Below, piece by piece: positions 1 through 64,000 of a stretch of DNA of 64,000 nucleotides. Location of the stretch: contig OZ241883.1 in the NCBI GenBank assembly GCA_965203445.1, positions 1,184,001 to 1,248,000 of the forward strand. The letters are read 5' to 3'. The translations under genes and the position numbers were made by a program. The notes under the pieces are model-generated. The model saw only the letters and a list, made by a program, of their open reading frames with translations, did no database searches and was not told the DNA's origin. The number at the start of each line of letters is the position of its first letter. The stretch's first letter is position 1. The stretch is from Candidatus Oxydemutator sp. GTDB lineage: Bacteria > Pseudomonadota > Gammaproteobacteria > Poriferisulfidales > Oxydemutatoraceae.

Positions 1-2027
1 GTGTCGAGGCGCAGGCTGGTCTCTATCAACAGCGGCAGCGTGTAGCCGATGCCGACGGCGGCCGCGGTTTCCGGCGCCTCGTGCCGATCCTCGCGCTCTG
101 GGTTGACGCCGATCTGGAGGTTCAGGAAGCGCCCGACGTAACGCTTATAAAACAGTTCCGCCTCGTAGCCCCTGTCGTAGTCGTAGTCGTACTCCAGCTC
201 GATCTCGTTGCGCGTGTTCGACGCCACTACGTCGCCGACGATCATCCGGTGCAGCAGCGCGGTCTCGCTGCGCAGATACCATTCGTCGTCGTGCGCGATC
301 TTTTCTATCACGTCGCCCCCGGCGCTCGAGGAGTCCGCGTAGCTGATGACGCGCGCCATGCCCGTGTGCATGTGGTAAAGATTGTGGCAGTGGAAGAACC
401 AGTCCTTGTCCTCGTTGGCCGCGAACTCGATGGCGGTGGTGTCCATCCGCGCCACGTTGACGGTGTGCTTCAACGGGCTGTGTTCGCCCTGTCCGTTCAG
501 CACGCGGAAGAAATGTCCGTGCAGGTGCAGCGGGTGGTTCATCATCGTCTGGTTTTCGAGCACAAGGCGCACGTTTTCACCCTTGCGGATGCGGATGGTG
601 TCGGACTCGGAAAGAGTCTTGCCGTCGAACGACCAGACGTAGCGCTCCATGTTGCCGGTGAGCGCCAGGCGTATTTCCCTCGTGGGCGCGTCGGTGCCAA
701 GCGTAGTCGGGCTTCGCGCGCGCAGCGCCGAGTAATCGGTCATGTGCTCGATAACGCCGCCGTGTGCGTCGTGTCCGGCATGTGCGGCATGTGCGGCATG
801 CTCGGTGTGTCCGGCGTGCTCGGCGTGTCCGGTGTGTTTGCCGTGTGCAGTGTGTTTGCGATGTTTGGCGTCGTGATCGTGACGTTGCTCGAGGCGCGAA
901 GCCGCATCGTCGCCGTCGTGTGCGTCGCCGCCCTCATGACGCGCGTGGCTCATGCCGCCGTCGTGTGCGTCGCCGCCCCCGTGATGTGCGTGGTCCATCA
1001 GGTACGGGTTGGGGGCCGGCACCGCGGGCGCGTGCACGCGCTCACCCGCGCCGACGAAGGTGTTGCTGAAACCGGTGCCGTCTTCCGACGTCGCGCGCAG
1101 CGCGTAGGCGCGGCGTTCGGGAATCTCGACCAGCACGTCGTAGGTCTCGGCGATCGCGATACGCAGGCGCCGCACTTGGCGCGGCTCGACCGCAAGCCCG
1201 TCGGCGGCGATGATCGTCATCGCGCCGCCGGCAAACTCGACGTAAAAATAACTCGAGGCCGCGGCGTTGATCAGCCGCAGCCGCACGCGCTCGCCGGCGG
1301 CCGCCGCCAACGTCTGCTCCGGTTTGCCGTTGGCCAGAAACAGGTCGTAGCCGACGTCCGACACGTCCATCGGCCCCATCCGTATCCACGCCCCGTGCAC
1401 GCGGTTTTTGACCGCGTCCCAGCCGTGCGCCAGCACCTGATCCCACGACTGCACGGCGTTCTTCTTGCGCGCGTAATAATCGCCGTCCTGCTTCAGGTGG
1501 CGCAAAACCGCGTGCGGATGCTCGTCGGTCCAGTCGGACAGCACCACGACGTAGTCTCGTTGCGCTTCGAGATTCTCGCTCCCGACGCGAGGCTCGTGAT
1601 GGGACTTGTGATCGTGCCTGGGGTGGAACACCAGCGCGCCGTACACGCCGCGCTGCTCCTGCAAGCCGCTGTGCGAGTGATACCAGTAGGTGCCGGCGTG
1701 GGTCACCTCGTATTCGTAGGTGAACGAGGCGCCGGCGGCAATCGGCTGCGTCGTAAGCCACGGCACGCCGTCCTGGTCGTTCGGCAGCAGCACGCCGTGC
1801 CAGTGCACCGAACTTTCCTCGTCAAGCCTGTTGTGGAAGGTAACGCGCAGAACGTCGCCGACGGTCGCCTCGATGGTCGGCGCCGGAATCCGCCCGTCGA
1901 CCGCAAGCGCCCGCACGGGCTTGCCGGTGAAATCCACGGTTATCGCGTCTATGTCGAAGGCGTATTCGACCACGCGCGCTTGCGCACCGGTCGCCAGCAA
2001 CCCCGCCAGACACAGCACATGCGTCAC
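1..2027 (-). CDS. copA: Multicopper oxidase (CopA family) with His-rich linker and CopB-like C-terminal extension; partial, runs off the window start
   Basis: Translated by hand in the frame antisense to shadow ORF 81..2348. It shows a signal peptide (HVLCLAGLLATGAQA) and the copper motifs VHWHG, WYHSH, HPLHLHGH and WFFHCHNLYHM. There is no stop before position 1. The GTG start at 2027 is tentative. Confidence 0.88.
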   Translation of the reverse strand, partial: MTHVLCLAGLLATGAQARVVEYAFDIDAITVDFTGKPVRALAVDGRIPAPTIEATVGDVLRVTFHNRLDEESSVHWHGVLLPNDQDGVPWLTTQPIAAGASFTYEYEVTHAGTYWYHSHSGLQEQRGVYGALVFHPRHDHKSHHEPRVGSENLEAQRDYVVVLSDWTDEHPHAVLRHLKQDGDYYARKKNAVQSWDQVLAHGWDAVKNRVHGAWIRMGPMDVSDVGYDLFLANGKPEQTLAAAAGERVRLRLINAAASSYFYVEFAGGAMTIIAADGLAVEPRQVRRLRIAIAETYDVLVEIPERRAYALRATSEDGTGFSNTFVGAGERVHAPAVPAPNPYLMDHAHHGGGDAHDGGMSHARHEGGDAHDGDDAASRLEQRHDHDAKHRKHTAHGKHTGHAEHAGHTEHAAHAAHAGHDAHGGVIEHMTDYSALRARSPTTLGTDAPTREIRLALTGNMERYVWSFDGKTLSESDTIRIRKGENVRLVLENQTMMNHPLHLHGHFFRVLNGQGEHSPLKHTVNVARMDTTAIEFAANEDKDWFFHCHNLYHMHTGMARVISYADSSSAGGDVIEKIAHDDEWYLRSETALLHRMIVGDVVASNTRNEIELEYDYDYDRGYEAELFYKRYVGRFLNLQIGVNPEREDRHEAPETAAAVGIGYTLPLLIETSLRLD

Positions 2028-2145
2028 CCTCTCCCATGGGGGAGAGGGTTTGTTAAGGCGTTGAAACGAAAACAACGATACAGCTCCTCTGGGAGAGGGT
2101 TTGATGGGGCACCGGCCTGCGGCCATCCTCTCCCAGAGACAGAGG
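2027..2145. repeat. Palindromic REP-like repeats (CCCTCTCCC-n-GGGAGAGGG family)
   Basis: ccctctcccatgggggagaggg at 2027-2048, plus a degenerate pair at about 2087-2145 containing ccggcctgcggcca. Confidence 0.8.
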
Positions 2146-2152
2146 GTAGCGA

Positions 2153-5100
2153 CTACCGGCGCGTGCGGCGGCGTTGCAACAAGGCGGCCGAGGCGAGCAG
2201 CAGCAACGCCAGCGCGCCGGCCAGACCGAAACTGCCGCCGCCGCTTGGCGGTAACGGCGCATCCACCGCATCCACCAAACCCAGCGGGTCATCCACTATG
2301 CCGTTGACCGTCCCATCCTCGTCGTTCGGGCCGCCGTCCACTACGTAAATCACCAGGCATGCATCGTGCGCCTGCTTCTCGATTATTCCGTCGCCGGCTT
2401 TGCGGTAGCGATCACCCGCGTCGGGCGGGCACGCCCCGCCGTCGTCCAGCGGAGCAAAACCATAGTCGTTCGCTCCAGACGTGTCGAAGGGATCTTCCGA
2501 AGGCAACTTGACCGGAACCATGCCCGCCTCCCGATACAGGTTCGCCGGCAGTGGAATAATCACGCCCGCCGCACCGCCCGTCAGGTCGCCGTCGGTGCTT
2601 ATCGCCGCCACGTCCACCCCGTGTACCTCAAAATCATATATCACGCCGTAATCATATATCACGTCGTACGACGGATTCTCCAACGAGGACGCAGCGTAGT
2701 CGGAGTAGCCGAGCGCCAGCCCCGCCATGGCGCGCTCGCTCACTCTGGTTCGCGCACTCTCGCCTATGCGCAAACGATGCAGCGGCAACACCGGGCGCAT
2801 GTGGTGGGAACCGTCCGCACCCGCCATCGTGCCGGTAACGATCACCGGCAACACGGTACCGCCGCCGAAGTTATCCACCGCGTTCTCTATGCCGTCGCCG
2901 TCATCATCAGTCGCAGACAATATCGGCCACCCGTATTCCGACTCCACGCTGCTGCCGCCCGAGGACAGCGTCACCTGAAGCACCAGCGTCGCCGTCGTCG
3001 CGTCCGCCGCTATGCCGAAAGGCACCGTCACCACGTAGCCCGTCGTCGCGTACCAATTCGTCCCAAGCGCGCCCGTGGCCGTGGACGCAGCCTTCACGTC
3101 CACCACTTTCGCGGTGCCGTCCGCCGGCGCGCGCGCCGCTATGCGCAACGAGTAGCCGCTCTCGCCGACCCGCAAATCGGTGCGCGCCTCGCCGTTTCGC
3201 GTCAATTCGGCGGGCCCCAGCAACAACTCGGCCTGCGGCAACAACGACACCCGCGTCCCGGTCACCAGACCGAGCGAGTATTTGTCCGCCGTCAATTCGG
3301 ACAACCCGTCCGAAGGACGCCACAGCAGTTGCGGCGTTTCGTCTCCGGTATCCGCCCCGATGATCTCGTAGCGCGAGGCTTCCTCCGCGGAAGCGACCAC
3401 AATGCGGCCCGAAGTCGTCAACAGCGCCACGCGCTCCATCCCCGTGCCGGTCTCCGTCGTCACCATCAGGTGCAAGCGTGCGCCCGTCGCCGCCGCTCCG
3501 TCCTGCATCGCCTCGACCGCAACGCCGCCGCCCTTGCCTCTCGTGTACAAACGCTGCGACGCCATGTTCAGCTCGACCACGCGCCGCACGCTCTGCTGCG
3601 GCAGGCCGCTCGCCGTCGCCGTCGTGAAACGGTAGCCGGCCTCATTCGGCGCGAACCATCCGATCACGTGATCCACCCCGGCACGCATATTGCCGAAGTC
3701 CACCGTCGCGCAACCGCCCTCCGACAGAGGCGCGTCGTAGTTCGACGGAAAGTTCCCGTCGCAACCGTACGTCGCCGTCTCGCCGCCGCTGCTGTAGCCG
3801 AACGTGTTCGACAGGTAATACGCCCGCAAGCGCGTCGCCGTGGGCGTCACCATAACGCCGAGATGCTCCAGGGCACCGTTTGCGCGCACGCCCGAGTACG
3901 CCACGTGCGCGGTCGCCGCGACGCCCCGCGCCAACGTCACCGTCGGCACGTCGTCCGGCACCCCTTCGGCAGACAGCGGGTTGCTTCCCAACCTCGTCTC
4001 CAGTGCGTCCGCAATGCCGTCGCCGTCGCGGTCCCTTCTCGCATCGCGCGTCATCCGGCCAATCGCGCTCCGCAGCAGGTTGCGACCGCCGTCCGGCGCG
4101 GCTTCGCCACGCTCCAGCGCCAAATCGTATATGCCCGGATTCTCGCGGCCTGATCGGTAGCAGTAGCCGACCCAGACGTTGTCCTCGGTTCGCGCAAGCG
4201 GCCTCGCCAACTCGAGCACCACCGCCCGGGCGTCGTCGTAATACGCCCGCATAACGCCTATCGTCATCGCCGCCGAGTTGTCGGCGCACGGATCAACGCG
4301 CGATTGAAGGTTCAGGATTACGACGAAACCCTCGAACTCGGTGCCCGCGCCAAGACTCACGGAAGCGGTCGAATTGCGCGCGTTCTCCCGTTCACTCAGA
4401 ACCTTGACCTCCTCGGACAACGGCAGCCACAACCTGGACGAACCGGGCGCAAACGCGGGCGCATCCTCGCCAAACAGAAACTGCGGCGGTTCGGTGTCCG
4501 ACACGACGCCGGGCGGCGGCGAAACCATGCCGCGTTGACGCTCTACGGAAAAGCCGCCGTATTGCAGCGCCGGGTACTGCCCCGAAGTGCCGAAGTCCCA
4601 CGGATCGTCGTTGCCGTTCACGCCGGTCATGGTGCTGCCGTCCACGTCTATATTCCAGTTCGCGTAGATGCCGCCGTAGGTCGTCGGCGTCTGCAACGAC
4701 GCGGTGTCGGTGCCAATCGCGCCGCTGCCGGCGCTCTCGGCTTGGCCGCTGGCCTCGGTATCCCAGTAGGAGTCTTTATAGTTGTCGCCGCCGGACACAG
4801 TCTCACTCTGCCCGACCAGACCGCCCACCATAGCCGTGCCGGTGACTGCGCCCGCCGCGTAACTGGCTATGATCTTCTCCGCACCCGTCGCGTTGTTCTT
4901 TCCCACCAGACCGCCCGCCGACGAACCACCGCGAACGCGAACCCGCGCGTAGCTAGCCTTGATCCTGACGCCGCCCGAATTTCCCAGAGCACCCACCAGA
5001 CCGCCCACCTCCGACGTGCCGGCTACCGAACCTCCCGCCACGTAACTCGTCACCACCGTTCCAGTGCTGATGCTCCCCGTCAGCGCGCCAACCTGATTGC

Positions 5101-8100
5101 GCCCGCTTACGTCCGCGTCCACTATGCCGACGTTCCTTATGGCCGGCGTCTCTTCCGCAGTGTGATCGTCACTGTTCCTGAAACCAAAGTAACCAAACAG
5201 ACCGACGTGATCCTCGGTCGGGCGATGGATGAACAGATTTTCGATAACGTGGCCTTGGCCGTCGAAATCGGCGACAAAATTGTCGCTTTCAGTGCCTATC
5301 GGCTGCCAGCCCTCGGTGCTGCTGCTACGGCTCCAACGCGAAGCGCCCAGGTCCACGTCGGCAACCAGCGCGTAGCCGGTGCAGTTCGGGGCACAACCTG
5401 CGTCCGCAAACGCGGCACGCCAGGAGGCGCTGCTGGCCTCGGCGGGCGCGCCGTCGCCGTCCAGGTCCCAGCGCATCGCGTGCAACTGCGCGGGCGTGCG
5501 CACGGCTATCAGCGTCGCATCGTCCACTATCGTCACCATGAGCGCGCTCTTGTTCGGGTTTATAGTCACCCTCTCGGGAGCAGACGCCTCCGAAACAAAG
5601 CCCAAATTCACGGTGAACGTCTCCGCACCCTCGACGACGTCGTCATCGATCAAAGCCACGCTGCTACACGTGCTGTTGACGCTGCTGCCAAAGGGGCCTA
5701 TCACCGTGGCGGAAGACACGTAGTCGTCGCCCGCCACGGCGCTGCCGTCCGCCATACGCAACGCCAAACTGAAGTCACTTCTCTCTATCAGGCCATCAGT
5801 GCTCGGATCCGTGATCGCGACGCACACGGAAGCCGACAAATCAACGCCCTCGGTCACCGTCAGCGTGGTCTGCTCGAAACCGATTGTGATTTCGTCGTCT
5901 TCCCCTATTGCCACCTCCGCTACCGCGGGATTGATGGTGACTCTTTCCAGCGTCTGGCCCGGGGGCGCGGTCAAGTCCAGAAAAAAGCTCTCAGCGTCTT
6001 CACGTATCGCATCGTCCGTGATATCAATAGCGAAGCATTGACGCCGAGTCCTGTTCGAGAACGGTCCGACGTCTTGCTGATTGATCGAAACATAGTCGTT
6101 GGTGCCGGCGGTGCCCGGCCTCGTCGAGACCCTCAAACTGAACCGCCGATCCAGAGGCTGCGTACTCAACGGCGTGGTCGGAACCACGCATGCAGAAAAA
6201 CCACCACTGTCCTCTTCCGTGCTATAGGAGGCCCGTTGAAAACCGATTACAACCGGGTCGTCGTCCTCTATCGTCGCCGTCGCCATCTGCGTGGATTCCG
6301 AATAACCGGCGCTCACCAACTGCAACGGAATGGTCTTCGCTTCCTCCGGTATCACGTCGTCAACGATGCTTATTGTTACATCGGCTCGCGTGGCGCTCGA
6401 CGCATTCAATGAAAACACGACCGGCGACGTTGACAAGTCATAATAAAAAAACGTGTCGCCGCGGAAATTCATCAATAGCGTCGTGCCGTCGTCCAACGCC
6501 GTCACCATGCCGGTGACCGAAAAATCGCTTATCCTCAGCGCCTCGTCCGAAAGCCGCACCGTCACCGTGACGACAGCGCCGGAACTTTCCACCGCCGAAT
6601 ACATCGAACTGGAAAAAACCACCGGCGGCCCCGTCAACTCGACCGGCACCGCGCCGCGCTGCCGCGCGACCGAAAAACTGCTCGCCTGCAACACCGGATA
6701 CTGCATCGAAGTGCCGAAGTCCCACGGATCGTCGTTGCCGCCCACGCCGGTCTCGGTGCTGCCGTCCACGTCTATATTCCAGTTCGCGTAGATGCCGCTG
6801 TAGGTCGTCGGCGTCTGCAACGACGCGGTGTCGGTGCCAATCGCGCCGGTGCCGGCGCTTTCGGCCAAGCCGCTGGCCTCGGTATCCCAGTAGGAGTCTT
6901 TATAGTTGTCGCCGCCGGACACAGTCTCACTCTGCCCGACCAGACCGCCCACCATAGCCGTGCCGGTGACTGCGCCCGCCGCGTAACTGGCTATGATCTT
7001 TTCCGCACCCGTCGCGTTGTTCTTTCCCACCAGACCGCCCGCCGACGAACCACCGCGAACGCGAACCCGCGCGTAGCTGGCTTTGATCCTCACGCTGCCC
7101 GAATTTTCCAGGGCACCCACCAGACCACCCACCTCCGACGTGCCGGATACCGTGCCTCCCACCACGTAACTCGTCACTACCGTTCCAGTGCTGATGCTCC
7201 CCGTCAGCGCGCCAACCTGATTGCGCCCGCTTACGTCCGCGTCCACGATGCCGACGTTCCTTATAGCCGGCGTCTCTTCCGCAGTGTGATCGTCACTGTT
7301 CTTGAAACCAAAGTAACCGAACAGACCGACGTGATCCTCGGTCGGGCGATTGATGAACAGGTTTTCGACAACGTGGCCTTGGCCGTCGAAATCGGCGACA
7401 AAATTGTCGCTTTCAGTGCCTATCGGCCGCCAGCCCTCGGTGCTGCTGCTGCGGCTCCAACGCGAAGCGCCCAAATCTATATCGGCATCCAGCGCGTAGC
7501 CGACGCAGTTCGGGGCACAACCTGCGTCCGGAAACGCGGCACGCCAGGAGGCGCTGCTGGCCTCGGCGGGCACGCCGTCGCCGTCCAGGTCCCAGCGCAT
7601 CGCGTGCAACTGCGCGGGCGTACGCACGGCTATCAACGTCGGAGCGTCGTTGTCCTCTATCGTCACCGTCAGCGTGTTGCTGGCCGCTGCAAACTGCAAC
7701 GTCGAACTGATGGTGAAAGTCTCATCGCTCTCGACCACGGCATCGTCCACCGTGGGCACCGAAGTGCAGGTGCGGCCGCGCACCGGGTCGGGCTGGACGG
7801 TGATGGAGCGAATACCGGAACCGCCGCGGTCATAGTCGCCGGGATGTTCGGCGCTGCCGTCCGCCACCGTCAGCTGGGCTACGAACAACGGACTGGTGAA
7901 CCCTATGTCCGACACCACACAAGCCGTGACCGGCTCACCTTCGCGCAGCCGCAGGCTTGATCGCTCGAAGCCGAAGGAGACCACGTCGTCGTCTCGGATG
8001 ATCACCTGCGTCTGCTGAACGGTGCCCTTCTCCACCGCCCTCGGCAAATCGCGGAAGTTCACCGTGAAGGCCTCGTTGTTCTCCTGCACCCTGTCGTTCA

Positions 8101-10957
8101 CTATCGGAACGGTGATGCAACTGGTGCGCGTCGCGTCGCCGAACTCGAGGGTGGCCGTGGTCTCGGTATAGTCCGCGGGCGCGGTGGCCTCGGCCGGATT
8201 TGTATTCTGCGTGTACGCCTCGACCGCAAACACCCGCTCCATGCGGCTCGAGGTGGACGCCAAACCGGCGTTTCTATTGATGTCCATTATCTCCAGACAC
8301 GCCATCCGGGAAGCGGAGCTCTCGGACACTTCGTACGTGTCGCTCACCCACTGCAACCCGATCACCTCGTCGTCCTGAATCGTCACCGTCGCCGTCTGCA
8401 CCGTCGCCAAGTCGCCGCGGCTGACCAGGCGCAATGAGAAACTCTCGTGTTCCTCCGGAATCTGGTCGCCCCGGATCACCACGCTGACGCGCGCCGTAAC
8501 CGGCCCGGCGGCGCGCAACGTGACCGCGTGCGACATAGTGCCGTAGTCGCCGGGCGCCACGGCGGTGCCGTCCACCGTGACCACCGTGGCCGACGCCGCA
8601 AAGCCGGCCGTCTGGCGCACGCCAGGGGCAAGACCGATAGTGAAGTGCAGCGTGGTGCCGCCGGCGTGACCTTCCGACACGCTGGTGGCGGTGGCGCCTT
8701 CAAAAACCACCGGCGGGCCCGTCAACTCAGAGACCGCCACCGCGCCGCGCTGCCGCGCTGCGGAAAAGCCGCCGTATTGCAGCGCCGGGTACTGCCCCGA
8801 AGTGCCGAAGTCCCACGGATCGTCGTTGCCGTTCACGCCGGTCTCGGTGCTGCCGTCCACGTCTATATTCCAGTTCGCGTAGATGCCGCCGTAGGTCGTC
8901 GGCGTCTGCAACGACGCGGTGTCGGTGCCAATCGCGCCGCTGCCGGCGCTTTCGGCCAAGCCGCTGGCCTCGGTATCCCAGTAGGAGTCTTTATAGTTGT
9001 CGCCGCCGGACACAGTCTCACTCTGCCCGACCAGACCGCCCACCATAGCCGTGCCGGTGACTGCGCCCGCCGCGTAACTGGCTATGATCTTTTCCGCACC
9101 CGTCGCGTTGTTCTTTCCCACCAGACCGCCCGCCGACGAACCACCGCGAACGCGAACCCGCGCGTAGCTGGCTTTGATCCTCACGCTACCCGAATTTTCC
9201 AGGGCACCCACCAGACCACCCACCTCCGACGTGCCGGATACCGTGCCTCCCACCACGTAACTCGTCACTACCGTTCCAGTGCTGATGCTCCCCGTCAGCG
9301 CGCCAACCTGATTGCGCCCGCTTACGTCCGCGTCCACGATGCCGACGTTTCTTATGGCCGGCGTCTCTTCCGCAGTGTGATCGTCACTGTTCTTGAAACC
9401 AAAGTAACCGAACAGACCGACGTGATCCTCGGTCGGGCGATTGATGAACAGGTTTTCGACAACGTGGCCTTGGCCGTCGAAATCGGCGACAAAATTGTCG
9501 CTTTCAGTGCCTATCGGCCGCCAGCCCTCGGTGCTGCTGCTGCGGCTCCAACGCGAAGCGCCCAAATCTATATCGGCATCCAGTGCGTAGCCGGTGCAGT
9601 TCGGGGCACAAGCCACGCTCGGAAACGCCGCGCGCCAGGAGGCGCTGCTGGCCTCGGCGGGCACGCCGTCGCCGTCCAGATCCCAGCGCATCGCGTGCAA
9701 CTGCGCGGGTGTGCGCACGGCTATCAACGTCGGAGCGTCGTCGTCCGCTATCGTCACCGTGAGCGTGTTCGAGTCGGTGTTTATAACCACCCCCTCGAGA
9801 GCAGACGCAAAACCTAAATTCACGGTGAACGTCTCCGTACTCTCGACGGCGTTGTCATTGATCAAAGCCACGTTGCGACACACTCTGCGATTGCTGCCGA
9901 CGCCAAAGGGGCCTATCGTCGGCGACGACGGCGGCGTGTAGTCGGAACCCGCCGACGCGCTGCCGTCCGTCGTGCGCAGCGACAGCGAAAAAGCGGGGCC
10001 GCGCTCTATCATGGCCGGCGCCGAAATCTCGACGCATACGGTGGCCGACGAAGAGGCGCCCTCGACCACCGCCACCTCGGTGCTTGCAAAGCCGAGGATT
10101 ATCGGATCATCGTCCGTTATCGTCACCTCGGCCTGGTCGTCGCCGAGGAGTGCCCTGGAAGGCCTGTCCAGATTGAGAAACATGCTCTCTTCATTCTCGG
10201 CCACGTCGTCATCGGTGGCCTCGAACCCGAAGCAGACGCTGCGCGTGCCGCTGGCGAACGTGAGGCGCCCCGTCTCTGCGGAGAAGTCGCCGCTGCCGGC
10301 GGAGCCCGCGTTGGATAACACTTCCACCGAAAACTCCCGTTCCACGGGAGTCGCGGCCGTCGGCATCGTCACCACGGCGCATATGGAAAGCGTGGTGCCC
10401 TCGGCCAAGGCATACGACGTGTTCTCGAGACCGACCGTAACTTCATCATCGTCCGTTATCGTCACCGTCGCCGTCTGTATCGTCGCCAAGTCGCCGCGGC
10501 TGACCAGGCGCAATGAGAAACTCTCGTGTTCCTCCGGAATCTGGTCGCCCCGAATCACCACGCTGACGCGCGCCGTAACCGGCCCGGCGGCGCGCAACGT
10601 GACCGCGTGCGACATAGTGCCGTAGTCGCCGGGCGCCACGGCGGTGCCGTCCACCGTGACCACCGTGGCCGAGGCCGCAAAGCCGGCCGTCTGGCGCACG
10701 CCGGGGGCAAGACCGATAGTGAAGTGCAACGTCGTGTTGCCGGCGTTGCCTTCCGACACGCTGGTGGCGGTGGCGCCTTCAAAAACCACCGATGGGGTGG
10801 TTTGCGCGAAAGACGGGCCGGCGACGCCGAGCGTTCCCGCGACGACCAGCAACGTGACAAGGCGTACGACGAAGCGCCGCGCGCCGGCAGAATCGTTGCA
10901 CACCGCAACTCTCTTGATCATCGAATACATATAGGAACAATCGAAGAACATCGGCAA
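2153..10957 (-). CDS. Giant surface adhesin-like protein: Calx-beta domains, three GLUG-motif modules, choice-of-anchor-like domain, GlyGly-CTERM-like tail
   Basis: 2,934-aa ORF with an N-terminal signal-like segment, repeated T.DGSA...DY / E..E.F / TVTI.DDD Calx-beta motifs and VGGLVG repeats. It ends GGGSFGLAGALALLLLASAALLQRRRTRR. The true start may be ATG 10921. Confidence 0.88.
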   Translation of the reverse strand: MPMFFDCSYMYSMIKRVAVCNDSAGARRFVVRLVTLLVVAGTLGVAGPSFAQTTPSVVFEGATATSVSEGNAGNTTLHFTIGLAPGVRQTAGFAASATVVTVDGTAVAPGDYGTMSHAVTLRAAGPVTARVSVVIRGDQIPEEHESFSLRLVSRGDLATIQTATVTITDDDEVTVGLENTSYALAEGTTLSICAVVTMPTAATPVEREFSVEVLSNAGSAGSGDFSAETGRLTFASGTRSVCFGFEATDDDVAENEESMFLNLDRPSRALLGDDQAEVTITDDDPIILGFASTEVAVVEGASSSATVCVEISAPAMIERGPAFSLSLRTTDGSASAGSDYTPPSSPTIGPFGVGSNRRVCRNVALINDNAVESTETFTVNLGFASALEGVVINTDSNTLTVTIADDDAPTLIAVRTPAQLHAMRWDLDGDGVPAEASSASWRAAFPSVACAPNCTGYALDADIDLGASRWSRSSSTEGWRPIGTESDNFVADFDGQGHVVENLFINRPTEDHVGLFGYFGFKNSDDHTAEETPAIRNVGIVDADVSGRNQVGALTGSISTGTVVTSYVVGGTVSGTSEVGGLVGALENSGSVRIKASYARVRVRGGSSAGGLVGKNNATGAEKIIASYAAGAVTGTAMVGGLVGQSETVSGGDNYKDSYWDTEASGLAESAGSGAIGTDTASLQTPTTYGGIYANWNIDVDGSTETGVNGNDDPWDFGTSGQYPALQYGGFSAARQRGAVAVSELTGPPVVFEGATATSVSEGHAGGTTLHFTIGLAPGVRQTAGFAASATVVTVDGTAVAPGDYGTMSHAVTLRAAGPVTARVSVVIRGDQIPEEHESFSLRLVSRGDLATVQTATVTIQDDEVIGLQWVSDTYEVSESSASRMACLEIMDINRNAGLASTSSRMERVFAVEAYTQNTNPAEATAPADYTETTATLEFGDATRTSCITVPIVNDRVQENNEAFTVNFRDLPRAVEKGTVQQTQVIIRDDDVVSFGFERSSLRLREGEPVTACVVSDIGFTSPLFVAQLTVADGSAEHPGDYDRGGSGIRSITVQPDPVRGRTCTSVPTVDDAVVESDETFTISSTLQFAAASNTLTVTIEDNDAPTLIAVRTPAQLHAMRWDLDGDGVPAEASSASWRAAFPDAGCAPNCVGYALDADIDLGASRWSRSSSTEGWRPIGTESDNFVADFDGQGHVVENLFINRPTEDHVGLFGYFGFKNSDDHTAEETPAIRNVGIVDADVSGRNQVGALTGSISTGTVVTSYVVGGTVSGTSEVGGLVGALENSGSVRIKASYARVRVRGGSSAGGLVGKNNATGAEKIIASYAAGAVTGTAMVGGLVGQSETVSGGDNYKDSYWDTEASGLAESAGTGAIGTDTASLQTPTTYSGIYANWNIDVDGSTETGVGGNDDPWDFGTSMQYPVLQASSFSVARQRGAVPVELTGPPVVFSSSMYSAVESSGAVVTVTVRLSDEALRISDFSVTGMVTALDDGTTLLMNFRGDTFFYYDLSTSPVVFSLNASSATRADVTISIVDDVIPEEAKTIPLQLVSAGYSESTQMATATIEDDDPVVIGFQRASYSTEEDSGGFSACVVPTTPLSTQPLDRRFSLRVSTRPGTAGTNDYVSINQQDVGPFSNRTRRQCFAIDITDDAIREDAESFFLDLTAPPGQTLERVTINPAVAEVAIGEDDEITIGFEQTTLTVTEGVDLSASVCVAITDPSTDGLIERSDFSLALRMADGSAVAGDDYVSSATVIGPFGSSVNSTCSSVALIDDDVVEGAETFTVNLGFVSEASAPERVTINPNKSALMVTIVDDATLIAVRTPAQLHAMRWDLDGDGAPAEASSASWRAAFADAGCAPNCTGYALVADVDLGASRWSRSSSTEGWQPIGTESDNFVADFDGQGHVIENLFIHRPTEDHVGLFGYFGFRNSDDHTAEETPAIRNVGIVDADVSGRNQVGALTGSISTGTVVTSYVAGGSVAGTSEVGGLVGALGNSGGVRIKASYARVRVRGGSSAGGLVGKNNATGAEKIIASYAAGAVTGTAMVGGLVGQSETVSGGDNYKDSYWDTEASGQAESAGSGAIGTDTASLQTPTTYGGIYANWNIDVDGSTMTGVNGNDDPWDFGTSGQYPALQYGGFSVERQRGMVSPPPGVVSDTEPPQFLFGEDAPAFAPGSSRLWLPLSEEVKVLSERENARNSTASVSLGAGTEFEGFVVILNLQSRVDPCADNSAAMTIGVMRAYYDDARAVVLELARPLARTEDNVWVGYCYRSGRENPGIYDLALERGEAAPDGGRNLLRSAIGRMTRDARRDRDGDGIADALETRLGSNPLSAEGVPDDVPTVTLARGVAATAHVAYSGVRANGALEHLGVMVTPTATRLRAYYLSNTFGYSSGGETATYGCDGNFPSNYDAPLSEGGCATVDFGNMRAGVDHVIGWFAPNEAGYRFTTATASGLPQQSVRRVVELNMASQRLYTRGKGGGVAVEAMQDGAAATGARLHLMVTTETGTGMERVALLTTSGRIVVASAEEASRYEIIGADTGDETPQLLWRPSDGLSELTADKYSLGLVTGTRVSLLPQAELLLGPAELTRNGEARTDLRVGESGYSLRIAARAPADGTAKVVDVKAASTATGALGTNWYATTGYVVTVPFGIAADATTATLVLQVTLSSGGSSVESEYGWPILSATDDDGDGIENAVDNFGGGTVLPVIVTGTMAGADGSHHMRPVLPLHRLRIGESARTRVSERAMAGLALGYSDYAASSLENPSYDVIYDYGVIYDFEVHGVDVAAISTDGDLTGGAAGVIIPLPANLYREAGMVPVKLPSEDPFDTSGANDYGFAPLDDGGACPPDAGDRYRKAGDGIIEKQAHDACLVIYVVDGGPNDEDGTVNGIVDDPLGLVDAVDAPLPPSGGGSFGLAGALALLLLASAALLQRRRTRR
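4530..9745 (-). repeat. Three near-identical ~1-kb intragenic modules (about 4530-5520, 6650-7650, 8740-9745)
   Basis: TLIAVRTPAQLHAMRWDLDGDG...DPWDFGTS.QYP occurs three times with near-identical DNA. A Calx-beta unit is also duplicated (about 8375-8715 and 10450-10795). Confidence 0.92.
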
Positions 10958-11049
10958 AGGCTTCGTTCTTTGTAGATTTCAGGCATGTGGCTCCCTTGAT
11001 ATTACCATAGGCGACACTTCGGGCACGCCCGTGGGGGTGTCCCCTTGCC

Positions 11050-12123
11050 TTGGGGTGCCATCGGGCGAGAGGGCAACAAAACGGGAATTGGGTTTCGATG
11101 CCGCAAAGCGGGCGCAATTTACCGCTCGTCGAGATGCTTTTGACAACTATGCGCAATGTGGGCATAGTAAGCGGCACACCGCTTCTTCCCCAAGTGAATA
11201 ACAAAAATCCACTTGTCAACGGCAGGGGTCGAAAGAAACCGCCGCCACCGATTGCAAGGCTTGCCCGAAAAAAGAAGCTGATTCCATTCGGATGGTACGG
11301 TGGCAAGTTCTCGCACCTGGATTGGCTGTCGCCGCTGTTGTCGCAGTGCCATCATTACTGCGAACCGTTTGGAGGCTCCGCCGCCTTACTGCTGAATCGC
11401 GCGCCCGCCCCCGTGGAAACATACAACGATCTCGACGGCGAAGTTTGCAATTTCTTCCGCGTGCTTCGGGACGAATCCCAAGAATTGATTCGGCTGATCG
11501 GGCTGACTCCCTTTTCGCGCGAGGAATTCGGGATTGCCTGCACACTCGACCCGGACGCCTCTCCGGTAGAGCGGGCGCGAAGGTTTTACGTCAGGGCGAG
11601 ACAGGTGCGCACGGGTCTGGCGCAGACCGCCTCGATGGGCCGATGGGCAAATTGCAAAAATACGACCAGGGCCGGGATGAGCGGCGTTGTCAGTCGCTGG
11701 CTGGGAGGCGTGCAGGCATTGCCCGAAATTGCGGAACGTCTGCTGCGCGTCCAAATCGAGAATCGCCCGGCCGTTGACGTGATCAATTTATACGACGCCC
11801 CCGATACATTGTTCTACTGCGACCCGCCCTACGTACACCAGACTCGCGGCGATGCAAAGGCATACGGCTTCGAGATGACCGACGAACAGCACGAGGAACT
11901 TGCCGACGTGCTCAATTCCGTGCGCGGGATGGTCGCGTTTTCCAATTACGATTGCCGTTTGCTGAACCGGCTCTATCCGAAAAGTCGCTGGTTCAAGCAC
12001 GTTTCCCCGCCAAGAACCAACCACGCGACAAAAGGCAAGCGGATCGAGGTGCTGTGGACGAATTACGATTTGCGAAAAAGTCTTTCCCGACGGGAGAAAC
12101 AGGAAAAGCTGGAGCTGGCCTGA
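11050..12123 (+). CDS. N6-adenine DNA methyltransferase, Dam/D12 class
   Basis: Motifs WYGGK, YCEPFGGSA and YCDPPY. The real start is probably downstream of 11050. Confidence 0.9.
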   Translation: MGCHRARGQQNGNWVSMPQSGRNLPLVEMLLTTMRNVGIVSGTPLLPQVNNKNPLVNGRGRKKPPPPIARLARKKKLIPFGWYGGKFSHLDWLSPLLSQCHHYCEPFGGSAALLLNRAPAPVETYNDLDGEVCNFFRVLRDESQELIRLIGLTPFSREEFGIACTLDPDASPVERARRFYVRARQVRTGLAQTASMGRWANCKNTTRAGMSGVVSRWLGGVQALPEIAERLLRVQIENRPAVDVINLYDAPDTLFYCDPPYVHQTRGDAKAYGFEMTDEQHEELADVLNSVRGMVAFSNYDCRLLNRLYPKSRWFKHVSPPRTNHATKGKRIEVLWTNYDLRKSLSRREKQEKLELA

Positions 12124-13247
12124 TGGCGGAGACGCCGTCTCAGGTACTTGAGCGCCTCTACAACAGGGTCGCAAGCGATCCGGATACGCCTCTCGTCAGA
12201 AGCGCGGCCATATTGAAAAGAATCGAATCCATAGTCCGATGCATGGAGAATCGGGCGAGCGTTCGCCTTCTTATGGCGTGCATGACGGGGAAAATTGACC
12301 GCCCGCAAATTGACCCTCGTCAGCCATACACGGAAATCGGGGGCAATTCATCATTTTCCGGGCGCGCGTATGATGAGCGATACATCACTCAGTTCATCAA
12401 CGACAACAAACTCCCCTGCAATTCCACGACTGCGTTTTTAACCCCCGCTTTGAGAAATATTGATCGTCCGTTGACGACCGATGTGGCCATCGTCGGACGC
12501 CCGGCACAAGTGTATCGTGACACGCTTCAAATACTTGACGACGTTGCGCACGGCCGGGCAACGGCGGAGGACGTTCTTGCGGACACGATACGGTTGCTCT
12601 GCATCGTCCGAGATGAGAAAGCGAGGCGAATGGATGCTCTGCTTGCGAGAGGTGAAAAGATCAAAGGCGACCTGCCTTTGTCTTCAGAGGCAATCGTGAC
12701 CTTGATTGAACAACATCTGGCTTGCAAAAACGCAAGCCGGCTGCCCGTGTTGATAGTGGCCGCCGCGTATCAGATGGCAAGACATAAAATTGGTGAGACC
12801 GCGAAGGAATTGCTCTCCCACAATGCGGCCGACGAGCAAACGGGTGCGTTCGGGGACGTGGAGGTATGCCTGACGAGCGAGGACAAAGTCGTCACCAGCT
12901 ACGAAATGAAAATGAAACGGGTGGCCGTTCACGACATAGATCGCGCGGCCGCAAAGATCGCCTCATACGCCTCCCAAATTGACAACTATGTTTTTATAAC
13001 GACCGATGCGATTGATCCGGAAGTGCATGAGTATGCCCGATCCATGTATGAGCGGTTGGGGGTGGAGGTCGCCGTGCTCGATTGCATTAGCTTCCTGCGC
13101 CACTTCCTGCATTTCTTTCACCGGATCAGGATCGAGTTTCTCGATGCTTATCAGGCTCTGGTTCTTGCCGAACCGGACAGTGCGGTCAAACCGCCGCTCA
13201 AGGAAGTATTCTTGTCGCTGCGCCAAGCTGCCGAATACGACGATTAA
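12123..13247 (+). CDS. Putative type II restriction endonuclease (SacI-like PD-(D/E)xK)
   Basis: The ATG overlaps the MTase stop (TGATG). Motif GDVEV...YEMK. Family assignment is from recall only. Confidence 0.65.
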   Translation: MAETPSQVLERLYNRVASDPDTPLVRSAAILKRIESIVRCMENRASVRLLMACMTGKIDRPQIDPRQPYTEIGGNSSFSGRAYDERYITQFINDNKLPCNSTTAFLTPALRNIDRPLTTDVAIVGRPAQVYRDTLQILDDVAHGRATAEDVLADTIRLLCIVRDEKARRMDALLARGEKIKGDLPLSSEAIVTLIEQHLACKNASRLPVLIVAAAYQMARHKIGETAKELLSHNAADEQTGAFGDVEVCLTSEDKVVTSYEMKMKRVAVHDIDRAAAKIASYASQIDNYVFITTDAIDPEVHEYARSMYERLGVEVAVLDCISFLRHFLHFFHRIRIEFLDAYQALVLAEPDSAVKPPLKEVFLSLRQAAEYDD

Positions 13248-13373
13248 CGCTGGTCAGGGAAGCGAAGGTCACAGATGGTACGAAGGAAACGACAGATGTG
13301 GAGAGGCTGAATCCGTGCAATCCTTTGATCCGCGCCAAGTCGTGCTTCGGACAAGGAAACTGGAGGAGATACG

Positions 13374-13460
13374 ATGAGTAATCAACAAAATGAGCAGAGA
13401 AGGGCTGCCAGAACGGGAGGGTTTTCAAACAGTACCCACATCGTTCATGTCGCCGACTGA
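13374..13460 (+). pseudogene. 5' stub of a gene truncated by the IS3 element
   Basis: GGAGGAG RBS and ATG at 13374. After 28 codons the in-frame TGA is the first triplet of the IS end. Confidence 0.45.
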
Positions 13461-13496
13461 ACTGCCCCGACTTTTCCGGAGACTGGTTTATGAGAG

Positions 13497-14140
13497 TCAG
13501 GCTGCAACAGCCGACTCCTTCTCTCGGCAATAATACATTGCCTCCCACTCCGCCGGCGGGCGGTAGCCTATCGAACTCAACAAACGACGATTGTTGTACC
13601 AGTCCACCCATTTCAGCGTCTCGCATTCCAGCGACGACTTCCCGTTCCACGCACCCTGGCGCCGGATCAACACATACGTTGCGTCCGCCACCCACAACTG
13701 GTTCGGACGCGGCGCCTGAAAGTTGCGCTTCACCTCATCCGGGTACTTAGAGCCCTGCGCCGCGGCGCTGTCCGTCGTTTGCCACCGGCGCCCGCGAACC
13801 ACGCCCTGCATACCCGCCCTTCTCATCAAACGCTCCACCGTGCAGCGCGCCGCCGCTATCTCTTCACGCTCCAACTGGTGCCACACCTTGCGCGCACCAT
13901 ACGTCTCATGGCTCTCTTCCCATATGCGCGCTATCTCCATAGACAGCGCCGCGTCCGTGTGCCAGCGGCGACAGCGCAGACGCGGATCCCGCTCCTGCGC
14001 CTTGTGCGCATAGTAGGTGGATGGGGCTATCGGCAATACCTTGCACATAGGCTCGACCCCATACGCTTCCTTGTTCTCGTCTATGAAACGCACCATCACT
14101 TCGCTTCGCGGTCGAGCTCCGCCTGGGCAAAAAAAGCCGT
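13497..14140 (-). pseudogene. IS3 OrfB transposase lacking most of the DDE core
   Basis: YGARKVWHQL and WVADATYV jump directly to LIRRQGAW...WYNNRRL, with the junction near 13670. A T7 slippery run lies near 14128-14134. Confidence 0.85.
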
Positions 14141-14416
14141 CGCCTTGCGCAGAATCTCGTTCGTGCGACGCAACGCAGCATTCTCCCTTTGCAGTCTCTT
14201 GCACTCCTGGGCTCGCTGCTCGTTGCTCATGCCCGGCGTCGCCGCCGCCTGCTCCGCTCGACGTACCCACCTGCGCAGTGTCTCCGAACCGCAGCCGAAC
14301 ATAGCGGCCACCGATTCGATGGCTTTCCATTGCGATGGATGCTCCTGTTGGTTCTCAAGAACCATCCGGACGGCGCGTTCACGCACCTCCGGCGTATATC
14401 GGTTAAGGTGTTTCAT
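14096..14416 (-). CDS. IS3 OrfA transposase (HTH)
   Basis: RYTPEVRERAVRMV...ETLRRWVR...EILRKATAFFAQAELDR. Confidence 0.9.
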   Translation of the reverse strand: MKHLNRYTPEVRERAVRMVLENQQEHPSQWKAIESVAAMFGCGSETLRRWVRRAEQAAATPGMSNEQRAQECKRLQRENAALRRTNEILRKATAFFAQAELDREAK

Positions 14417-14509
14417 ACCCCTATTCTCCCTCATTTAGAGGTCTCCGAAAAACACGGGGCGATTCACAGAGGGAGAGGGTAGATGGGGCGGCATATTCAC
14501 CTTAGCACT

Positions 14510-14656
14510 TCAAATGAGACGCCAAGTTTCAATCAATACATGGTCACTTGTGACAAGTGGCTCGTTCGTTGCCAAAAGATTCTTCGCGCGGTTATTTTGG
14601 CGATCACCTCGATCAGCGGCGGCATACCAGACCGAGCTGTCCACAAAGATACTCAT
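14510..14656 (-). pseudogene. Truncated VapC/PIN toxin (48 aa)
   Basis: Hand translation gives MSIFVDSSVWYAAADRGDRQNNRAKNLLATNEPLVTSDHVLIETWRLI*. It has an ATGA overlap with the upstream antitoxin. Confidence 0.75.
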
Positions 14657-14916
14657 CGTGGATCGGAGCGATGACGCTTCTCTGCGCCGGTTGCTGCTCC
14701 GATCATCTGATCTTTTTGCGATGCGACGTCGGCACCGTTCGACGTGCCGAGATCAAAGACGATGGAACGGTCGCAGCTCCGTGGGGGTGTCCCGGCCAAA
14801 TCCTGATCTACGAGCCGGCGCATGTACTCGGCAATGGAAATACCAAGAGCGGCCGCACGCGCCCGGACTTTCGTATGCAACTCCGAATTGAGGGATATTT
14901 GAGTGCGAACCACCAT
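14653..14916 (-). CDS. Ribbon-helix-helix antitoxin (VapB/CopG-like)
   Basis: RTQISL...RARAAALGISIAEYMRRLVDQDL, directly upstream of the PIN fragment. Confidence 0.75.
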   Translation of the reverse strand: MVVRTQISLNSELHTKVRARAAALGISIAEYMRRLVDQDLAGTPPRSCDRSIVFDLGTSNGADVASQKDQMIGAATGAEKRHRSDPR

Positions 14917-15029
14917 TATGGCGCTACTATACCACCACCAACATTGATGGCGCCAACACGGGATACGCTTAATTTTATCAGGGTTGCATGAAACTGGCGT
15001 ATATAATTCGCGGTCGGCACGATGAGCAG

Positions 15030-18000
15030 ATGAGCACCAAATTTTTCACCAATGACGGCAAGGGCACCTTGCTTGGCAAGTTTGCCGCGGTCTTCGAGCA
15101 CAATCCCCAACTGGTCGCGTTCGACGCCTTGGCGGGGTATTTCCGCGCCACCGGTTATTTCCGCCTGCGCCCGCATCTGGAACGGATCGGGCAGGTCAGG
15201 ATTCTGGTCGGCATAGACGTCGACAAGTGGAGCAGTGCGGCCCATCAAACCGGCCTCGCGTTGCGCTTCGGCGCCGATCAGGAGCAGGTCGCGCAAGACT
15301 TCCGGCGCAAGCTCAAGAAAGAGATAGCCGACGCCCCCTACGACTCCGACCTGGAGGACGGCGTGCTCCGGTTTGTCGAGGACGTCTCGTCCGGCAAAGT
15401 CGTGATAAAAGCGCATCCCTCGCGCAGGCTGCACGCCAAGATCTACATCTTCCGCCCCGAAAACTTCAACGAGCACAGCGGCGGCGAGGTCATCACCGGC
15501 TCCTCCAACCTGACCGAGGCCGGCCTGGGCGCGTCCGACCGCGACGCCAATTACGAGTTCAACGTCTCGCTCCGGGATTACGACGACGTCAAGTTCGCCA
15601 CCGACGAGTTCGAGCGGCTGTGGCGGGAGGCCGTGGACATCCTGCCGGAGGCGGTCGTCGCCGCAAAAAACGAGACCCACCTGGGCGACGACTGCACCGC
15701 CAACGATTTATACCTGAAACTGCTGATCGAATACTTCGGCAAGGAAATCGAGTTCGACCCCGACCGCATCACCGACGTGCCGAGCAACCTCATGCGCCTG
15801 AATTATCAGATGGACGCGGTCGAACAGGGTTACGCCCTGCTCGACCGGCATCGCGGCTTCTTTCTCGCCGACGTGGTCGGCCTGGGCAAGACCGTCATCG
15901 CCATCATGATCGCGCGCAAGTATTTCTTCATGAACGGCTATCCGGAATATCGTTCCCATACGCTGGTCGTGTGCCCGCCGGCGGTGGAGGCGAACTGGCG
16001 CGATACCATTGACGACTTCCGGCTGGACAATCCCCACTTCATCACCACCGGCAGTCTGCACAAGATAGACGACCCCGACAAATACGATCTGATCATCGTC
16101 GACGAGGCGCACAAATTCAGAAACAACACTTCCGAGAGTTACGCCCAACTACAGCGCATCGCCAACACGCCGTGCCGCAACGGGAAACTCAAGCGCGTCA
16201 TCCTGGTTTCCGCCACGCCGCTCAACAACAGGCCCGACGACCTGAAAAATCAGATCCTGCTGTTTCAGGACGCCAACAACGGCACCCTGGACGTCAACCT
16301 CGCGCGCTTCTTCAGCGAGGCCGAACGCAGATACAGCCAGCTGATCCGCAAGACCGGCCAGGACGGCAAGGCCAACAAGGCCAAACTCCACGGACTGTTT
16401 GAACAGATCCGCCTGAAAATCATCGAGCCGCTGACCGTGCGCCGCACCCGCGGCGACCTGCTTGAGCATCCGCTCTATGCGGAGGATTTGCGCGAGCAGG
16501 GAGTAGTCTTTCCGACGATCAACAAGCCGCAGACGCTGCTGTATCCGCTGAGCCGGAAACTGAACGAACTGTATGAGCAGACCGTGGCCCGCATTCAGAA
16601 CAGAAACGGCGCCGGCCTGCAATACGCCCGCCACCGGCTGATAGAGTTTCTCAAACCGGAGCACAAAAAAGATTACCAGCGCGCCGATTTCATCGTCAAG
16701 CAATTGACCGCCATCATGAAAACCCTGCTGGTCAAGCGCCTGGACAGCAGTTTTCATGCGTTCCACCGCTCGCTGCGACGGGCGCTCGACGCTTCCGACA
16801 TGCTGCTGAAGATGTGGGCGGACGACCGCATCATCATCGCGTCCAGCGTGGATCTCCAGAAGTATATCGAGGAAGGCAAAGAGGAAGACGAAGGGGCCGA
16901 ACTGATGGCGCAGCTGGAACGGGAGCAGGCCACCAACCCCGGCCTCAAAATCCTCACCCGCGACGACTTCGAGCAAGGGTGGCACGGGCTGATGGAACGC
17001 GATCACGCAATCCTGCGGGAGATGGAGCAACAGTGGCGGCAGGCGAACACGCAACCGGATCCCAAGCTGGCGGAGTTGCTCAAGCAGTTGCCGGCCACCC
17101 TGCTGGCGCCGCGGCAAAACCCCGAACGCAAGCTGGTGATTTTCTCGGAAGCCGCCGACACCACCGATTACCTGGCCGCCAGGCTGCAGGAAAAGGACTA
17201 TCGCGTGCTGGCCGTAACCGCCCACAACCGCGGCCAGCAGAAGGATGCCATCGAGCAGAACTTCGACGCCAACCACGCGCCGGACGAACAGAAATCCGAC
17301 TACGACGTCATCATCGCCACCGAAGCGCTGGCCGAAGGCGTCAACCTGCACCGCGCCAACACCATCGTCAACTACGACACGCCGTGGAACGCCACCCGCC
17401 TGATGCAGCGCATCGGGCGCATCAACCGCATCGGCAGCCAGGCGGAACAGATATACATCTACAACTTCCTGCCCACCGAGCAGGTCGAGGGCGACATCAA
17501 CCTGCGCCACCGCGCCCAGGTGAAACTGCAAGCCTTCCACAGCATCCTGGGCGAGGACTCGCAGATCTACACCCCCGACGAGAAATACAAAAGCTTCGGC
17601 CTGTTCGACAAGAACGTCACCGAAGAGCGGGAAATCAGCGAACGCCTGGCCTGCCTGATGGAAATCCGCCGCTTCCGGGAACAGCACCCCGACGAGTTCA
17701 AGCGCATCAAAAACCTGCCGTTGAAAATACGCAACGCCGTTCCTGTCGCCGGTGCCGTTCCCGACGACGACGACGGCGACGATGGCGGCACCATTCCCGG
17801 TGACCACACCGTCGCGCCGCCAAACGCCACCCTGTGTTTTCTGCGCAACCCGGCCCACGACGCCTTCTATCAGGTGGAAGGTTATCGCGCGGACGACGAC
17901 GGCGGCGATGGCAATGGCGATGGCGGCGACGATGGCCGCGTGAAAGAACTGGGCTTTCTCGAGGCGGTGGCGATGATGAAAGCGCATAAAGACGCCGCGA

Positions 18001-18425
18001 CAAAACCGCTGCCGGCCTGGCACCATCCGCAAGTGAAGGCCGCGACCGGACACTTTGCCCGCCAGATTCAGGAAAAAGCGATTGCCGAACAACAGACGCC
18101 GCAACTGAACCTGCAACAACGCGAAGCCATCGAATATGTCAGAGTATTCTGCGACCACAAAGTGAGCGGCGACGAGGAAAAACAGCGTATGCGCCAAGCC
18201 ATGGAATGGATGAAAATCGGGCGCTCGCAGCCACTGCACCGGGACCTGCAAAAGCTGAAACGCAGCCAGAAAAAATCGCCGACGGTTCCGGCCCTCCAGC
18301 TGGAAGCCATCCTCAAAATCATAGACAAGCACGTGCCGCCCGGGACAGACCGCCCCGAGAAAACCGCACCGGCCACAAAGCCTGACCAGCCGCCGCGCAT
18401 CATCATCTCCCAGAGCTACCTGTAA
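15030..18425 (+). CDS. PLD (HKD) nuclease-SNF2 helicase, R-M associated
   Basis: Motifs LHAKIYIF...GSSNLT, ADVVGLGKT, DEAH, SAT, EGVNL and QRIGRINR. Start taken at MSTKFFTN; the ORF track starts at 14988. Confidence 0.9.
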   Translation: MSTKFFTNDGKGTLLGKFAAVFEHNPQLVAFDALAGYFRATGYFRLRPHLERIGQVRILVGIDVDKWSSAAHQTGLALRFGADQEQVAQDFRRKLKKEIADAPYDSDLEDGVLRFVEDVSSGKVVIKAHPSRRLHAKIYIFRPENFNEHSGGEVITGSSNLTEAGLGASDRDANYEFNVSLRDYDDVKFATDEFERLWREAVDILPEAVVAAKNETHLGDDCTANDLYLKLLIEYFGKEIEFDPDRITDVPSNLMRLNYQMDAVEQGYALLDRHRGFFLADVVGLGKTVIAIMIARKYFFMNGYPEYRSHTLVVCPPAVEANWRDTIDDFRLDNPHFITTGSLHKIDDPDKYDLIIVDEAHKFRNNTSESYAQLQRIANTPCRNGKLKRVILVSATPLNNRPDDLKNQILLFQDANNGTLDVNLARFFSEAERRYSQLIRKTGQDGKANKAKLHGLFEQIRLKIIEPLTVRRTRGDLLEHPLYAEDLREQGVVFPTINKPQTLLYPLSRKLNELYEQTVARIQNRNGAGLQYARHRLIEFLKPEHKKDYQRADFIVKQLTAIMKTLLVKRLDSSFHAFHRSLRRALDASDMLLKMWADDRIIIASSVDLQKYIEEGKEEDEGAELMAQLEREQATNPGLKILTRDDFEQGWHGLMERDHAILREMEQQWRQANTQPDPKLAELLKQLPATLLAPRQNPERKLVIFSEAADTTDYLAARLQEKDYRVLAVTAHNRGQQKDAIEQNFDANHAPDEQKSDYDVIIATEALAEGVNLHRANTIVNYDTPWNATRLMQRIGRINRIGSQAEQIYIYNFLPTEQVEGDINLRHRAQVKLQAFHSILGEDSQIYTPDEKYKSFGLFDKNVTEEREISERLACLMEIRRFREQHPDEFKRIKNLPLKIRNAVPVAGAVPDDDDGDDGGTIPGDHTVAPPNATLCFLRNPAHDAFYQVEGYRADDDGGDGNGDGGDDGRVKELGFLEAVAMMKAHKDAATKPLPAWHHPQVKAATGHFARQIQEKAIAEQQTPQLNLQQREAIEYVRVFCDHKVSGDEEKQRMRQAMEWMKIGRSQPLHRDLQKLKRSQKKSPTVPALQLEAILKIIDKHVPPGTDRPEKTAPATKPDQPPRIIISQSYL

Positions 18426-21400
18426 TGGCCGACAAACAAGCACTGCAAGCGCTATTCGCCGCCGCCTACGACCGCGACCGCTGGCTTAAGCAACTGCATG
18501 ATATTTTTGCCGGGCGCCTGGAGGAGTTTGCGGCACCGCACGCTTTGCCGGCGAAAGAAGGCGAGGATGCGCCCCCGCGCCACTATCTCGGCAACCTCAC
18601 CACCGCGGACGGCAAAAAACTCGGCATCTTCGAGATACCGGTGGGCACCAATATCCGCCTTGCCCGCAACCGCGTGCAACTGCGCAACCTCGTGGCGCGC
18701 CAAGTGCAGGAACATACCCTGAACGGCGCCCTGGCCGTCTATCCCGACGCCGACAACCGCTGGCGCTTCAGCTACATCGCCGTTACCGGAAAACTGGATG
18801 AGAAGGGCGCCATCACAAAAGAAGAAACCGCCCACAAACGCTACACCTACCTGTTGGGCGAAGGCATGCAGACCCGTACTGCGGTCGACCGCTTTGTCGC
18901 CTTGCCGACACCCCCCATCCTCGAACAACTCGACTATGCCTTTGCGACGGAACCGCTCAACAAAGTGTTCTACCAGGAGCTTTACCATTGGTACGAACGC
19001 GCCAAACTTCATGTGGTGTTCCCCAACGATGAACGGGAAGAGGAAGACACGCACGTCTCCACAAGCCTGATTCGCCTGCTGACCCGATTACTCTTTATCT
19101 GGTTTATGAAGGAAAAGGAACTGATCAATCAGGATTTCTTTGTCCTCGATAAGGTCAGACACATGATTGATTGGAACAGGGAGAGCAGCTACTACAAAGC
19201 CATCCTGCAAAACCTGTTTTTTGCCACTTTGAACCGCGAGATCCCAAAGCGCCGGTTCCGCACCACCAACGCCAAGGGCAAGCCGACCGGCAACAACTAC
19301 CTGGTGACCAATGTCTATCGCTATGAGCGCTATTTCAAAGGCATGAAAAAAGCGGAAATTATCAAGCTGTTCGCCCAAACCCCGTTCCTGAACGGCGGCC
19401 TGTTCGAGTGCCTGGACAGAGACGCCGATGAAGAGAAACAACGGGTTTATGAGAAAGACAGAACTATTCGCAAAGAGAGAAAAGAGAAACGAGCAATCCG
19501 CATGGACGGCTTTTCCGACCATGACAAAAACCGGCTGCGTGTGCCCAACGACCTGTTTTTCAACGACGACGAAGAACAACCCGGCCTCATCAACCTGCTT
19601 TCCCGATACCAGTTCACCGTGGAAGAAAGCATGCCGTTGGATGCAGACGTGGCGTTGGACCCCGAACTCCTGGGGTTGGTGTTTGAAAATCTGCTGGCAT
19701 CCTACAACCCCGAAACCGAGCAAACCGCCCGCAAAGCCTCCGGCTCCTACTACACCCCGCGCGAGATCGTCTCCTACATGGTGGACGAAAGCCTGAAAGC
19801 ATATTTTGCGCAAGCAACCGACGTGGCCGACACAAAGATCAACCGCTTGTTCCTGCCCCCGCAGGCAGGCAAGGATTCGACTACCGGCGCGGCAAGCGAA
19901 CTCACCGAGAATGAGACGACGGCCCTCATCCAGGCGATAGATACCATCAAGATCATTGATCCTGCGGTCGGCAGCGGCGCCTTTCCGATGGGGATATTAC
20001 AGCGATTGGTGCAGATACTCGGCATTGTTGATCCCGAAAACAAACGCTGGAAAAAACGGCAAACGGACATTATTGACAAACTGCCGGACACCGAGAGCCG
20101 CGAGCAGGCACGCAAGGAAGTGGAAACTATTTTCAGCGAAAAGAATCGTTTTAACGATTTCGGACGCAAGCTGTATCTGATCGAAAAGTGCATCCACGGC
20201 GTGGACATCCAGCCCATCGCCTGCCAGATTGCCAAGCTGCGCTTCTTCATCTCGCTGACCATCGAGCAGAAGCCGACCGATGACCCTCACGACAACCGCG
20301 GCATCAAACCACTCCCCAACCTCGAAACCAGGTTTGTCGCCGCCGATACGCTGCTGGGACTTGACAGACCGGCCCAACGCACATTGGGACAAACCGACGC
20401 CGTCAACCGGTTGGAACGGGAGCTGAACGCCAATCGGGAGCGACATTTTCGCATCACCACACGCAAATCAAAGATGGCGTGCTGGAAAAAGGACAAGGAA
20501 CTGCGAAACCAACTGGCCACCGAGCTGAAACAGGCCGGCTTCCCCGCCACCAACGCCGACAAAATTGCCCGCTGGGATCCCTACGACCAGAATGCCTCAG
20601 CAGCTTGGTTCGACCCTGCATGGATGTTCGGCGTCAAGGGTGGCTTTGATGTAGTTATCGGCAATCCACCCTATGTCGAGTCAAGAAATAGTTTGCTGCC
20701 AAATGAACTAAAGAATTCTTACGGAAAGCAGGTACTAAGTGACTGGAAAGAAACCTTACCTCGTGGAAGTGATTTGCTTATCTACTTTTACGCTCGCTCC
20801 TCGAAACTACTAAAGCGTGATTCAAGTTACGGCTGTTTTATCACTCAAAACGCTTGGCTAAGCACCGACTATGGGAAAAAATTTCAAAAGTTTTCAATCG
20901 GAAAACTCTCTTTCCAGAAGATCGTTGACACCTCCTCCAAATTCTTTCTCGATACCAAAAGCCAAAACATCAATGCAGTTATCACATTTTTTACTACGAA
21001 ACCATTGCAAACCATAGAATATGGGGTTGCTGATAGCAATATGACTGTTGCCTCAATGAAGAATATTAAAGCGAAGCAAACAATGAAATGGGGACACCTT
21101 TTTTCTATGCCACAATTCTTCGCGGATATATTGTCGAAAATGTCTGCTAACGCTGGTACGAGCAATACGATCAAGTTTGGACAAGGATTAAACTTCCCTC
21201 TGCAAGAATTAAACAAAGTGGGAGCCAAAATACCTATTATTGTCAAAACCTCGTGGTTCGTTGCCAAATCTGCCGACGGGCTGATACTTCAGGCTAACAG
21301 GAAAAAAGAAAAAATACCGGCACTGATTCTACCGCGTGGAGTGGGAAACCGGCACTATTGCACCTTTAATTTGTGCAGGGCATTTTCATACAGCCATGTA

Positions 21401-21787
21401 GAATTATATCTACCTGATGACTTACGAAATTCGGCAAAGCACTATTGCCTATGGCTCTATCTCAACTCTTCCTTTGTTTGGTTGTATAGAGAAATCACAG
21501 GTAGAAAGAATCTTGGGGGAGGCTTGTTGAAGGCCGAGGCAACGGATATGAAAGCATTGCCTGTTGATTTTGACTTTGATTTTGGCAAGGACGCAAAAAA
21601 GGTGTTTAATAGTATCCGAGATAGAACACCAATGCCCGTTTTGGAGGAAATTCATACGAAGGATCATATTCTCATAGACGAAATAGTGGCTAACTATTTT
21701 GGTTTTACAGATATGCAAGGAACCATTAGAGAAACTCTATCTGAACAGGTTAATTTTCGTCTGAACAGAGTGCGCCCCCAACACTGA
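18425..21787 (+). CDS. Type IIG (Eco57I-like) restriction-modification enzyme / N6-MTase with C-terminal TRD
   Basis: Motifs PFLNGGLF, GSYYTPREIV, DPAVGSGAF and VIGNPPY. The start overlaps the helicase stop. The TRD region is AT-rich after about 20680. Confidence 0.9.
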   Translation: MADKQALQALFAAAYDRDRWLKQLHDIFAGRLEEFAAPHALPAKEGEDAPPRHYLGNLTTADGKKLGIFEIPVGTNIRLARNRVQLRNLVARQVQEHTLNGALAVYPDADNRWRFSYIAVTGKLDEKGAITKEETAHKRYTYLLGEGMQTRTAVDRFVALPTPPILEQLDYAFATEPLNKVFYQELYHWYERAKLHVVFPNDEREEEDTHVSTSLIRLLTRLLFIWFMKEKELINQDFFVLDKVRHMIDWNRESSYYKAILQNLFFATLNREIPKRRFRTTNAKGKPTGNNYLVTNVYRYERYFKGMKKAEIIKLFAQTPFLNGGLFECLDRDADEEKQRVYEKDRTIRKERKEKRAIRMDGFSDHDKNRLRVPNDLFFNDDEEQPGLINLLSRYQFTVEESMPLDADVALDPELLGLVFENLLASYNPETEQTARKASGSYYTPREIVSYMVDESLKAYFAQATDVADTKINRLFLPPQAGKDSTTGAASELTENETTALIQAIDTIKIIDPAVGSGAFPMGILQRLVQILGIVDPENKRWKKRQTDIIDKLPDTESREQARKEVETIFSEKNRFNDFGRKLYLIEKCIHGVDIQPIACQIAKLRFFISLTIEQKPTDDPHDNRGIKPLPNLETRFVAADTLLGLDRPAQRTLGQTDAVNRLERELNANRERHFRITTRKSKMACWKKDKELRNQLATELKQAGFPATNADKIARWDPYDQNASAAWFDPAWMFGVKGGFDVVIGNPPYVESRNSLLPNELKNSYGKQVLSDWKETLPRGSDLLIYFYARSSKLLKRDSSYGCFITQNAWLSTDYGKKFQKFSIGKLSFQKIVDTSSKFFLDTKSQNINAVITFFTTKPLQTIEYGVADSNMTVASMKNIKAKQTMKWGHLFSMPQFFADILSKMSANAGTSNTIKFGQGLNFPLQELNKVGAKIPIIVKTSWFVAKSADGLILQANRKKEKIPALILPRGVGNRHYCTFNLCRAFSYSHVELYLPDDLRNSAKHYCLWLYLNSSFVWLYREITGRKNLGGGLLKAEATDMKALPVDFDFDFGKDAKKVFNSIRDRTPMPVLEEIHTKDHILIDEIVANYFGFTDMQGTIRETLSEQVNFRLNRVRPQH

Positions 21788-21931
21788 GTGCAAATCACTT
21801 GGGTGGCCAAGCCCATTAAGTCCACCAACACCACCGACACCAGCGCCCAAGAAACCAAAATCAACCACCTCGTATATAATCTCTACAACCTGACCCCAAA
21901 AGAAATCGCCGCATTGGAGCAGAAAAAATGA
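21788..21931 (+). repeat. Type IIG C-terminal tail remnant, leader type A copy 1
   Basis: In frame with the IIG gene after its TGA: ...DTSAQETKINHLVYNLYNLTPKEIAALEQKK*. The stop overlaps the next ATG. Confidence 0.8.
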
Positions 21932-23295
21932 ACAAACCAGCCAAGGTATTCATCACCTATTCACATCGCAATAAAGACGCGAGGGAAAAACTGAGCGAGC
22001 GCCTTGCGGTGATGGAGAAAAATGGGGAGATAGAAATCTGGCACGATAACGAAATACTCCCGGGCGACAGGTGGCGAGAAGAGATCTCCAAGAATCTTGC
22101 CGGTTCAGATATTCTGCTTCATCTTACTTCCGCGGCCAGCCTTGCCTCCGAAAACTGCAACAGAGAACTGACCGAAGCACTGCGAAGTGAGGAAAGGATA
22201 CGTAGGATTCCCATCATCCTCGAAGCTTGCGACTGGAAGCACGAACATGATCTCAGTCAGATTGAGGCACTTCCCGACAAAGGCAAACCTATCAACGAGT
22301 GGAAACCTAAGAGCAAAGGTTGGCAAAGTGTAGTCGACGGCCTACGCAAAGCTATCCAGAAAACCCGCCAGCTCATGCAGGAAGAGCAAAGTGAAGCACA
22401 GGCTTATTTGATGCTGCAAAATGGCAATTTTTTTGCGATATTAGGGCAACTGGAAGACGCAATAAACACTTATTCACAAGCCATTAAGATCAAATCAGAT
22501 TTTGCCGATGCCTATTGCAATCGCGGCATTGTTCATGCCAAGAAAGGCGACCATGACCAAGCCATCCGAGACTACAACCAAGCCATTGAACTAAACCCCG
22601 ATTTTGCCGAGGCCTATTACAATCGCGGCATTTCCTGCGAGAAGCAGGATAACCATAACCAAGCCATCCAGGATTACAGTAAAGCCATCGAACTAAAGCC
22701 CAGTTATACCGAGGCCTATAACAATCGCGGCGTTGCCTACGAGAAGCAAGGCAACCTTAACCAAGCCATCCAGGATTACAGTAAGGCCATTGAACTAAAT
22801 CCCAATTTTGCCAACTATTATTTCAATCGCGGCCTTGCCTACGAGAAGCAAGGCAACCTTAACCAAGCCATCCAGGATTGCAGTAAAGCCATTGAACTAA
22901 ATCCCGATTATGCCGAAGCCTATAACAATCGCGGCCTTGTCTACGAGAAGCAAGGCAACTTTAACCAAGCCATCCAGGATTACAGTAAGGCCATTGAACT
23001 AAATCCCAATTATGCCGATGCCTATTGCAATCGTGGCACTACTTACTTTGAACAGGGTGATTTTGACCAAGCCATCCGAGACTACAACCAAGCCATTGCG
23101 CTCCAGCCAGATTTTGCCGAGGCCTATTGCAACCGAGGTATAGTTTGGTTGTGCAAGCAAGCATGGAATGAAGCCAAGTCAGATTTGGAGACCGCCAAGG
23201 AAAAGGGCATGAACATTGCCAAGCGAATGTCTGACTTTGTAGAGAAATACCAGAGCCAACTACCGGAGGACATCATAGATATACTGACCGAATAA
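21928..23295 (+). CDS. TIR domain-TPR repeat protein (about 8 TPRs)
   Basis: VFITYSH, WHD.EILPG and SENCNRE (TIR Glu), followed by 34-aa AYxNRG repeats. Confidence 0.92.
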   Translation: MNKPAKVFITYSHRNKDAREKLSERLAVMEKNGEIEIWHDNEILPGDRWREEISKNLAGSDILLHLTSAASLASENCNRELTEALRSEERIRRIPIILEACDWKHEHDLSQIEALPDKGKPINEWKPKSKGWQSVVDGLRKAIQKTRQLMQEEQSEAQAYLMLQNGNFFAILGQLEDAINTYSQAIKIKSDFADAYCNRGIVHAKKGDHDQAIRDYNQAIELNPDFAEAYYNRGISCEKQDNHNQAIQDYSKAIELKPSYTEAYNNRGVAYEKQGNLNQAIQDYSKAIELNPNFANYYFNRGLAYEKQGNLNQAIQDCSKAIELNPDYAEAYNNRGLVYEKQGNFNQAIQDYSKAIELNPNYADAYCNRGTTYFEQGDFDQAIRDYNQAIALQPDFAEAYCNRGIVWLCKQAWNEAKSDLETAKEKGMNIAKRMSDFVEKYQSQLPEDIIDILTE

Positions 23296-23318
23296 GGCTT
23301 CTCCTTTCATTGCCCCCT

Positions 23319-23544
23319 CCCTCACCCGGCCTGCGGCCACCCTCTCCCAGAGGGAGAGGGTTTGGTTGACAGGAGTATCCCCACATAGGCCACCTTCATC
23401 CGCTTGGTGGACGCTATAATAGCCGCCAAATCCACCAATCCAACCGCCGACACCAGCCCCCAAGAAACCAAAATCAACCACCTCGCATATCAACTCTACA
23501 ACCCGACCCCGAAAGAAATCGCCGCTGTGGAAGACAAAACATGA
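23319..23544 (+). repeat. REP-like palindrome plus IIG-tail leader type A copy 2
   Basis: ccctcacccggcctgcggccaccctctcccagagggagaggg, then FIRLVDAIIAAKSTNPTADTSPQETKINHLAYQLYNPTPKEIAAVEDKT* with an ATGA overlap. Confidence 0.85.
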
Positions 23545-24875
23545 ATAATCAGACCGACAAAAACCAATTAGAAACAGTGCTGGAAATCATCAACCGCCTC
23601 GCCAAAGAATCGGTTAGCGGTGACTACATTTATCGTGGCGAACCCAAATGCTACGAGAAAGTATCATCCCGCCTCTACAGAGAAGAATGTAAGGATATAA
23701 AGGTTGATGGCTTTGACATTGAGGTTGTACAACAGGAAATACTAAAAGACGCTAAGCAATACACCACGCTGACAGATAAACTCGAAATTCTATCCGAACT
23801 CCAGCACTATGGCGGTAATACCAACCTGATAGACTTCACCACTGATTACCTGATCGCCCTTTTCTTTGCCTGTAACAGTTTGCTTGGCAAAGATGGTAAA
23901 GATGGCAGGGTGATCTTGCTGGAAAATACAGGCGAGTCTATTAACCAACCTCGAAATCCGCTCAATCGCATCATTGCCCAGAAGAGTAGATTCATCCGCC
24001 CGAAGCAAGGCTTCATTGAACCGAAAAAATATAAGGTCATTAAGATTTCAAAAGAGCTCAAGCCGCACATCTTGACGCACCTGCGAAAATCTCACGGCAT
24101 CTCCACGGAAACCATCTATAACGACCTACATGGATTCATAAGAAACCGAAGCATCCACCAAAGTGCCTACATAGAGTTCTATCGGGCATTTACCTATCAA
24201 GACAAAGGCGATAATGATGAGGCGATTAAACACTATACCGAAGCCATTAGACTCAATCCGAATTTAGTTGAGGCCTATAACAATCGCGGCCTTGCTTACT
24301 ATAGGAAAGATGACTACGACCAAGCCATCCAGGATTACAGTAAAGCCATTGACCTAAATCCTAATTATGCCAAAGCCCATTACAGTCGCGGCATTGTTTA
24401 CTATAGAAAAGGCGAACTTGATGAAGCCTTCCAAGACTTCACCCGAGCTATTGAACTACAGCCAGATTTTACCGATGCTTATTACAACCGCGGCGTTGCT
24501 TACTCTAGCAAAGGTGAATTTGATGAAGCTATCAGAGACTACAACCAAGCTATTGCGCTCAATCCAGATCATGCCGAAGCCTATAACAACCGTGGTGCTG
24601 CTTACGATAAGAAAGGTAATTTTGATAAAGCTGCCGAAGACTACAACCAAGCCATTACGCTCCAGCCAGACAATGCTGTTGCCTATTTCAACCAAGGTAC
24701 AGTCTGGTTGCGCAAGCAGGCATGGGATGCAGCCAAGTCAGATTTGAAGGCCGCCAAGGAAAAGGGCGCAGACATTGCCGAGCTATTTTCCAATGACTAT
24801 GGCAGCGTTTCAGCCTTTGAAGAGAGATACCATATTCAACTACCAGCGGACATCAGAGATATGCTGACCGCATAA
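23541..24875 (+). CDS. FRG domain-TPR repeat protein (about 6 TPRs)
   Basis: IYRGE, LQHYGGNTNLIDFT, ALFFAC and RIIAQKS, followed by TPRs and the same C-cap as the TIR-TPR genes. Confidence 0.9.
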   Translation: MNNQTDKNQLETVLEIINRLAKESVSGDYIYRGEPKCYEKVSSRLYREECKDIKVDGFDIEVVQQEILKDAKQYTTLTDKLEILSELQHYGGNTNLIDFTTDYLIALFFACNSLLGKDGKDGRVILLENTGESINQPRNPLNRIIAQKSRFIRPKQGFIEPKKYKVIKISKELKPHILTHLRKSHGISTETIYNDLHGFIRNRSIHQSAYIEFYRAFTYQDKGDNDEAIKHYTEAIRLNPNLVEAYNNRGLAYYRKDDYDQAIQDYSKAIDLNPNYAKAHYSRGIVYYRKGELDEAFQDFTRAIELQPDFTDAYYNRGVAYSSKGEFDEAIRDYNQAIALNPDHAEAYNNRGAAYDKKGNFDKAAEDYNQAITLQPDNAVAYFNQGTVWLRKQAWDAAKSDLKAAKEKGADIAELFSNDYGSVSAFEERYHIQLPADIRDMLTA

Positions 24876-24892
24876 GGATTTCCATTTCATTA

Positions 24893-25073
24893 CCCCTCCC
24901 CCGGCCTTCGGCCACCCTCTCCCAGAGGGGGAGGGTTTGGCTGATAGGAATATCCGCTGTGAAGGATAGCCACAATCAGGGAGGATAGGCTACTATAATC
25001 AAACAAAACTTGACTACCTAATCTACCGAAGCACAATCTCAGCCAAGCCGAAATCGCCACTTATGGAGAAAAA
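24893..25073 (+). repeat. REP-like palindrome plus leader type B
   Basis: Palindrome at 24893-24935, then aatcagggaggataggctactataatcaaac...gccgaaatcgccacttatggagaaaaa. Confidence 0.8.
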
Positions 25074-26579
25074 ATGAACGAACCGGCCAAACTGTTCATC
25101 ACCTATTCGCATCGGGACAAAGACGCGAAGGACAAACTGATCGAGCGTCTTGCGGTGATGGCCCACAATGGGGAGATAGAAACTTGGCACGACAACGAAA
25201 TTCTCCCAGGCGACCAATGGAAGGAAAAAATCTCCGACCGTCTCGCCGGTTCGGATATTCTGCTTTATCTTACTTCCGCGGCCAGCCTTGCCTCCGAAAA
25301 CTGCAACAAGGAACTGACCGAAGCACTGCAAAGCAGGGGAAGGATACGTACGATTCCCGTCATCCTTGAAGCTTGCGACTGGCAGGAACATAAGCTCAGT
25401 CAGTTTGAGGTGCTCCCCCACAAAGGCAACCCCGTCAACGAGTGGAAGCCTGAGAGCAAAGGTTGGCAAAATGTAGTCGAAGGCATACGCAAAGTTATCC
25501 AGGAAATCCAGGCTATCCAGGCAACCCGCCGGCCCATGCAAGAAAAGCAAAGTGAAATACTGGCTTATTTGATGCTGCAAAATGGCAATTTTTTTGTGAT
25601 GTTGGGGCAACCAGCAAACGCAATAGCCGCTTACTCACAAGCCATCAAGATCAAACCGGATTTTGCCGCAGCCTATAATAATCGCGGCGCCGCATACGAT
25701 AAGAAAGGTAAATTTGATGAAGCTATCGAGGACTTCAACCAAGCCATTGAACTGAACCCCAATCATGCTGAGGTCTACTACAATCGCGGCATTGCTCATG
25801 GCAAAAAAGGCAACTATGACCAAGCCATCCGAGACTGCAACAAAGCCATTGCGCTCCGGCCAAGTGATGCCGATACCTATAACAATCGCGGCATTGTCTA
25901 TGAAAAGCAAGGCAACCCTAACGCAGCCATCCAGGATTACAGTAAAGCCACTGAACTAAATCCCGATTATGCCGAGGCCTATTACAATCGCGGCATTGCT
26001 CATGGTAAAAAAGGCGACTATGACCAAGCCATCCAAGACTTCGACAAAGCCATTGAACTAAACCTGAATTATGCCGGGACCTATAACAATCGCGGCGTTG
26101 TCTACGAGAAGCAAGGCAACCATGACCAAGCCATCCGAGACTACAATAAAGCCATTGCGCTAAACCCCAATTTTGCCGAGGTCTATTGCAATCGCGGCGT
26201 TATCTATAAGAAACAAGGCAACTCTAATCAAGCCATCCAGGATTTCAGTAAAGCCATTGAACTAAATCCCAATTTTACCGGGGCCTATTACAATCGCGGC
26301 CTTGCTCATGGCAAAAAAGGCGACTATGACCAAGCGCTCCGAGACTTCAACCAAGCCATTGAACTACACCCTAATTATGCCAAAGCCTATTTCTACCGAG
26401 GCATGGTCTGGTTGCTCAAGCAAGCATGGGATAAAGCCATGTCAGATTTGAATACCGCCAGGGGAAAGGGCCTGAATATTGCCGAGCTGTTTTCCAGCGC
26501 CTTTGGCAGCGTTCCTGCCTTTGAACAGAAATACCGTATCCAACTACCGCAGGACATCAAAGATATGCTGACCGCATGA
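25074..26579 (+). CDS. TIR domain-TPR repeat protein (about 9 TPRs)
   Basis: Close paralogue of 21928..23295, with SENCNKE. Confidence 0.92.
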   Translation: MNEPAKLFITYSHRDKDAKDKLIERLAVMAHNGEIETWHDNEILPGDQWKEKISDRLAGSDILLYLTSAASLASENCNKELTEALQSRGRIRTIPVILEACDWQEHKLSQFEVLPHKGNPVNEWKPESKGWQNVVEGIRKVIQEIQAIQATRRPMQEKQSEILAYLMLQNGNFFVMLGQPANAIAAYSQAIKIKPDFAAAYNNRGAAYDKKGKFDEAIEDFNQAIELNPNHAEVYYNRGIAHGKKGNYDQAIRDCNKAIALRPSDADTYNNRGIVYEKQGNPNAAIQDYSKATELNPDYAEAYYNRGIAHGKKGDYDQAIQDFDKAIELNLNYAGTYNNRGVVYEKQGNHDQAIRDYNKAIALNPNFAEVYCNRGVIYKKQGNSNQAIQDFSKAIELNPNFTGAYYNRGLAHGKKGDYDQALRDFNQAIELHPNYAKAYFYRGMVWLLKQAWDKAMSDLNTARGKGLNIAELFSSAFGSVPAFEQKYRIQLPQDIKDMLTA

Positions 26580-26602
26580 GGATTCCCATTTCATTGCCCC
26601 CT

Positions 26603-26828
26603 CCCTCACCCGGCCTGTGGCCACCCTCTCCCAGAGGGAGAGGGTTTGGTGAAGAAGAATATCCCCTGCATAGGCCATCTTCATCTGCCTGATGGACGTT
26701 ATAATAGTGCTATGCCCACCAAAGCTGGCTGCCGACACCAGCCTCCGAAAAACCAAAATCAACCACCTCATCTATCAACCCTGCAACCTGACCCCGAAAG
26801 AAATCGCCACCGTGGAGAAACAAAGTGA
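26603..26828 (+). repeat. REP-like palindrome plus IIG-tail leader type A copy 3
   Basis: Palindrome at 26603-26644, then gccgacaccagc...aaccaaaatcaaccacctc...gaccccgaaagaaatcgcc. Confidence 0.82.
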
Positions 26829-27625
26829 GCACACAACCAATTGAAGCAGTTGCTGAATACCTTAAGCAAGTCTCAACAATAAAACAGCAGTGGCAGTCTC
26901 CTGTATTAGTCTTTCGCGGCCAGGAAAATGAAGAGTGGAGCTTGGAATCTTCGGCGGAACGCCGCCTGAAGAAGTCCGAGAGCAGAAAAAGAATAAACAA
27001 ACAGTTATTCATTAAGTATCACAAAGACCTGTTAAAGGAATGCAAGCTGAAGAACTATGACAGGCGGGAAGGCAAATCATTGCATGAACTGGAACTCCTG
27101 GCCGATCTCCGACACCATGGCGCCGCTACTTGCCTCATGGATTTCACGCGTAGTGCTCTCGTTGCTCTATGGTTTGCCTGCGAAAAATCAGAGGCGAATG
27201 GAAAAGTGTTTGTTGTCAACACCGCCAATAAAAAAACCTTTTCGGGAATAGAACCCGACGATATAGACAGCCAATCAATAGAAGACATTCTCAGATTTCA
27301 AACTCGTAAAAAGAAGCGAGTCAAACTACAGGAAGAAAGAACATCCAAAACAGTACAAAGCAGACGTTTTTGGCACTGGGCACCAGCACGCCTGAACGAA
27401 CGCATAACGGCGCAACATTCGCTGTTCCTCTTCGGCCCCCCTACCTCTGGAGAACCGGAGGCAGGAACGATACTTATAGAATCAGGGGAAAAAGCGCAAA
27501 TAAGGCGGGAACTGGAAGAAATACACGGGATCAATGAAGAGTCTCTCTTCCCGGATTTTGCAGGTTTTGCCTACACCCAGCGATACCGTGTCTGGGGTCA
27601 ATACTTGGACAAAAGCTTGGCATAG
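26825..27625 (+). CDS. FRG domain protein without TPRs (possibly 3'-truncated)
   Basis: Motifs VFRGQ, RHHGAATCLMDFT, ALWFAC, RITAQHSLF and GINEESLFPD. Confidence 0.85.
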   Translation: MSTQPIEAVAEYLKQVSTIKQQWQSPVLVFRGQENEEWSLESSAERRLKKSESRKRINKQLFIKYHKDLLKECKLKNYDRREGKSLHELELLADLRHHGAATCLMDFTRSALVALWFACEKSEANGKVFVVNTANKKTFSGIEPDDIDSQSIEDILRFQTRKKKRVKLQEERTSKTVQSRRFWHWAPARLNERITAQHSLFLFGPPTSGEPEAGTILIESGEKAQIRRELEEIHGINEESLFPDFAGFAYTQRYRVWGQYLDKSLA

Positions 27626-27639
27626 AGTGATATTCTCCA

Positions 27640-27757
27640 CAAGAGATGGCCACAATCAGAGTAGACAGGCTGCTATAATCAAACATAAGGTTGACTACCC
27701 AATCCAACCAATATTACTATCTCGGCCAAGCCGAAACCGCCGCTTAATGGAGGAACA
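27640..27757 (+). repeat. Leader type B containing an extended -10 (TGCTATAAT)
   Basis: Homologous to 24960-25073 and 33238-33351. Confidence 0.75.
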
Positions 27758-29017
27758 ATGAACGAACCGGCCAAACTGTTCATCACCTATTCGCATCGGG
27801 ACAAAGACGCGAAGGACAAACTGAGCGAGCACCTTGCGGTGATGGCCCGAAATGGGGAGATAGAAACTTGGCACGACAACGAAATTCTCCCGGGCGACCA
27901 ATGGAAGGAAAAAATATCCGACCGTCTCGCCGGTTCGGATATTCTGCTTTATCTTACTTCCGCGGCCAGCCTCGCCTCCGAAAACTGTAACAAGGAACTG
28001 GTCGAAGCGCTGCAAAGTGGGGAAAGAATACAGCCAATTCCCATCATCCTTGAAGCTTGCGACTGGAAGCAACATAAGCTCAGTCAGTTTGAGGTGCTCC
28101 CCCACAAAGGCAAACCCGTCAACAAGTGGGAGCCTGAGGGCAAAGGCTGGCAAAGCGTAGTTGAAGGCATACGCAAAGTTGCCCAGGAAACCCGCCGGCC
28201 TATACAAGAAGAGCATAGTGAACCACTGGCTGACGCGCTGCTGGAAAATGGTAATTTTTTTATGATGCTGGGGCAGCTGGCAAGCGCGATAGACGCTTAT
28301 TCACAAGCCATTAAGATCAAGCCGGATTTTGTCGAAGCCTATCGCAACCGCGGCGCTGCCCACGGTATGAAAGACGAACATGACCAAGCCATCGAGGACT
28401 TCACCCGCGCTATCGAACTACAGCCAGATTTTGCCAAAGCCTATTGCAACCGCGGCATCGTCTACAGCAGGACAGGCGAACAGGGCCAGGCCGTCCGAGA
28501 CCTCACCCGCGCGATTGAACTACGGCCGGATTTTGCCAGAGCCTATAACAGCCGCGGTGTTGCTTACGGCAGGAAAGGTAAATTTGATGAAGCTATCAGA
28601 AACTTCGACCAGGCCATTGCGCTCCAGCCAGATTATGCCGAGGCCTATTACAATCGCAGCATTACCTACGAGAGGCGAGGCAACCTTGACCAGGCCATCG
28701 AGGATTATAATAAAGCCGCTGATACCTATATCAAGCGCGGCAACGCTCATGGCAGGAAAGGCGACTATGGCCGAGCCATTCGGGACTACAACCATTCCAT
28801 TGCGCTCAATTCAGATGATGCTGCCGCCTATTGCAATCGAGGTATGTTCTGGTTGCTCAAGCAAACATGGGATAAAGCCAAGTTGGATTTGAGGACCGCC
28901 AGGGACAAGGGCGCGGACATTGCCGAACTGTTTTCCAATGACTATGGCAGCGTTTCAGCCTTTGAAGAAAAATACCATCAACTGCCGGAGAACATCAAAA
29001 ATATGCTGACCGCATGA
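27758..29017 (+). CDS. TIR domain-TPR repeat protein (about 7 TPRs, one shortened)
   Basis: Paralogue with SENCNKE. YNKA-ADTY lacks the 7-aa inter-repeat segment. Confidence 0.92.
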   Translation: MNEPAKLFITYSHRDKDAKDKLSEHLAVMARNGEIETWHDNEILPGDQWKEKISDRLAGSDILLYLTSAASLASENCNKELVEALQSGERIQPIPIILEACDWKQHKLSQFEVLPHKGKPVNKWEPEGKGWQSVVEGIRKVAQETRRPIQEEHSEPLADALLENGNFFMMLGQLASAIDAYSQAIKIKPDFVEAYRNRGAAHGMKDEHDQAIEDFTRAIELQPDFAKAYCNRGIVYSRTGEQGQAVRDLTRAIELRPDFARAYNSRGVAYGRKGKFDEAIRNFDQAIALQPDYAEAYYNRSITYERRGNLDQAIEDYNKAADTYIKRGNAHGRKGDYGRAIRDYNHSIALNSDDAAAYCNRGMFWLLKQTWDKAKLDLRTARDKGADIAELFSNDYGSVSAFEEKYHQLPENIKNMLTA

Positions 29018-29036
29018 GGACTTCCATTTTATTATT

Positions 29037-29204
29037 CCCTCACCCGGCCTTCGGCCACCCTCTTCCGTTCTTTATTCCCTCTCCCCCTCTGGGGGAGAAC
29101 CTTCATCTTCCCCCTCTCCCTCTGGGAGAGGGCCGGGGTGAGGGCCCTTGCATAACTCCTCACCCTCACCCGGCCTGTGGCCACCCTCTCCCAGAGGGAG
29201 AGGG
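29037..29204. repeat. Composite REP-like element: inverted pair of palindromes around a ttgcataact core
   Basis: ccctctccctctgggagagggccggggtgaggg...ccctcacccggcctgtggccaccctctcccagagggagaggg. Confidence 0.85.
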
Positions 29205-29234
29205 TTTGGTTGACAGGAATATCCCCTGCAAAAG

Positions 29235-30023
29235 ATGAACCGGCTTTCTGAACAAGTGGACAGTTATTACAGTTGGCTGCGGGCGAAGACGCATCTGCCC
29301 GCGGCAGGCGACAACGGCTGGCATTTGATTTCCACTCCTTTCCTGGGGTTGTTTAACGACACCATAGAGATATACGCCAGAAAGCGGGGCGACAACATCG
29401 TTCTCTCGGATGACGGCAAAACCTTGCACGACCTGGAACTGACGGGGATTTCCTTTTCCCGCTCATCCGCCCGCAAAGAGGCGCTGGAGCAGGTGTTGCT
29501 CAACTACGGCATTACGGAAAACCAGGGCGAATTGACGGTGCACGCGCAAGAGACCAATTTTCCGCAAAAGAAACACGACCTGATTCAGGCGATGCTGGAG
29601 ATCGGAGAGCTCCAGGTGCCGGCAAAGCATACCGTCGCCAAAGTTTTCAAGGACGACGTGCGCGCTTATCTGGATGAGCAGGAAATTGTCTATACGCCCC
29701 AGTTTATTTCCAAGGGTGCCGTCGGCATTGAGTTCACGTTTGATTTTCAAGTGGCCTACCGGGAAAGGGAAATTGTGTTGAAGTGCTTCAACGGCATCAA
29801 CAAAACCTCGTTGTCCAGTTTTTTGTTCATGTGGAAGGACATCAGTCCATTCAGGCGGGAGCTGACCGACAAGGACATATCGGGGCTTGCCTTCGTCAAT
29901 AACGAAGACAAGAACATCAAACGCGAATTTTTGGACGCCCTGAAGTCCGGCGGCGCGGATTACATCCTGTGGCAGGACCGACACGCGCCCGCAAACCTTG
30001 CAAAACTGAAAGAAGCCGCATAA
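29235..30023 (+). CDS. DUF1828/DUF1829 domain protein
   Basis: YYSWLR...ISTPFL..FNDTIEIY...LSDDG.TL.DL, and G..GIEFTFDF. Confidence 0.8.
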   Translation: MNRLSEQVDSYYSWLRAKTHLPAAGDNGWHLISTPFLGLFNDTIEIYARKRGDNIVLSDDGKTLHDLELTGISFSRSSARKEALEQVLLNYGITENQGELTVHAQETNFPQKKHDLIQAMLEIGELQVPAKHTVAKVFKDDVRAYLDEQEIVYTPQFISKGAVGIEFTFDFQVAYREREIVLKCFNGINKTSLSSFLFMWKDISPFRRELTDKDISGLAFVNNEDKNIKREFLDALKSGGADYILWQDRHAPANLAKLKEAA

Positions 30024-30109
30024 AAGACAGGCTTGAGGAAGCTGTTTCATTACCCCCCTCTCCCTCCGGAAGAGGGCTTCTTCATTCTCCCTCTCCCCAT
30101 CAAAAACAT

Positions 30110-30187
30110 AATCTATAATCGAACAAAAGCCGACCACCCAATCCAACCAGAGCACAATCTCAGCCGAACCGAAATCACCGTTAATGG
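30110..30187 (+). repeat. Leader type B copy, preceded by a degenerate palindrome at about 30054-30098
   Basis: ctataatcgaacaaaa...agcacaatctcagccgaaccgaaatc matches 24993-25058. Confidence 0.75.
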
Positions 30188-30225
30188 TAATCTACAATAA
30201 ACGGGCATTTTGAGGCCGACGAACC

Positions 30226-31029
30226 ATGTCGCACCGAGATCGCCCCTTCGACGTCCAACCTATTCCTGCCGCCGGTCTGTCGGACCTCAATCTGGTTGGG
30301 TTTGAAAACGAGTATCTGCCCCGGGCGTTTTCCGATGAGGTGCTGGCCGCCAATGATCGCAGTCTGCATCAGCAACTCGCCGCCACAAAAATGATCGCAG
30401 CCGGCGCGCAGCCGGACGCCGATCAGGTCGCCGCGACTGTGCTCGGCCTTCTCACCATCGGCAAGAACCCGCAGGATTTTCTGCCCGGCGCCTACGTGCA
30501 ATTTCTCAGGATCAACGGCACCGAACGCAGCGACGACATCAGCGACGACGAGACCATGCGCGGCGCGATTCCCGACCTGCTCCGGCGCGTAGACGACAAG
30601 TTGACGGCGCACAACCGCGTCGCGGTCGCCATCGCCACCGGCACGGTCGAACGACGCACCGCGCTATATCCCGTCGAGGCGCTGCAACAAATCATCTGGA
30701 ACGCCGTCATGCACCGGACATATGAGGCGACCAACGCGCCGATCCATATTTACTGGTTCGACGACCGCATCGAGATCACCAGTCCCGGCGGCGCGTTTGG
30801 CATGGTCGCCGCCGACAACTTCGGGCAACCCGGCATCGTTGATTACCGCAACCCCAATCTGGCGGACGCGATGAAAACGCTCGGCTATGTCCAGCGCTTT
30901 GGCGTGGGAATATCCATCGCCAAACGGCAGTTGGCGGACGCGGGACATCCGCCGCCCGAGTTCGATATTTCCGCCAATCACGTGCAGGTCACAATCCGGC
31001 GCGTCGCACCCGCAGGGATGAAAAAATGA
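30226..31029 (+). CDS. RecG-C/HATPase_c_4-type ATP-binding protein, apparently lacking its N-terminal AlbA_2 domain
   Basis: YP.EALQQII.NAVMHRTY, FDDRIEITSPGG, YRNPNLA and GYVQRFGVGI. Confidence 0.72.
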   Translation: MSHRDRPFDVQPIPAAGLSDLNLVGFENEYLPRAFSDEVLAANDRSLHQQLAATKMIAAGAQPDADQVAATVLGLLTIGKNPQDFLPGAYVQFLRINGTERSDDISDDETMRGAIPDLLRRVDDKLTAHNRVAVAIATGTVERRTALYPVEALQQIIWNAVMHRTYEATNAPIHIYWFDDRIEITSPGGAFGMVAADNFGQPGIVDYRNPNLADAMKTLGYVQRFGVGISIAKRQLADAGHPPPEFDISANHVQVTIRRVAPAGMKK

Positions 31030-32042
31030 CGGTTCCCGTACTGACTTTCTTCAACCACAAGAGCGGGGTCGGCAAAACTTCGCTGGTTTATCACTTGTCG
31101 TGGATGCTGTCCGACCTCGGCTATCGAGTGCTCGCCTGCGACTTGGATCCGCAGGCCAACTTGAGCGCCGCGTTTCTGGACGAAGATCGGCTGGAGGAGA
31201 TTGGGCGCAAAGACACGGCTGTGGCAGCGGGGAAGACCATCATGCAATGCGTCCAACCGCTGACGGAAGCGGGCGATATTCGGCCCCCGCAACTTGTCCA
31301 AATCACGCCCGAGTTGCACCTGATCCCGGGAGATTTGGCCGTGGCCGGTTTTGAAGAAACCCTGTCGGCGGAATGGCCCAACGCATCGGGTTCCGGCAAT
31401 CTGTATCGTCCGTTTCGCATCCTGACCGCGTTCTCGACCGTTATGCGGGAGGGCGCGGAGCAGATGGACGCCTCGGTTGTCATAGCCGACGTCGGCCCCA
31501 ATCTCGGCGCCGTCAACCGCTCGGCGCTGATAGCGACCGACCACGTCGTCGTGCCGTTGGGCGCGGACCTGTTTTCCCTGCAAGGCTTGCGCAATCTCGG
31601 CCCGACCCTGCATCGGTGGCGAGAGGATTGGAGAAAGCGAAAAGAACGCTGGCCGCAACCCGATTTTCCCTTGCCCGCCGGAGGCATGAAACCCATCGGC
31701 TATACCGTGCAACAACACGGCATACGCCTAAGCCACCCGATAATGGCGTATGACAAGTGGGTGAATCAAATGCCGGAGGAGTACGCCCGCAACCTGCTCG
31801 GAGACGACCAAGGCCCGTATCCCCCGACGCCGACCGAAGACAAAGAACACGCCCTTGCCACCGTCAAGCACTACCGCAGCCTGGTGCCGATGGCACAGGA
31901 AGCGCGCAAGCCCATCTTTCATCTCACCCCGGCCGACGGCGCCATCGGCAGCCACGCCGCCGCCCGCAACGACGCCCGCCGGGACTTCAAGCTTCTGGCC
32001 GGGAAAATAGCGGCGCGCCTCAATCTCCCCCACCCCGCCTGA
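31026..32042 (+). CDS. ParA/AAA_31 family ATPase (defence-island type)
   Basis: Motifs FNHKSGVGKT, DLDPQANL and DVGPNLG. ATGA overlap with the previous gene. Confidence 0.88.
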   Translation: MTVPVLTFFNHKSGVGKTSLVYHLSWMLSDLGYRVLACDLDPQANLSAAFLDEDRLEEIGRKDTAVAAGKTIMQCVQPLTEAGDIRPPQLVQITPELHLIPGDLAVAGFEETLSAEWPNASGSGNLYRPFRILTAFSTVMREGAEQMDASVVIADVGPNLGAVNRSALIATDHVVVPLGADLFSLQGLRNLGPTLHRWREDWRKRKERWPQPDFPLPAGGMKPIGYTVQQHGIRLSHPIMAYDKWVNQMPEEYARNLLGDDQGPYPPTPTEDKEHALATVKHYRSLVPMAQEARKPIFHLTPADGAIGSHAAARNDARRDFKLLAGKIAARLNLPHPA

Positions 32043-32079
32043 AGCCACCGCCGCAAAGAAATGAACAATGCTGTTTTCT

Positions 32080-32315
32080 CCCTCTCCCTCTCTGGGAGAG
32101 CGCCTTCCCATTCTCCCTCTCCCTCTGGGAGAGCGCCTTCCCATTCCCCCTCTCCCTCTGGGAGAGCGCCTTCCCATTCCCCCTCTCCCCCTGGGAGAGC
32201 GCCTTCCCATTCCCCCTCTCCCTCTGGGAGAGGGCTGGGGTGAGGGCCGTTCAGGGCCATTGCATAACTTGGCACCCTCACCCGGCCTGCGGCCACCCTC
32301 TCCCAGAGGGAGAGG
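32080..32315. repeat. 33-bp tandem amplification of the palindrome (four units) followed by a complete inverted pair
   Basis: gggagagcgccttcccatt at 32094, 32127, 32160 and 32193, then ggggtgaggg...ttgcataact...ccctcaccc. Confidence 0.92.
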
Positions 32316-32885
32316 GGTTGGTAGATAGGACTATCTCCTAAGAATCATCTATCACCGGCGCTTTGCGGGCTGCGACACATAATTCCCCGATCAAAATGGA
32401 ACTCTGCACCAGTGGCGGCCCTTCCCTCGAAAGCCGCATTCTCTGGTAGATACCCTGTTTCTCCTCGCCGGCGCCGGCGATGGGTACGGCTGTGCCTATG
32501 GCCGCAGCAATGCAGCAGCCACGAAACATGCGATGGCGATGAGCAGGGCGGTCAAGTTCTCTGTAGGCGCACGGTTTGAAAGCCGCCATCTTTGCGCTGC
32601 AATCGTTGGATAAGCCTGTCAGCCAGTGTGTCTGTATCGGTGTTTGGCATCTTTTCTATGGGAAAAGGGGGGAACTGATATACCGCGATTCGTAGCGAGT
32701 TCGATATTTTTCGTGCGAGAGCGTGGCTGGCACCTGAAAGGATGGAAGGTAAGACATGCCCCCCCTGACTACTCCGTTGCCGGAGAGGGCCCCTTGGGCC
32801 CTTGTCATCAGGGGAGGACTTGAGCTGCCTTATTATATCTACCATACAGAATTTCCTACAAGACGACAGCGCACAAGTCCATCTT

Positions 32886-33131
32886 TCATCTCGCCACGGC
32901 GCCGGTTGCCGCTCCGATCATTTGATCTTTTTGCGATGCGACGTCGGCACCTTTCGACGTGCCGAGATCAAAAACGATGGAGGTGTCGCAGCTTCGTGAA
33001 AGTGTCCCGGCCAAATCCTGGTCTACGAGCCGGCGCATGTACTCGGCAATGGAAATACCAAGGGCGGCCGCACGCACACGGACTTTCGTATGCGACTCCG
33101 AATGGAGGGATATTTGGGTGCGAAACACCAT
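32886..33131 (-). CDS. Second copy of the RHH antitoxin, with no toxin gene
   Basis: Near-identical to 14653..14916 (AAALGISIAEYMRRLVDQDLAGT). Confidence 0.72.
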   Translation of the reverse strand: MVFRTQISLHSESHTKVRVRAAALGISIAEYMRRLVDQDLAGTLSRSCDTSIVFDLGTSKGADVASQKDQMIGAATGAVAR

Positions 33132-33191
33132 TATGGCGCCACTATACCACCACAGCATTGATGGCACCAACAAAGAATATAAGCCATTTTC

Positions 33192-33351
33192 TCCCTCACC
33201 CGGCCTGTGGCCACCCTCTCCCAGAGAGAGGGGGTTTGAAGGGCGGCTATAATCAGGGGGGACAGGCTACTATAATCAAACAGAATTGACCGCCCGATCC
33301 AACCAGCACTACTATCTCAACCGAGCCGAAATCGCCACTTGTGGAGAAAAA
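33192..33351 (+). repeat. REP-like palindrome plus leader type B
   Basis: ccctcacccggcctgtggccaccctctcccagagagaggggg, then aatcagggggacaggctactataatcaaac. Confidence 0.8.
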
Positions 33352-36300
33352 ATGAACAAACCGGCCAAACTGTTCATCACTTATTCGCATCGGGACAAAG
33401 ACGCGATAGACAAACTGAGCAAGCACCTTGCGGTGATGGTCCGAAATGGGGAGATAGAAGCTTGGCACGACAACGAGATTCTCCCGGGCGACCGATGGAA
33501 GGAAAGAATCTCCGACCGTCTCGCTGATTCGGATATTCTGCTTTACCTTACTTCCGCGGCCAGCCTTGCCTCCGAAAACTGCAACAAGGAACTGACCGAA
33601 GCACTGCAAAGCGGGAGAGGCATACGTACAATTCCCGTCATCCTTGAAGCTTGCGACTGGCAGAGACATGAGCTCAGTCAGTTTGAGGTGCTTCCCCACA
33701 AAGGCAAACCTGTCAACAAGTGGGAGCCTGAGAGCGAAGGTTGGCAAAGTGTAGTCAAAGGCATACGCAAAGCTACCCGGGCTATTCAGGCAACTAGCCG
33801 GCCAATGCAAGAGGGGCAAGGCGAACCACTGGCTTATTTGATGCTGGAAAAAGGCAATTTCTTTATGATGCTAGGGCAGTCGGCAAATGCAATAAACGCT
33901 TATTCACAAGCCATTAAGATCAAGCCGGATTTTGTCGAAGCTTATTGCAACCGCGGCGTTGTTTACGGTAAGAAAGGTAATTTCGATGAATCTATCGCAG
34001 ATTTCAACCAAGCCATTGCACTCCAGCCAGATTATGCCGGGGTTTATTGCAACCGCGGCAATGCTTATTTGGAACAAGGTAATTTCGACCAAGCCATTCA
34101 AGATCTCACCCGAGCTATTGAACTACAGCCAGATTTTGCTGCTGCCTATTACAACCGCGGTAATACCCACAATAGGAAAGGCAAATATGACCATGCCATC
34201 CAAGACTTCACCCGAGCTATTGAACTACGGCCAGATTTTGCCATAGCCTACCACAACCGCGGTGCTGCTTACGGTAAGAAAGGTAAACTTGATGAGGCTG
34301 TCGCAGACCTCAGCCAAGCCATTGCGCTCCAGCCAGATGATGCTATTGCCTATGGGAACCGAGGTACGGTCTGGTTGCTCAAGCAGGCATGGGACAAAGC
34401 CAAATCGGATTTGAAGGTCGCCAGGGAGAAGGGCCTGAACATTGCCAAGCTGTTTTCTGACGCCTTTGGCAGCATTTCAGACTATGAGAAGGAATACCAT
34501 ATCCGGCTGCCGCAGGACATCAGAGATCTATTGACCGCATATTCAAATATAAGCCAGCCGTTCCGTCCGAGAGCCAGAATACTGCAACTGCTTGGCGACG
34601 AGTTGATAGGGAATGCACGCTTGGCGATTTTTGAGCTGGTCAAGAACGCCTACGATGCGGATGCAAACGAGGTCGTCGTGACCCTCGATCTCGATCCCAG
34701 TCGGGAACCAACGATCACCATCCATGACGACGGCGAAGGCATGACGCTTGATACACTCCGGTCGGTCTGGCTGGTGCCAGGGAATGATTATCGTCAGAAA
34801 CAACGACAGTCGGACAGAAGGAGCCCCCGGCATCATCGTCTCCCGCTTGGGGAAAAAGGACTCGGCCGGTTTGCCGTTCACAAACTCGGGAATCTCATCC
34901 ACCTCGTGACGCGCGCCCGGGACGCAGGTGAATGTGTCGTCGAAATAGACTGGAACAAACTGATCGCTCAACCGTATCTCGACGAAGCCCCTGTAGCCAT
35001 ACAGGTTCGCCGCCCTGATTTTTTTACCAGAGAGAAAACCGGGACCCGGATTGAAGTCCGACAGTTGCGCACAAGATGGTCGAGAGGCGAAGTGCGACGT
35101 CTGCACAATCAGATCACGTCTATTTGCTCGCCGTTTGAAGAACCAGGCGGATTCCAGGCCACGTTGCGCGTCCCCGGCGGCGAAGACTGGCTGAAAGGCC
35201 TGCCGGACGTTTCCGAGATTCTTGATCGCGCCATCTGGAAGTTCTCATTCCGTATCGAAAATGACAACTTCGACTGGACTTATGAATTCCGCCAAGTTCC
35301 GAGGATCAATCTCGAAGGACGCAAAATCGAGAAATCCGGAGATCGTCTGAAGCTTCCCCCGCGATCCGGAGACGACCGGATGGAAAAGAACATAGTGGCC
35401 GGAGAAAGAGATTTCGAAGGTATCGGCTCCATCACCGGGGAGTTCTACGTATACGACCGGGGTCAGGAGGTTCGCAAGCGGATGCCGAACATCCAGCAGC
35501 TGGAGAAATATCTCGACGAGGTGGGCGGCGTGCGGGTCTATCGGGACGGCATCCGAGTGTACAACTACGGCGAGCGCGGCGACGACTGGCTCGGTCTCGA
35601 TCTTCGTCGCGTGAACGTGCCAACGCGCCGGATCAGCCGCAACATCATTCTGGGAGCGATACACCTCTCTTTGAAAGAATCAACTGGCCTTATGGAAAAA
35701 ACCAACCGGGAAGGATTTGTGGAAAACGAACCCTGCCGTCAATTGCAACGAATCGTCCTCGGTGCCTTGGGCGCCCTGGAAGCAGAACGTCAAATAGATA
35801 AAGAACACATCAGACAGGTGACCGGTAAACCCGACGACCCCACGACCAGGAGAATCGAGAAGCCGATACGAGAACTGAGGCGCGCGCTCAAACGACAGGG
35901 ATTGCAGGACAAATTCGAGGGCTATGTAGCCAGAATAGAGAACAACTACCAGGACATGCAGGAAACGCTGCTTGTCGCGGGCATGTCCGGCCTGAGTCTG
36001 GCCATCGTATTCCACGAAGTGGAACGCGGGGTGCGGGCACTTCACCAGATACTATCCGAGGGCACCGACATGGAGAGCGCGGCTCGCCAGGCGCGGGATC
36101 TCGTGCACACTCTCGACGGTTTTGCGGCGTTGCTCAGACGGGGCAGTAAAAAACGCCACAGCGGGCGGGAGCTTGTCGCCGCTGCACGTCAAAACAGCAT
36201 TCTCCGAATCCGGCATCACCAAGTCAAGTTCGTCTGTCCGTTGCTTGAGGGGAACGATGCCGGCTTTCATTCCCGGTTCGTGTTCGGTCTCGTGCTGGGG

Positions 36301-36660
36301 GCGCTGACCAACCTCGTAGATAATGCTTTCTACTGGCTCCGGGTAAGGTGGCCGGACGTTCCCGGGCCGGAGGACGACTTCGAACGAAAACTCTACATCG
36401 GCCTCTCGCGTGATTTCGAGGCGGGGCCGGCCATCGTGGTTGCGGACAATGGTGCTGGTTTTCAGGGAGACGATCCCGAGAACCTGGTGAGGCCATTCTT
36501 CACGCGCAAGCCCGAAGGTATGGGCCTCGGTCTGTATTATGCGAACTTGGCGATGGAGCTGAACGGAGGACAGCTTGCATTCCCGCAGCCCGGGGAAGTC
36601 GAGCTTCCCGATGAGTTCGACGGCGCGACCGTCGCCCTGATCTTCAAGGAGTCACGATAA
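33352..36660 (+). CDS. Fusion protein: TIR-TPR + MORC/GHKL ATPase + histidine kinase
   Basis: MNKPAK TIR, about 6 TPRs and the cap LPQDIRDLLTA. Then FRPRARILQLLGDELI, ELVKNAYDADA, DDGEGM and GEKGLGRFA. C-terminal FHE, NLVDNA, DNGAG and PFFTRKPEGMGLGL. Confidence 0.9.
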   Translation: MNKPAKLFITYSHRDKDAIDKLSKHLAVMVRNGEIEAWHDNEILPGDRWKERISDRLADSDILLYLTSAASLASENCNKELTEALQSGRGIRTIPVILEACDWQRHELSQFEVLPHKGKPVNKWEPESEGWQSVVKGIRKATRAIQATSRPMQEGQGEPLAYLMLEKGNFFMMLGQSANAINAYSQAIKIKPDFVEAYCNRGVVYGKKGNFDESIADFNQAIALQPDYAGVYCNRGNAYLEQGNFDQAIQDLTRAIELQPDFAAAYYNRGNTHNRKGKYDHAIQDFTRAIELRPDFAIAYHNRGAAYGKKGKLDEAVADLSQAIALQPDDAIAYGNRGTVWLLKQAWDKAKSDLKVAREKGLNIAKLFSDAFGSISDYEKEYHIRLPQDIRDLLTAYSNISQPFRPRARILQLLGDELIGNARLAIFELVKNAYDADANEVVVTLDLDPSREPTITIHDDGEGMTLDTLRSVWLVPGNDYRQKQRQSDRRSPRHHRLPLGEKGLGRFAVHKLGNLIHLVTRARDAGECVVEIDWNKLIAQPYLDEAPVAIQVRRPDFFTREKTGTRIEVRQLRTRWSRGEVRRLHNQITSICSPFEEPGGFQATLRVPGGEDWLKGLPDVSEILDRAIWKFSFRIENDNFDWTYEFRQVPRINLEGRKIEKSGDRLKLPPRSGDDRMEKNIVAGERDFEGIGSITGEFYVYDRGQEVRKRMPNIQQLEKYLDEVGGVRVYRDGIRVYNYGERGDDWLGLDLRRVNVPTRRISRNIILGAIHLSLKESTGLMEKTNREGFVENEPCRQLQRIVLGALGALEAERQIDKEHIRQVTGKPDDPTTRRIEKPIRELRRALKRQGLQDKFEGYVARIENNYQDMQETLLVAGMSGLSLAIVFHEVERGVRALHQILSEGTDMESAARQARDLVHTLDGFAALLRRGSKKRHSGRELVAAARQNSILRIRHHQVKFVCPLLEGNDAGFHSRFVFGLVLGALTNLVDNAFYWLRVRWPDVPGPEDDFERKLYIGLSRDFEAGPAIVVADNGAGFQGDDPENLVRPFFTRKPEGMGLGLYYANLAMELNGGQLAFPQPGEVELPDEFDGATVALIFKESR

Positions 36661-37967
36661 TGCTTCCAGAACCACGAGTGATCGCAATTGACGACGACCC
36701 GAAGCATCTGAAAGGTTTGACCCAAGGGCTCAACCAGTATGGCACGGTATGTCTGCCGGTTCACTACACTGGCGAGAAGACGCCCATCCCCTCGTGCCCG
36801 CATGCCCGGATAATTTTCTCCGATCTACATCTCGTCGAAGGCTCTCCGGGAAACTACTCCCGGGATTTCAGTGCGATTGGTGGCCTGCTCGAAAACATGA
36901 TCAAGCCGTCCGGCCCCTATCTCATCATCCTGTGGACGAGGTATCCGGAACAGGCAGACAGACTCCATGACACTCTTAAGGAAGACTTTCAGGACATAGC
37001 GAAGCCATTTGCTGTGCAGCCACTCGACAAGAAAGACTACCTCAATCCCGAGGGTGCCGTGAAAAGTCCCGAAAAACTTGTCGAAGCCATAAGGCAGGTC
37101 GTTACGGAGCAACCACAGGTCGGGGCGCTGCTCAACTGGGAAGAACGAGTGTTGGAGGCGGCTGCGGATACCGCGTCGTCCATCACGAGGCTGGCGGAAT
37201 CCGCAACAAGAGGAAAAGACGTAGAAACAAGTGAAGAGACAGGACGGCTGATTGCGAACTTGGCCGTGGCGTCCGCTGGCAAGGAACATGTAGGAAGGGA
37301 TCGGTTTCGGGCCGTGAACGAGAGTCTTCTGCCCATCCTCGGCGACCGTATCGCATCCATGCGCTCACGAAAGAATGACAATGAGTTGTGGAAAAACGCA
37401 CTTGGCGAATTTGCTGCCGGACGGGAATTGTCTCAGGACGAAGCCGCACAGCTTAACTGCCTGCTTCACATTGAGCGACCGGCTGACGGCGACGGAACGG
37501 AACGCGGCGCGGTGATTGATCTCCCGGATGAATTTTCCGGGGAGATGTTTAAGGACACATTCGACATCACGTCCAAGGAAGCGGCGGAAAAACAATTCTG
37601 GAGCAAAGACACTCAGGAAAATGCCGATCTTCAGTGGGTTCTGGTGCAGACTCAAGCGGCCTGCGACTATGCGCAAACCCAGCCGGGGCCGCCGCCCTTC
37701 CACCTGGGCCTTTGCCTTCCAGCATCAGAAGTCAAGAACAAGAAGAAGCATAAACCACCTGCCGCTCTTTGGGATAGTCCATGTTTCAAACACAATGATC
37801 AACCCTGTTTTCTGCACGTGAACGCACGGTTCCAGGTATCGTTGCCGAGCGCCAAAGCAAAGCAGGCATCGCTACTCTTCCGCCTGCGCGAACAACTTCT
37901 CAACAACCTGATTTACCAGATTCACGGCTACGGCGCCCGCCCCGGCATCATCTCGTTGGGCGGATAG
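36660..37967 (+). CDS. Receiver-domain protein associated with MORC-HK/R-M systems
   Basis: VIAIDDD, FSDLHL, IILWT and a C-terminal QAACDYAQ. Coupled to the kinase stop. Confidence 0.7.
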   Translation: MLPEPRVIAIDDDPKHLKGLTQGLNQYGTVCLPVHYTGEKTPIPSCPHARIIFSDLHLVEGSPGNYSRDFSAIGGLLENMIKPSGPYLIILWTRYPEQADRLHDTLKEDFQDIAKPFAVQPLDKKDYLNPEGAVKSPEKLVEAIRQVVTEQPQVGALLNWEERVLEAAADTASSITRLAESATRGKDVETSEETGRLIANLAVASAGKEHVGRDRFRAVNESLLPILGDRIASMRSRKNDNELWKNALGEFAAGRELSQDEAAQLNCLLHIERPADGDGTERGAVIDLPDEFSGEMFKDTFDITSKEAAEKQFWSKDTQENADLQWVLVQTQAACDYAQTQPGPPPFHLGLCLPASEVKNKKKHKPPAALWDSPCFKHNDQPCFLHVNARFQVSLPSAKAKQASLLFRLREQLLNNLIYQIHGYGARPGIISLGG

Positions 37968-38026
37968 AAGCAGATTCAGATGCTTCCAGCGTCCGCTTCT
38001 GCAAACGCGAAACAGTAAAACGGGTG

Positions 38027-38980
38027 TCAGGAATCTGCAATCAACGAGCTGACCACCGCCGTCATGACTGGTGGGCAGACGCCGTTTCCGAGAAGCCGGA
38101 CGCGGTCGCGACGGCTGCCGACCGGAAGCTTGAAGTCCTCGTCGAACCCCATCGCACGTTTGAGCTCCGGCACCTGCAACATCCGCATTCGCGGTTCACG
38201 GCCGTCATGCCGAATCAGGGCGAAGCGGTCCAGGGTGGTGATCGTGCGAAGAGGGCGGCTCAGGGGTTGCCAGCCGCCGGCGCCGTCACTCCCGTAGTAC
38301 ACCAGCAGGAAACTGGCGTCCTCCCCGAGCGTTCGGAATCCGCGCTCTGCCCGTTCCAGGGTGGCCGAGGCACGCCGTTTGTCGAACAGTGCCGATGTTT
38401 TCCACGCACCGGCGGGATCGAGCACGGATCCGGCCGACTTCCTGCGGCCGGGGCGTTTGCGGACGTGTCGGGGCGGCTGCCGCATCCGGTCGCCCACGAG
38501 AAACAGGCGACGCCGGCGCTGCGGCACACCGAAGTCGGCGGCATCCAGCACGTGCTCCTGAAGATGGTAACCGAGCTTCCGAAGCTTGCATTTGAGCTCG
38601 TCGTAACGCGACCAGGGGCGCATATGGATCACGTTCTCCAGCACCAGCCATCTGGAACGAAGTACGCGTGCGTATTCAACTACCAGCATGGCGGTCGAGC
38701 GACTCGATTCGTCGCGTGGCGCCCCGCCTTTGGCGCAAGTGTGGCTGGTGCATTCCGGCGATGCGAGCAGGATGTCAACGTCGCCGGTCTTTTTCTTCAT
38801 GGCATTGAGGGAAACGTCTTCCAGGCGGCTGGTGACCACCAGGGCCTCCGGGAAGTTGGCGGCGAACGTGCCGGATGCCGTTGCACACATGTCAATACCG
38901 GCGGCTATCTGCACACCCGCCGCACGTGCTCCGGCGCTGCTGCCGCCGGCGCCACAGAACATGTCACATCCTCGTATCAT
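38027..38980 (-). CDS. dcm: C5-cytosine DNA methyltransferase
   Basis: Motifs DMFCGAGG, SPEC, LENV, GVPQRRRRLF and LGNGVCPP. The start overlaps the vsr stop. Confidence 0.92.
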   Translation of the reverse strand: MIRGCDMFCGAGGSSAGARAAGVQIAAGIDMCATASGTFAANFPEALVVTSRLEDVSLNAMKKKTGDVDILLASPECTSHTCAKGGAPRDESSRSTAMLVVEYARVLRSRWLVLENVIHMRPWSRYDELKCKLRKLGYHLQEHVLDAADFGVPQRRRRLFLVGDRMRQPPRHVRKRPGRRKSAGSVLDPAGAWKTSALFDKRRASATLERAERGFRTLGEDASFLLVYYGSDGAGGWQPLSRPLRTITTLDRFALIRHDGREPRMRMLQVPELKRAMGFDEDFKLPVGSRRDRVRLLGNGVCPPVMTAVVSSLIADS

Positions 38981-39462
38981 CTTTCGGGAGCCGTCCGCAC
39001 GCGCTGTTTCGGGAAGCAATGACGGCCACCTTTGGAGACCGGAACCGTTTTGCATCCGTCGGTATTCTCTTCCAGATACCTCCTGATGGTCTCCTCGTCT
39101 CGCGTCTCACATTCCCAGATGACGAGAACCCGCCATCCGAGATCCCGCAATACCTCTTCGTTGCGACGATCCCGGGCGACGTTCTGCGCGAACTTCTCGG
39201 TCCAGAACGCAACGTGCGATTTGGGCGTGTATGCGTAGCGACATCCGCCGTGCCGGTGCCAGTAACACCCATGCACAAAAACAACCAGTCGGTGCTTAGG
39301 GAAAACCAGATCCGGACAACCTGGAATATCTTTCCTGTGTAAGCGGAAGCGGAGGCCGAGATTGTGGGCGACACGGCGGACGGCGATTTCAGGGGCGGTG
39401 TCCCGCCCTCTGATTCTCGACATATTCTCACTTCGTCTTTCGCTGCTTACTATATCTACCAT
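38977..39462 (-). CDS. vsr: Very short patch repair endonuclease
   Basis: RSENMSRIRGRDT.PE, PG.PDLV, FVHGCYWHRH and GWRVLVIWECE. Confidence 0.95.
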   Translation of the reverse strand: MVDIVSSERRSENMSRIRGRDTAPEIAVRRVAHNLGLRFRLHRKDIPGCPDLVFPKHRLVVFVHGCYWHRHGGCRYAYTPKSHVAFWTEKFAQNVARDRRNEEVLRDLGWRVLVIWECETRDEETIRRYLEENTDGCKTVPVSKGGRHCFPKQRVRTAPER

Positions 39463-39598
39463 ACGGAATTCCCTGCGAGATGACTGACCTTCCCCTGAAC
39501 AGGGCCACAGTCATTGAGAGAAATTCCATTGTATCAGGCTGCCTTGCCCCCCTCTCCAAGTCAGGCCACCGACGTCGGGAGGACTTTCATTTCATCGC

Positions 39599-39660
39599 CC
39601 CCTCTCCCCCCGGGAGAGGGTTTGAAAGATGGCCCTGATCAGGAGGGACAGGTCAAGGGC
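39599..39660. repeat. Palindrome plus partial leader B marking the right edge of the island
   Basis: ccctctcccccgggagagggtttgaaagatggccctgatcaggagggacagg resembles 33232-33267. Confidence 0.6.
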
Positions 39661-39670
39661 ACGCGGACGC

Positions 39671-39710
39671 AAAAAGAAAGGGTGCGCGCCGCGTCCGTGG
39701 CGCGCACCCT
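39671..39710 (-). terminator. Rho-independent terminator of glnK-amtB
   Basis: 12-bp stem agggtgcgcgcc/ggcgcgcaccct followed on the minus strand by TTCTTTTT. Confidence 0.85.
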
Positions 39711-39729
39711 CCAGCAGGAGAAATTCTCG

Positions 39730-41028
39730 TCACAGGTGATAGCCGGTCTCGTCGTACTGGGTGATGTCCAGGCCTTCGGTTTCCTCGTCTTCGTCCACGC
39801 GCAGGCCGACGAACATCTGCACGATCTTGAGCACGACGAAGGTTGCGATTGCGGTCCACGCGATGGCCGCGCCCGCGCCCATGATCTGCACGCCGACTTG
39901 GCCGCCCATGGTCATGCCTTCGGCGTAGCCCGCGCCGCCCCATTGTTCGGCGACGAACACGCCGCACAGGATGGTGCCGAGCGCGCCGCCGACGCCGTGC
40001 ACCGGGAACACGTCGAGCGAGTCGTCTATCTTGAAGGTGCGCTTGATCAGGTTGGTTGCGAAGAAGCACACCGCGCCTGCGGCCAGGCCGATGATCAGCG
40101 CCCCCAACGGCCCGACGAAGCCGGACGCCGGGGTGATCGTGCCGAGACCCGCGACCATGCCGGTAACGATGCCGAGCACGCTCGGTTTGCCGTGGCGCAT
40201 CCACTCGAGCGCGGCCCACGTCAGCGACGCCGCGGCCGCGCTTATGTGCGTGACCAGCATGGCCATGCCGGCGTCGCCGTTGGCGGCGACCGCGCTGCCG
40301 GCGTTGAAGCCGAACCAGCCGACCCACAACATGCCGGCGCCCATGACCGTCAGCGGCAGGTTGTGCGGCGGCATCGGCGTGCCGGGGAAGCCCGTGCGCT
40401 CGCGCAAGACCAAGGCCGCGACCAGCGCGCCGACGCCGGCCGTGATGTGGACGACGGTGCCGCCGGCGAAGTCCAGCAGCCCGGCCTCGCCGAGCCAGCC
40501 GCCTCCCCACACCCAGTGGCACACCGGGAAATACACGACGGTCATCCACAGCAGGCTGAACAGCAGCATCGAGGAATACTTCATGCGTTCGGCGAAGCCG
40601 CCGACGATCAGCGCCGGCGTGATGATCGCAAACGTCAGCTGGAACATCACGAACACCGTCTCCGGCAGCGTGCCGGAAAGCGCGTCGCGCCCGACGCCGG
40701 CAAGCCACGCCTTGTCGAGGCCGCCGATCCATGCGTTGGCGCCGCCGCCGTCGGCGAACGACAGGCTGTAGCCGTAGATCAGCCAGACGATGGACGCCAG
40801 GCAGGTGATCGAAAAGCATTGCATCAGTACCGACAGCACGTTCTTCGCGCGCACCAGGCCGGCGTAAAACAGCGACAGCCCCGGGATCGTCATGAACAAT
40901 ACCAGCGCGGTCGAGGTCAGGATCCACGCGGTGTCGCCGGTGTCGAGGGCGTCGGCCGAGGCCGCGACCGGCAGCATCGCGCCCGCCAAAATTGCCGCGC
41001 CAGCCAAAATTGACATTAGCTTCTTCAT
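39730..41028 (-). CDS. amtB: Ammonium transporter
   Basis: FYAGLVR.KN, DFAGGTVVH, WVGWFGFNAGS and DDSLDVFPVHG. AAGGAG RBS. Confidence 0.97.
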   Translation of the reverse strand: MKKLMSILAGAAILAGAMLPVAASADALDTGDTAWILTSTALVLFMTIPGLSLFYAGLVRAKNVLSVLMQCFSITCLASIVWLIYGYSLSFADGGGANAWIGGLDKAWLAGVGRDALSGTLPETVFVMFQLTFAIITPALIVGGFAERMKYSSMLLFSLLWMTVVYFPVCHWVWGGGWLGEAGLLDFAGGTVVHITAGVGALVAALVLRERTGFPGTPMPPHNLPLTVMGAGMLWVGWFGFNAGSAVAANGDAGMAMLVTHISAAAASLTWAALEWMRHGKPSVLGIVTGMVAGLGTITPASGFVGPLGALIIGLAAGAVCFFATNLIKRTFKIDDSLDVFPVHGVGGALGTILCGVFVAEQWGGAGYAEGMTMGGQVGVQIMGAGAAIAWTAIATFVVLKIVQMFVGLRVDEDEETEGLDITQYDETGYHL

Positions 41029-41089
41029 GGTGTGATTCTCCTTTATTGCAGCGCTTGTGAAAGCGTTCATTAGCGTTTATTAACGTTCA

Positions 41090-41587
<498 letters not shown>

Positions 41588-41731
41588 CTATGCCCTGTTC
41601 TTTGCCGACAATGCGCACTCACGGGGCAGTTCGCGGGGCGGGCGGGGTCGGCCGGTAGGCACGAGGAAGCCGATGCGAGGGGAGGGTGGGTACGTTCGTT
41701 CTTTATAATACCGCGGCGACGGGGGAGAGTT

Positions 41732-42460
41732 ATGAGCACCAGCACCAGACCCAGCGGGCGCGCGCCCGATGAATTGCGGCCGGTTCGTTTCGAGCGCGAT
41801 TATCTCGCCCGCGCCCGCGCCTCGGTGTTGGTTTGTTTCGGCGACACCCGCGTGCTGTGCGCGGCCAGCGTCGAGGATCGCGTGCCGCATTTTCTGAAGG
41901 GCGCGCGGCGCGGCTGGCTGACCGCCGAGTACGGCATGTTGCCCGCGGCCACTTCGACGCGCTCGGCGCGCGAGGCGGTGCGCGGCCGGCAGGGCGGGCG
42001 CACGCTCGAAATACAACGGCTGATAGGGCGGTCGCTGCGCGCCTGCCTCGACTTGGCGGCACTCGGCGAGCGCACCATCACGATAGACTGCGACGTCATC
42101 GAGGCCGACGGCGGCACCCGCGCGGCGGCCATCAACGGCGGCTACGTCGCGCTGCACGCCGCGGTGCGCGGCCTGCTCGCCTGCGGGCGCCTCAAGCGGG
42201 ACCCGGTGCACGGCCTGGTGTCGGCGGTATCGGTCGGCATCTGCAAGGGCGTTCCGGTGCTCGATCTCGACTACGCCGAAGACAGCGAAGCCGAGACCGA
42301 CATGAACGTCGTCATGAACGACGCCGGTCATTTCATCGAGGTGCAGGGCACCGCCGAGGGCCACGCTTTCACGCGCACCGAGCTCGACGGCATGCTGGCG
42401 CTCGCCGAACGCGGCACGCGGGCAATCGCGGCGCTGCAACGCGAAGTCCTCGCCGCGTGA
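41732..42460 (+). CDS. rph: Ribonuclease PH
   Basis: [36 protein letters not shown] and DGGTR. Confidence 0.97.
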
Positions 42461-43059
42461 CGCCGCCTGCGATTTTGGTCGTCGCCAGCGGCAATCGCGG
42501 CAAGCTCGAGGAACTGCGCGCGATTCTCGCCGGCCTGCCGTTCACGTTGCGCCCGCAATCCGATTTTGGCCTGCAAAGCGCCGACGAGACCGGTGCGAAT
42601 TTCGTCGAGAACGCGCTGCTCAAGGCGCGCCACGCGTGCCGCGAGACCGGCTTTGCCGCGATTGCCGACGACTCGGGATTGGAAGTGGACGCGCTCGACG
42701 GCGCGCCGGGCCTACGCTCGGCGCGCTACGCCGGCGACGGTGCCGACGATATGCGCAACCGCGAGAAACTGTTGCACGAACTGCGCGCGTTCGCCGACGA
42801 CGCGCTGAGCGCGCGCTTTCACTGCGCCGCGGTATTGCTGCGCGACGCCGCCGACGCCGCGCCGATCATCGTCGAGGCCTGCTGGCACGGGCGCATCACG
42901 CGCGAGCCGCGCGGCGACGGCGGTTTCGGTTACGACCCGCTCTTCTACGTGCCCGACCACGGCTGCACCGCGGCCGAGCTTGCGCCACGCGTGAAGAACG
43001 CGATCAGCCACCGGGCGCGCGCGTTCGGCGAGTTGCGCGCGCGCTTGCAGGCGCGCTGA
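42457..43059 (+). CDS. rdgB: Non-canonical purine NTP pyrophosphatase
   Basis: [26 protein letters not shown] and KNAISHR. Confidence 0.95.
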
Positions 43060-43071
43060 GGCGGTCGAGCG

Positions 43072-44373
43072 ATGCCGCGCCCGCGCGCCCGCGCGCCCAC
43101 GTTGCCGCCGCTCGCGCTCTACGTGCACCTGCCGTGGTGCCTGTCCAAGTGCCCGTATTGCGATTTCAATTCGCACGCGCTGCCGGGCGCGGCGCCGAAT
43201 GGCCTGGAGCGCGCGCTGCAACGGGACTACGTCAACGCGCTCATCGCCGATCTCGAAGGCGATCTTGCGTACGTTCAGGGGCGCCGTCTTGTCAGCATCT
43301 TTTTAGGCGGCGGCACACCGAACTTGTTCGACGCGGCCTCGATTGCAAAATTGTTGGATGCGATTTGCGCGCGCACGGCACCGGCACCGGCCTGCGAGAT
43401 CACGCTCGAGGCGAATCCCGGCGTCGAAGCCGCGGACTTCGCGGGTTTTCGCGCCGCCGGCGTCAACCGCCTGTCGCTCGGCGTGCAGAGTTTCGACGAC
43501 GCGACGTTGGCGAGACTGGGGCGCGCGCACAGCGGCGCCGACGCGATACGCGCGTTCGAGGCCGCGCGCCGCGCCGGTTTCGACAACGTCAATCTCGACC
43601 TGATGTTCGGCCTGCCGCGCCAGACCATCGCGCTTGGGCTGGCCGACCTGCGCCGGTGCCTGGCGCTGGCGCCCGACCACGTTTCCTATTACCAGCTGAC
43701 CATCGAACCGAACACGGTGTTCTACGCCTCGCCGCCGCCGTTGCCGGACGACGAAACCGTCTGGCGGTTGCAACAAGAGGCGGCCGCGACGCTGCGCGAA
43801 CATGGTTACCGCCGTTACGAGGTTTCGGCGTACGCGGCGACGAAGCGCTGCCGTCACAATCTGAACTACTGGCGCTTCGGCGATTACATCGGTATCGGTG
43901 CCGGTGCGCACGGCAAAGTGACGATGGCATCGTCGGCGGCGGTCGTGCGCACGCGCAAGCACCGCCGGCCGCAGCGCTACGTCGAGCAGGCGCAGGCCGG
44001 CGGGCACCGCCGCGCCGAGGAGCGCACGCTCGCGGACGATGACCTGCTGTTCGAGTTCCTGCTGAACGCGCTGCGCCTGGCCGACGGCTTCGAGGCGTCG
44101 CTGTTCCCCCGTCGCACCGGTCTCGACGGGCGATTGCTGCGCCGCCGCCTGCGCCCGCTGATGGGACGCGGCCTGATCGAGCATCGTGGTGGCAGATACG
44201 CGGCGACGCCGCGCGGTGCCCGTTTCTTGAACGACGTGCTGGAGGAGCTGCTGCCCGAAGCCGGGGGCGGACGTTCGCAATCCGTCCCGTCGTCGCCGGC
44301 CCCGTTCGCTGCGACGAAAGCGACTTATGCACACGCAACGCCGATCGCCCTGATGCGCGCTGACAGTGCATAG
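43072..44373 (+). CDS. hemW: Radical SAM heme chaperone
   Basis: YVHLPWC..KCPYCDFNS, GGGTP and HNLNYW.FGDY; rph-rdgB-hemW synteny. Confidence 0.93.
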   Translation: MPRPRARAPTLPPLALYVHLPWCLSKCPYCDFNSHALPGAAPNGLERALQRDYVNALIADLEGDLAYVQGRRLVSIFLGGGTPNLFDAASIAKLLDAICARTAPAPACEITLEANPGVEAADFAGFRAAGVNRLSLGVQSFDDATLARLGRAHSGADAIRAFEAARRAGFDNVNLDLMFGLPRQTIALGLADLRRCLALAPDHVSYYQLTIEPNTVFYASPPPLPDDETVWRLQQEAAATLREHGYRRYEVSAYAATKRCRHNLNYWRFGDYIGIGAGAHGKVTMASSAAVVRTRKHRRPQRYVEQAQAGGHRRAEERTLADDDLLFEFLLNALRLADGFEASLFPRRTGLDGRLLRRRLRPLMGRGLIEHRGGRYAATPRGARFLNDVLEELLPEAGGGRSQSVPSSPAPFAATKATYAHATPIALMRADSA

Positions 44374-44504
44374 GAAAAACCTTATGCGGCAAGCATGCTG
44401 CAAATAAATGATTGTTATATCAAACAGTTGCCGGAAAGTCAGACATTCCGTTATTTTTCGACTATGTGTTTGAAACAGATACACTTTGTGCCGCCGGGGC
44501 TGTT

Positions 44505-44525
44505 TTGTCCACAATGTTATCCACA
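44505..44525 (+). promoter_or_regulatory. Tandem DnaA-box-like motifs upstream of rpmE
   Basis: TTGTCCACA (44505) and a perfect TTATCCACA (44517). Confidence 0.45.
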
Positions 44526-44639
44526 GAAACTACAGTCCATTGCCGCATTCCCCCGTTTTGCGATATGATGCCGTTCCCCGAAGGGCTGTCCACCCGATGC
44601 GGATACGTGGAAGCGCCTGAGGAAGTACCCCGAAATACA

Positions 44640-44855
44640 ATGAAAAAGAACATACACCCCGAAATGAGAGAAGTGGAGGCGACTTGCAGTTGCGGCAACC
44701 GCCTGACGGTGCTCTCGACCTACGCTGCCGACAAGCTGTCGTTGGAGGTCTGCGCCGCCTGCCACCCGTTTTACACCGGCAAGCAGAAGATCCTCGAAAG
44801 CGCCAGGCAGGTGGACAAGTTCCGTCGCCGCTACGGCGGCAGGCGCACGCAGTAA
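44640..44855 (+). CDS. rpmE: 50S ribosomal protein L31 (Zn-binding type)
   Basis: MKKNIHP...CSCGN...CAACHPFYTGKQK. Confidence 0.96.
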   Translation: MKKNIHPEMREVEATCSCGNRLTVLSTYAADKLSLEVCAACHPFYTGKQKILESARQVDKFRRRYGGRRTQ

Positions 44856-44908
44856 TTTTCGATTTTGCGGCGCGGATGGGTGCCGCGCGCTCCACCCGGC
44901 AATCTGCA

Positions 44909-46381
44909 ATGAGCAGCAGCCCGTTGAAAACTCTGGTCGTGTTCGCCGTGACCATCGGCGCCGCCATCGTGGTTCCGGGCTGCGCGACCAATCCGGTCAG
45001 CGGCCAGTCCGAACTGGTGCTGATGAGCGAGGACGAGGAGCTGGCAATCGGGCGGCGCCTTAGCAAAGTGCTGCCGAAACAATACGGCGGCATCTACGAT
45101 GACCCCGTCCTCGCCGCCTACGTGACCGAAATCGGCGAGAGGCTTGCCGCCAAAAGCCACCGCCCCGAACTGGTCTATCACTTCGCGATACTCGATTCGC
45201 CCGTCGTCAATGCGTTCGCGTTGCCGGGCGGCTACGTCTATATCACGCGCGGGATGCTCGCGTACCTGAACTCGGAGAGCGAACTGGCCGGCGTGCTCGG
45301 CCACGAGATAGGCCACGTCACGGCGCGCCACGGCGTCGGCCAGCATACCAAGGAGACGCTGCTGTCGGTGCTGGCCGAAGCCGCGGTGCTGGCGACCAAC
45401 GCCGGTTCCGGTTGGCGCGACGCCGCCGGCTTCGTCAACGTCGCCATTGTCAGGGGCTACGGGCGCCAGGCCGAGTTGGAGGCCGACCGCCTGGGCGCGC
45501 AATACATCGCGCGCGTCGGCTACCGCCCGCAAAAAATGTTGGATCTGCTGGCGGTGCTGAAAGCCCAGGAGGAGTACGAGAAGCAGCGCGCCAAGGAGGA
45601 ACATCGCGCGCCCGTCGTCTATCACGGCGTATTCTCAACCCATCCGAAAAGCGAAGAGCGCTTGCAGGAGATCGTGCGCGAGAGCGAGAAGCTTACGAGC
45701 GCGGGGGCGATTGCCGAAGACCCCGAAGCGTTCCTGCAAAGAATGAGCGGTCTGGTGTACGGCCCGGCGGCGAAAGAGGGGGTGGTGCGCGGCGCGAAGT
45801 TCTATCACGGGCCGCTCGACGTAACGCTGTCTTATCCGCAGGGGTGGCGGATAGAGAATCGGCCGGGGAGTCTCATCGCGCGCACGCGCGACAACGGCGC
45901 GCTGATCGCGACGTCGCTGCGCGACCGCAACCGCCGGGAGAGCGCGCGCAAACATCTGGAGAGAGGCTTCCGCGGCGGCCTCAGGCGGGGCGCGCCGTTG
46001 CGCGGCAAATTGGAGGGCTACACCGCGCTCGTCGAGACGCACACCCCCTACGGGCGTGGTTCGGCGCGCGTGGCCGCGGTGATCAAGGATAAGAAAGTGT
46101 ACGAGTTTTTCGCCGCCGCCAGGGACGCCGGACGCTTCGACCGCTACGACCCGGACTTCGTGGCGACGATGGAAAGCCTGCGCGCGTTGGCGCCCGGCGA
46201 GAAAGACTTGGTCAAACCTCGCGCCATCGCCCTGGTGCGCGTTGCGCAAGGCCAGACGATAGACTACTTCGCCGCGCGCTCGGCATTGGGGCACCACGCG
46301 GCCGAACAAATCCGCCTGCTGAACGGTCTCTATCCCGACGGCGAACCGCAACCGGGGCAGTTGATAAAAGTCGTCAGATAA
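44909..46381 (+). CDS. M48 family metalloprotease lipoprotein with C-terminal LysM-like region
   Basis: Lipobox PGC-ATNPV, NAFALPGG, HEIGH, EAD and STHP. Confidence 0.9.
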   Translation: MSSSPLKTLVVFAVTIGAAIVVPGCATNPVSGQSELVLMSEDEELAIGRRLSKVLPKQYGGIYDDPVLAAYVTEIGERLAAKSHRPELVYHFAILDSPVVNAFALPGGYVYITRGMLAYLNSESELAGVLGHEIGHVTARHGVGQHTKETLLSVLAEAAVLATNAGSGWRDAAGFVNVAIVRGYGRQAELEADRLGAQYIARVGYRPQKMLDLLAVLKAQEEYEKQRAKEEHRAPVVYHGVFSTHPKSEERLQEIVRESEKLTSAGAIAEDPEAFLQRMSGLVYGPAAKEGVVRGAKFYHGPLDVTLSYPQGWRIENRPGSLIARTRDNGALIATSLRDRNRRESARKHLERGFRGGLRRGAPLRGKLEGYTALVETHTPYGRGSARVAAVIKDKKVYEFFAAARDAGRFDRYDPDFVATMESLRALAPGEKDLVKPRAIALVRVAQGQTIDYFAARSALGHHAAEQIRLLNGLYPDGEPQPGQLIKVVR

Positions 46382-46470
46382 CGCCGGCAAATGGCCGCGG
46401 GCGGCCGAGCCGGGTCGCAAACCGGTGCTTCCGTCGGCGCTCGTGAACCGCCGCCTGCCACTCGCCGTCC

Positions 46471-47397
46471 ATGACAAGTTCCGACGAACGCGACCGCCAC
46501 AATCGAGTGTACCTGGTGGACGCGAGCCTCTACGTCTTTCGCGCGTGGTTCTCGATGCCGGACACGCTGCGCGACGGCGACGGCCGCCCGGTCAACGCGG
46601 TCTATGGTTTCTACGACTTTGTGATGCGCTTCCTGCGCCGCACGATGCCGCGCCAGATAGTGTTTGCCTTCGACGAAAGTCTCGAGACTTCGCACCGCAA
46701 CGACATCTACCCGCCCTACAAAGCCAACCGCGAGCCGGCGCCGGACGAACTGAAGGCGCAGTTTCACCGCTGCCGCGGCCTGGTCGGCGCCCTCGGCATC
46801 GGCGAGGTGGCCGACCCCCGCTACGAAGCCGACGACCTGATAGGTGCGCTCGCGCAGCGGGCGCGCGAGCGCGGCGACGCCGTCGTCATCGTCAGCAGCG
46901 ACAAGGACTTGGCGCAGCTGGTGCGCGCGGGCGACACGTGGTGGGACTATCCGAAGCGCGACCAGGCCGACTGCGACGCGATCGCCGAACGCTTCGGCGT
47001 GCGCCCGGAACAGATTTCGGATTTGTTGGCGATCGCCGGCGATCCGGTGGACAACGTCCCCGGCGTGCCCGGCGTCGGCCCGGTGACGGCGGCGCGCCTG
47101 CTGCGGCATTTTGGTTCCGTCGCCGAACTGCTTGCGCGCGTGGCCGAGATAGCCGATCTGGACGTGCGCGGCGCCGGGCGCGTCGAGGGTCTGGTGCGCG
47201 AATACGCCGAGACCATCCGTCTGGCGCAGCGCCTGACCACGATAGACGGCAGCGCGCCGCTGCCGCCCGGCCTGTCCTGCGAAGTCGCGCCGGGCGACCG
47301 TGCGCGCCTTCAGGAACTATCGGACGAACTGGGCTTCGGGCGTTACCGCCGACGGCAGTGGCAGGAGTATCTCGAGGCGTCGCCGTCGCGCCGATGA
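46471..47397 (+). CDS. 5'-3' exonuclease / flap endonuclease (Xni-like)
   Basis: LVDAS.YVFRA, YKANR, EADD, SSDKD and GD.VDNVPGV.GVG. Confidence 0.92.
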   Translation: MTSSDERDRHNRVYLVDASLYVFRAWFSMPDTLRDGDGRPVNAVYGFYDFVMRFLRRTMPRQIVFAFDESLETSHRNDIYPPYKANREPAPDELKAQFHRCRGLVGALGIGEVADPRYEADDLIGALAQRARERGDAVVIVSSDKDLAQLVRAGDTWWDYPKRDQADCDAIAERFGVRPEQISDLLAIAGDPVDNVPGVPGVGPVTAARLLRHFGSVAELLARVAEIADLDVRGAGRVEGLVREYAETIRLAQRLTTIDGSAPLPPGLSCEVAPGDRARLQELSDELGFGRYRRRQWQEYLEASPSRR

Positions 47398-47461
47398 ACT
47401 CCGGCGGCACCGGCGAGAAAGCGGTTGTACGCGTGCACTGCGACGCCCTGGCACTTCTGCG

Positions 47462-48559
47462 TCATTGCCGCGCTCCCAAAGCCAGTGCCCGCGCGCGCGA
47501 CCGTTCCCGCTCTTGCGTCGCGCTTTGCGCGGCGTATGCCTCCCATCCCCCGAGGTGCCGTACGACCAGCCGCGCCAGGAAGGCGATGTGTTCGGGCGCG
47601 TCGTTCAGCGCCGGGATATAGCGCAGTTCGCCGCCGCCTTCGCGCTCGAACAGCGCGCGGTTCTGCATCGCAATTTCCTCCAGCGTCTCCAGGCAATCCA
47701 CCGCAAAGCCGGGGCAGAACACGTCCACCCGGGCGGTCTTGCGCCGCGCCAGTTCGCGCAAGGTCGCATCGGTGTAGGGTTTGAGCCATTCGGCGCGCCC
47801 GAAGCGCGACTGAAAACAAATAAGCCAGTCGTGCTCGGCCAGCGCCAGCGCCTCGGCGATCAGGCGCGCCGTCTTGTGGCACTGGCAGTGGTACGGATCG
47901 CCTTTCGACAGGTTGCGCCTCGGCAGGCCGTGGAACGACAGCAGCAGTTTGTCGCCGGCGCCGTGCTCGGCGCGAAAGGCGCGTATGCGCCGTGCGCAGG
48001 CGTCTATGTAGCCGGGGTCGTCGTGATAGGAGTTGACGAAGCGCGTCTCCGGCAGCCATCGGCGGCGACGCAAGGTGCCGGTCGCGGCGTCGAACACCGC
48101 CGCCGTCGTCGTCGCCGAGTATTGCGGGAACAGCGGAACGATCAGCAGATGGCGCGCGTTTGCGCGGCGCAATCGTTCCAGCTCGTCGGCAAGGCTTGGT
48201 TCGCCGTAGCGCATCGCGGCAACGACGTCCGCTTGCGGCCAACCCGCGTCTTGCACGCGCGTGGCCACCGCGCGCGCGAGCGCCCTCGTGTGCACCAACA
48301 GCGGCGAACCCTGCGGCGACCAGATTTTGGCGTAGGCCCGGGCCGCGCGGCGCGGGCGCAACGGCAGCACCAGCAGGCGCAACAGGAGCCACCACAACGG
48401 GCGCGGAATCTCGACGACGCGCGGGTCGGACAGAAATTCTTTCAGATAGCGGCGCACCGCGGCCGGCGTCGGCGCCTTCGGGGTGCCGAGGTTGACCAGC
48501 AATACGCCGATGCGCGCCGCGCTGCCGTGGTGGTATTCCCCGTCATTGCGGTGGTTCAT
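47462..48559 (-). CDS. hemH: Ferrochelatase
   Basis: LLVNLGTP, MRYG.PS, PLFPQYS, SFHGLP, QSRFG and DCLETLEEI. Confidence 0.97.
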   Translation of the reverse strand: MNHRNDGEYHHGSAARIGVLLVNLGTPKAPTPAAVRRYLKEFLSDPRVVEIPRPLWWLLLRLLVLPLRPRRAARAYAKIWSPQGSPLLVHTRALARAVATRVQDAGWPQADVVAAMRYGEPSLADELERLRRANARHLLIVPLFPQYSATTTAAVFDAATGTLRRRRWLPETRFVNSYHDDPGYIDACARRIRAFRAEHGAGDKLLLSFHGLPRRNLSKGDPYHCQCHKTARLIAEALALAEHDWLICFQSRFGRAEWLKPYTDATLRELARRKTARVDVFCPGFAVDCLETLEEIAMQNRALFEREGGGELRYIPALNDAPEHIAFLARLVVRHLGGWEAYAAQSATQERERSRARALALGARQ

Positions 48560-49133
48560 CTGCGGTGCGCAGCCGGCTGCGCCGAGGGAAGTGCGCCTTC
48601 AGGAACTCCATCTGGTCGGCCAGCACGGTGCGCGCCTGTAGATAGACGTATTCGGCGTGGGTCGGCACGAACGGCACCGCCAGCAGTTTCAGGCCGGCCT
48701 GTTCCGGTGTGCGCCCCGCCTTGTGGTTGTTGCAGCGCTTGCAGGCGGTTACGACGTTGCTCCACTTGTCCTCGCCGCCCTGGTGAAACGGCACGACGTG
48801 ATCGCGCGACAGATCGCGGCGTTGGAAGCGTTCGCCGCAGTACATGCACAGGAAGGCGTCGCGGCGGAACAGCGTCAGGTTGTTCAGCGGCGGCACGTAT
48901 TCCAGCCCGAGGCGCGGATTTTTGCCGTAGGTGGCGATGATCGAGTCCACGACGATCACGCTGCGCCGCCCGGACGCGGCGTTGACGCCGCCGCGAATTC
49001 TGAACAACTGCGCGCCGGCGCTGTAGGCGACCTCGCCCAGGTAGTAGAAGCGCACGGCGTCCTGGTAGCCGATCCAGTCGAGCGGCATGCCGGATACGTC
49101 CACCCGCAGGATTTTCTGGCTGAAGTTGTTCAT
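48543..49133 (-). CDS. HNH endonuclease (McrA-like, HNH_5)
   Basis: LFRRD..CMYCG...DHVVP...W.NVVTAC..CN..K. Confidence 0.9.
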   Translation of the reverse strand: MNNFSQKILRVDVSGMPLDWIGYQDAVRFYYLGEVAYSAGAQLFRIRGGVNAASGRRSVIVVDSIIATYGKNPRLGLEYVPPLNNLTLFRRDAFLCMYCGERFQRRDLSRDHVVPFHQGGEDKWSNVVTACKRCNNHKAGRTPEQAGLKLLAVPFVPTHAEYVYLQARTVLADQMEFLKAHFPRRSRLRTADEPPQ

Positions 49134-49772
49134 CGCTTCGCTGGATTTGTCGCTCGGAATGGCGCAATTCAAACGGAATTATACACAAACGCGCTACAAA
49201 TCCGGCCCATGGCTCCCTCGCCGTTGGTCGCTCCTTGCCGCACAAGCGGGAATCCGGCAAAAACCGGCGGCACTGGCGGCATCGTCGCCACTGCATTTGT
49301 AGGGGTTTTGCCGGGCGGTCGGGCGGACGCATCGGGTTGTCCTGTCAGCGGATGTATAATGTTTGGGACTTATATACAAAAATGCACCGAAAGCGCTTGA
49401 GAACCATATAAGGCAAAGGGTTTGATAGGATTGACTTTATGCGGTGCTTGCGCCCCGTGACCCGGGGGGCGTCGCCGCCATTTCAAGGGAAACGGCAGTG
49501 AACAAGCAACCGCCCGCTTTTGTTCCGCTGGTTCGGGGAATACTCCGACTGGATTCCCGCTGGCGTGGGAATGGCAGATCGGTATCTGTCTGATTTCATT
49601 CCTTTTTTCTTGGGCGTTTTTATCCTGGTTACAATGTGTCCAATCGGGCGAAACGGCGGGCGTGGTTGCCTGCGGAAGCATTAGTGACAAATTTCCCACA
49701 AATTTTTCCACAGAAATTGTGGGTAATTTTTGGGAATTATGTATCAAAATCTACAGAATGACCGTGAAGTAA

Positions 49773-49800
49773 TTGAATTTACATAGAAATATGATATAAT
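49773..49800 (+). promoter_or_regulatory. Sigma70 promoter for tnpB
   Basis: TTGAAT-N16-TATAAT with an extended TG. The ATG is only 10 nt downstream with no SD, so the mRNA is near-leaderless. Confidence 0.7.
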
Positions 49801-49810
49801 TCATTCTAAT

Positions 49811-51082
49811 ATGAAGGTATATAGGACTATCCGCTACAGGCTGCATCCGGGCACGCAAGCCAAAGCCCGCAAGTTGGCGGGTTTGGCGGGGGCGTGCAGA
49901 TTTGTGTGGAATCATTTTGTGGGGAAGTTACGGGACGAGTATCTGGCGTACGGGGGATGCCGGCCATGGTATTACACGTTAGGCAAGCAATTTACTTTGT
50001 TACGGCGTTATTGTGAATCCTGGCTACAGGAATACTCGGCGAACATAGTAAAGAGTTCTTTGAAACCCATAGAGACTGCGTACAAGAAGTTCTATGACAA
50101 GAAGGGCGGGTTGCCCAGGTTCCATGCTTATGGAATACATCAAGAGAGTTTTCCTCTTGTGCCCGGCCGGTTTCGTATAAGAAGGCGCCATCTGCATATA
50201 GAGAAGATGGGTGAGTTTCTGTTGTTTGGTCGTAATCCATATCCGGATGCAAAGCCCGCGTCGGGTACAGTCAAAAGGGAATGCGGGAATTGGTATGCGT
50301 ATGTGGTTTATGCCGTGGAACAGAAAGAGATTAAACGGGAGTACAATTCAGTGGGCATAGACAGGAATGTAGGTCAGGTAACGTGCTCTGATGGAATTGT
50401 ATATCGAATGCCTGATACTACTCGATTAGATGCGCGTAAGCGTCGCCATCAACGTATGGTGGCAAGACGTAAGTGTGGCAGTAGAAAGCACAAGGTAAAG
50501 CCTTCTAACAGGTACTTGCGGGCAAAGCATTTACATGCAGTAGTCAGTAGGAAGATAAAGCAGAAAAGGAATAATTGGTGTCATCATGTAAGTAATGAGA
50601 TAGCAGAGAATTATTCTGTAGTACATTTGGAGGATTTGAATACAAAGGGGATGACAAGGAGTGCCAAGGGCACAAAAGAAAGACTAGGTAAGAATGTAAA
50701 ACAGAAGTCTGGGTTGAATAAGGGGATACTGAATACGAACTGGTATAAGTTTGAGCAATTTTTGGGTTACAAGACCCAAGTGAATTATGTGCCCGCCAAG
50801 GACACGAGTCGTGCGTGTAACAAGTGTGGTCATACGGAAAAGAAAAACAGAGTATCGCAATCAGTATTTGTTTGTGTTGATTGTGGTCATCGGGATAATG
50901 CTGATCTTCAATCATCGTATAACATACATGAGTATGGAGATTATCTATTAGAATATAAGGCCTCCGGGAATGGGGCAACTGGACGTGGAGATGGCGGTAA
51001 GACCCTGAAGGAATTATTGACCGACAGGGCACGGTCTGTGAAGCGTCAAATGGGTACCAACAACCTACGGAATCCTCTGTAG
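49811..51082 (+). CDS. tnpB: RNA-guided endonuclease TnpB
   Basis: HTH YRLHP..GACRFVWN, RuvC-I GIDRN, RuvC-II LEDL, Zn finger CNKCGH/CVDCGH and RuvC-III NAD. Confidence 0.95.
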   Translation: MKVYRTIRYRLHPGTQAKARKLAGLAGACRFVWNHFVGKLRDEYLAYGGCRPWYYTLGKQFTLLRRYCESWLQEYSANIVKSSLKPIETAYKKFYDKKGGLPRFHAYGIHQESFPLVPGRFRIRRRHLHIEKMGEFLLFGRNPYPDAKPASGTVKRECGNWYAYVVYAVEQKEIKREYNSVGIDRNVGQVTCSDGIVYRMPDTTRLDARKRRHQRMVARRKCGSRKHKVKPSNRYLRAKHLHAVVSRKIKQKRNNWCHHVSNEIAENYSVVHLEDLNTKGMTRSAKGTKERLGKNVKQKSGLNKGILNTNWYKFEQFLGYKTQVNYVPAKDTSRACNKCGHTEKKNRVSQSVFVCVDCGHRDNADLQSSYNIHEYGDYLLEYKASGNGATGRGDGGKTLKELLTDRARSVKRQMGTNNLRNPL

Positions 51083-51198
51083 ATTTTGATACATAATTCC
51101 CTAATTTTTGCCGCACGTCGCCCGTTTGGTGTCGTTCGTCGGAAACTGCGACGACGGTGCGACTGCCACCGCCGCGGCCGAGGGCGCGCTCCCGACCA

Positions 51199-53376
51199 AT
51201 GCCCTCTCCGCTGATCCTGCGGGTCGCAATTCCGTCGGCCTTGCCGAAGTGTCTCGACTACCTCGCGCCGACGCCCGCGCCGTCGCCAGGAGTGCGAGTG
51301 TCGGTGCCGCTGGGGTCGCGCTCGGCAGTCGGCGTCGTCGTCGAGGTGCCGCGCGAGACGCGCGTGGCGCACGCATTGCTGAAACCGGTCGAGCGCGTCG
51401 TTGACGAATCCCCCGTCGTTTCGGCGAGACTGCTCGAATTGTTGCAGTGGAGCGCGCGCTATTACCACCAGCCGCTAGGCGGCGTGTTGCGCGCGGCGTT
51501 GCCGACGTTGGCGCGACGCGGCGCGGCGTTGCGGATTCCGCGCGTCGTGACCTGGGAAGGCGCGCCCGGCCGCGACGAGCCGCCGGCCGCCGCCGTCAGG
51601 CAGAAGGCGCTGCTCGCGCTGCTTCGGGATCGGGGGCGCCACGATGAGGATGCGCTGAACCGCCGCTTTCCGGGCTGGCGTCCGGTGATGCGGCGCCTGC
51701 TCGACAGAGGGCTTGCCGTCCGGCGCGAGGAAGCGATGGCCGGCAAACCGCCGTCGCGGCGCCCCCATCCGCTCAACCGCGAGCAGGCGGCGACGGTCGA
51801 GTCGGTGGCCGCGGACTTCGGGCGGTTCCGCCGCTGCCTGCTCGAGGGCGTAACCGGCAGCGGCAAGACCGAGGTCTATCTGGCGTTGTGCGCGCAGGCG
51901 CTGGAGAGGGGCGAGCAGGCGCTGGTGTTGGTGCCGGAGATCGCGCTGACGCCGCAGACGGTCGAGCGCTTTCGCGCGCAGCTGGGAAGTGCGGTGTGCG
52001 CGTACCATTCGAGGCTGAGCGAGCGCGAACGTTTCCAGTGCTTCAGCGCGGCGCGCGCCGGCGCCGCCGCCGTCGTCATCGGCACGCGCTCCGCGGTGTT
52101 CCTGCCGTTTCGGCGGCTTGCGCTGATCGTCGTGGACGAGGAGCACGACGCCTCGTACAAGCAGCACGACTCGTCTTTTCGTTACCACGCCAGAGACGTT
52201 GCGATCAAGCGCGCCCAGCTTTGCAAGCTGCCGATCGTGCTCGGCAGTGCGACGCCGTCTCTCGAGTCGCTGCGCAACGCGGCGGGCGGCCGCTACGAGC
52301 ACCACCGCCTGGCGCGTCGCGCCGCCGGCGCCGCGCCGCCGCTGTGGCGGGTGCTCGACCTGCGCGGCGCGCGCCTTGACGGCGGCTTGTCGCCCGCGCT
52401 GGTCGCGGCCATGCGCGAACGTCTGGCAAGGCGCCGCCAGGTGCTGCTGTTTTTGAATCGGCGCGGTTACGCGCCGGTCACGTTGTGCCGCGATTGCGGC
52501 GCCGCGCCGTCGTGCACGCGCTGCGACGCGCGTCTCGTGTACCATCTGCGCGAGCACCTGCTGCGCTGCCACCATTGCGGCCTGTCGCTGCGCCCCCCCG
52601 ACGCCTGCGCCGACTGCGGCGGCGAGTTGCGGCTGGTCGGCCTCGGCACCGAAAAGATCGAAGAGAAACTGCGGCAGTTGTTTCCCGATGCCGGCATTGT
52701 GCGCGTGGACGCCGACGCGGTGCGGCGCAAGAACGAATTGCAGCACCGCCTTACGCTCATTCGCCGCGGCGACGCCGACGTCGTGCTCGGGACGCAGATA
52801 TTGGCGAAAGGGCATCATTTTCCGGCGATCACGCTGGTCGGCGTCGTGCACGTGGATCAGAGCCTTTTCGCGCCCGACTTCCGCGCGCTCGAACGCTTCG
52901 GCCAACTGGTAACGCAGGTCGGCGGGCGCGCCGGGCGCGGTGCGGACGCGGGCGAGGTCATGTTGCAGACCCACCACCCCGACCACCCGCTGCTGCAAAC
53001 GCTGTTGAAGAGCGGTTACGCCGCGTTCGCGTCGCAACTGCTCGCGCAGCGCGAGGTTGCCGGACTGCCGCCGTACCGCCACCTTGCCGTCGTACGCGCG
53101 CAATCAAGCGTCGCCGGCGAGGCCATCGCCGTGCTCGACCGCGCCCACCGATTCTCGCGCGACATGGCCGCGCGAGAATCGGTGCACATCTACGAACCAG
53201 TGCCGATGATGATGGAGAAAAAGGCCGGCGCCTACCGCGCGCAACTGTTGCTGAGCGCCGGCCGTGCGCGCGCCTTGCACGCCTGCCTGTCGGCCTTGCT
53301 GCCCGAAGTGCGCAAGCTCGCGCGATCGCGCAAACTGCGCTGGCACGTGGACGTGGATCCCTTGGAGGTGGTGTGA
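51199..53376 (+). CDS. priA: Primosomal protein N'
   Basis: GVTGSGKTEVY, DEEHD.SYKQ, LNRRGYAP, Cys clusters and DVDP. Confidence 0.97.
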   Translation: MPSPLILRVAIPSALPKCLDYLAPTPAPSPGVRVSVPLGSRSAVGVVVEVPRETRVAHALLKPVERVVDESPVVSARLLELLQWSARYYHQPLGGVLRAALPTLARRGAALRIPRVVTWEGAPGRDEPPAAAVRQKALLALLRDRGRHDEDALNRRFPGWRPVMRRLLDRGLAVRREEAMAGKPPSRRPHPLNREQAATVESVAADFGRFRRCLLEGVTGSGKTEVYLALCAQALERGEQALVLVPEIALTPQTVERFRAQLGSAVCAYHSRLSERERFQCFSAARAGAAAVVIGTRSAVFLPFRRLALIVVDEEHDASYKQHDSSFRYHARDVAIKRAQLCKLPIVLGSATPSLESLRNAAGGRYEHHRLARRAAGAAPPLWRVLDLRGARLDGGLSPALVAAMRERLARRRQVLLFLNRRGYAPVTLCRDCGAAPSCTRCDARLVYHLREHLLRCHHCGLSLRPPDACADCGGELRLVGLGTEKIEEKLRQLFPDAGIVRVDADAVRRKNELQHRLTLIRRGDADVVLGTQILAKGHHFPAITLVGVVHVDQSLFAPDFRALERFGQLVTQVGGRAGRGADAGEVMLQTHHPDHPLLQTLLKSGYAAFASQLLAQREVAGLPPYRHLAVVRAQSSVAGEAIAVLDRAHRFSRDMAARESVHIYEPVPMMMEKKAGAYRAQLLLSAGRARALHACLSALLPEVRKLARSRKLRWHVDVDPLEVV

Positions 53377-53521
53377 CCGGAGACTGCGAAACCGCTGCAA
53401 CGGGCCGGCCCGCGGCCCGTCGTCGCCACGGCCGCGTCGGGCCGCGTGATTCCCCGGGTGATACGGGGAGTGTGCATTGATCGCCGACGCGCGAGGCGGC
53501 CGTCGCCGCGCACGCCGCGGA

Positions 53522-53872
53522 TCAAAGTTTGCCCAGCCGTCGCTGCCCGACGTAGAACGCGGTACCGGAACTGGCGGACGAAAACGTCACCGTCGTACCG
53601 CTGGCAAAAAACACCACGTCGCCCGGGCGCAGCTCCACGCGCTCGCCGTCCTTTTCGACGATGGTCATCTCGCCCTCCAGCATGAGTTTGCACTCGTCGT
53701 AGCTATAGGTGTACTCCAGCGGGTTTCCGGCCTCTATCCGAAAGAAGCCCGCGCTGATCGGCGCCTGCTCGTTTTCCGATTCCGCCACGTCGCGCAGAAA
53801 CGCGCGAATACCCTCCATCCCCAGAGACGGTATCTCTTCGGCCTGCGCCTGCCTGTAACGTCTGATTCCCAT
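53522..53872 (-). CDS. Cupin (EutQ/Cupin_3-like)
   Basis: SAGFF...YTYSYDECKLMLEGE...L.PGDVVFF..G. Confidence 0.75.
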   Translation of the reverse strand: MGIRRYRQAQAEEIPSLGMEGIRAFLRDVAESENEQAPISAGFFRIEAGNPLEYTYSYDECKLMLEGEMTIVEKDGERVELRPGDVVFFASGTTVTFSSASSGTAFYVGQRRLGKL

Positions 53873-54077
53873 TGAGAAGCCCTCCGTGTTTTGTGGAAGT
53901 GTCTCATTCTATCACTGCGATATTCGCTTCATCCGCATAGCCCCATTACCCCATTGTTTTTGCTTGCATTGATCCCCATATACAATGAATGACCCGCGAC
54001 ATACACAACTGTTTGCGTTGGGGGTATAATCGAACGATGAACGTCTTCTTGGCCAGGGAGCGCGCGGCGTGAGCGGC

Positions 54078-55988
54078 ATGCTGAAAAATCTGATTTTGTG
54101 GGTCGTCATCGCCACCGTGCTGATGATCGCGTTCAACAACTTCGTCGTGCGCGAGGAGGCGCCGACGGCGGTGCCGTACTCGCAGTTCATCGGCGACGTC
54201 AGAAACGGTCAGGTGCGCAGCGTCGAGATAGACGCCGACAACCGCACCGTCAACGGCTTCTACAACAGCGGCGGGCGCTTCACCACCTACAGCCCGGGCG
54301 ACCCGCAGCTGGTCAACGACCTGCTGACCTACAACGTCGAGATCAAGACCGGGCCGGAGAAGAAGCCGTCGTTTCTGACCGAGATACTGGTCAGCTGGTT
54401 CCCGATGCTGTTGCTGATCGGCATCTGGGTTTTCTTCATGCGCCAGATGCAGGGCGGCGTCGGCGGGCGCGGCGCGATGTCGTTCGGCAAGAGCCGCGCC
54501 CGCCTGATGAGCGAGGATCAGATCAAGGTCACGTTCAAGGACGTCGCCGGCGTCGAGGAGGCGAAGGAGGAAGTCTCGGAACTGGTCGAGTTTCTGAAGG
54601 ACCCGGCCAAGTTTCAAAAGTTGGGCGGGCGCATCCCGAGGGGCGTGTTGATGGTCGGCGCGCCGGGCACCGGCAAGACGCTGCTGGCCAAGGCCATCGC
54701 CGGCGAGGCCAAGGTGCCGTTTTTCTCTATTTCCGGGTCGGATTTCGTCGAGATGTTCGTCGGCGTCGGCGCGTCGCGCGTGCGCGACATGTTCTCGCAG
54801 GCGAAAAAACACGCGCCGTGCATCATCTTCATAGACGAGATTGACGCGGTCGGGCGCCACCGCGGCGCCGGCCTCGGCGGCGGCCACGACGAGCGCGAGC
54901 AGACCCTGAACCAACTGCTCGTCGAGATGGACGGCTTCGAGGGGCACGAGGGCATCATCGTGATCGCGGCCACCAACCGTCCCGACGTGCTCGACCCGGC
55001 GCTGTTGCGCCCGGGGCGTTTCGACCGCCAGGTCGTGGTGCCGCTGCCGGACGTGCGCGGGCGCGAGCAGATTCTGAAGGTGCACATGCGCAAGGTGCCG
55101 TGCGACGACAACGTTCGCGCCGACCTGCTGGCGCGCGGCACGCCGGGCTTTTCCGGCGCCGACCTCGCCAACCTGATCAACGAGGGTTCGCTGTTCGCCG
55201 CGCGCGCCAACAAGCGCACGGTCGAGATGGACGACTTCGAGCGCGCCAAGGACAAGATCATGATGGGCGCCGAGCGCAAGTCCATGGTGATGAGCGAGGA
55301 CGAGAAGAAGTTGACCGCCTACCACGAGTCGGGGCACGCCATCGTCGGGCGCTTGGTGCCCGAGCACGACCCGGTTTACAAGGTTACGATTATTCCGCGC
55401 GGGCGCGCGCTCGGCGTCACGATGTTTCTGCCCGAAGAAGACCGCTACAGCCACACGCGCACCAAACTCGAAAGCCAGATCGCCAGCCTGTTCGGCGGGC
55501 GCGCGGCCGAGGAACTGGTGTTCGGTTCCGGTTCGGTGACGACCGGCGCCTCCAACGACATCGAGCGCGCCACCGAGATCGCGCACAACATGGTCACGCG
55601 CTGGGGGCTGTCCGAACGCATGGGGCCGCTTTCCTACAGCGAGGAAGAGGGGCACCCCTTCCTGGGCCACAGCGTCGCGCAGCACGCCAAGACGTTTTCC
55701 GACGACACCGCGCAGGCGATAGACGAGGAAGTCCATCGCATCATAGACGATAATTACCGCAAGACGCAGCAGATCCTGAAGGACAACCTCGACAAACTGC
55801 ACGTGATGGCCGCGGCGCTGATGAAATACGAGACGATAGACGGCGAGCAGATTGACGACATCATGGCGGGCAAACAACCGCGCCCGCCGCAAAACTGGGG
55901 CGACGACGACGTCGACACCGGCGGCGCGGTCGCCGAAGAAGAAGACAGCGGCGACGACAAGATAGGCGGACCCGCCGGCCAGCACTGA
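54078..55988 (+). CDS. ftsH: ATP-dependent zinc metalloprotease FtsH
   Basis: Two TM segments, [20 protein letters not shown] and HESGH. Confidence 0.98.
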
Positions 55989-56021
55989 GGCGGCGCCGCG
56001 TCTGCACGGGGCGGGGCGATC

Positions 56022-57365
56022 ATGGCCACACAAAGAAAATACTTCGGCACCGACGGTATCCGCGCGCCCGTCGGCAGTGCGCCGATGACGCCGGAATTCG
56101 TCCTCCAATTAGGCTGGGCCGCGGGCATGGTGCTGGCGCGCGAGCGCGACGAGCTGATTCTGGTCGGCAAGGACACCCGCGCTTCCTGCGACGTGTTCGA
56201 GGCGGCGCTGCAAGCCGGGCTGACCGCCGCCGGCGTCAACGTCGGCCTGGTCGGCGTGCTGCCGACGCCGGCCGTCGCGTATCTGACGCACACGCTGCGG
56301 GCCGCCGCCGGCGTCGTCATCAGCGCCTCGCACAATCCGTACTCCGACAACGGAATCAAGTTTTTCTCGTCCGAGGGCGTCAAGTTGTCCGACGCGCGCG
56401 AGCTGGAGATCGAACGCCGGATGGAGGCCTCGCTCGAGATGGACGACGCGCCCGGCGCGGCGCGGCGCATCGAGGACGCCGAGGACAATTACGCGGACTT
56501 CTGCCGCGGCCTGTTGCCGGCTTCGGTGCGCCTGGACGGCCTGCGTCTGGCGGTGGACTGCGCGCACGGCGCGACGTGGCGAGTGGCGCCGCGCGTGTAT
56601 CGCTCGCTCGGTGCCGAAGTGACGACGCTGGGCGTCGAACCCGACGGTTTCAACGTCAACCGTGAGCGCGGCACCGTGTCCCCGACCGCGTTGCAGCGCG
56701 CCGTCGCCGAAGGCGACGCCGACCTCGGCGTCGCCTTCGACGGCGACGGCGACCGCGTATTGATGGTGGCCGGTGACGGGCGTCTCGTGGACGGCGACGA
56801 ACTGCTTTTCATCATCGCCGACGGCCTGCAACGCAAGGGTGCGTTGCGCGGTGGCGTGGTCGGCACCGAAATGAGCAACCTCGGTCTCGAGACGGCGTTG
56901 CGCAAGCGCGGCATAGGCTTCGCGCGCGCCGCCGTCGGCGACCGCTACGTGGCGCAGATGATGCGCGACAAGGGCTGGGGGCTGGGCGGCGAGCCGGCGG
57001 GGCACGTCATTTGTCTTGATTACGCGCGCACCGGCGACGCGATCGCCGCCTCGCTGCTCGTGTTGCGGGTGCTGATCGAGGAGCGCACGACGTTGGCGGC
57101 CGCGGCCGCGGCCATGCGCAAATGCCCGCAGGTGCTGATCAACGTGCCGCTGCCGGAGGCCCGCGATTTCAACGGCGGCGAGCCGGCGGTCGAGCGCACG
57201 GTCGCGTCGGCGCGCGCCGCGTTAGGCGGCGACGGGCGCGTGTTGGTGCGCGCCTCGGGCACCGAGCCGCTGTTGCGCATCATGGTCGAGGCGCGCGCCG
57301 AGGACGCCTGCCGATTGTGGGCCGGGCGCATCGCCGACGAGGCGCGCCGCGCGCTCGGCGTGTGA
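56022..57365 (+). CDS. glmM: Phosphoglucosamine mutase
   Basis: YFGTDGIR, ISASHNP, DGDGDR and RASGTEP. Confidence 0.96.
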   Translation: MATQRKYFGTDGIRAPVGSAPMTPEFVLQLGWAAGMVLARERDELILVGKDTRASCDVFEAALQAGLTAAGVNVGLVGVLPTPAVAYLTHTLRAAAGVVISASHNPYSDNGIKFFSSEGVKLSDARELEIERRMEASLEMDDAPGAARRIEDAEDNYADFCRGLLPASVRLDGLRLAVDCAHGATWRVAPRVYRSLGAEVTTLGVEPDGFNVNRERGTVSPTALQRAVAEGDADLGVAFDGDGDRVLMVAGDGRLVDGDELLFIIADGLQRKGALRGGVVGTEMSNLGLETALRKRGIGFARAAVGDRYVAQMMRDKGWGLGGEPAGHVICLDYARTGDAIAASLLVLRVLIEERTTLAAAAAAMRKCPQVLINVPLPEARDFNGGEPAVERTVASARAALGGDGRVLVRASGTEPLLRIMVEARAEDACRLWAGRIADEARRALGV

Positions 57366-57369
57366 CGCG

Positions 57370-58167
57370 ATGGGCGACGTCCGGCCGCTGGTCGCCGCAA
57401 ACTGGAAACTGAATGGTTCGTTGCCGTTCATGGAGGCGTGGGTGCGCACCTTCGCTGAGCGGTTCGGCGCGCAAGCGCGCGCCGCGGTCGAGGTTCTGGT
57501 GTGCCCGACGTTCGTGCATATAGCGCGCTTGGCGCAGTTGCTAAACGACGCCGCTGCGGCTGCCGACGTGGCGCTCGGCGCACAGAACCTGAGCGAGCAC
57601 GAGCACGGCGCTTTTACCGGCGAAGTGTCGGCGCCGATGCTGAAGGAATCGGGTTGCCGCTACGTACTCGTCGGCCATTCGGAGCGCCGTCTGGTGTACC
57701 GCGAAAGCGACGAACGGATCGCGGCGAAACTGCGGGCCGCGGCCGCGGCCGGTCTGGTTCCGGTGCTGTGCATGGGCGAGACCCTCGAGGAGCGCCGCGC
57801 CGGCCGCACCGAGGCGGTGCTCGAACGTCAGCTGGGCGCCGTCGCGCCAGTGCTGTCGGGTTTGGGCGCCGGTGCCTTCGCCCTCGCCTACGAACCGGTC
57901 TGGGCGATTGGCACCGGCGAGACGGCGTCGCCTGAGCAGGCGCAGCAGGCGCACGCCTTCGTGCGCGCCGGTCTCGGTGAACTGCCCGGCCCGCGCGCCG
58001 CCGACGTGCGCATAGTTTACGGCGGCAGCGTAAAACCGGATAATGCGGCTTCCCTGTTCGCGATGAACGACGTGGACGGCGCCCTGGTCGGCGGCGCCTC
58101 GCTTAAGGCGGCCGACTTTGCGCGCGTCTGCGAGGCCGCGTCACCAGCGCCGCGCGATTGCAACTGA
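57370..58167 (+). CDS. tpiA: Triosephosphate isomerase
   Basis: ANWK, GHSERR, AYEPVWAIGTG and YGGSV. Confidence 0.97.
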   Translation: MGDVRPLVAANWKLNGSLPFMEAWVRTFAERFGAQARAAVEVLVCPTFVHIARLAQLLNDAAAAADVALGAQNLSEHEHGAFTGEVSAPMLKESGCRYVLVGHSERRLVYRESDERIAAKLRAAAAAGLVPVLCMGETLEERRAGRTEAVLERQLGAVAPVLSGLGAGAFALAYEPVWAIGTGETASPEQAQQAHAFVRAGLGELPGPRAADVRIVYGGSVKPDNAASLFAMNDVDGALVGGASLKAADFARVCEAASPAPRDCN

Positions 58168-58179
58168 CGAGGAGATCAA

Positions 58180-58623
58180 ATGCTCTACGGGATTTTATTG
58201 GGCGTCGAAGTAATCATCGCCATTCTTCTGGTAACTTTCATATTGCTGCACCGAGGCAAGGGCGCCGACGTCGGCGCCGTGTTTTCCGGCGGCGGCGGTT
58301 CGACGTCGGTTTTCGGCGCCAGGGGGTCGGCGTCTTTTCTGACGAAACTGGTGGCGACCCTGTCGCTGCTGTTTCTGGTCAACAGCCTGGTATTGACGTA
58401 CGTCGCCAACCGCGATTTCGGCGACAGCGTGATAGACGACGGCGCGGTCGAGATGCCGGCGACGGACGACGCCGGGGGTGCGGGCGACGTTCCGCTGGAG
58501 GAGGAGTTTTCCGAGGGCGACGTCCCGCTCGGCGGCCTGCCGCTCGATACTTTTCCGGCCGGCGAGGATACGCCCGGGGATTTGCCTGAGGATTTGCCGC
58601 TGGCGCCGTCCGATTCGCGCTAA
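58180..58623 (+). CDS. secG: Preprotein translocase subunit SecG
   Basis: ILLH.GKGADVGA.F.GG.S.SVFGA.GSA.FL, an acidic tail, and tpiA-secG-tRNA-Leu synteny. Confidence 0.93.
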   Translation: MLYGILLGVEVIIAILLVTFILLHRGKGADVGAVFSGGGGSTSVFGARGSASFLTKLVATLSLLFLVNSLVLTYVANRDFGDSVIDDGAVEMPATDDAGGAGDVPLEEEFSEGDVPLGGLPLDTFPAGEDTPGDLPEDLPLAPSDSR

Positions 58624-58708
58624 TCCGGTGCCGCGGGTTTGTGCGGTGCCTCCCGCGGCCGGGCGCGCGCGTGGAACCCGCGGTGCTACAATGGCGACAC
58701 CGCGCGGT

Positions 58709-58793
58709 GCCGATGTGGTGGAATTGGTAGACACGCTGCCTTGAGGGGGCAGTGGCGCAAGCCGTGCCGGTTCGACTCCGGCCATCGGCACCA
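58709..58793 (+). tRNA. tRNA-Leu(GAG)
   Basis: GCCGATG...CATCGGC-A-CCA, anticodon loop TTGAGGG, long variable arm and GTTCGA. Confidence 0.96.
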
Positions 58794-58836
58794 GTTGCGG
58801 GAACGTCGGAGGTTTGCGCCGTCGCGGCGCGGATGC

Positions 58837-58878
58837 AAAAACGCCGCCGCCGGCAAAGAGCGGCGGCGTCCGATTTTC
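58837..58878. terminator. Hairpin between convergent tRNA-Leu and DUF1326 gene
   Basis: aaaacgccgccgc...gcggcggcgt..tttt. Confidence 0.55.
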
Positions 58879-58896
58879 AGCCGGTGGGCGCTGGGC

Positions 58897-59499
58897 CTAC
58901 GGCTGGTAGGTGAAGGCCGAAGCCAGGCTGGTGGTGCCGGCGTGGCTGTGCTGCTCCTCGTGGTCGTACTTCATCATCTCGGTCTTGTGCATGTGTATTT
59001 CGTGACCGGGAGCGACCGCCAACGGCGGGTTGCTCACGGTTACGTCGCTGCCTTCCGCGCCTTCGACCACCTGCACGCGCGTCTCGCCGACGCCCTCGAT
59101 GACCAGGCTTTTCTGCTTGTCGCCGTAATCAATGTTGATCGAGGCCGAATGCACGCCCATGACCTTGCCGAACAGGCTCGCGATGACCGCCGGGTGACCG
59201 CCGACCTCGCCGCCGTAGATCTTTTGCAACGCCGCCTTCTGCTCGTCGCTGGCCCGATCGTCTATGTACAGGGCGACGCGCCAGTCTCCTTCGGTCAGAT
59301 CGCCGGGCGCGTTCAGGTACAGACTGACGTTCAGACCGCTCAGATCGGTCGAGTCCATGTGTCCTTTGTCTATGATCCAGCCGATCAGCGCCTTGCAATA
59401 GCCTTCCGTCGGCGACTGCAGAAAGATGCACGGACAGACCGCCGTGTCGCAGGAGCAGGATTCAAAATACCTGCCTTCCAGTTTCCAGTTGTCAGACAT
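58897..59499 (-). CDS. DUF1326 domain protein
   Basis: W.LEG.YFESCSC...CPC...PT.G.C, and YIDDRAS.EQ..AL..IY.G..GG. Confidence 0.85.
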   Translation of the reverse strand: MSDNWKLEGRYFESCSCDTAVCPCIFLQSPTEGYCKALIGWIIDKGHMDSTDLSGLNVSLYLNAPGDLTEGDWRVALYIDDRASDEQKAALQKIYGGEVGGHPAVIASLFGKVMGVHSASINIDYGDKQKSLVIEGVGETRVQVVEGAEGSDVTVSNPPLAVAPGHEIHMHKTEMMKYDHEEQHSHAGTTSLASAFTYQP

Positions 59500-59640
59500 T
59501 CCTTAGTCCTCCTTAGGTAAGATGGAATTATCAGAAGTGATTGCCATCACGGGCACACCGTACTACTTTTTCGGCGAGTGCACAACCTCCCGTATGGGGC
59601 CGCGGCGCGCGCGTCCGCGCCCGTGTCCCGTGATAAAATC

Positions 59641-60498
59641 ATGTCGACTCAAGAGGAAAGGGAAGCCGTGCTGATAAAAAAATCTGCTTTCTCGACCACG
59701 GTGCCGCCGCTGCCGCCGCTGACCTGGAAAGACAAGAGCGTCGTCTATATCGGTATCGCCGCGGTGCTCGCGGCGTCGTGGGGTTACATGTTGTACATGC
59801 ACTGGCAGATGCAGAACATGCACCTGCCCGTCAACTGGGACATGTGGATGCCGCCCGCCGCCGGCGGGCGCGCGTGGACGCTCCTCGATCTGAGCGCGCT
59901 GTTTTGGATGTGGTCGGTAATGATGGTGGCGATGATGTTGCCTACGGTGTTGCCCACGGTCACCACCTTTCACACTCTCGGCAGGCGCCGCAAGAACCAT
60001 GGAAGTTTCTCGGCCGAGACGTGGTGGTTCGTGATCGGCTACTTGCTGGTATGGGTCGCGTTCAGCGCGTTGGCGGCTTTGTTGCAATGGCCGCTGCACG
60101 TGACCGAGGTGTTGGACGCGATGATGGAGAGCGGCGGTTACTTGTTCGGCGGTCTGGTGCTGGTCGTGGCGGGGGTCTATCAGTGGACGCCGCTCAAGAC
60201 CGCGTGCCTGCGCTACTGTCGTTCGCCGCTCGGGTTTTTGCTGTCGGCGTGGCGCGACGGCAAGGCCGGCGCCGCCGGTATGGGCGTGCGCAACGGCCTT
60301 TTCTGCCTAGGCTGCTGCTGGGCGTTGATGTTGGTGATGTTCGCAGTCGGCGTCATGAACGTGTTGTGGATGGCGGTGTTGTCGGTGTTCATGTTGGTCG
60401 AGAAGGTCGTCCCACCAGGCACCGCGGTGCGCGTCGGTGCCGGCGTCGCGCTGACGGCCTGGGGTGGCTACTGGCTGGTGCTGTATTTCGCGGCCTAG
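59641..60498 (+). CDS. DUF2182 metal-binding membrane protein
   Basis: MWSVMMVAMMLP, YQWTPLK.ACL..CRSP and GLFCLGCCWALM. The ORF track starts at 59578. Confidence 0.88.
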   Translation: MSTQEEREAVLIKKSAFSTTVPPLPPLTWKDKSVVYIGIAAVLAASWGYMLYMHWQMQNMHLPVNWDMWMPPAAGGRAWTLLDLSALFWMWSVMMVAMMLPTVLPTVTTFHTLGRRRKNHGSFSAETWWFVIGYLLVWVAFSALAALLQWPLHVTEVLDAMMESGGYLFGGLVLVVAGVYQWTPLKTACLRYCRSPLGFLLSAWRDGKAGAAGMGVRNGLFCLGCCWALMLVMFAVGVMNVLWMAVLSVFMLVEKVVPPGTAVRVGAGVALTAWGGYWLVLYFAA

Positions 60499-60507
60499 CC
60501 CCCTACA

Positions 60508-60537
60508 TTGCACCGCTACCGTGGCATCTGCTATGAT
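60508..60537 (+). promoter_or_regulatory. Sigma70 promoter for tRNA-Met
   Basis: TTGCAC-N18-TATGAT with an extended TG and a GC-rich discriminator. Confidence 0.6.
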
Positions 60538-60552
60538 ACGCGGCTGAGCAGG

Positions 60553-60626
60553 TGCGGGGTGGAGCAGTCTGGCAGCTCGTCGGGCTCATAACCCGAAGGT
60601 CGAAGGTTCGAATCCTTCCCCCGCTA
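60553..60626 (+). tRNA. Initiator tRNA-fMet(CAT), CCA not encoded
   Basis: TGCGGGGTGGAGCAG...TCGGGCTCATAACCCGA (three G-C pairs)...CCCCGCTA, with a 1:72 mismatch. Confidence 0.95.
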
Positions 60627-60809
60627 TACCCGTTCCGATAAAACGTCTCCTGCTCCACCGCGCCTCCCCCCCGATCCCCGTTTCTACCGCCCGTCGGACG
60701 GCGCTATGCCGTTTCTGCTGTTCGTCTTAAAGTCGGTACCGCTCGGCCAAGTCGCGGTCCTCCTCTACTGACGACGATTGTACGTTGCCTGCTCGATCAG
60801 GGAGGCAAC

Positions 60810-61244
60810 GTGAATCGCTGGATAAAAATCACAAACCGCTGCTGCCGCGAACCGGTGTTTTGGGCGGCGGTGTTGACCGCCGGTTTCGGCGCCTGGTTGT
60901 ACGGGCACGAGGCCGACTACCCGAGCGCGCCGCCCGCGCGCCACGCCGTCGCGCCCGTGCCAAAGCAGCCGGACGTGGGCACCGCTCCGGTTCCGCGTGC
61001 CGAACGCTCGCGGCACGGGGTCGGCGATGAAGTTGCAGGCCAGGCGGCGCCTGCCCCCGACGCGACCAAGGCGAGGCGCCTGATGCGAGAGGCGAACGCG
61101 CTAATCGCCCGCGGCGACGAGTTGCTGCTCGAGGCGGGACTGCCGGACGAATTCCTGGAGCGCGCTTCCGTCAATCCCAAAACCATCCGACGTGCGCTGG
61201 ACGACGCCGACGAGCGTTTGCGCCGGGATGCCCGTTCCCAATAG
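60810..61244 (+). CDS. Hypothetical membrane-anchored protein upstream of the toxin-like gene
   Basis: GGAGG RBS and GTG start, one N-terminal hydrophobic segment; ends 10 nt before the next gene. Confidence 0.6.
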   Translation: MNRWIKITNRCCREPVFWAAVLTAGFGAWLYGHEADYPSAPPARHAVAPVPKQPDVGTAPVPRAERSRHGVGDEVAGQAAPAPDATKARRLMREANALIARGDELLLEAGLPDEFLERASVNPKTIRRALDDADERLRRDARSQ

Positions 61245-61254
61245 GGAGGATCTA

Positions 61255-64000
61255 ATGAAGAACCGCAGACCATTTTTTTCATCGTGCGCGGCGGCCGTAT
61301 GTGTCCTGTTCGCGCCCGGCCCGGCGGCGTTCGCCGACGGAGTCGGGGCGACCCTGGGCGAGTTCGCGGTGGACGATCAAGGCGCCGCGACCTACCGGAT
61401 TCCGATCATGGTGCCGCCCGGTGCCGGCGGTTTTCAGCCGCAGCTTGCGTTGGCCTACAACAGCCAGGGCGGCAACGACGTCGCCGGTATCGGCTGGACG
61501 CTCGAGGGGCTGTCGCTGATTCGGCGTTGCCCGCGCACCCTCGCGCACGACGCCGATTACGACGGGGCGTTCCAGGTTCTGTTCGACGAGCGCGACCGCT
61601 TGTGTCTGGATGGCCAGAGGTTGCAACTCGTGGCCGGCGGCTATGGCGCCGACGGCAGCGAATACCGTACCGAGATTGATAATTTCTCGCGTATCCGCGC
61701 GTACGGTTGGCGAGGCACTTCGCCGCAAGGACGCTCGCTCGGCCCTGAAACATTTACGGTATGGACGAAAGACGGTTTGATCATGGACTACGGCCGCAAC
61801 GCGGCCTCGCGCCTGCACGCCCCCGAGACCGCGGGCGGCAGCGCCGTTGCGACGTGGTTGCTGGATCGCGTCCGCGATCGCTTCGGCAACGAGTACGTCG
61901 TTCGCTACCACAAGGACGGCGAGCGTGGTCACCGCGTCCGGCGCATAGACTACGGCACCAGCCGAGTTTTGTTCTATTACGCCGAGCGCGGCGACACCCA
62001 GCGGCATTTCACGGCGGGATCGGAAACGGCGCTGCGCCACCGGCTCACCGGTATCAAGTCGTACACGACGTGGAGGCTGGTGCGGCATTATCGTCTGGAA
62101 TACGCGCCGCTGCCGCGAAACGTCCCCGCGAATTCCGTGCTCTATCCGAGCCGCTTGGTTTCGATCACGGAATGCGTTCGCAACGAGTGTCTGCCACCGA
62201 CGCGCTTCGATTGGCAGCAGGCCGAATCCAGCCACACGCGATGGGCCTTCGACAACGCTTGGCGCACGGCCATACCCGCGCTTGCGGGCAGCGACGCCGC
62301 GCGCCTCGGTTTCGGCGATTTCAACGGCGACGGACTGAACGACGTCTATGAGGTCAGGGGCAGCGGCGGCACCGTCACCGACAAGCTCTATCTGAACTTG
62401 GGCGGCGGCCGTTTCGAGGAGACGCAGGGCGCCGCCACCGAAGTATCCGGCGCCGAGGGCGCGAAGCAATTTCGCTACGCCGACTTCGACGGCGACGGCA
62501 AGACCGACGTCTATCAGCTGCGCCACCGCCACGCCGACGACGTGATCTATCTGTCGCGCGTCGGCGGCGGCCAATCCGCTTTCGAGCGCGTGCGCGGTCT
62601 GCCGTCCGCAATCGGCTGGCGTCCCGAAATCGGCAACGGGCGTTGTCTCGACGTCGCCTGCCTGAAGTTCGGCGACTTCGACGGCGACGGCAGGAGCGAC
62701 GTCTATCGCATCCATGCGGGCGCGGACAAGGTGTACTTGTCCGACGGAAACGGCACGTTTCGCACCGCGGCCGGTATCAACACCGCGCTGCGGCGCGCCG
62801 CCGCCTCTGCGCGCGTGGACGTGCAGCGTCTGCACGTCGCCGATCTCGACGGCGACGGCAGGAGCGATTTGTACTACCTGCAAGCGGGCGTGGACGACGT
62901 GTACCTGACGGTGCGCCCGGGCGTGTACCGGCGCGTCGACGGCATAGATTTTGCGGACTCCTTCCGTTCCGGTAACGACACCACGATTCGTTATCACTTT
63001 GGCGACTTCAACGGCGACGGGTTGCACGACGTTTATCTGGCCCCCGGTCCGCGCGGGGGTAACGACGCCGTGTACTTGTCGCGCGGCGACGGCGGCTTCG
63101 TCAGAAAAGCCGGCGTGCGCCGTGGCTACCCCGAAAACCTGTATCTTGGCGACTTCAACGGCGACGGCAGAAGCGATCTGCTCGTCAAGAGCGGCACCGG
63201 CGCCGGTTCGATTTGCTTTACCAACGCCGCCGGCGCCCTCGGCGACTGTGTGACGGCCAAGTTCGGGGACACGCGGTCGCTGTTTCTGCAAATCGCCGAC
63301 TTCGACGGCGACGGTGCGAGCGACGTCTACCGAACCGACTCCAAGGGCGGGCGCGTCGCGTTGACAAAGCCGTGGCCGGGGCGCGCGATCACGTTGATTA
63401 CCGACGGTTTCGGTGTGCGTACCGCGATAGACTACGGTTTGCTCAGCGATGCCGCCGTCCATCAGGCCGGTGAGGAAAGCGTCTATCCCGACGTCGTGGC
63501 GCACCCGCCGATGCGCGTCGTGCGCAGCGTCCTGACCGAGGACCAGCACGGGGACCTGGCCAACGAGACGCGCTATCGCTACGGCAACGCGAGAGTCAAT
63601 CTTCGCGGGCGCGGTTTTCTCGGTTTCGGTCGGCGTGACGAAATCACGTCGGCGCGGGGCTTGGCGACGCGCACCCGCTACTTGCAGGACTTTCCCTACG
63701 TCGGTCTGGTGCGGTCGGTCACCGTCAAGCTGCACGACGACGACGAGGCCTCGTGGGACGCCAACGCCGCGGTGTTGTCGTCCGTGACCAACCACTACGG
63801 GCACGTCGAATTGAACCGCGGTGTCTCGTTCTTTCCGTACCTGGTGCGCAGCGAGGAGGGCAGGTACGACCTGAGCCTCGACCACGTCGCGGATACCGAC
63901 GCGGACTTCGAGTACGACGACTTCGGCAACGTCATCCGGCGCCACAAGGAAGTTCGCGGCGACGGCAGGGTGTTCACGACGGTCACGCGCAATACGTATA
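61255..64000 (+). CDS. Secreted SpvB/FG-GAP/TcdB-mid toxin-like (RHS-type) protein; partial, runs off the window end
   Basis: GGAGG RBS and signal peptide. GAATYRIPIMVPPG..GFQPQLALAYNS..G..G.GW, multiple GDF(N/D)GDG..D repeats and GRGFLGFG. No stop seen before 64000. Confidence 0.88.
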   Translation, partial: MKNRRPFFSSCAAAVCVLFAPGPAAFADGVGATLGEFAVDDQGAATYRIPIMVPPGAGGFQPQLALAYNSQGGNDVAGIGWTLEGLSLIRRCPRTLAHDADYDGAFQVLFDERDRLCLDGQRLQLVAGGYGADGSEYRTEIDNFSRIRAYGWRGTSPQGRSLGPETFTVWTKDGLIMDYGRNAASRLHAPETAGGSAVATWLLDRVRDRFGNEYVVRYHKDGERGHRVRRIDYGTSRVLFYYAERGDTQRHFTAGSETALRHRLTGIKSYTTWRLVRHYRLEYAPLPRNVPANSVLYPSRLVSITECVRNECLPPTRFDWQQAESSHTRWAFDNAWRTAIPALAGSDAARLGFGDFNGDGLNDVYEVRGSGGTVTDKLYLNLGGGRFEETQGAATEVSGAEGAKQFRYADFDGDGKTDVYQLRHRHADDVIYLSRVGGGQSAFERVRGLPSAIGWRPEIGNGRCLDVACLKFGDFDGDGRSDVYRIHAGADKVYLSDGNGTFRTAAGINTALRRAAASARVDVQRLHVADLDGDGRSDLYYLQAGVDDVYLTVRPGVYRRVDGIDFADSFRSGNDTTIRYHFGDFNGDGLHDVYLAPGPRGGNDAVYLSRGDGGFVRKAGVRRGYPENLYLGDFNGDGRSDLLVKSGTGAGSICFTNAAGALGDCVTAKFGDTRSLFLQIADFDGDGASDVYRTDSKGGRVALTKPWPGRAITLITDGFGVRTAIDYGLLSDAAVHQAGEESVYPDVVAHPPMRVVRSVLTEDQHGDLANETRYRYGNARVNLRGRGFLGFGRRDEITSARGLATRTRYLQDFPYVGLVRSVTVKLHDDDEASWDANAAVLSSVTNHYGHVELNRGVSFFPYLVRSEEGRYDLSLDHVADTDADFEYDDFGNVIRRHKEVRGDGRVFTTVTRNTY

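Follow-up and report, generated by a model that had tools for sequence, protein, structure and literature searches.

The window, a 64,000-nt stretch of the genome of Candidatus Oxydemutator sp., carries a helicase–methylase system followed by a one-directional array of anti-phage-type genes, for which we infer a defence function. Three of these genes are preceded by type A leaders, in which the C-terminal tail of Eco57I/PglX-type methyltransferases survives as a non-coding relic. Homologous recombination at the conserved tail, combined with local duplication, provides the best reading of this arrangement (probability about 0.6). The array looks like the footprint of the capture and shuffling of such genes, and the pattern recurs in other phyla.

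The host system appears to be a two-gene, restriction-like system composed of an HKD–SNF2 nuclease–helicase and an Eco57I/PglX-like methylase (Table 1). The best PADLOC model for the former is 'HKD+Snf2' (4.4e-47), followed by DrmD and HmaA; HmaB and HmaC are absent among the matches listed, and PADLOC does not assign the system to Hma. The comparison set comprised 80 related loci drawn from several phyla; in most of them the HKD–SNF2 gene lies upstream of the methylase gene, and its product is the partner of the methylase. In PADLOC, the methylase matches REase_MTase_IIG (8.7e-60), and TaqI_C was absent in a Pfam search of the protein. The enzyme may be PglX-like, working with the adjoining HKD–SNF2 nuclease–helicase, and not a type IIG enzyme in the strict single-chain sense. 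Type-2 BREX-related (BR) systems, as described in PMC12839542, similarly combine an SNF2 helicase bearing an N-terminal HKD nuclease with a PglX-like N6-methyltransferase; unlike in those systems, the DUF499 ATPase is absent from this genome. The resident methylase shares 46% identity with a same-genus homologue over residues 175–854, and the remainder differs. The protein ends in a divergent C-terminal module of its own, whose tail is complete and belongs to another type. This C-terminal type is also present in loci L010–L016 and L026, and L013 shows the same double tail as the window. Leader A1, which lies directly 3' of the methylase stop codon in the same frame, would be the displaced second tail of this gene.

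Table 1. Features of the helicase–methylase system and the downstream array (window coordinates)
Feature	Position	Strand	Remarks
HKD (PLD) nuclease–SNF2 helicase fusion, 1145 aa	14988..18425	+	Pfam PLDc_2, SNF2-rel_dom, Helicase_C
Eco57I/PglX-like N6-adenine methyltransferase, 1120 aa, intact	18425..21787	+	Pfam Eco57I 3.3e-29
Leader A1	21788..21931	+	Relic of last ~37 codons of standard methylase tail; tail profile E 1e-11
TIR-TPR gene 1, 455 aa	21928..23295	+	Pfam TIR_2 3.6e-17 and TPR; PADLOC ThsB-like 5.1e-27
Trailer, palindromic repeat (core 23340-23360) and 25-nt repeat flank	23296..23388	+	Families D6, D10, D12
Leader A2	23389..23544	+	Longest relic, 51 codons between stops; tail profile E 2.4e-17
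FRG-TPR gene, 444 aa	23541..24875	+	Pfam FRG 5.5e-13 and TPR; PADLOC PDC-S15
Leader B1	24937..25076 (about)	+	Repeat flank, decayed leader, GGAG and ATG end; nhmmer E 4.4e-42
TIR-TPR gene 3, 501 aa	25074..26579	+	Pfam
Leader A3	26645..26828	+	Repeat flank and tail relic, GTGA junction to FRG gene; tail profile E 2.6e-5
FRG gene without TPR, 266 aa	26825..27625	+	Pfam FRG 2.6e-19; PADLOC PDC-S15 6.8e-35
Leader B2	27617..27760 (about)	+	nhmmer E 2.1e-41
TIR-TPR gene 5, 419 aa	27758..29017	+	Pfam
Trailer and palindromic-repeat cluster	29018..29234	+	A-model positions 1-29 match 29205-29234, E 0.032
DUF1828/DUF1829 gene, 262 aa	29235..30023	+	Pfam; PADLOC PDC-M24B 3.4e-89
Leader B3	30113..30225	+	Leader about 30113-30205, 5'-truncated, then ~40-nt spacer; nhmmer E 4.6e-22
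HATPase_c_4 gene (267 aa) overlapping ParA-like AAA_31 gene (338 aa)	30226..32042	+	Pfam
Palindromic-repeat cluster, 33-nt tandem units	32043..32340	+	Families D8, D9
Leader B4	33216..33354 (about)	+	nhmmer E 1.7e-42
TIR-TPR fused in frame to GHKL ATPase (HATPase_c_3 ... HATPase_c)	33352..36660	+	Pfam

The three type A leaders proposed by the sequence-only reading were recovered at 21788-21931, 23389-23544 and 26674-26828, with translations matching those given earlier. A repeat finder groups them as family D11 (21830-21935, 23443-23548 at 87% and 26728-26833 at 74%). When compared with a profile built on the C-terminal 58 residues from 33 full-length Eco57I/TaqI_C proteins, all three gave significant matches (E ≤ 2.6e-5), in agreement with the proposed relationship to methylase C-termini. 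Used as a query, A2 matched the C-terminus of full-length proteins from three other genomes (E 1.1e-9, 1.5e-8 and 1.1e-4), whose open frames comprise 1180, 1200 and 1217 aa, and it shares 50% identity with the tail of a methylase of 1174 aa from a same-genus genome. The dead copies of the methylase-family tail that head array genes cover its last 40–50 codons. A1–A3 are mutually 82–87% identical; A2 and A3 share 82% identity over 142 nt and have a common 5' boundary. The ATGA overlap with the next ATG, noted earlier for two leaders, is present at A1 (21928, TIR-TPR gene 1) and A2 (23541, FRG-TPR gene). In A3, a 1-nt gap just before the GTG start at 26825 shifts the frame of the relic, and the GTGA overlap is kept. 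A type A query across the 2.38-Mb genome returned 12 matches, of which three are real and all lie in the array (E ≥ 0.6 for the other nine). The type B query likewise gave four real matches of seven, all in the array (E ≥ 0.29 for the other three), so that both leader types are confined to it. No intact gene with an A-type tail was found in this genome.

The four type B leaders form one family (nhmmer E 4.6e-22 to 1.7e-42), and each keeps the 3' end that had been described for it. Against the tail profile, their best score was 0.9 bits, compared with a mean best of 0.41 and a 95th percentile of 3.1 for shuffled type B sequences. In local alignments between A and B leaders, five of the 12 pairs scored above all 500 shuffles (z 4.0–6.4), and the remaining seven gave z values of 1.1–2.4. 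Descent of the type B leaders from the methylase tail is only suggested by these alignments. The earlier view that the leaders are methylase-tail remnants consequently holds for type A, by the profile E-values, and finds no protein-level signal in type B.

As had been read from the sequence, the leaders precede genes of different Pfam content (TIR-TPR, FRG-TPR, FRG and HATPase_c_4). TIR genes 1, 3 and 5 form one clade with support of 100/99 in a tree with 11 TIRs from other genomes, and the TIR-TPR copies are evidently local duplicates. Their homology starts 24–26 nt before the ATG, from which point gene 3 is 78.7% identical to gene 1 in nucleotide sequence. These near-identical genes nevertheless carry different leaders, type A in gene 1 and type B in genes 3 and 5. 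Conversely, the near-identical leaders A2 and A3 precede FRG genes sharing just 28% identity over 193 aa, and each FRG gene is closer to relatives in other phyla (58% and 44%). The block 22477-23538 matches 25740-26824 at 78%, ending at the start codons. Poribacteria loci L054 and L057 hold the closest relatives of the HATPase_c_4/ParA genes, again as a gene pair (64–71% identity, compared with 42% and 50% for the paralogues in the genome of the window). In the TIR-TPR–GHKL fusion, a TAT codon occupies the position where the TPR genes usually stop in a 3'-end alignment. The ATPase part has a separate homologue in L017, flanked there by the SNF2 and methylase genes, and the array may therefore lie between two core genes. 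Some Thoeris loci contain several ThsB TIR genes in a row. The array resembles them in its row of TIR genes with ThsB-like PADLOC matches (5e-27 and 1e-28), but its TIRs are TPR fusions tied to a methylase system, and ThsA was not identified.

Relics lead unrelated gene families in several phyla among the 80 related loci. Relics were counted there as tail-bearing frames of 110 aa or less. Full-length tails number 45 (in 42 loci) and relics 19 (in 12 loci), and the next ORF (≥100 aa) overlaps the end in 9 of the 19 relics and 6 of the 45 full-length tails; these counts are not independent, because many loci come from related sponge-associated genomes. At the nine relics, the overlapping ORF is an unrelated gene of defence type. 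The relic-led genes include those for TPR, DUF488, AAA_15/AAA_21, Zeta-toxin-like kinase, FRG and unknown proteins. Full-length tails are directly followed by TIR genes in L046, L053, L060 and L061 and by an FRG-TPR gene in L041, whose tail and FRG gene can be aligned with the relic and FRG gene of L033. Comparison of Poribacteria loci gives about 80% similarity for the gene body, none for the recognition part and about 84% for the tail, and the match stops where the tail ends. In the L017 genome, relic r1 and the first 77 nt of its gene match the tail junction of the paralogous locus L022 at 92.8% over 153 nt. The relic itself (72 nt) is 97% identical to the L022 tail, versus 86% to the adjacent resident tail, and the r1 junction is evidently a copy of this paralogous methylase locus in the same genome. 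L017 and L021 have flanks that are 93–96% identical and different arrays of 8.2 and 2.2 kb. Relics within one genome are closer to each other than to foreign tails, a likeness that fits local duplication at least as well as import. In an independent sample of 401 genomes from the window's own phylum, a tail-profile search gave 12 matches outside this genome, four of them in short frames, including one relic followed by 12 nt and a 207-aa ORF. A short frame in a draft genome can be a full-length gene broken by a frameshift; the one in G302 looks like such a case, and the first relic of L087 is perhaps another.

These findings suggest how the tail could come to head other genes. In this methylase family, the last codons often run straight into the next gene, with stop and start sharing ATGA, and the tail codons for valine or leucine and then glutamate form a GGAG ribosome-binding site. 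If a downstream gene is copied or relocated together with its start region, the methylase tail would hence travel along, and relics may persist by supplying that start region. A scan for promoter-like sites was at chance level (10 sites versus 10.1 expected). The tail is the sole conserved stretch between a variable target-recognition part and a variable accessory gene, which would make it a natural site of homologous recombination. The array may have grown by two processes. One would be local duplication of blocks comprising a TIR-TPR gene, the trailer/repeat and the next leader. The other would be recombination between resident, relic, paralogous or foreign tail copies, by which further genes or N-terminal domains (FRG of two types, HATPase_c_4 with ParA) would have been joined to existing leaders. 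The same recombination could have placed a new C-terminal module with its tail and stop codon in front of the old methylase tail, leaving A1 behind. Public runs, whose contigs are short and whose joints lie in repeats with sides of <30 nt, gave no direct sign of ongoing recombination, and two metagenome scans found nothing; because the relics are only 82–87% identical, recombination among A1–A3 would be inefficient today.

An alternative, which we regard as unlikely, is that each relic is the stump of a separately acquired tandem helicase–methylase system. Random deletions would have removed the methylase bodies and spared the parts needed to express a useful downstream gene, and the tail would have no special role in recombination. 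Tandem full-length methylase genes do occur (three in L012, two in L026), intermediate tail-bearing frames of 138–480 aa in L018, L021, L031, L040 and L058 suggest progressive truncation, and the 5' ends of the relics vary (profile starts 11 to 42). However, A2 and A3 share their 5' boundary before unrelated FRG genes, L017 relics r1, r3 and r4 share one upstream unit of ~225–260 nt at 95–97% identity, and relics are closest to one another or to a same-genome paralogue. These three observations imply that relics were copied after they had formed and then joined to different genes.

Somewhat less probable still is tandem duplication of a single unit (leader, TIR-TPR gene and trailer) with divergence and occasional non-homologous domain replacement, the leaders being passive. 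The TIR clade, the 74–80% nucleotide identity of the TIR-TPR genes, their common trailers and the order TIR, FRG, TIR, FRG, TIR, as expected if a two-gene block was duplicated, agree with it. Neither FRG gene, nor the HATPase_c_4/ParA pair, nor the DUF1828/1829 gene derives from the TIR-TPR unit, however, and the two FRG genes and the HATPase_c_4/ParA pair have nearer relatives in other phyla than in their own genome. In addition, the breaks fall at the tail end, and in other phyla relics are followed by unrelated genes. Duplication of one ancestral unit, named earlier as a full explanation that would count against accretion, thus does not by itself account for this mosaic.

It is improbable that the leaders are themselves functional, as small translated ORFs or a selected regulatory 5' RNA, and merely resemble tails. 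Their 3' ends are conserved across A and B, GGAG precedes most starts and the ATGA overlap is kept, but start codons are missing from the relics, the frame of A3 is shifted, A2 contains 1-nt deletions in related strains (at 23503 and 23511), and 5' truncations vary. The similarity to tails also spans up to 49 residues, which is much longer than any regulatory motif.

Trailers with palindromes, described earlier as separating units, were found after four units (families D6 and D12); the repeat flank at 29234 abuts the next start codon without a tail relic. Integrons are one-directional rows of single-gene cassettes separated by repeats, with an integrase, attI and attC. The array is likewise one-directional with single-gene units and intervening repeats, but its repeats are a genome-wide palindrome, its units carry their own start regions and no integrase lies nearby, so the earlier integron comparison is an analogy only. 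The least probable explanation, a site-specific integron-like or palindrome-driven system whose recombinase inserts or excises units at palindromes, draws on the separation of most units by palindromes and their enrichment (9 of 43 genome copies, at ≤1 mismatch in the core, within 13 kb at 21–34 kb of the window), but the other 34 sites lie outside, also beside unrelated genes, the palindrome is absent from relic arrays of other genomes, the genome's only two tyrosine recombinases are ~0.6 and 0.95 Mb away, and the repeat-associated Y1 transposase was not found in the genome. The palindrome recurs throughout the genome and hence is no anchor specific to the array. Of the tandem accretion at tail and palindrome that had been proposed, the mosaic and the tail-end breaks stand; the palindrome anchor does not, and much of the array, namely the TIR-TPR copies, reflects local duplication.

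With recombination at the tail and local duplication as the preferred reading, the nearest counterparts of the array are embedded defence genes and Rhs/CDI-type orphan modules rather than integrons. At rhs and cdiA loci, a row of units lies behind the main gene, each unit beginning with a fragment of that gene's conserved stretch, and homologous recombination at this fragment displaces or swaps units. The array shares the fragment-headed row, with A1 as the putative displaced tip of the main gene. In contrast to rhs/cdiA, where the C-terminal domain behind the fragment is an alternative one for the same protein, the array fragment represents the extreme end of the main gene and is followed by a separate complete gene with its own start. 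Orphan toxin–immunity modules downstream of rhs and cdiA genes are described in PMC3967940. Target-recognition domains exchange and move in type I and type IIG R-M genes, with the conserved flanks of variable parts as sites of homologous exchange (PMC3077401); the C-terminal module of the window methylase appears similarly swapped. The shuffling described there takes place within one gene, whereas here the conserved tail heads separate genes. Defence genes are reported to lie inside Hma, BREX, DISARM and type I R-M systems (Payne et al., bioRxiv 10.1101/2024.01.29.577857), and an hma insertion hotspot is described in PMC11232893. As there, diverse same-orientation defence genes lie inside or right behind a helicase–methylase system; unlike there, as far as that account goes, the units here carry a methylase-tail relic with a stop–start junction. 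The main text of Payne et al. does not use the words recombination, remnant or truncated, and gives no mechanism or sequence footprint. The FRG and DUF1828/1829 genes match the PADLOC phage-defence-candidate (PDC) models PDC-S15 and PDC-M24B, which probably stem from the same study, given its statement that its candidates were added to PADLOC.

The genome is complete and consists of a single 2.38-Mb contig (G000:C1), of which the window covers positions 1184001–1248000; the array is located at 1.205–1.217 Mb. The G+C content is 42–62% across approximately 11–38 kb of the window, as compared with 60–70% in the flanks. Three congeneric genomes conserve the right flank at 72–88% from about 39.7 kb onward but do not conserve the segment at 4–11 kb, which indicates that the low-G+C stretch is a variable island. 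All array genes share one orientation and lie between a methylase gene and a GHKL ATPase gene, and each unit is a complete separate gene with its own start codon. The PADLOC defence-candidate models in the array match the FRG genes, the DUF1828/DUF1829 gene, and the TIRs (ThsB-like). On the 5' side of the helicase, the segment at 11050–14330 contains an adenine methylase gene of the D12 class, an ORF of 431 aa without a family, and a minus-strand fragment of an IS integrase-core gene.

Genes and leaders of the island (window positions)
Feature	Coordinates	Strand	Model matches
HKD nuclease fused to SNF2 helicase	14988–18425	+	
Eco57I/PglX-like methyltransferase	18425–21787	+	PF07669 3.3e-29; PADLOC REase_MTase_IIG 8.7e-60
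Leader A1	21788–21931		
TIR-TPR (gene 1)	21928–23295	+	PADLOC ThsB-like
Leader A2	23389–23544		
FRG-TPR	23541–24875	+	PADLOC PDC-S15
Leader B1	~24937–25076		
TIR-TPR (gene 3)	25074–26579	+	
Leader A3	26674–26828		
FRG	26825–27625	+	PADLOC PDC-S15
Leader B2	27617–27760		
TIR-TPR (gene 5)	27758–29017	+	
DUF1828/DUF1829	29235–30023	+	PADLOC PDC-M24B
Leader B3	30113–30205		
HATPase_c_4	30226–31029	+	
ParA-like	31026–32042	+	
Leader B4	33216–33354		
TIR-TPR fused to GHKL ATPase	33352–36660	+	
435-aa ORF	36660–37967	+	
C5 methylase	38027–39055	-	

The three type A leaders (repeat family D11) occur where the sequence-only reading had placed them, with the translations it gave. As it also stated, A1 and A2 overlap the next ATG through ATGA; A3 retains GTGA at a GTG start and has lost one base just upstream. 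The leader ends carry GGAG in five of the seven cases and GGAA in one. That reading regarded all seven leaders as remnants of a type IIG tail, i.e., the conserved C-terminal end of Eco57I/PglX-type methyltransferases, and this holds for type A. With a tail profile built on the last 58 residues of 33 full-length Eco57I/TaqI_C relatives, A2, A1, and A3 gave E values of 2.4e-17, 1e-11, and 2.6e-5, respectively, and nothing else in the whole genome scored under E 2.9. The 51-residue A2 query also matched the C-terminus of a 1174-aa Eco57I/TaqI_C gene (open frame of 1180 aa) in a genome of the same genus, with an E value of 1.1e-9 and 50% identity (2 of 61 genomes matched, including the present one). 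In a wider phylum sample, 3 of 401 genomes gave a match, again including the present one; the other two matches are at the C-termini of open frames with lengths of 1200 and 1217 aa. Neither leader type has a copy elsewhere in the genome.

A1 lies directly 3' of the methylase stop codon. Residues 175–854 of the methylase share 46% identity with the same-genus homologue, and its last ~270 residues differ from that homologue and lack TaqI_C. They end in a complete tail of a divergent type, which can be aligned column for column with the standard tail and is common to eight loci with related methylases in other genomes (L010–L016 and L026). Since A1 adjoins the stop codon of a gene that has its own tail, the gene has a new C-terminal module, bearing a tail and stop codon, that precedes what is left of the old tail. 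The same double-tail layout is present at L013, in a Chloroflexota genome. An origin of A1 as the tail of this methylase itself, cut by a nonsense mutation, was considered on account of its being in frame after the TGA; it was dropped because the gene already has a complete tail of the other type, ending where its L010–L016 relatives end. The genome encodes a second methylase paralogue (G000:C1:524995–532651; L090, positions 3996–11651), which is 61% identical over 837 residues, has a divergent-type tail, and is followed by a 1316-aa ORF without a Pfam family. No SNF2 partner, array, or relics were found at this locus.

The type B leaders clearly form one family, to which the tail profile gave no significant match: their best score was 0.9 bits, while the best scores of shuffles averaged 0.41, with 3.1 as the 95th percentile. 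In DNA alignments between types A and B, 5 of 12 pairs scored above all 500 shuffles, while the other seven did not. Taken on these comparisons, the type B leaders are probably older derivatives of the tail. Promoter-like sites were as numerous as expected by chance (10 versus 10.1), and terminator-like sites numbered 12, as compared with 18.5 expected. A TTGAC..N16–18..−10-like pair is common to the B leaders, but its copies are not independent because these leaders are homologues, and no promoter is proposed here.

The units differ in their origins. In a tree of 11 TIRs of other genomes and the TIR domains of genes 1, 3, and 5, with the fused TIR left out of consideration, the three window domains group in a single clade (100/99); this grouping indicates that the TIR-TPR copies arose locally. 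Gene 1 follows a type A leader and genes 3 and 5 follow type B leaders, with the TIR-TPR homology starting 24–26 nt before the ATG. Leaders A2 and A3 have the same 5' boundary and 82% identity over 142 nt. The two FRG genes that follow share 28% identity over 193 aa, and both are closer to relatives in Poribacteria and Caldilineaceae, with identities reaching 58% and 44%, respectively. The block at 22477–23538, comprising the end of TIR-TPR 1, the trailer, the repeat, and A2, has a 78% match to 25740–26824, and this match ends at both start codons. The HATPase_c_4/ParA pair shows 64–71% identity to a Poribacteria pair, versus 42% and 50% to its paralogues in the same genome. In the last TIR-TPR copy, TAT replaces the stop codon of the other copies, so that the frame reads into the GHKL ATPase; this could represent either a genuine fusion protein or a recent mutation. 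At L017, a related Nitrospinales locus, the GHKL ATPase homologue has a gene of its own, flanked by the SNF2 and methylase genes. TIR and FRG(-TPR) genes alternate at 21928–29017 (TIR, FRG, TIR, FRG, TIR). Among ten related loci with a TIR match, seven also have an FRG match within 10 kb (L053, L057, L060, L061, L067, L080, and L084), and TIR-TPR and FRG(-TPR) may function as a pair rather than as independent single-gene systems.

The palindrome had been proposed as a further recombination anchor, but its genome-wide distribution shows that it is not specific to the array. With its core searched at one mismatch or fewer, 34 of 43 sites lie outside 21–34 kb of the window and nine lie inside. 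Copies elsewhere have the same left arm and adjoin unrelated genes, and among these neighbours are single genes for TIR-TPR (0.917 Mb) and FRG-TPR (0.044 Mb), both without a leader. The inter-unit palindrome is a near-perfect genome-wide repeat enriched in the array, not an array-only element. No Y1 transposase (PF01797) was found in the genome. An integron needs an IntI-type tyrosine recombinase beside the array, whereas the two tyrosine recombinases of the genome (PF00589 matches at 0.258 and 1.81 Mb) are both far away; on this criterion, the array is not an integron.

With an alignment of three methylases as the query, 80 related loci were gathered. They belong mostly to uncultured lineages, including Poribacteria, Caldilineaceae, Latescibacterota, Nitrospinales, and Dehalococcoidia, and 42 of them contain 45 full-length tails. 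At several of these loci, the next gene begins where the full-length tail ends, or no more than a few bases away; it encodes TIR at L046, L053, L060, and L061, and FRG-TPR at L041. Another 25 tail matches are in frames of less than 600 aa, of which 19 (12 loci) are in frames of at most 110 aa and were classed as relics. In 9 of the 19, the start of an ORF with a length of 100 aa or more coincides with the final base of the relic frame or lies 4 nt ahead of it; such an ORF starts within 20 nt in three and at 57 nt in one, and no such ORF is so placed behind the other six. Overlap with the next ORF is thus seen at 9 of 19 relics, as compared with 6 of 45 full-length tails, counts that are not independent because many of these genomes are mutually related. 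The genes behind relics encode TPR, DUF488, AAA_15/AAA_21, Zeta-toxin-like kinase, FRG, and proteins without a family. At L017, three relics (15353–15609, 18706–18985, and 19205–19487) lie inside a repeated unit of ~225–260 nt with 95–97% identity, in which a small ORF of ~60 codons continues into the last ~25 codons of the tail. In a separate tail-profile search of 401 genomes of the same phylum, 12 matches were found in 11 genomes other than the present one. Eight are in frames of at least 757 aa and four in short frames: one resembles a gene with a frameshift, two are relics that stand alone on short contigs, and the fourth is a relic with an ORF of 207 aa starting 12 nt behind it.

Several comparisons bear on exchange at the tail. 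In related Poribacteria loci, the DNA similarity is ~80% in the gene body, absent in the recognition part, and ~84% in the tail, where it stops at the tail end; different genes lie beyond. The relic and FRG gene of L033 can be aligned with the tail and FRG gene of L041. L017 and L022 are paralogous methylase loci in one Nitrospinales genome. Relic r1 of L017 and the initial 77 nt of the TPR gene behind it match the L022 tail junction with 92.8% identity over 153 nt, and the relic itself (72 nt) is 97% identical to the L022 tail versus 86% to the adjacent resident tail. L017 and L021 have flanks with 93–96% identity, between which the arrays measure 8.2 and 2.2 kb, respectively, and contain different genes. 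Metagenome scans with the FRG protein and a 26-nt leader A pattern returned no match. Among 15 of 56 joints listed for read-derived short contigs, none is at a leader; all are in palindromes or TPR repeats with sides of 20–29 nt and are therefore unusable as evidence of rearrangement. Sequence pieces 92–99% identical to the array are present in runs labelled sponge metagenome, and many of the related genomes belong to Poribacteria and other uncultured lineages, which are typical sponge symbionts. The array also points to an exchange of such units between bacteria of different phyla that live together.

Two variable regions flank the tail, which is itself short and conserved and bears GGAG and a stop-start overlap for a coupled downstream gene. 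Array growth would proceed through local duplication and through homologous exchange between tail copies, and we infer that both built the array. From the earlier proposal of tandem accretion at the tail, exchange at tail copies is retained in this conditional form, while the palindrome anchor is not, and the TIR-TPR copies are local duplicates. Relics would be retained because they supply the start region of the downstream gene. More generally, the PglX/Eco57I-type tail may be a recombinase-free docking site, where homologous recombination captures, stacks, and swaps immune genes and leaves relics behind; we assign this reading a probability of about 0.4. Defence genes cluster and embed inside other defence systems by a route that is largely unexplained. 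The junctions described here carry a legible footprint, a dead copy of the methylase tail with a translational coupling signal. If the docking-site reading is correct, it would explain the embedding of defence genes in helicase-methylase systems across phyla, and would provide an integrase-free, testable way to build immune arrays through exchange at a short gene end. Tail relics would then be a genome-wide beacon to unknown defence genes, with the search handle being a short-frame match to the tail profile that has a gene behind it. The relic-led genes in other genomes already include unannotated proteins.

The closest known arrangements are embedded defence genes (Payne and colleagues, bioRxiv 10.1101/2024.01.29.577857), in a report whose main text mentions neither recombination nor remnants, and the orphan modules of rhs/cdiA. 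In embedded cassettes, co-oriented accessory genes are nested between defence core genes; here, the co-oriented array lies between the methylase and the GHKL ATPase, which may or may not be a core component. As in Rhs/CDI orphan modules, downstream units are headed by a fragment from the conserved region of the main gene (the three type A relics), and A1 corresponds to a displaced tip behind an intact main gene. However, Rhs/CDI units are alternative C-terminal domains of the main protein, whereas the present units are separate genes. The literature searches yielded no account of tail relics heading downstream genes, and the supplements of the cited papers may hold relevant locus maps.

The host system resembles type IIG enzymes in the Eco57I-type gamma N6-adenine methyltransferase domain of its methylase, in which residues 1–400 contain no Pfam nuclease domain; the nuclease may come from the neighbouring HKD-SNF2 protein. 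Hma needs HmaA, HmaB, and HmaC, and PADLOC does not call the host system Hma. The HmaA model matches the helicase at 2.4e-35, ranked behind two other models, and neither HmaB nor HmaC appears for the ATPase or the methylase among the matches listed (for the methylase, the best 25 of 37 and the best 25 of 50). The Type-2 BREX-related system, as described in PMC12839542, likewise combines an HKD-SNF2 helicase with an N6-methyltransferase, but has a DUF499 ATPase, which the host system lacks; DUF499 (PF04465) is absent from the complete genome.

The 435-aa ORF overlaps the end of the fused ATPase gene and has no match or homologue in Pfam, PADLOC, the 80 related loci, or the rest of the genome. 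Between the repeat cluster and leader B4, the segment at 32338–33290 has a raised G+C content and contains a 177-aa plus-strand ORF and three small minus-strand ORFs (83, 97, and 95 aa). These three have no Pfam match at E 0.01, and the 95-aa product resembles, by eye, a ribbon-helix-helix antitoxin.

Follow-up and report, generated by a model that had tools for sequence, protein, structure and literature searches.

TnpB, the ancestor of Cas12, serves as a compact nuclease for genome editing. What is known of its biology comes almost wholly from IS200/IS605 and IS607 elements, where scarless excision goes together with a fixed target motif which serves as the TAM as well. Fanzors were reportedly found by Bao & Jurka in 2013 in eukaryotic and viral transposons bounded by inverted repeats at their termini (TIRs) and by duplications of the target site (TSDs).

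As described in a 2026 review (PMC13565253), IS200/IS605 elements lack both TIRs and TSDs; they rely instead on hairpins placed subterminally, on a Y1 transposase and on a fixed target of 4-5 nt that is also the TAM. A different setting was reported by Altae-Tran 2023 (PNAS, PMC10691335), namely DDE-associated TnpBs with inverted terminal repeats, where solo copies with the same ends were read as trans-mobilised. The main text of that article names only IS630 as a DDE partner and does not contain the words IS1595, ISXO2 or Merlin (0 occurrences), the supplements with the DDE branches apart; the review lists ISL2, IS630 and IS1031 as partners (PMC13565253). Fanzor1 and Fanzor2* are TnpB-family nucleases that often lie alone in non-autonomous TIR/TSD elements (Yoon 2023, PMC10711439). 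According to the same article, these elements are eukaryotic or viral and of IS607-type ancestry, prediction assigns their TIR to the scaffold of the guide RNA, the TSD is described as having been taken up by it as well, and a pseudoknot, which in the published TnpB reRNA pairs guide-flanking nucleotides with an upstream loop, is lost in Fanzor1. Yoon 2023 and the 2026 review both raise the question why bacterial TnpBs are rarely tied to DDE transposons while Fanzors commonly are. Members of the IS1595 family, finally, are characterized by 8-bp TSDs and by transposases with zinc-ribbon and DDE_Tnp_IS1595 domains (PMC8101967).

The window, i.e., the whole stretch of 64,000 nucleotides analysed here from the Candidatus Oxydemutator genome G000, contains a 1370-bp element (49732-51101) with perfect 26-bp TIRs, an 8-bp duplication TAATTTTT and a single intact tnpB ORF (Table 1). 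This ORF is the only long one reading inward, and its TAG stop (51080-51082) lies inside the right TIR. All of this, including the RuvC triad and the zinc finger, had been read from the sequence in an earlier note and was confirmed. No IS1595 transposase of its own is encoded by the element, which is thus non-autonomous and not an IS. We take it, with a probability of roughly 80%, to be a member of a non-autonomous IS1595-type family whose only cargo is TnpB together with a putative omega RNA.

The outer 12-13 bp of the left TIR follow the consensus GGGAATTATATAC, which is common to the whole tnpB family and to the IS1595 transposase element, and read GGGAATTATGTAT in the window copy; the inner half of the TIR is subfamily-specific. 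A genome search for the 26-mer and near variants recovered seven paired elements and three solo ends, compared to 0 matches for a reversed-pattern control; a chance origin of the TIR pair is excluded. The element has a G+C content of 44% in a genome of 63.6%. The strong promoter that had been placed just inside the left end is present as a sigma-70-like site, but as a consensus match only, since the region contains three sites of this kind where 3.5 are expected; in subfamilies with 26-36 bp between tip and ATG the space is too short for it.

Table 1. Features of the tnpB element and its insertion site (window coordinates).
Feature	Position	Strand	Basis and remarks
Insertion target: terminator-like hairpin (49707-49723), then T-rich run	49707-49731	+	Terminator scan
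Left TSD copy, 8 bp, TAATTTTT	49724-49731	.	Read from sequence; single-copy counterpart in G001/G003
Left TIR, 26 bp, GGGAATTATGTATCAAAATCTACAGA	49732-49757	+	Repeat finder; perfectly complementary to 51076-51101
Sigma-70-like promoter: TTGAAT, 16-nt spacer, TATAAT, TG upstream	49773-49800	+	10/12 consensus matches
tnpB ORF, 423 aa + TAG stop	49811-51082	+	ORF list; D184, E274, D365 and CxxC...CxxC zinc finger intact
Internal GGGAAT, putative pseudoknot 5' strand	50966-50971	+	Covariation; RNAalifold; overlaps G-N codons of conserved GNG motif
Putative omega-RNA stem-loop 2: outer stem AGRY/RYCU, variable inner stem; apical insertion in window subfamily	50989-51039	+	Hairpin folding
Conserved block GTGAAGCGTCAAATGG near ORF end, presumed single-stranded scaffold	51038-51053	+	Near-invariant alignment columns
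Candidate terminal hairpin, 3' arm = inner half of right TIR; weak in window copy	51065-51082	+	Folding, swap control
Right TIR, 26 bp	51076-51101	-	Repeat finder; last 6 nt ATTCCC at 51096-51101 = putative pseudoknot 3' strand
Right TSD copy, 8 bp, TAATTTTT	51102-51109	.	Read from sequence
Putative guide segment: TSD + right flank	51102-51121	+	By analogy; length assumed from other TnpBs

In the terminator scan, the stem of the target hairpin is followed by TAATTTTTGG, and the final 8 bp of the target are the left TSD copy. The same-genus genomes G001 and G003 contain the element-free site, GTGGG-TAATTGCC/TAATCGCC-GCCGC, with a single copy of the TSD stretch and with the target hairpin conserved, and thereby supply the empty site that had been suggested as a check. 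In G002, the genes flanking the locus are 151 bp apart. Altogether, the insertion is absent from the locus in all three same-genus genomes (flanks 74-86% identical); the earlier assumption of a recent insertion holds to this extent and no further. Contigs of three sequencing runs from one study, none of them recorded as RNA, cover both junctions in X1 and reveal no joint that skips the element, and a presence/absence polymorphism at population level was not seen in these contigs, which by their nature cannot show absence.

The window element is one of many. Thirteen full-length tnpB copies with 55-96% amino-acid identity and four fragments were found in the genome, all 13 full-length copies being bounded by GGGAAYTAY...ATARTTCCC ends, and the tnpB elements measure 1.25-1.4 kb. 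Other copies with different duplications were to be looked for according to the note and are present; the TSDs, which are 8 bp long, AT-rich and variable across copies, match at 8/8 positions in eight of the 13, at 7/8 in two, at 6/8 in two and at 4/8 in one. The architecture is tight throughout: the left tip is separated from the ATG by 26-99 bp and the stop codon from the right tip by 5-19 bp (13/13 copies). A 163-bp MITE with these TIRs is present in the genome as well. When 33 insertion sites were tabulated by position, no conserved TAM appeared before the TSD; the only biases of the flanks were G at -1 (20/33) and A at -3 (16/33).

By its sequence the ORF is a TnpB with predicted cleavage activity. 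It matches the Pfam families Cas12f1-like_TNB (1.6e-12), HTH_OrfB_IS605 (1.4e-07) and OrfB_IS605 (1.1e-06), with scores above the cut-off for PF07282 (47.8 vs 26.3) and PF12323 (31.3 vs 21) and slightly below it for PF01385 (29.2 vs 30.5). The NCBIfam profile guided_TnpB (NF040570) is reached with 181.3 bits at a cut-off of 100, while the scores for IS200_TnpB (140.7 bits, cut-off 425) and IS607_TnpB (69.9 bits, cut-off 350) stay below theirs. Alignment to the solved ISDra2 TnpB (8bf8) is full-length (9-373, E 1.3e-17), and the three acidic residues align with its acidic columns. Among the 13 genomic paralogues, D184, E274 and D365 of the RuvC domain as well as C336, C339 and C358 of the zinc finger are invariant, and C355 is retained in 12. 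The median dN/dS of 0.15 (60 usable of 78 pairs) indicates purifying selection. The closest plasmid-borne relatives, at no more than 34% identity, are canonical IS200/IS605 TnpBs, one of which adjoins tnpA.

A putative guide RNA can be traced at the 3' end of the gene. The internal GGGAAT lies about 130 nt upstream of the last six bases of the element, ATTCCC, and of the cells that the family alignment gives for the helix GGGAAU/AUUCCC, 98.6% are paired. Two positions of the helix show compensatory pairs, namely AU (34), UG (6), CG (3) and UA (1) at one and UA (44) and CG (1) at the other; the covariation score was reached by none of 500 shuffles, and RNAalifold predicts the helix unprompted. 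The four unpaired cells belong to L040, L061, L047 and L025. Much of the covariation is owed to one clade, the Arenicellales. In the distant elements L110 and L111, the tip AGCGCC finds an exact GGCGCT 147 nt upstream. Stem-loop 2 folds in the majority of the 46 members, with stems that differ in sequence (CGAG/CUCG, CCGC/GCGG, CAGC/GCUG, GAAGGAC/GUCCUUC), and synonymous divergence is 0.38 in the last alignment block, compared to 0.63-0.68 elsewhere.

The predicted terminal hairpin is moderately supported. In a swap control, 41 of 46 sequences folded more stably with the combination of own arm and own TIR, the window copy being indistinct (-9.9 vs -9.4 kcal/mol); the mean MFE z-score is -0.73, and the longest perfect stem averages 6.8 for right ends, 5.6 for left ends and 5.8 for shuffled sequences. 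A criterion that asked for upstream pairing of at least five inner-TIR bases in the MFE fold, and which 39 of 46 right ends satisfy, was discarded as too loose, for it also accepted 10 of 13 left-end controls. An Rfam scan of 48900-51400 (E<=1) matched no omega-RNA family and returned only mir-1684 and JA03 at chance level, far below their gathering scores. The covariation suggests an omega-RNA scaffold that extends to the tip of the element. As the scaffold appears to end there, the putative guide would begin with the duplicated target and run into the right flank.

Alternatively, the tnpB copies could be domesticated or decaying passengers without any RNA-guided role, their 3' conservation resulting from transposase binding and coding. 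The lack of a conserved TAM at the 33 sites and the weak statistics of the terminal hairpin are compatible with such passengers, and many TnpB clusters are immobile according to Altae-Tran 2023 (PMC10691335). We nevertheless hold this to be unlikely: all 13 ORFs are intact and retain the D/E/D triad under a dN/dS of 0.15, many copies are flanked by TSDs, stem-loop 2 shows compensatory changes, and the covariation of an internal coding hexamer with the tip of the element is explained neither by coding nor by transposase binding.

As to the partner of the IS1595-type family proposed here, the transposase census of G000 covered the IS1595 family and yielded one intact IS1595 transposase, located outside the window element. 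It is encoded by an element at 1978350-1980965 (L009:501-3116) that has its own 8-bp TSD ATCAGAAA and carries a methylase-HNH gene as passenger. The protein of 314 aa matches DDE_Tnp_IS1595 (1.3e-43) and Zn_ribbon_IS1595 and scores 205.9 bits for NCBIfam transpos_IS1595 (cut-off 75). The TIRs of this element agree at 24 of 26 positions with those of the tnpB copy at 2133905 and at 21 of 26 (five mismatches) with those of the window copy, whereas the inner TIR halves of most subfamilies are unlike any transposase-bearing element in G000. In the ISfinder classification, ends of the form ggnnatTAT with 8-bp TSDs are those of the ISNwi group (ISNwi1) of IS1595, a family that includes members with passenger genes; GGGAATTAT conforms to this pattern, and the tnpB elements are candidate members of the group. 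The same-genome transposase element with near-identical TIRs, the shared ends and the 8-bp TSDs support the proposal of the earlier note that a non-autonomous IS1595-type element carrying TnpB would be mobilised in trans.

The distribution of the family extends well beyond G000. Among 76 loci collected from other genomes, 32 carry a TIR pair of the GGGAATTAT type, so that inverted repeats do flank homologues, as was to be checked; their TSDs match at 8/8 positions in 14 loci, at 7/8 in six and at 6/8 or fewer in 12. The same architecture occurs in many gammaproteobacterial MAGs. A variant of the ends in Arenicellales, GGGACTTATATAC, has perfect TSDs in six loci. In L032, L061 and L072, IS1595 transposase elements with matching termini lie in the vicinity of tnpB elements, and between genomes the TIR of L057 agrees with that of the IS in L061/L072. 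In G015, a 1282-bp IS1595 IS (L115:3795-5076, TSD GCGGCAAT) has nearly the whole TIR in common with the tnpB element L074 (one record). A DDE_Tnp_IS1595 gene is present in 10 of 11 TnpB-positive relatives. G030 contains TnpBs of only 36-38% identity that also reside in elements with TIRs and 8-bp TSDs, though with different termini; 16 TnpB matches were counted there and no DDE_Tnp_IS1595 match at E<=1e-10. The same architecture at this level of identity argues for an old and diversified TnpB lineage in IS1595-type elements, in place of the single recent capture that was first envisaged. The lineage was probably moved in trans.

An element with transposase and TnpB within one TSD was sought in the collected loci, and none was found. 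In L051 outer TIRs enclose both genes, yet the abutting inner ends are degenerate and a TSD is absent; L114 and L115 each comprise separate elements; and additional long ORFs in the larger Arenicellales elements L056 and L066 (525 and 496 aa) were taken to be presumed nested insertions of other ISs.

It is also conceivable that a different transposase generating 8-bp duplications, e.g., of another DDE family, moves the elements and that their likeness to IS1595 is a generic outer motif. In favour of this, only the outer 12-13 bp are common to all subfamilies while the inner halves differ, and G030 has many copies without a DDE_Tnp_IS1595 match at E<=1e-10. Against it stand the full-length TIR matches between tnpB and IS1595 elements in G000 (24/26) and G015 (L074 vs L115:3795-5076), the match of L057 to the IS of L061/L072 in other genomes, and the 8-bp TSDs of the transposase elements themselves; the published IS1595 traits fit as well (PMC8101967). 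We consider it quite improbable.

That an ordinary IS200/IS605 (IS1341-type) or IS607 tnpB element merely landed in a small MITE, to which the TIRs and the TSD would belong, was named beforehand as the case that would overturn the proposal, and it is very improbable: the protein is indeed nearer IS200_TnpB (140.7 bits) than IS607_TnpB (69.9 bits), its plasmid-borne relatives are canonical IS200/IS605 TnpBs and the 163-bp MITE exists, yet the protein falls far short of the 425 and 350 bits demanded by the two NCBIfam exception models, the distances from the tips to ATG and stop leave no space for IS605 ends in any of the 13 copies, the arrangement is constant in many genomes across subfamilies down to 36-38% identity, the predicted scaffold pseudoknot uses the TIR tip and covaries with it, and a Y1 or serine recombinase was neither examined nor seen adjoining any tnpB copy.

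For the IS1595-type family we propose the following course of events. An IS1595-family transposase, supplied in trans, would bind the TIRs and mobilise the tnpB elements through DDE chemistry, cutting the target with an 8-bp stagger. Transcription of tnpB would start from the promoter just inside the left end, and some 140 nt at the 3' end of the transcript would fold into the omega-RNA scaffold, in which the right TIR pairs with the internal GGGAAU through its outermost 6 nt and provides the 3' arm of the terminal hairpin with its inner half. The RNA would read out of the element, with the TSD and then the right flank as guide. By analogy with IS605/IS607 TnpBs, the guided nuclease may then cut element-free copies of the locus, and recombinational repair from the occupied copy would restore or spread the element. 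As the review points out, DDE cut-and-paste excision itself leaves a break, and what a homing nuclease adds to this is unclear (PMC13565253). More speculatively, and with somewhat less than even odds, an old and diversified lineage of TnpB/omega-RNA modules could have co-evolved with IS1595 DDE transposons, such that the TIR doubles as scaffold, with its tip as the pseudoknot strand next to the guide and its inner part as the last hairpin arm. Since the guide would then start in a variable, AT-rich TSD without a fixed flanking motif, the TAM of this lineage might be relaxed or derived from the TSD; in that case homing or retention would follow a logic other than that of IS605/IS607, and an independent bacterial counterpart of the Fanzors would have arisen from an IS200/IS605-type TnpB.

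Compared to the described systems, the family combines known traits in its own manner. With the IS1341-type/ISDra2 TnpB (PDB 8bf8/8exa) it shares the protein fold family and the catalytic residues, and with IS200/IS605 a guide RNA, here putative, which overlaps tnpB at the gene's 3' end and leaves the element across the right end. It differs from IS200/IS605 by TIRs of 24-26 bp, by AT-rich and variable 8-bp TSDs and by the lack of a fixed flanking motif; ends devoid of TIRs and TSDs, as in IS200/IS605 (IS1341) and in IS607 with its serine recombinase TnpA, are not those of the window element, which has both. Like the IS1595 family ISs, it has 8-bp TSDs and TIRs starting with GG, and the resident transposase copy carries a passenger (methylase-HNH), but the window element is a non-autonomous derivative without transposase. 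In contrast to Fanzor elements, the host is bacterial, the protein is nearer to IS200/IS605 TnpB, the pseudoknot seems to have been retained, and the TSD varies too much to belong to the scaffold.

The DDE-1 to DDE-6 branches of Altae-Tran 2023 (PMC10691335), as described there, likewise comprise prokaryotic TnpBs in TIR elements with the TnpB 3' end near the transposon end. The traits by which that article recognizes the DDE type are found here as well, i.e., TIRs, a TnpB 3' end less than 250 bp from the end, and solo copies with the ends of transposase copies. A difference is that the transposase is never located in the same element (13 copies in G000 and most related loci, with L051 as one fused case), as are the variable 8-bp TSD and the ORF running into the TIR; the family could still belong to one of these branches. 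Altae-Tran supplements apart, we found in the literature neither a TnpB passenger with its guide RNA built into an IS1595 end nor IS1595 as a TnpB partner. The principle of TnpB in DDE/TIR elements with solo copies moved in trans is already published, and IS1595 is an added DDE partner.

With these findings, IS1595 joins the few DDE partners on record, and the covariation links the tip of the transposon to the predicted RNA scaffold. Besides the published question of the rare association between bacterial TnpBs and DDE transposons, a second one concerns how a guide RNA coexists with transposase-binding TIRs and a variable TSD. For both questions the family offers a compact, multi-copy and apparently active bacterial system, with elements of 1.25-1.4 kb and a transposase of 314 aa. 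With tnpB between IS1595 ends, it illustrates the switching of transposon partners by RNA-guided nucleases in bacteria.

Reading of window positions 49500-51400, together with a repeat finder, bore out the architecture described in the earlier note: a lone tnpB gene lies between perfect terminal inverted repeats (TIRs), which are flanked by an 8-bp target-site duplication (TSD), and the gene ends within the right TIR. Of the strong promoter proposed just inside the left end, a site is present, but it is a consensus match only, three such sites being found against 3.5 expected. The G+C content of this 1370-bp element is 44%, compared to 63.6% for the 2.38-Mb genome. The ORF product matches the Pfam families Cas12f1-like_TNB, HTH_OrfB_IS605, and OrfB_IS605, reaches 181.3 bits with the NCBIfam model guided_TnpB (cut-off 100), and aligns with the solved ISDra2 TnpB over residues 9-373, including D184, E274, D365, and two CxxC pairs. 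Judged by these profile and alignment matches, it is a TnpB. The model IS200_TnpB scores it higher than IS607_TnpB does, in agreement with the closest plasmid-borne relatives, which are canonical IS200/IS605 TnpBs of at most 34% identity. Elsewhere in the window, an island of approximately 10 kb (19000-29000) has a low G+C content (0.43-0.52 against about 0.64 for the genome) and a strong A-over-T skew; it was probably acquired horizontally.

Features of the tnpB element (window coordinates) and of the candidate transposase element (genome coordinates)
Feature	Position	Sequence or size	Remarks
TSD, both copies	49724-49731 and 51102-51109	TAATTTTT	immediately outside each TIR
Left TIR	49732-49757	GGGAATTATGTATCAAAATCTACAGA	sequence reading and repeat finder (pair I1)
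Promoter-like site	49773-49800	TTGAAT-16-TATAAT with TG	consensus match
tnpB ORF	49811-51082 (+)	423 aa	TAG stop within right TIR; sole long ORF reading inward
Internal hexamer	50966-50971	GGGAAT	within codons of the conserved GNG motif; complementary to the last six bases of the element
Second stem-loop (predicted)	50989-51039		pairing kept with many different stem sequences; apical insertions in the window subfamily
Right TIR	51076-51101		perfect complement of left TIR; repeat finder
Tip hexamer	51096-51101	ATTCCC	complementary to internal GGGAAT
IS1595 transposase element	1978350-1980965 (L009:501-3116)	2616 bp	TSD ATCAGAAA

The element belongs to a family within its own genome. Searching for the 26-bp TIR with up to six mismatches revealed seven paired elements and three solo ends, while the reversed pattern gave no matches in the same genome. 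With the window TnpB as tblastn query, 13 full-length copies of 55-96% identity and four fragments were found. Further copies with duplications of their own, which the earlier note had suggested looking for, thus exist: all 13 full-length copies are bounded by GGGAAYTAY...ATARTTCCC ends, and the two TSD copies agree at 8/8 positions in eight cases, 7/8 in two, 6/8 in two, and 4/8 in one. Distances are 26-99 bp between left tip and ATG and 5-19 bp between stop codon and right tip, seven copies using the TAA of the terminal ATATAATTCCC. The RuvC triad is kept in 13/13 proteins and all four zinc-finger cysteines in 12/13, and dN/dS has a median of 0.15 over the 60 of 78 pairs that were usable; these copies are therefore maintained genes rather than wrecks. 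The inner TIR halves vary among subfamilies, yet the left and right arms of each element still match. This pattern implies either that several cognate transposases acted over time or that only the outer 12-13 bp are recognized.

Three derivatives (G000:C1) bear the TIRs of the window copy. The first (247602-248387, 786 bp) has lost internal sequence, with the beginning of tnpB and the 3' third, including the presumed guide-RNA region, still in place; its TIRs are identical to those of the window copy, its interior is nearer to another subfamily, and it could supply guide RNA without nuclease. The second (113341-113503) is a 163-bp MITE, with 2 and 4 mismatches over 26 positions between its TIRs and those of the window copy; the third (2003395-2003520) comprises a left end alone, about 126 bp long, whose TIR is identical.

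An empty site in relatives, also suggested as a check, was searched for in 30 genomes with window positions 48600-52200 and is present in two of them. The genes flanking the element, an HNH-domain ORF (minus strand) and a priA-like ORF (plus strand), are adjacent in 3/3 genomes of the same genus, with flanks that are 74-86% identical. Without the element, the locus reads ...GTGGG-TAATTGCC-GCCGC... in G001 and ...GTGGG-TAATCGCC-GGCGC... in G003, each with a single copy of the 8-bp stretch; 151 bp separate the two genes in G002. Consequently, the insertion occurred later than the split from these genomes. It hit the T-rich tail of a terminator-like hairpin, which is kept at the locus in G001 and G003. 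The stretch upstream of the element (49200-49731) has a G+C content of about 55%, contains no convincing ORF, and ends in the hairpin and T-run; part of it is conserved at 74-86% in the same-genus genomes, Rfam gave no match there, and the stretch may encode a small RNA or have a regulatory role. Across 33 insertion sites the TSD is A/T-rich yet variable, and the left flank is biased towards G at -1 (20/33; C 0/33) and A at -3 (16/33); the position table of these sites reveals no obvious target-adjacent motif.

The source genome carries a single intact IS1595 transposase. Its element, L009, has TIRs identical at 24/26 positions to those of the tnpB copy at 2133905 and at 21/26 to those of the window copy, and is bounded by an 8-bp TSD of its own. 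These ends may fall into the ISNwi1 subgroup with its end consensus ggnnatTAT. The 314-aa protein matches DDE_Tnp_IS1595 over the full-length domain (1.3e-43) as well as Zn_ribbon_IS1595, and scores 205.9 bits with the NCBIfam model transpos_IS1595 (cut-off 75). Both domains, along with 8-bp TSDs, are described as hallmarks of the IS1595 family (PMC8101967). A DDE transposase with these ends, as anticipated in the earlier note, was thus found; it looks cognate to the tnpB elements and likely is. The core interpretation of that note, a non-autonomous IS1595-type element carrying TnpB and probably mobilized in trans, was essentially right. A second protein of L009 is a 436-aa N6/N4 DNA methylase with a C-terminal HNH domain. 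The order of transposase and then methylase recurs in L032 of another genome, and a 146-aa IS1595-like transposase fragment (L010, G000:C1:512000-515500; 42% identity) lies directly upstream of a methylase-like ORF. With the methylase as query, 24 tblastn matches were obtained across the source genome, an indication of numerous DNA methylase paralogues.

A wider pattern scan, with one genome for each species, yielded 76 loci from MAGs labelled Gammaproteobacteria, Arenicellales, Ca. Porisulfidus, Thiotrichales, Chromatiales, and Ca. Oxydemutatoraceae, plus one Opitutales. A TIR pair of the GGGAATTAT type occurs in 32 of them, with TSDs agreeing at 8/8 positions in 14, 7/8 in six, and six or fewer in 12. 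Among the remaining 44 are cut contigs, fragments, and an Arenicellales variant of 1.5-1.9 kb that ends in GGGACTTATATAC, for which perfect TSDs were found in 6/19 loci examined (L053, L056, L058, L064, L067, and L095). Two longer Arenicellales tnpB elements (L056:1767-3344 and L066:2218-3708) hold extra ORFs of 525 and 496 aa, respectively, inside their TIR/TSD bounds; these probably belong to other insertion sequences nested within them.

In L032, L061, and L072, an IS1595 transposase gene is found a few kb away from a tnpB element (in L032 it is 57% identical and has a methylase after it), and the elements of these transposases begin with the same GGGAATTATATAC. The G015 record contains a plain IS1595 insertion sequence of 1282 bp (L115:3795-5076; TSD GCGGCAAT) with the TIR GGGAACTATATACTATTCTGCACA, which is almost the entire TIR of the tnpB element L074 in that record. 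Beside these elements (L115:3417-3621), a TIR-like end, GGGAATTGTCTAGTGCAGAACC..., occurs three times at 68-bp spacing, each time with ctcctttg or ctcccttg behind it, and a fourth such end of greater divergence lies 68 bp upstream; together they constitute a short tandem array of end-like units. In an Arenicellales MAG (L051:2724-5238), an IS1595-type transposase (2754-3644, -) and tnpB (3977-5221, +) share one outer TIR pair; the abutting inner ends are degenerate and fused, a TSD is absent, and the whole looks like two elements welded into one.

Among 31 related genomes, DDE_Tnp_IS1595 genes occur in 19 and the TnpB family in 11, ten of which hold both; as these genomes are kin and not independent, the co-occurrence is only consistent with mobilization in trans. 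The exception, G030, has 16 TnpB matches and no DDE_Tnp_IS1595 match at E<=1e-10. Its distant TnpBs (36-38% identity) reside in elements with different termini that likewise have TIRs and 8-bp TSDs, e.g., L107 with TSD CTATAAAT and L110 with TSD CTTCTAAA and ends GGGGCTCCG.../...CGAAGCGCC. Hence, the association is old and diversified, and a single recent capture of TnpB does not account for it. Two more distant TnpB subfamilies are represented in the TIR/TSD elements of this genome (L107-L111), which may be stranded or served by a diverged transposase.

An alignment of the 3'-terminal 240 nt covered 46 elements, of which 12 belong to the source genome and 34 come from elsewhere. The six pairs of a pseudoknot-like helix between the tip and the internal hexamer are formed in 98.6% of cells. 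Two helix positions reveal two-sided changes (AU 34, UG 6, CG 3, UA 1, other 2; and UA 44, CG 1, other 1), the observed covariation score was reached by none of 500 shuffles, and it collapses when the partner is shifted by 1-3 columns. RNAalifold predicts the same helix unprompted. L022 combines GGGAAC with GTTCCC and L067 GGGATT with AATCCC; even the distant L110 and L111 have the tip AGCGCC and an exact GGCGCT 147 nt upstream. One unpaired cell each was found in L040, L061, L047, and L025, and L107-L109 show no more than a GGGG/CCCC core. The geometry matches the TnpB reRNA pseudoknot described in PMC10711439, in which guide-flanking nucleotides pair with an upstream loop.

A predicted terminal hairpin with the inner TIR as its 3' arm appears in most of the aligned elements and is moderately supported. 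Own arm and own TIR give a mean of -13.6 kcal/mol against -10.1 when swapped (own better in 41/46), the window copy itself revealing no specificity in this control; the mean z-score is only -0.73, and by a stem-length metric right ends hardly differ from left ends or shuffles. Synonymous divergence, 0.63-0.68 in the other alignment blocks, drops to 0.38 in the last one, where non-synonymous divergence rises, as expected from RNA constraint over a poorly conserved peptide tail. Rfam matched no family at the locus. Judging from these alignments, the transposon end seems to incorporate a guide RNA.

The observed basis for a possible mechanism comprises the TIR/TSD architecture, several insertions, the unoccupied site of related genomes, an IS1595 transposase that looks cognate, and intact tnpB genes under selection. 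The IS1595 transposase would act in trans on the TIRs of the tnpB elements. The 3' part of the tnpB transcript would yield an omega-RNA whose scaffold ends at the element tip, so that the guide would consist of the TSD and the right flank (51102 onward). Guided TnpB could then cut element-free copies of the locus, and repair from the occupied copy would keep or spread it, as TnpB cutting and repair reportedly do for IS605/IS607. DDE excision itself already leaves a break, which a review gives as a reason for the rarity of TnpB-DDE associations (PMC13565253).

The principle of TnpB in DDE-type TIR elements moved in trans is already published. Altae-Tran et al. (2023) describe six DDE-associated TnpB branches, in all of which inverted terminal repeats are present and the TnpB 3' end is at most 250 bp away from the transposon end, and read some solo TnpBs with the same ends as mobilized in trans; their main text names IS630 as the only DDE family. 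The review lists ISL2, IS630, and IS1031 as partners, and Yoon et al. (2023) tie TnpBs to IS200/605 and IS607 and describe Fanzors within TIR/TSD transposons whose TIR belongs to the RNA scaffold. A literature search that covered the main text of Altae-Tran et al. revealed no link between TnpB and IS1595; possibly, the clade studied here is one of their branches. Apparently new are IS1595 as a likely further DDE partner family of TnpB, a deep lineage with the transposase outside the tnpB element in all but one locus examined, and covariation evidence suggesting that the tip of the transposon doubles as the guide-proximal strand in the RNA scaffold.
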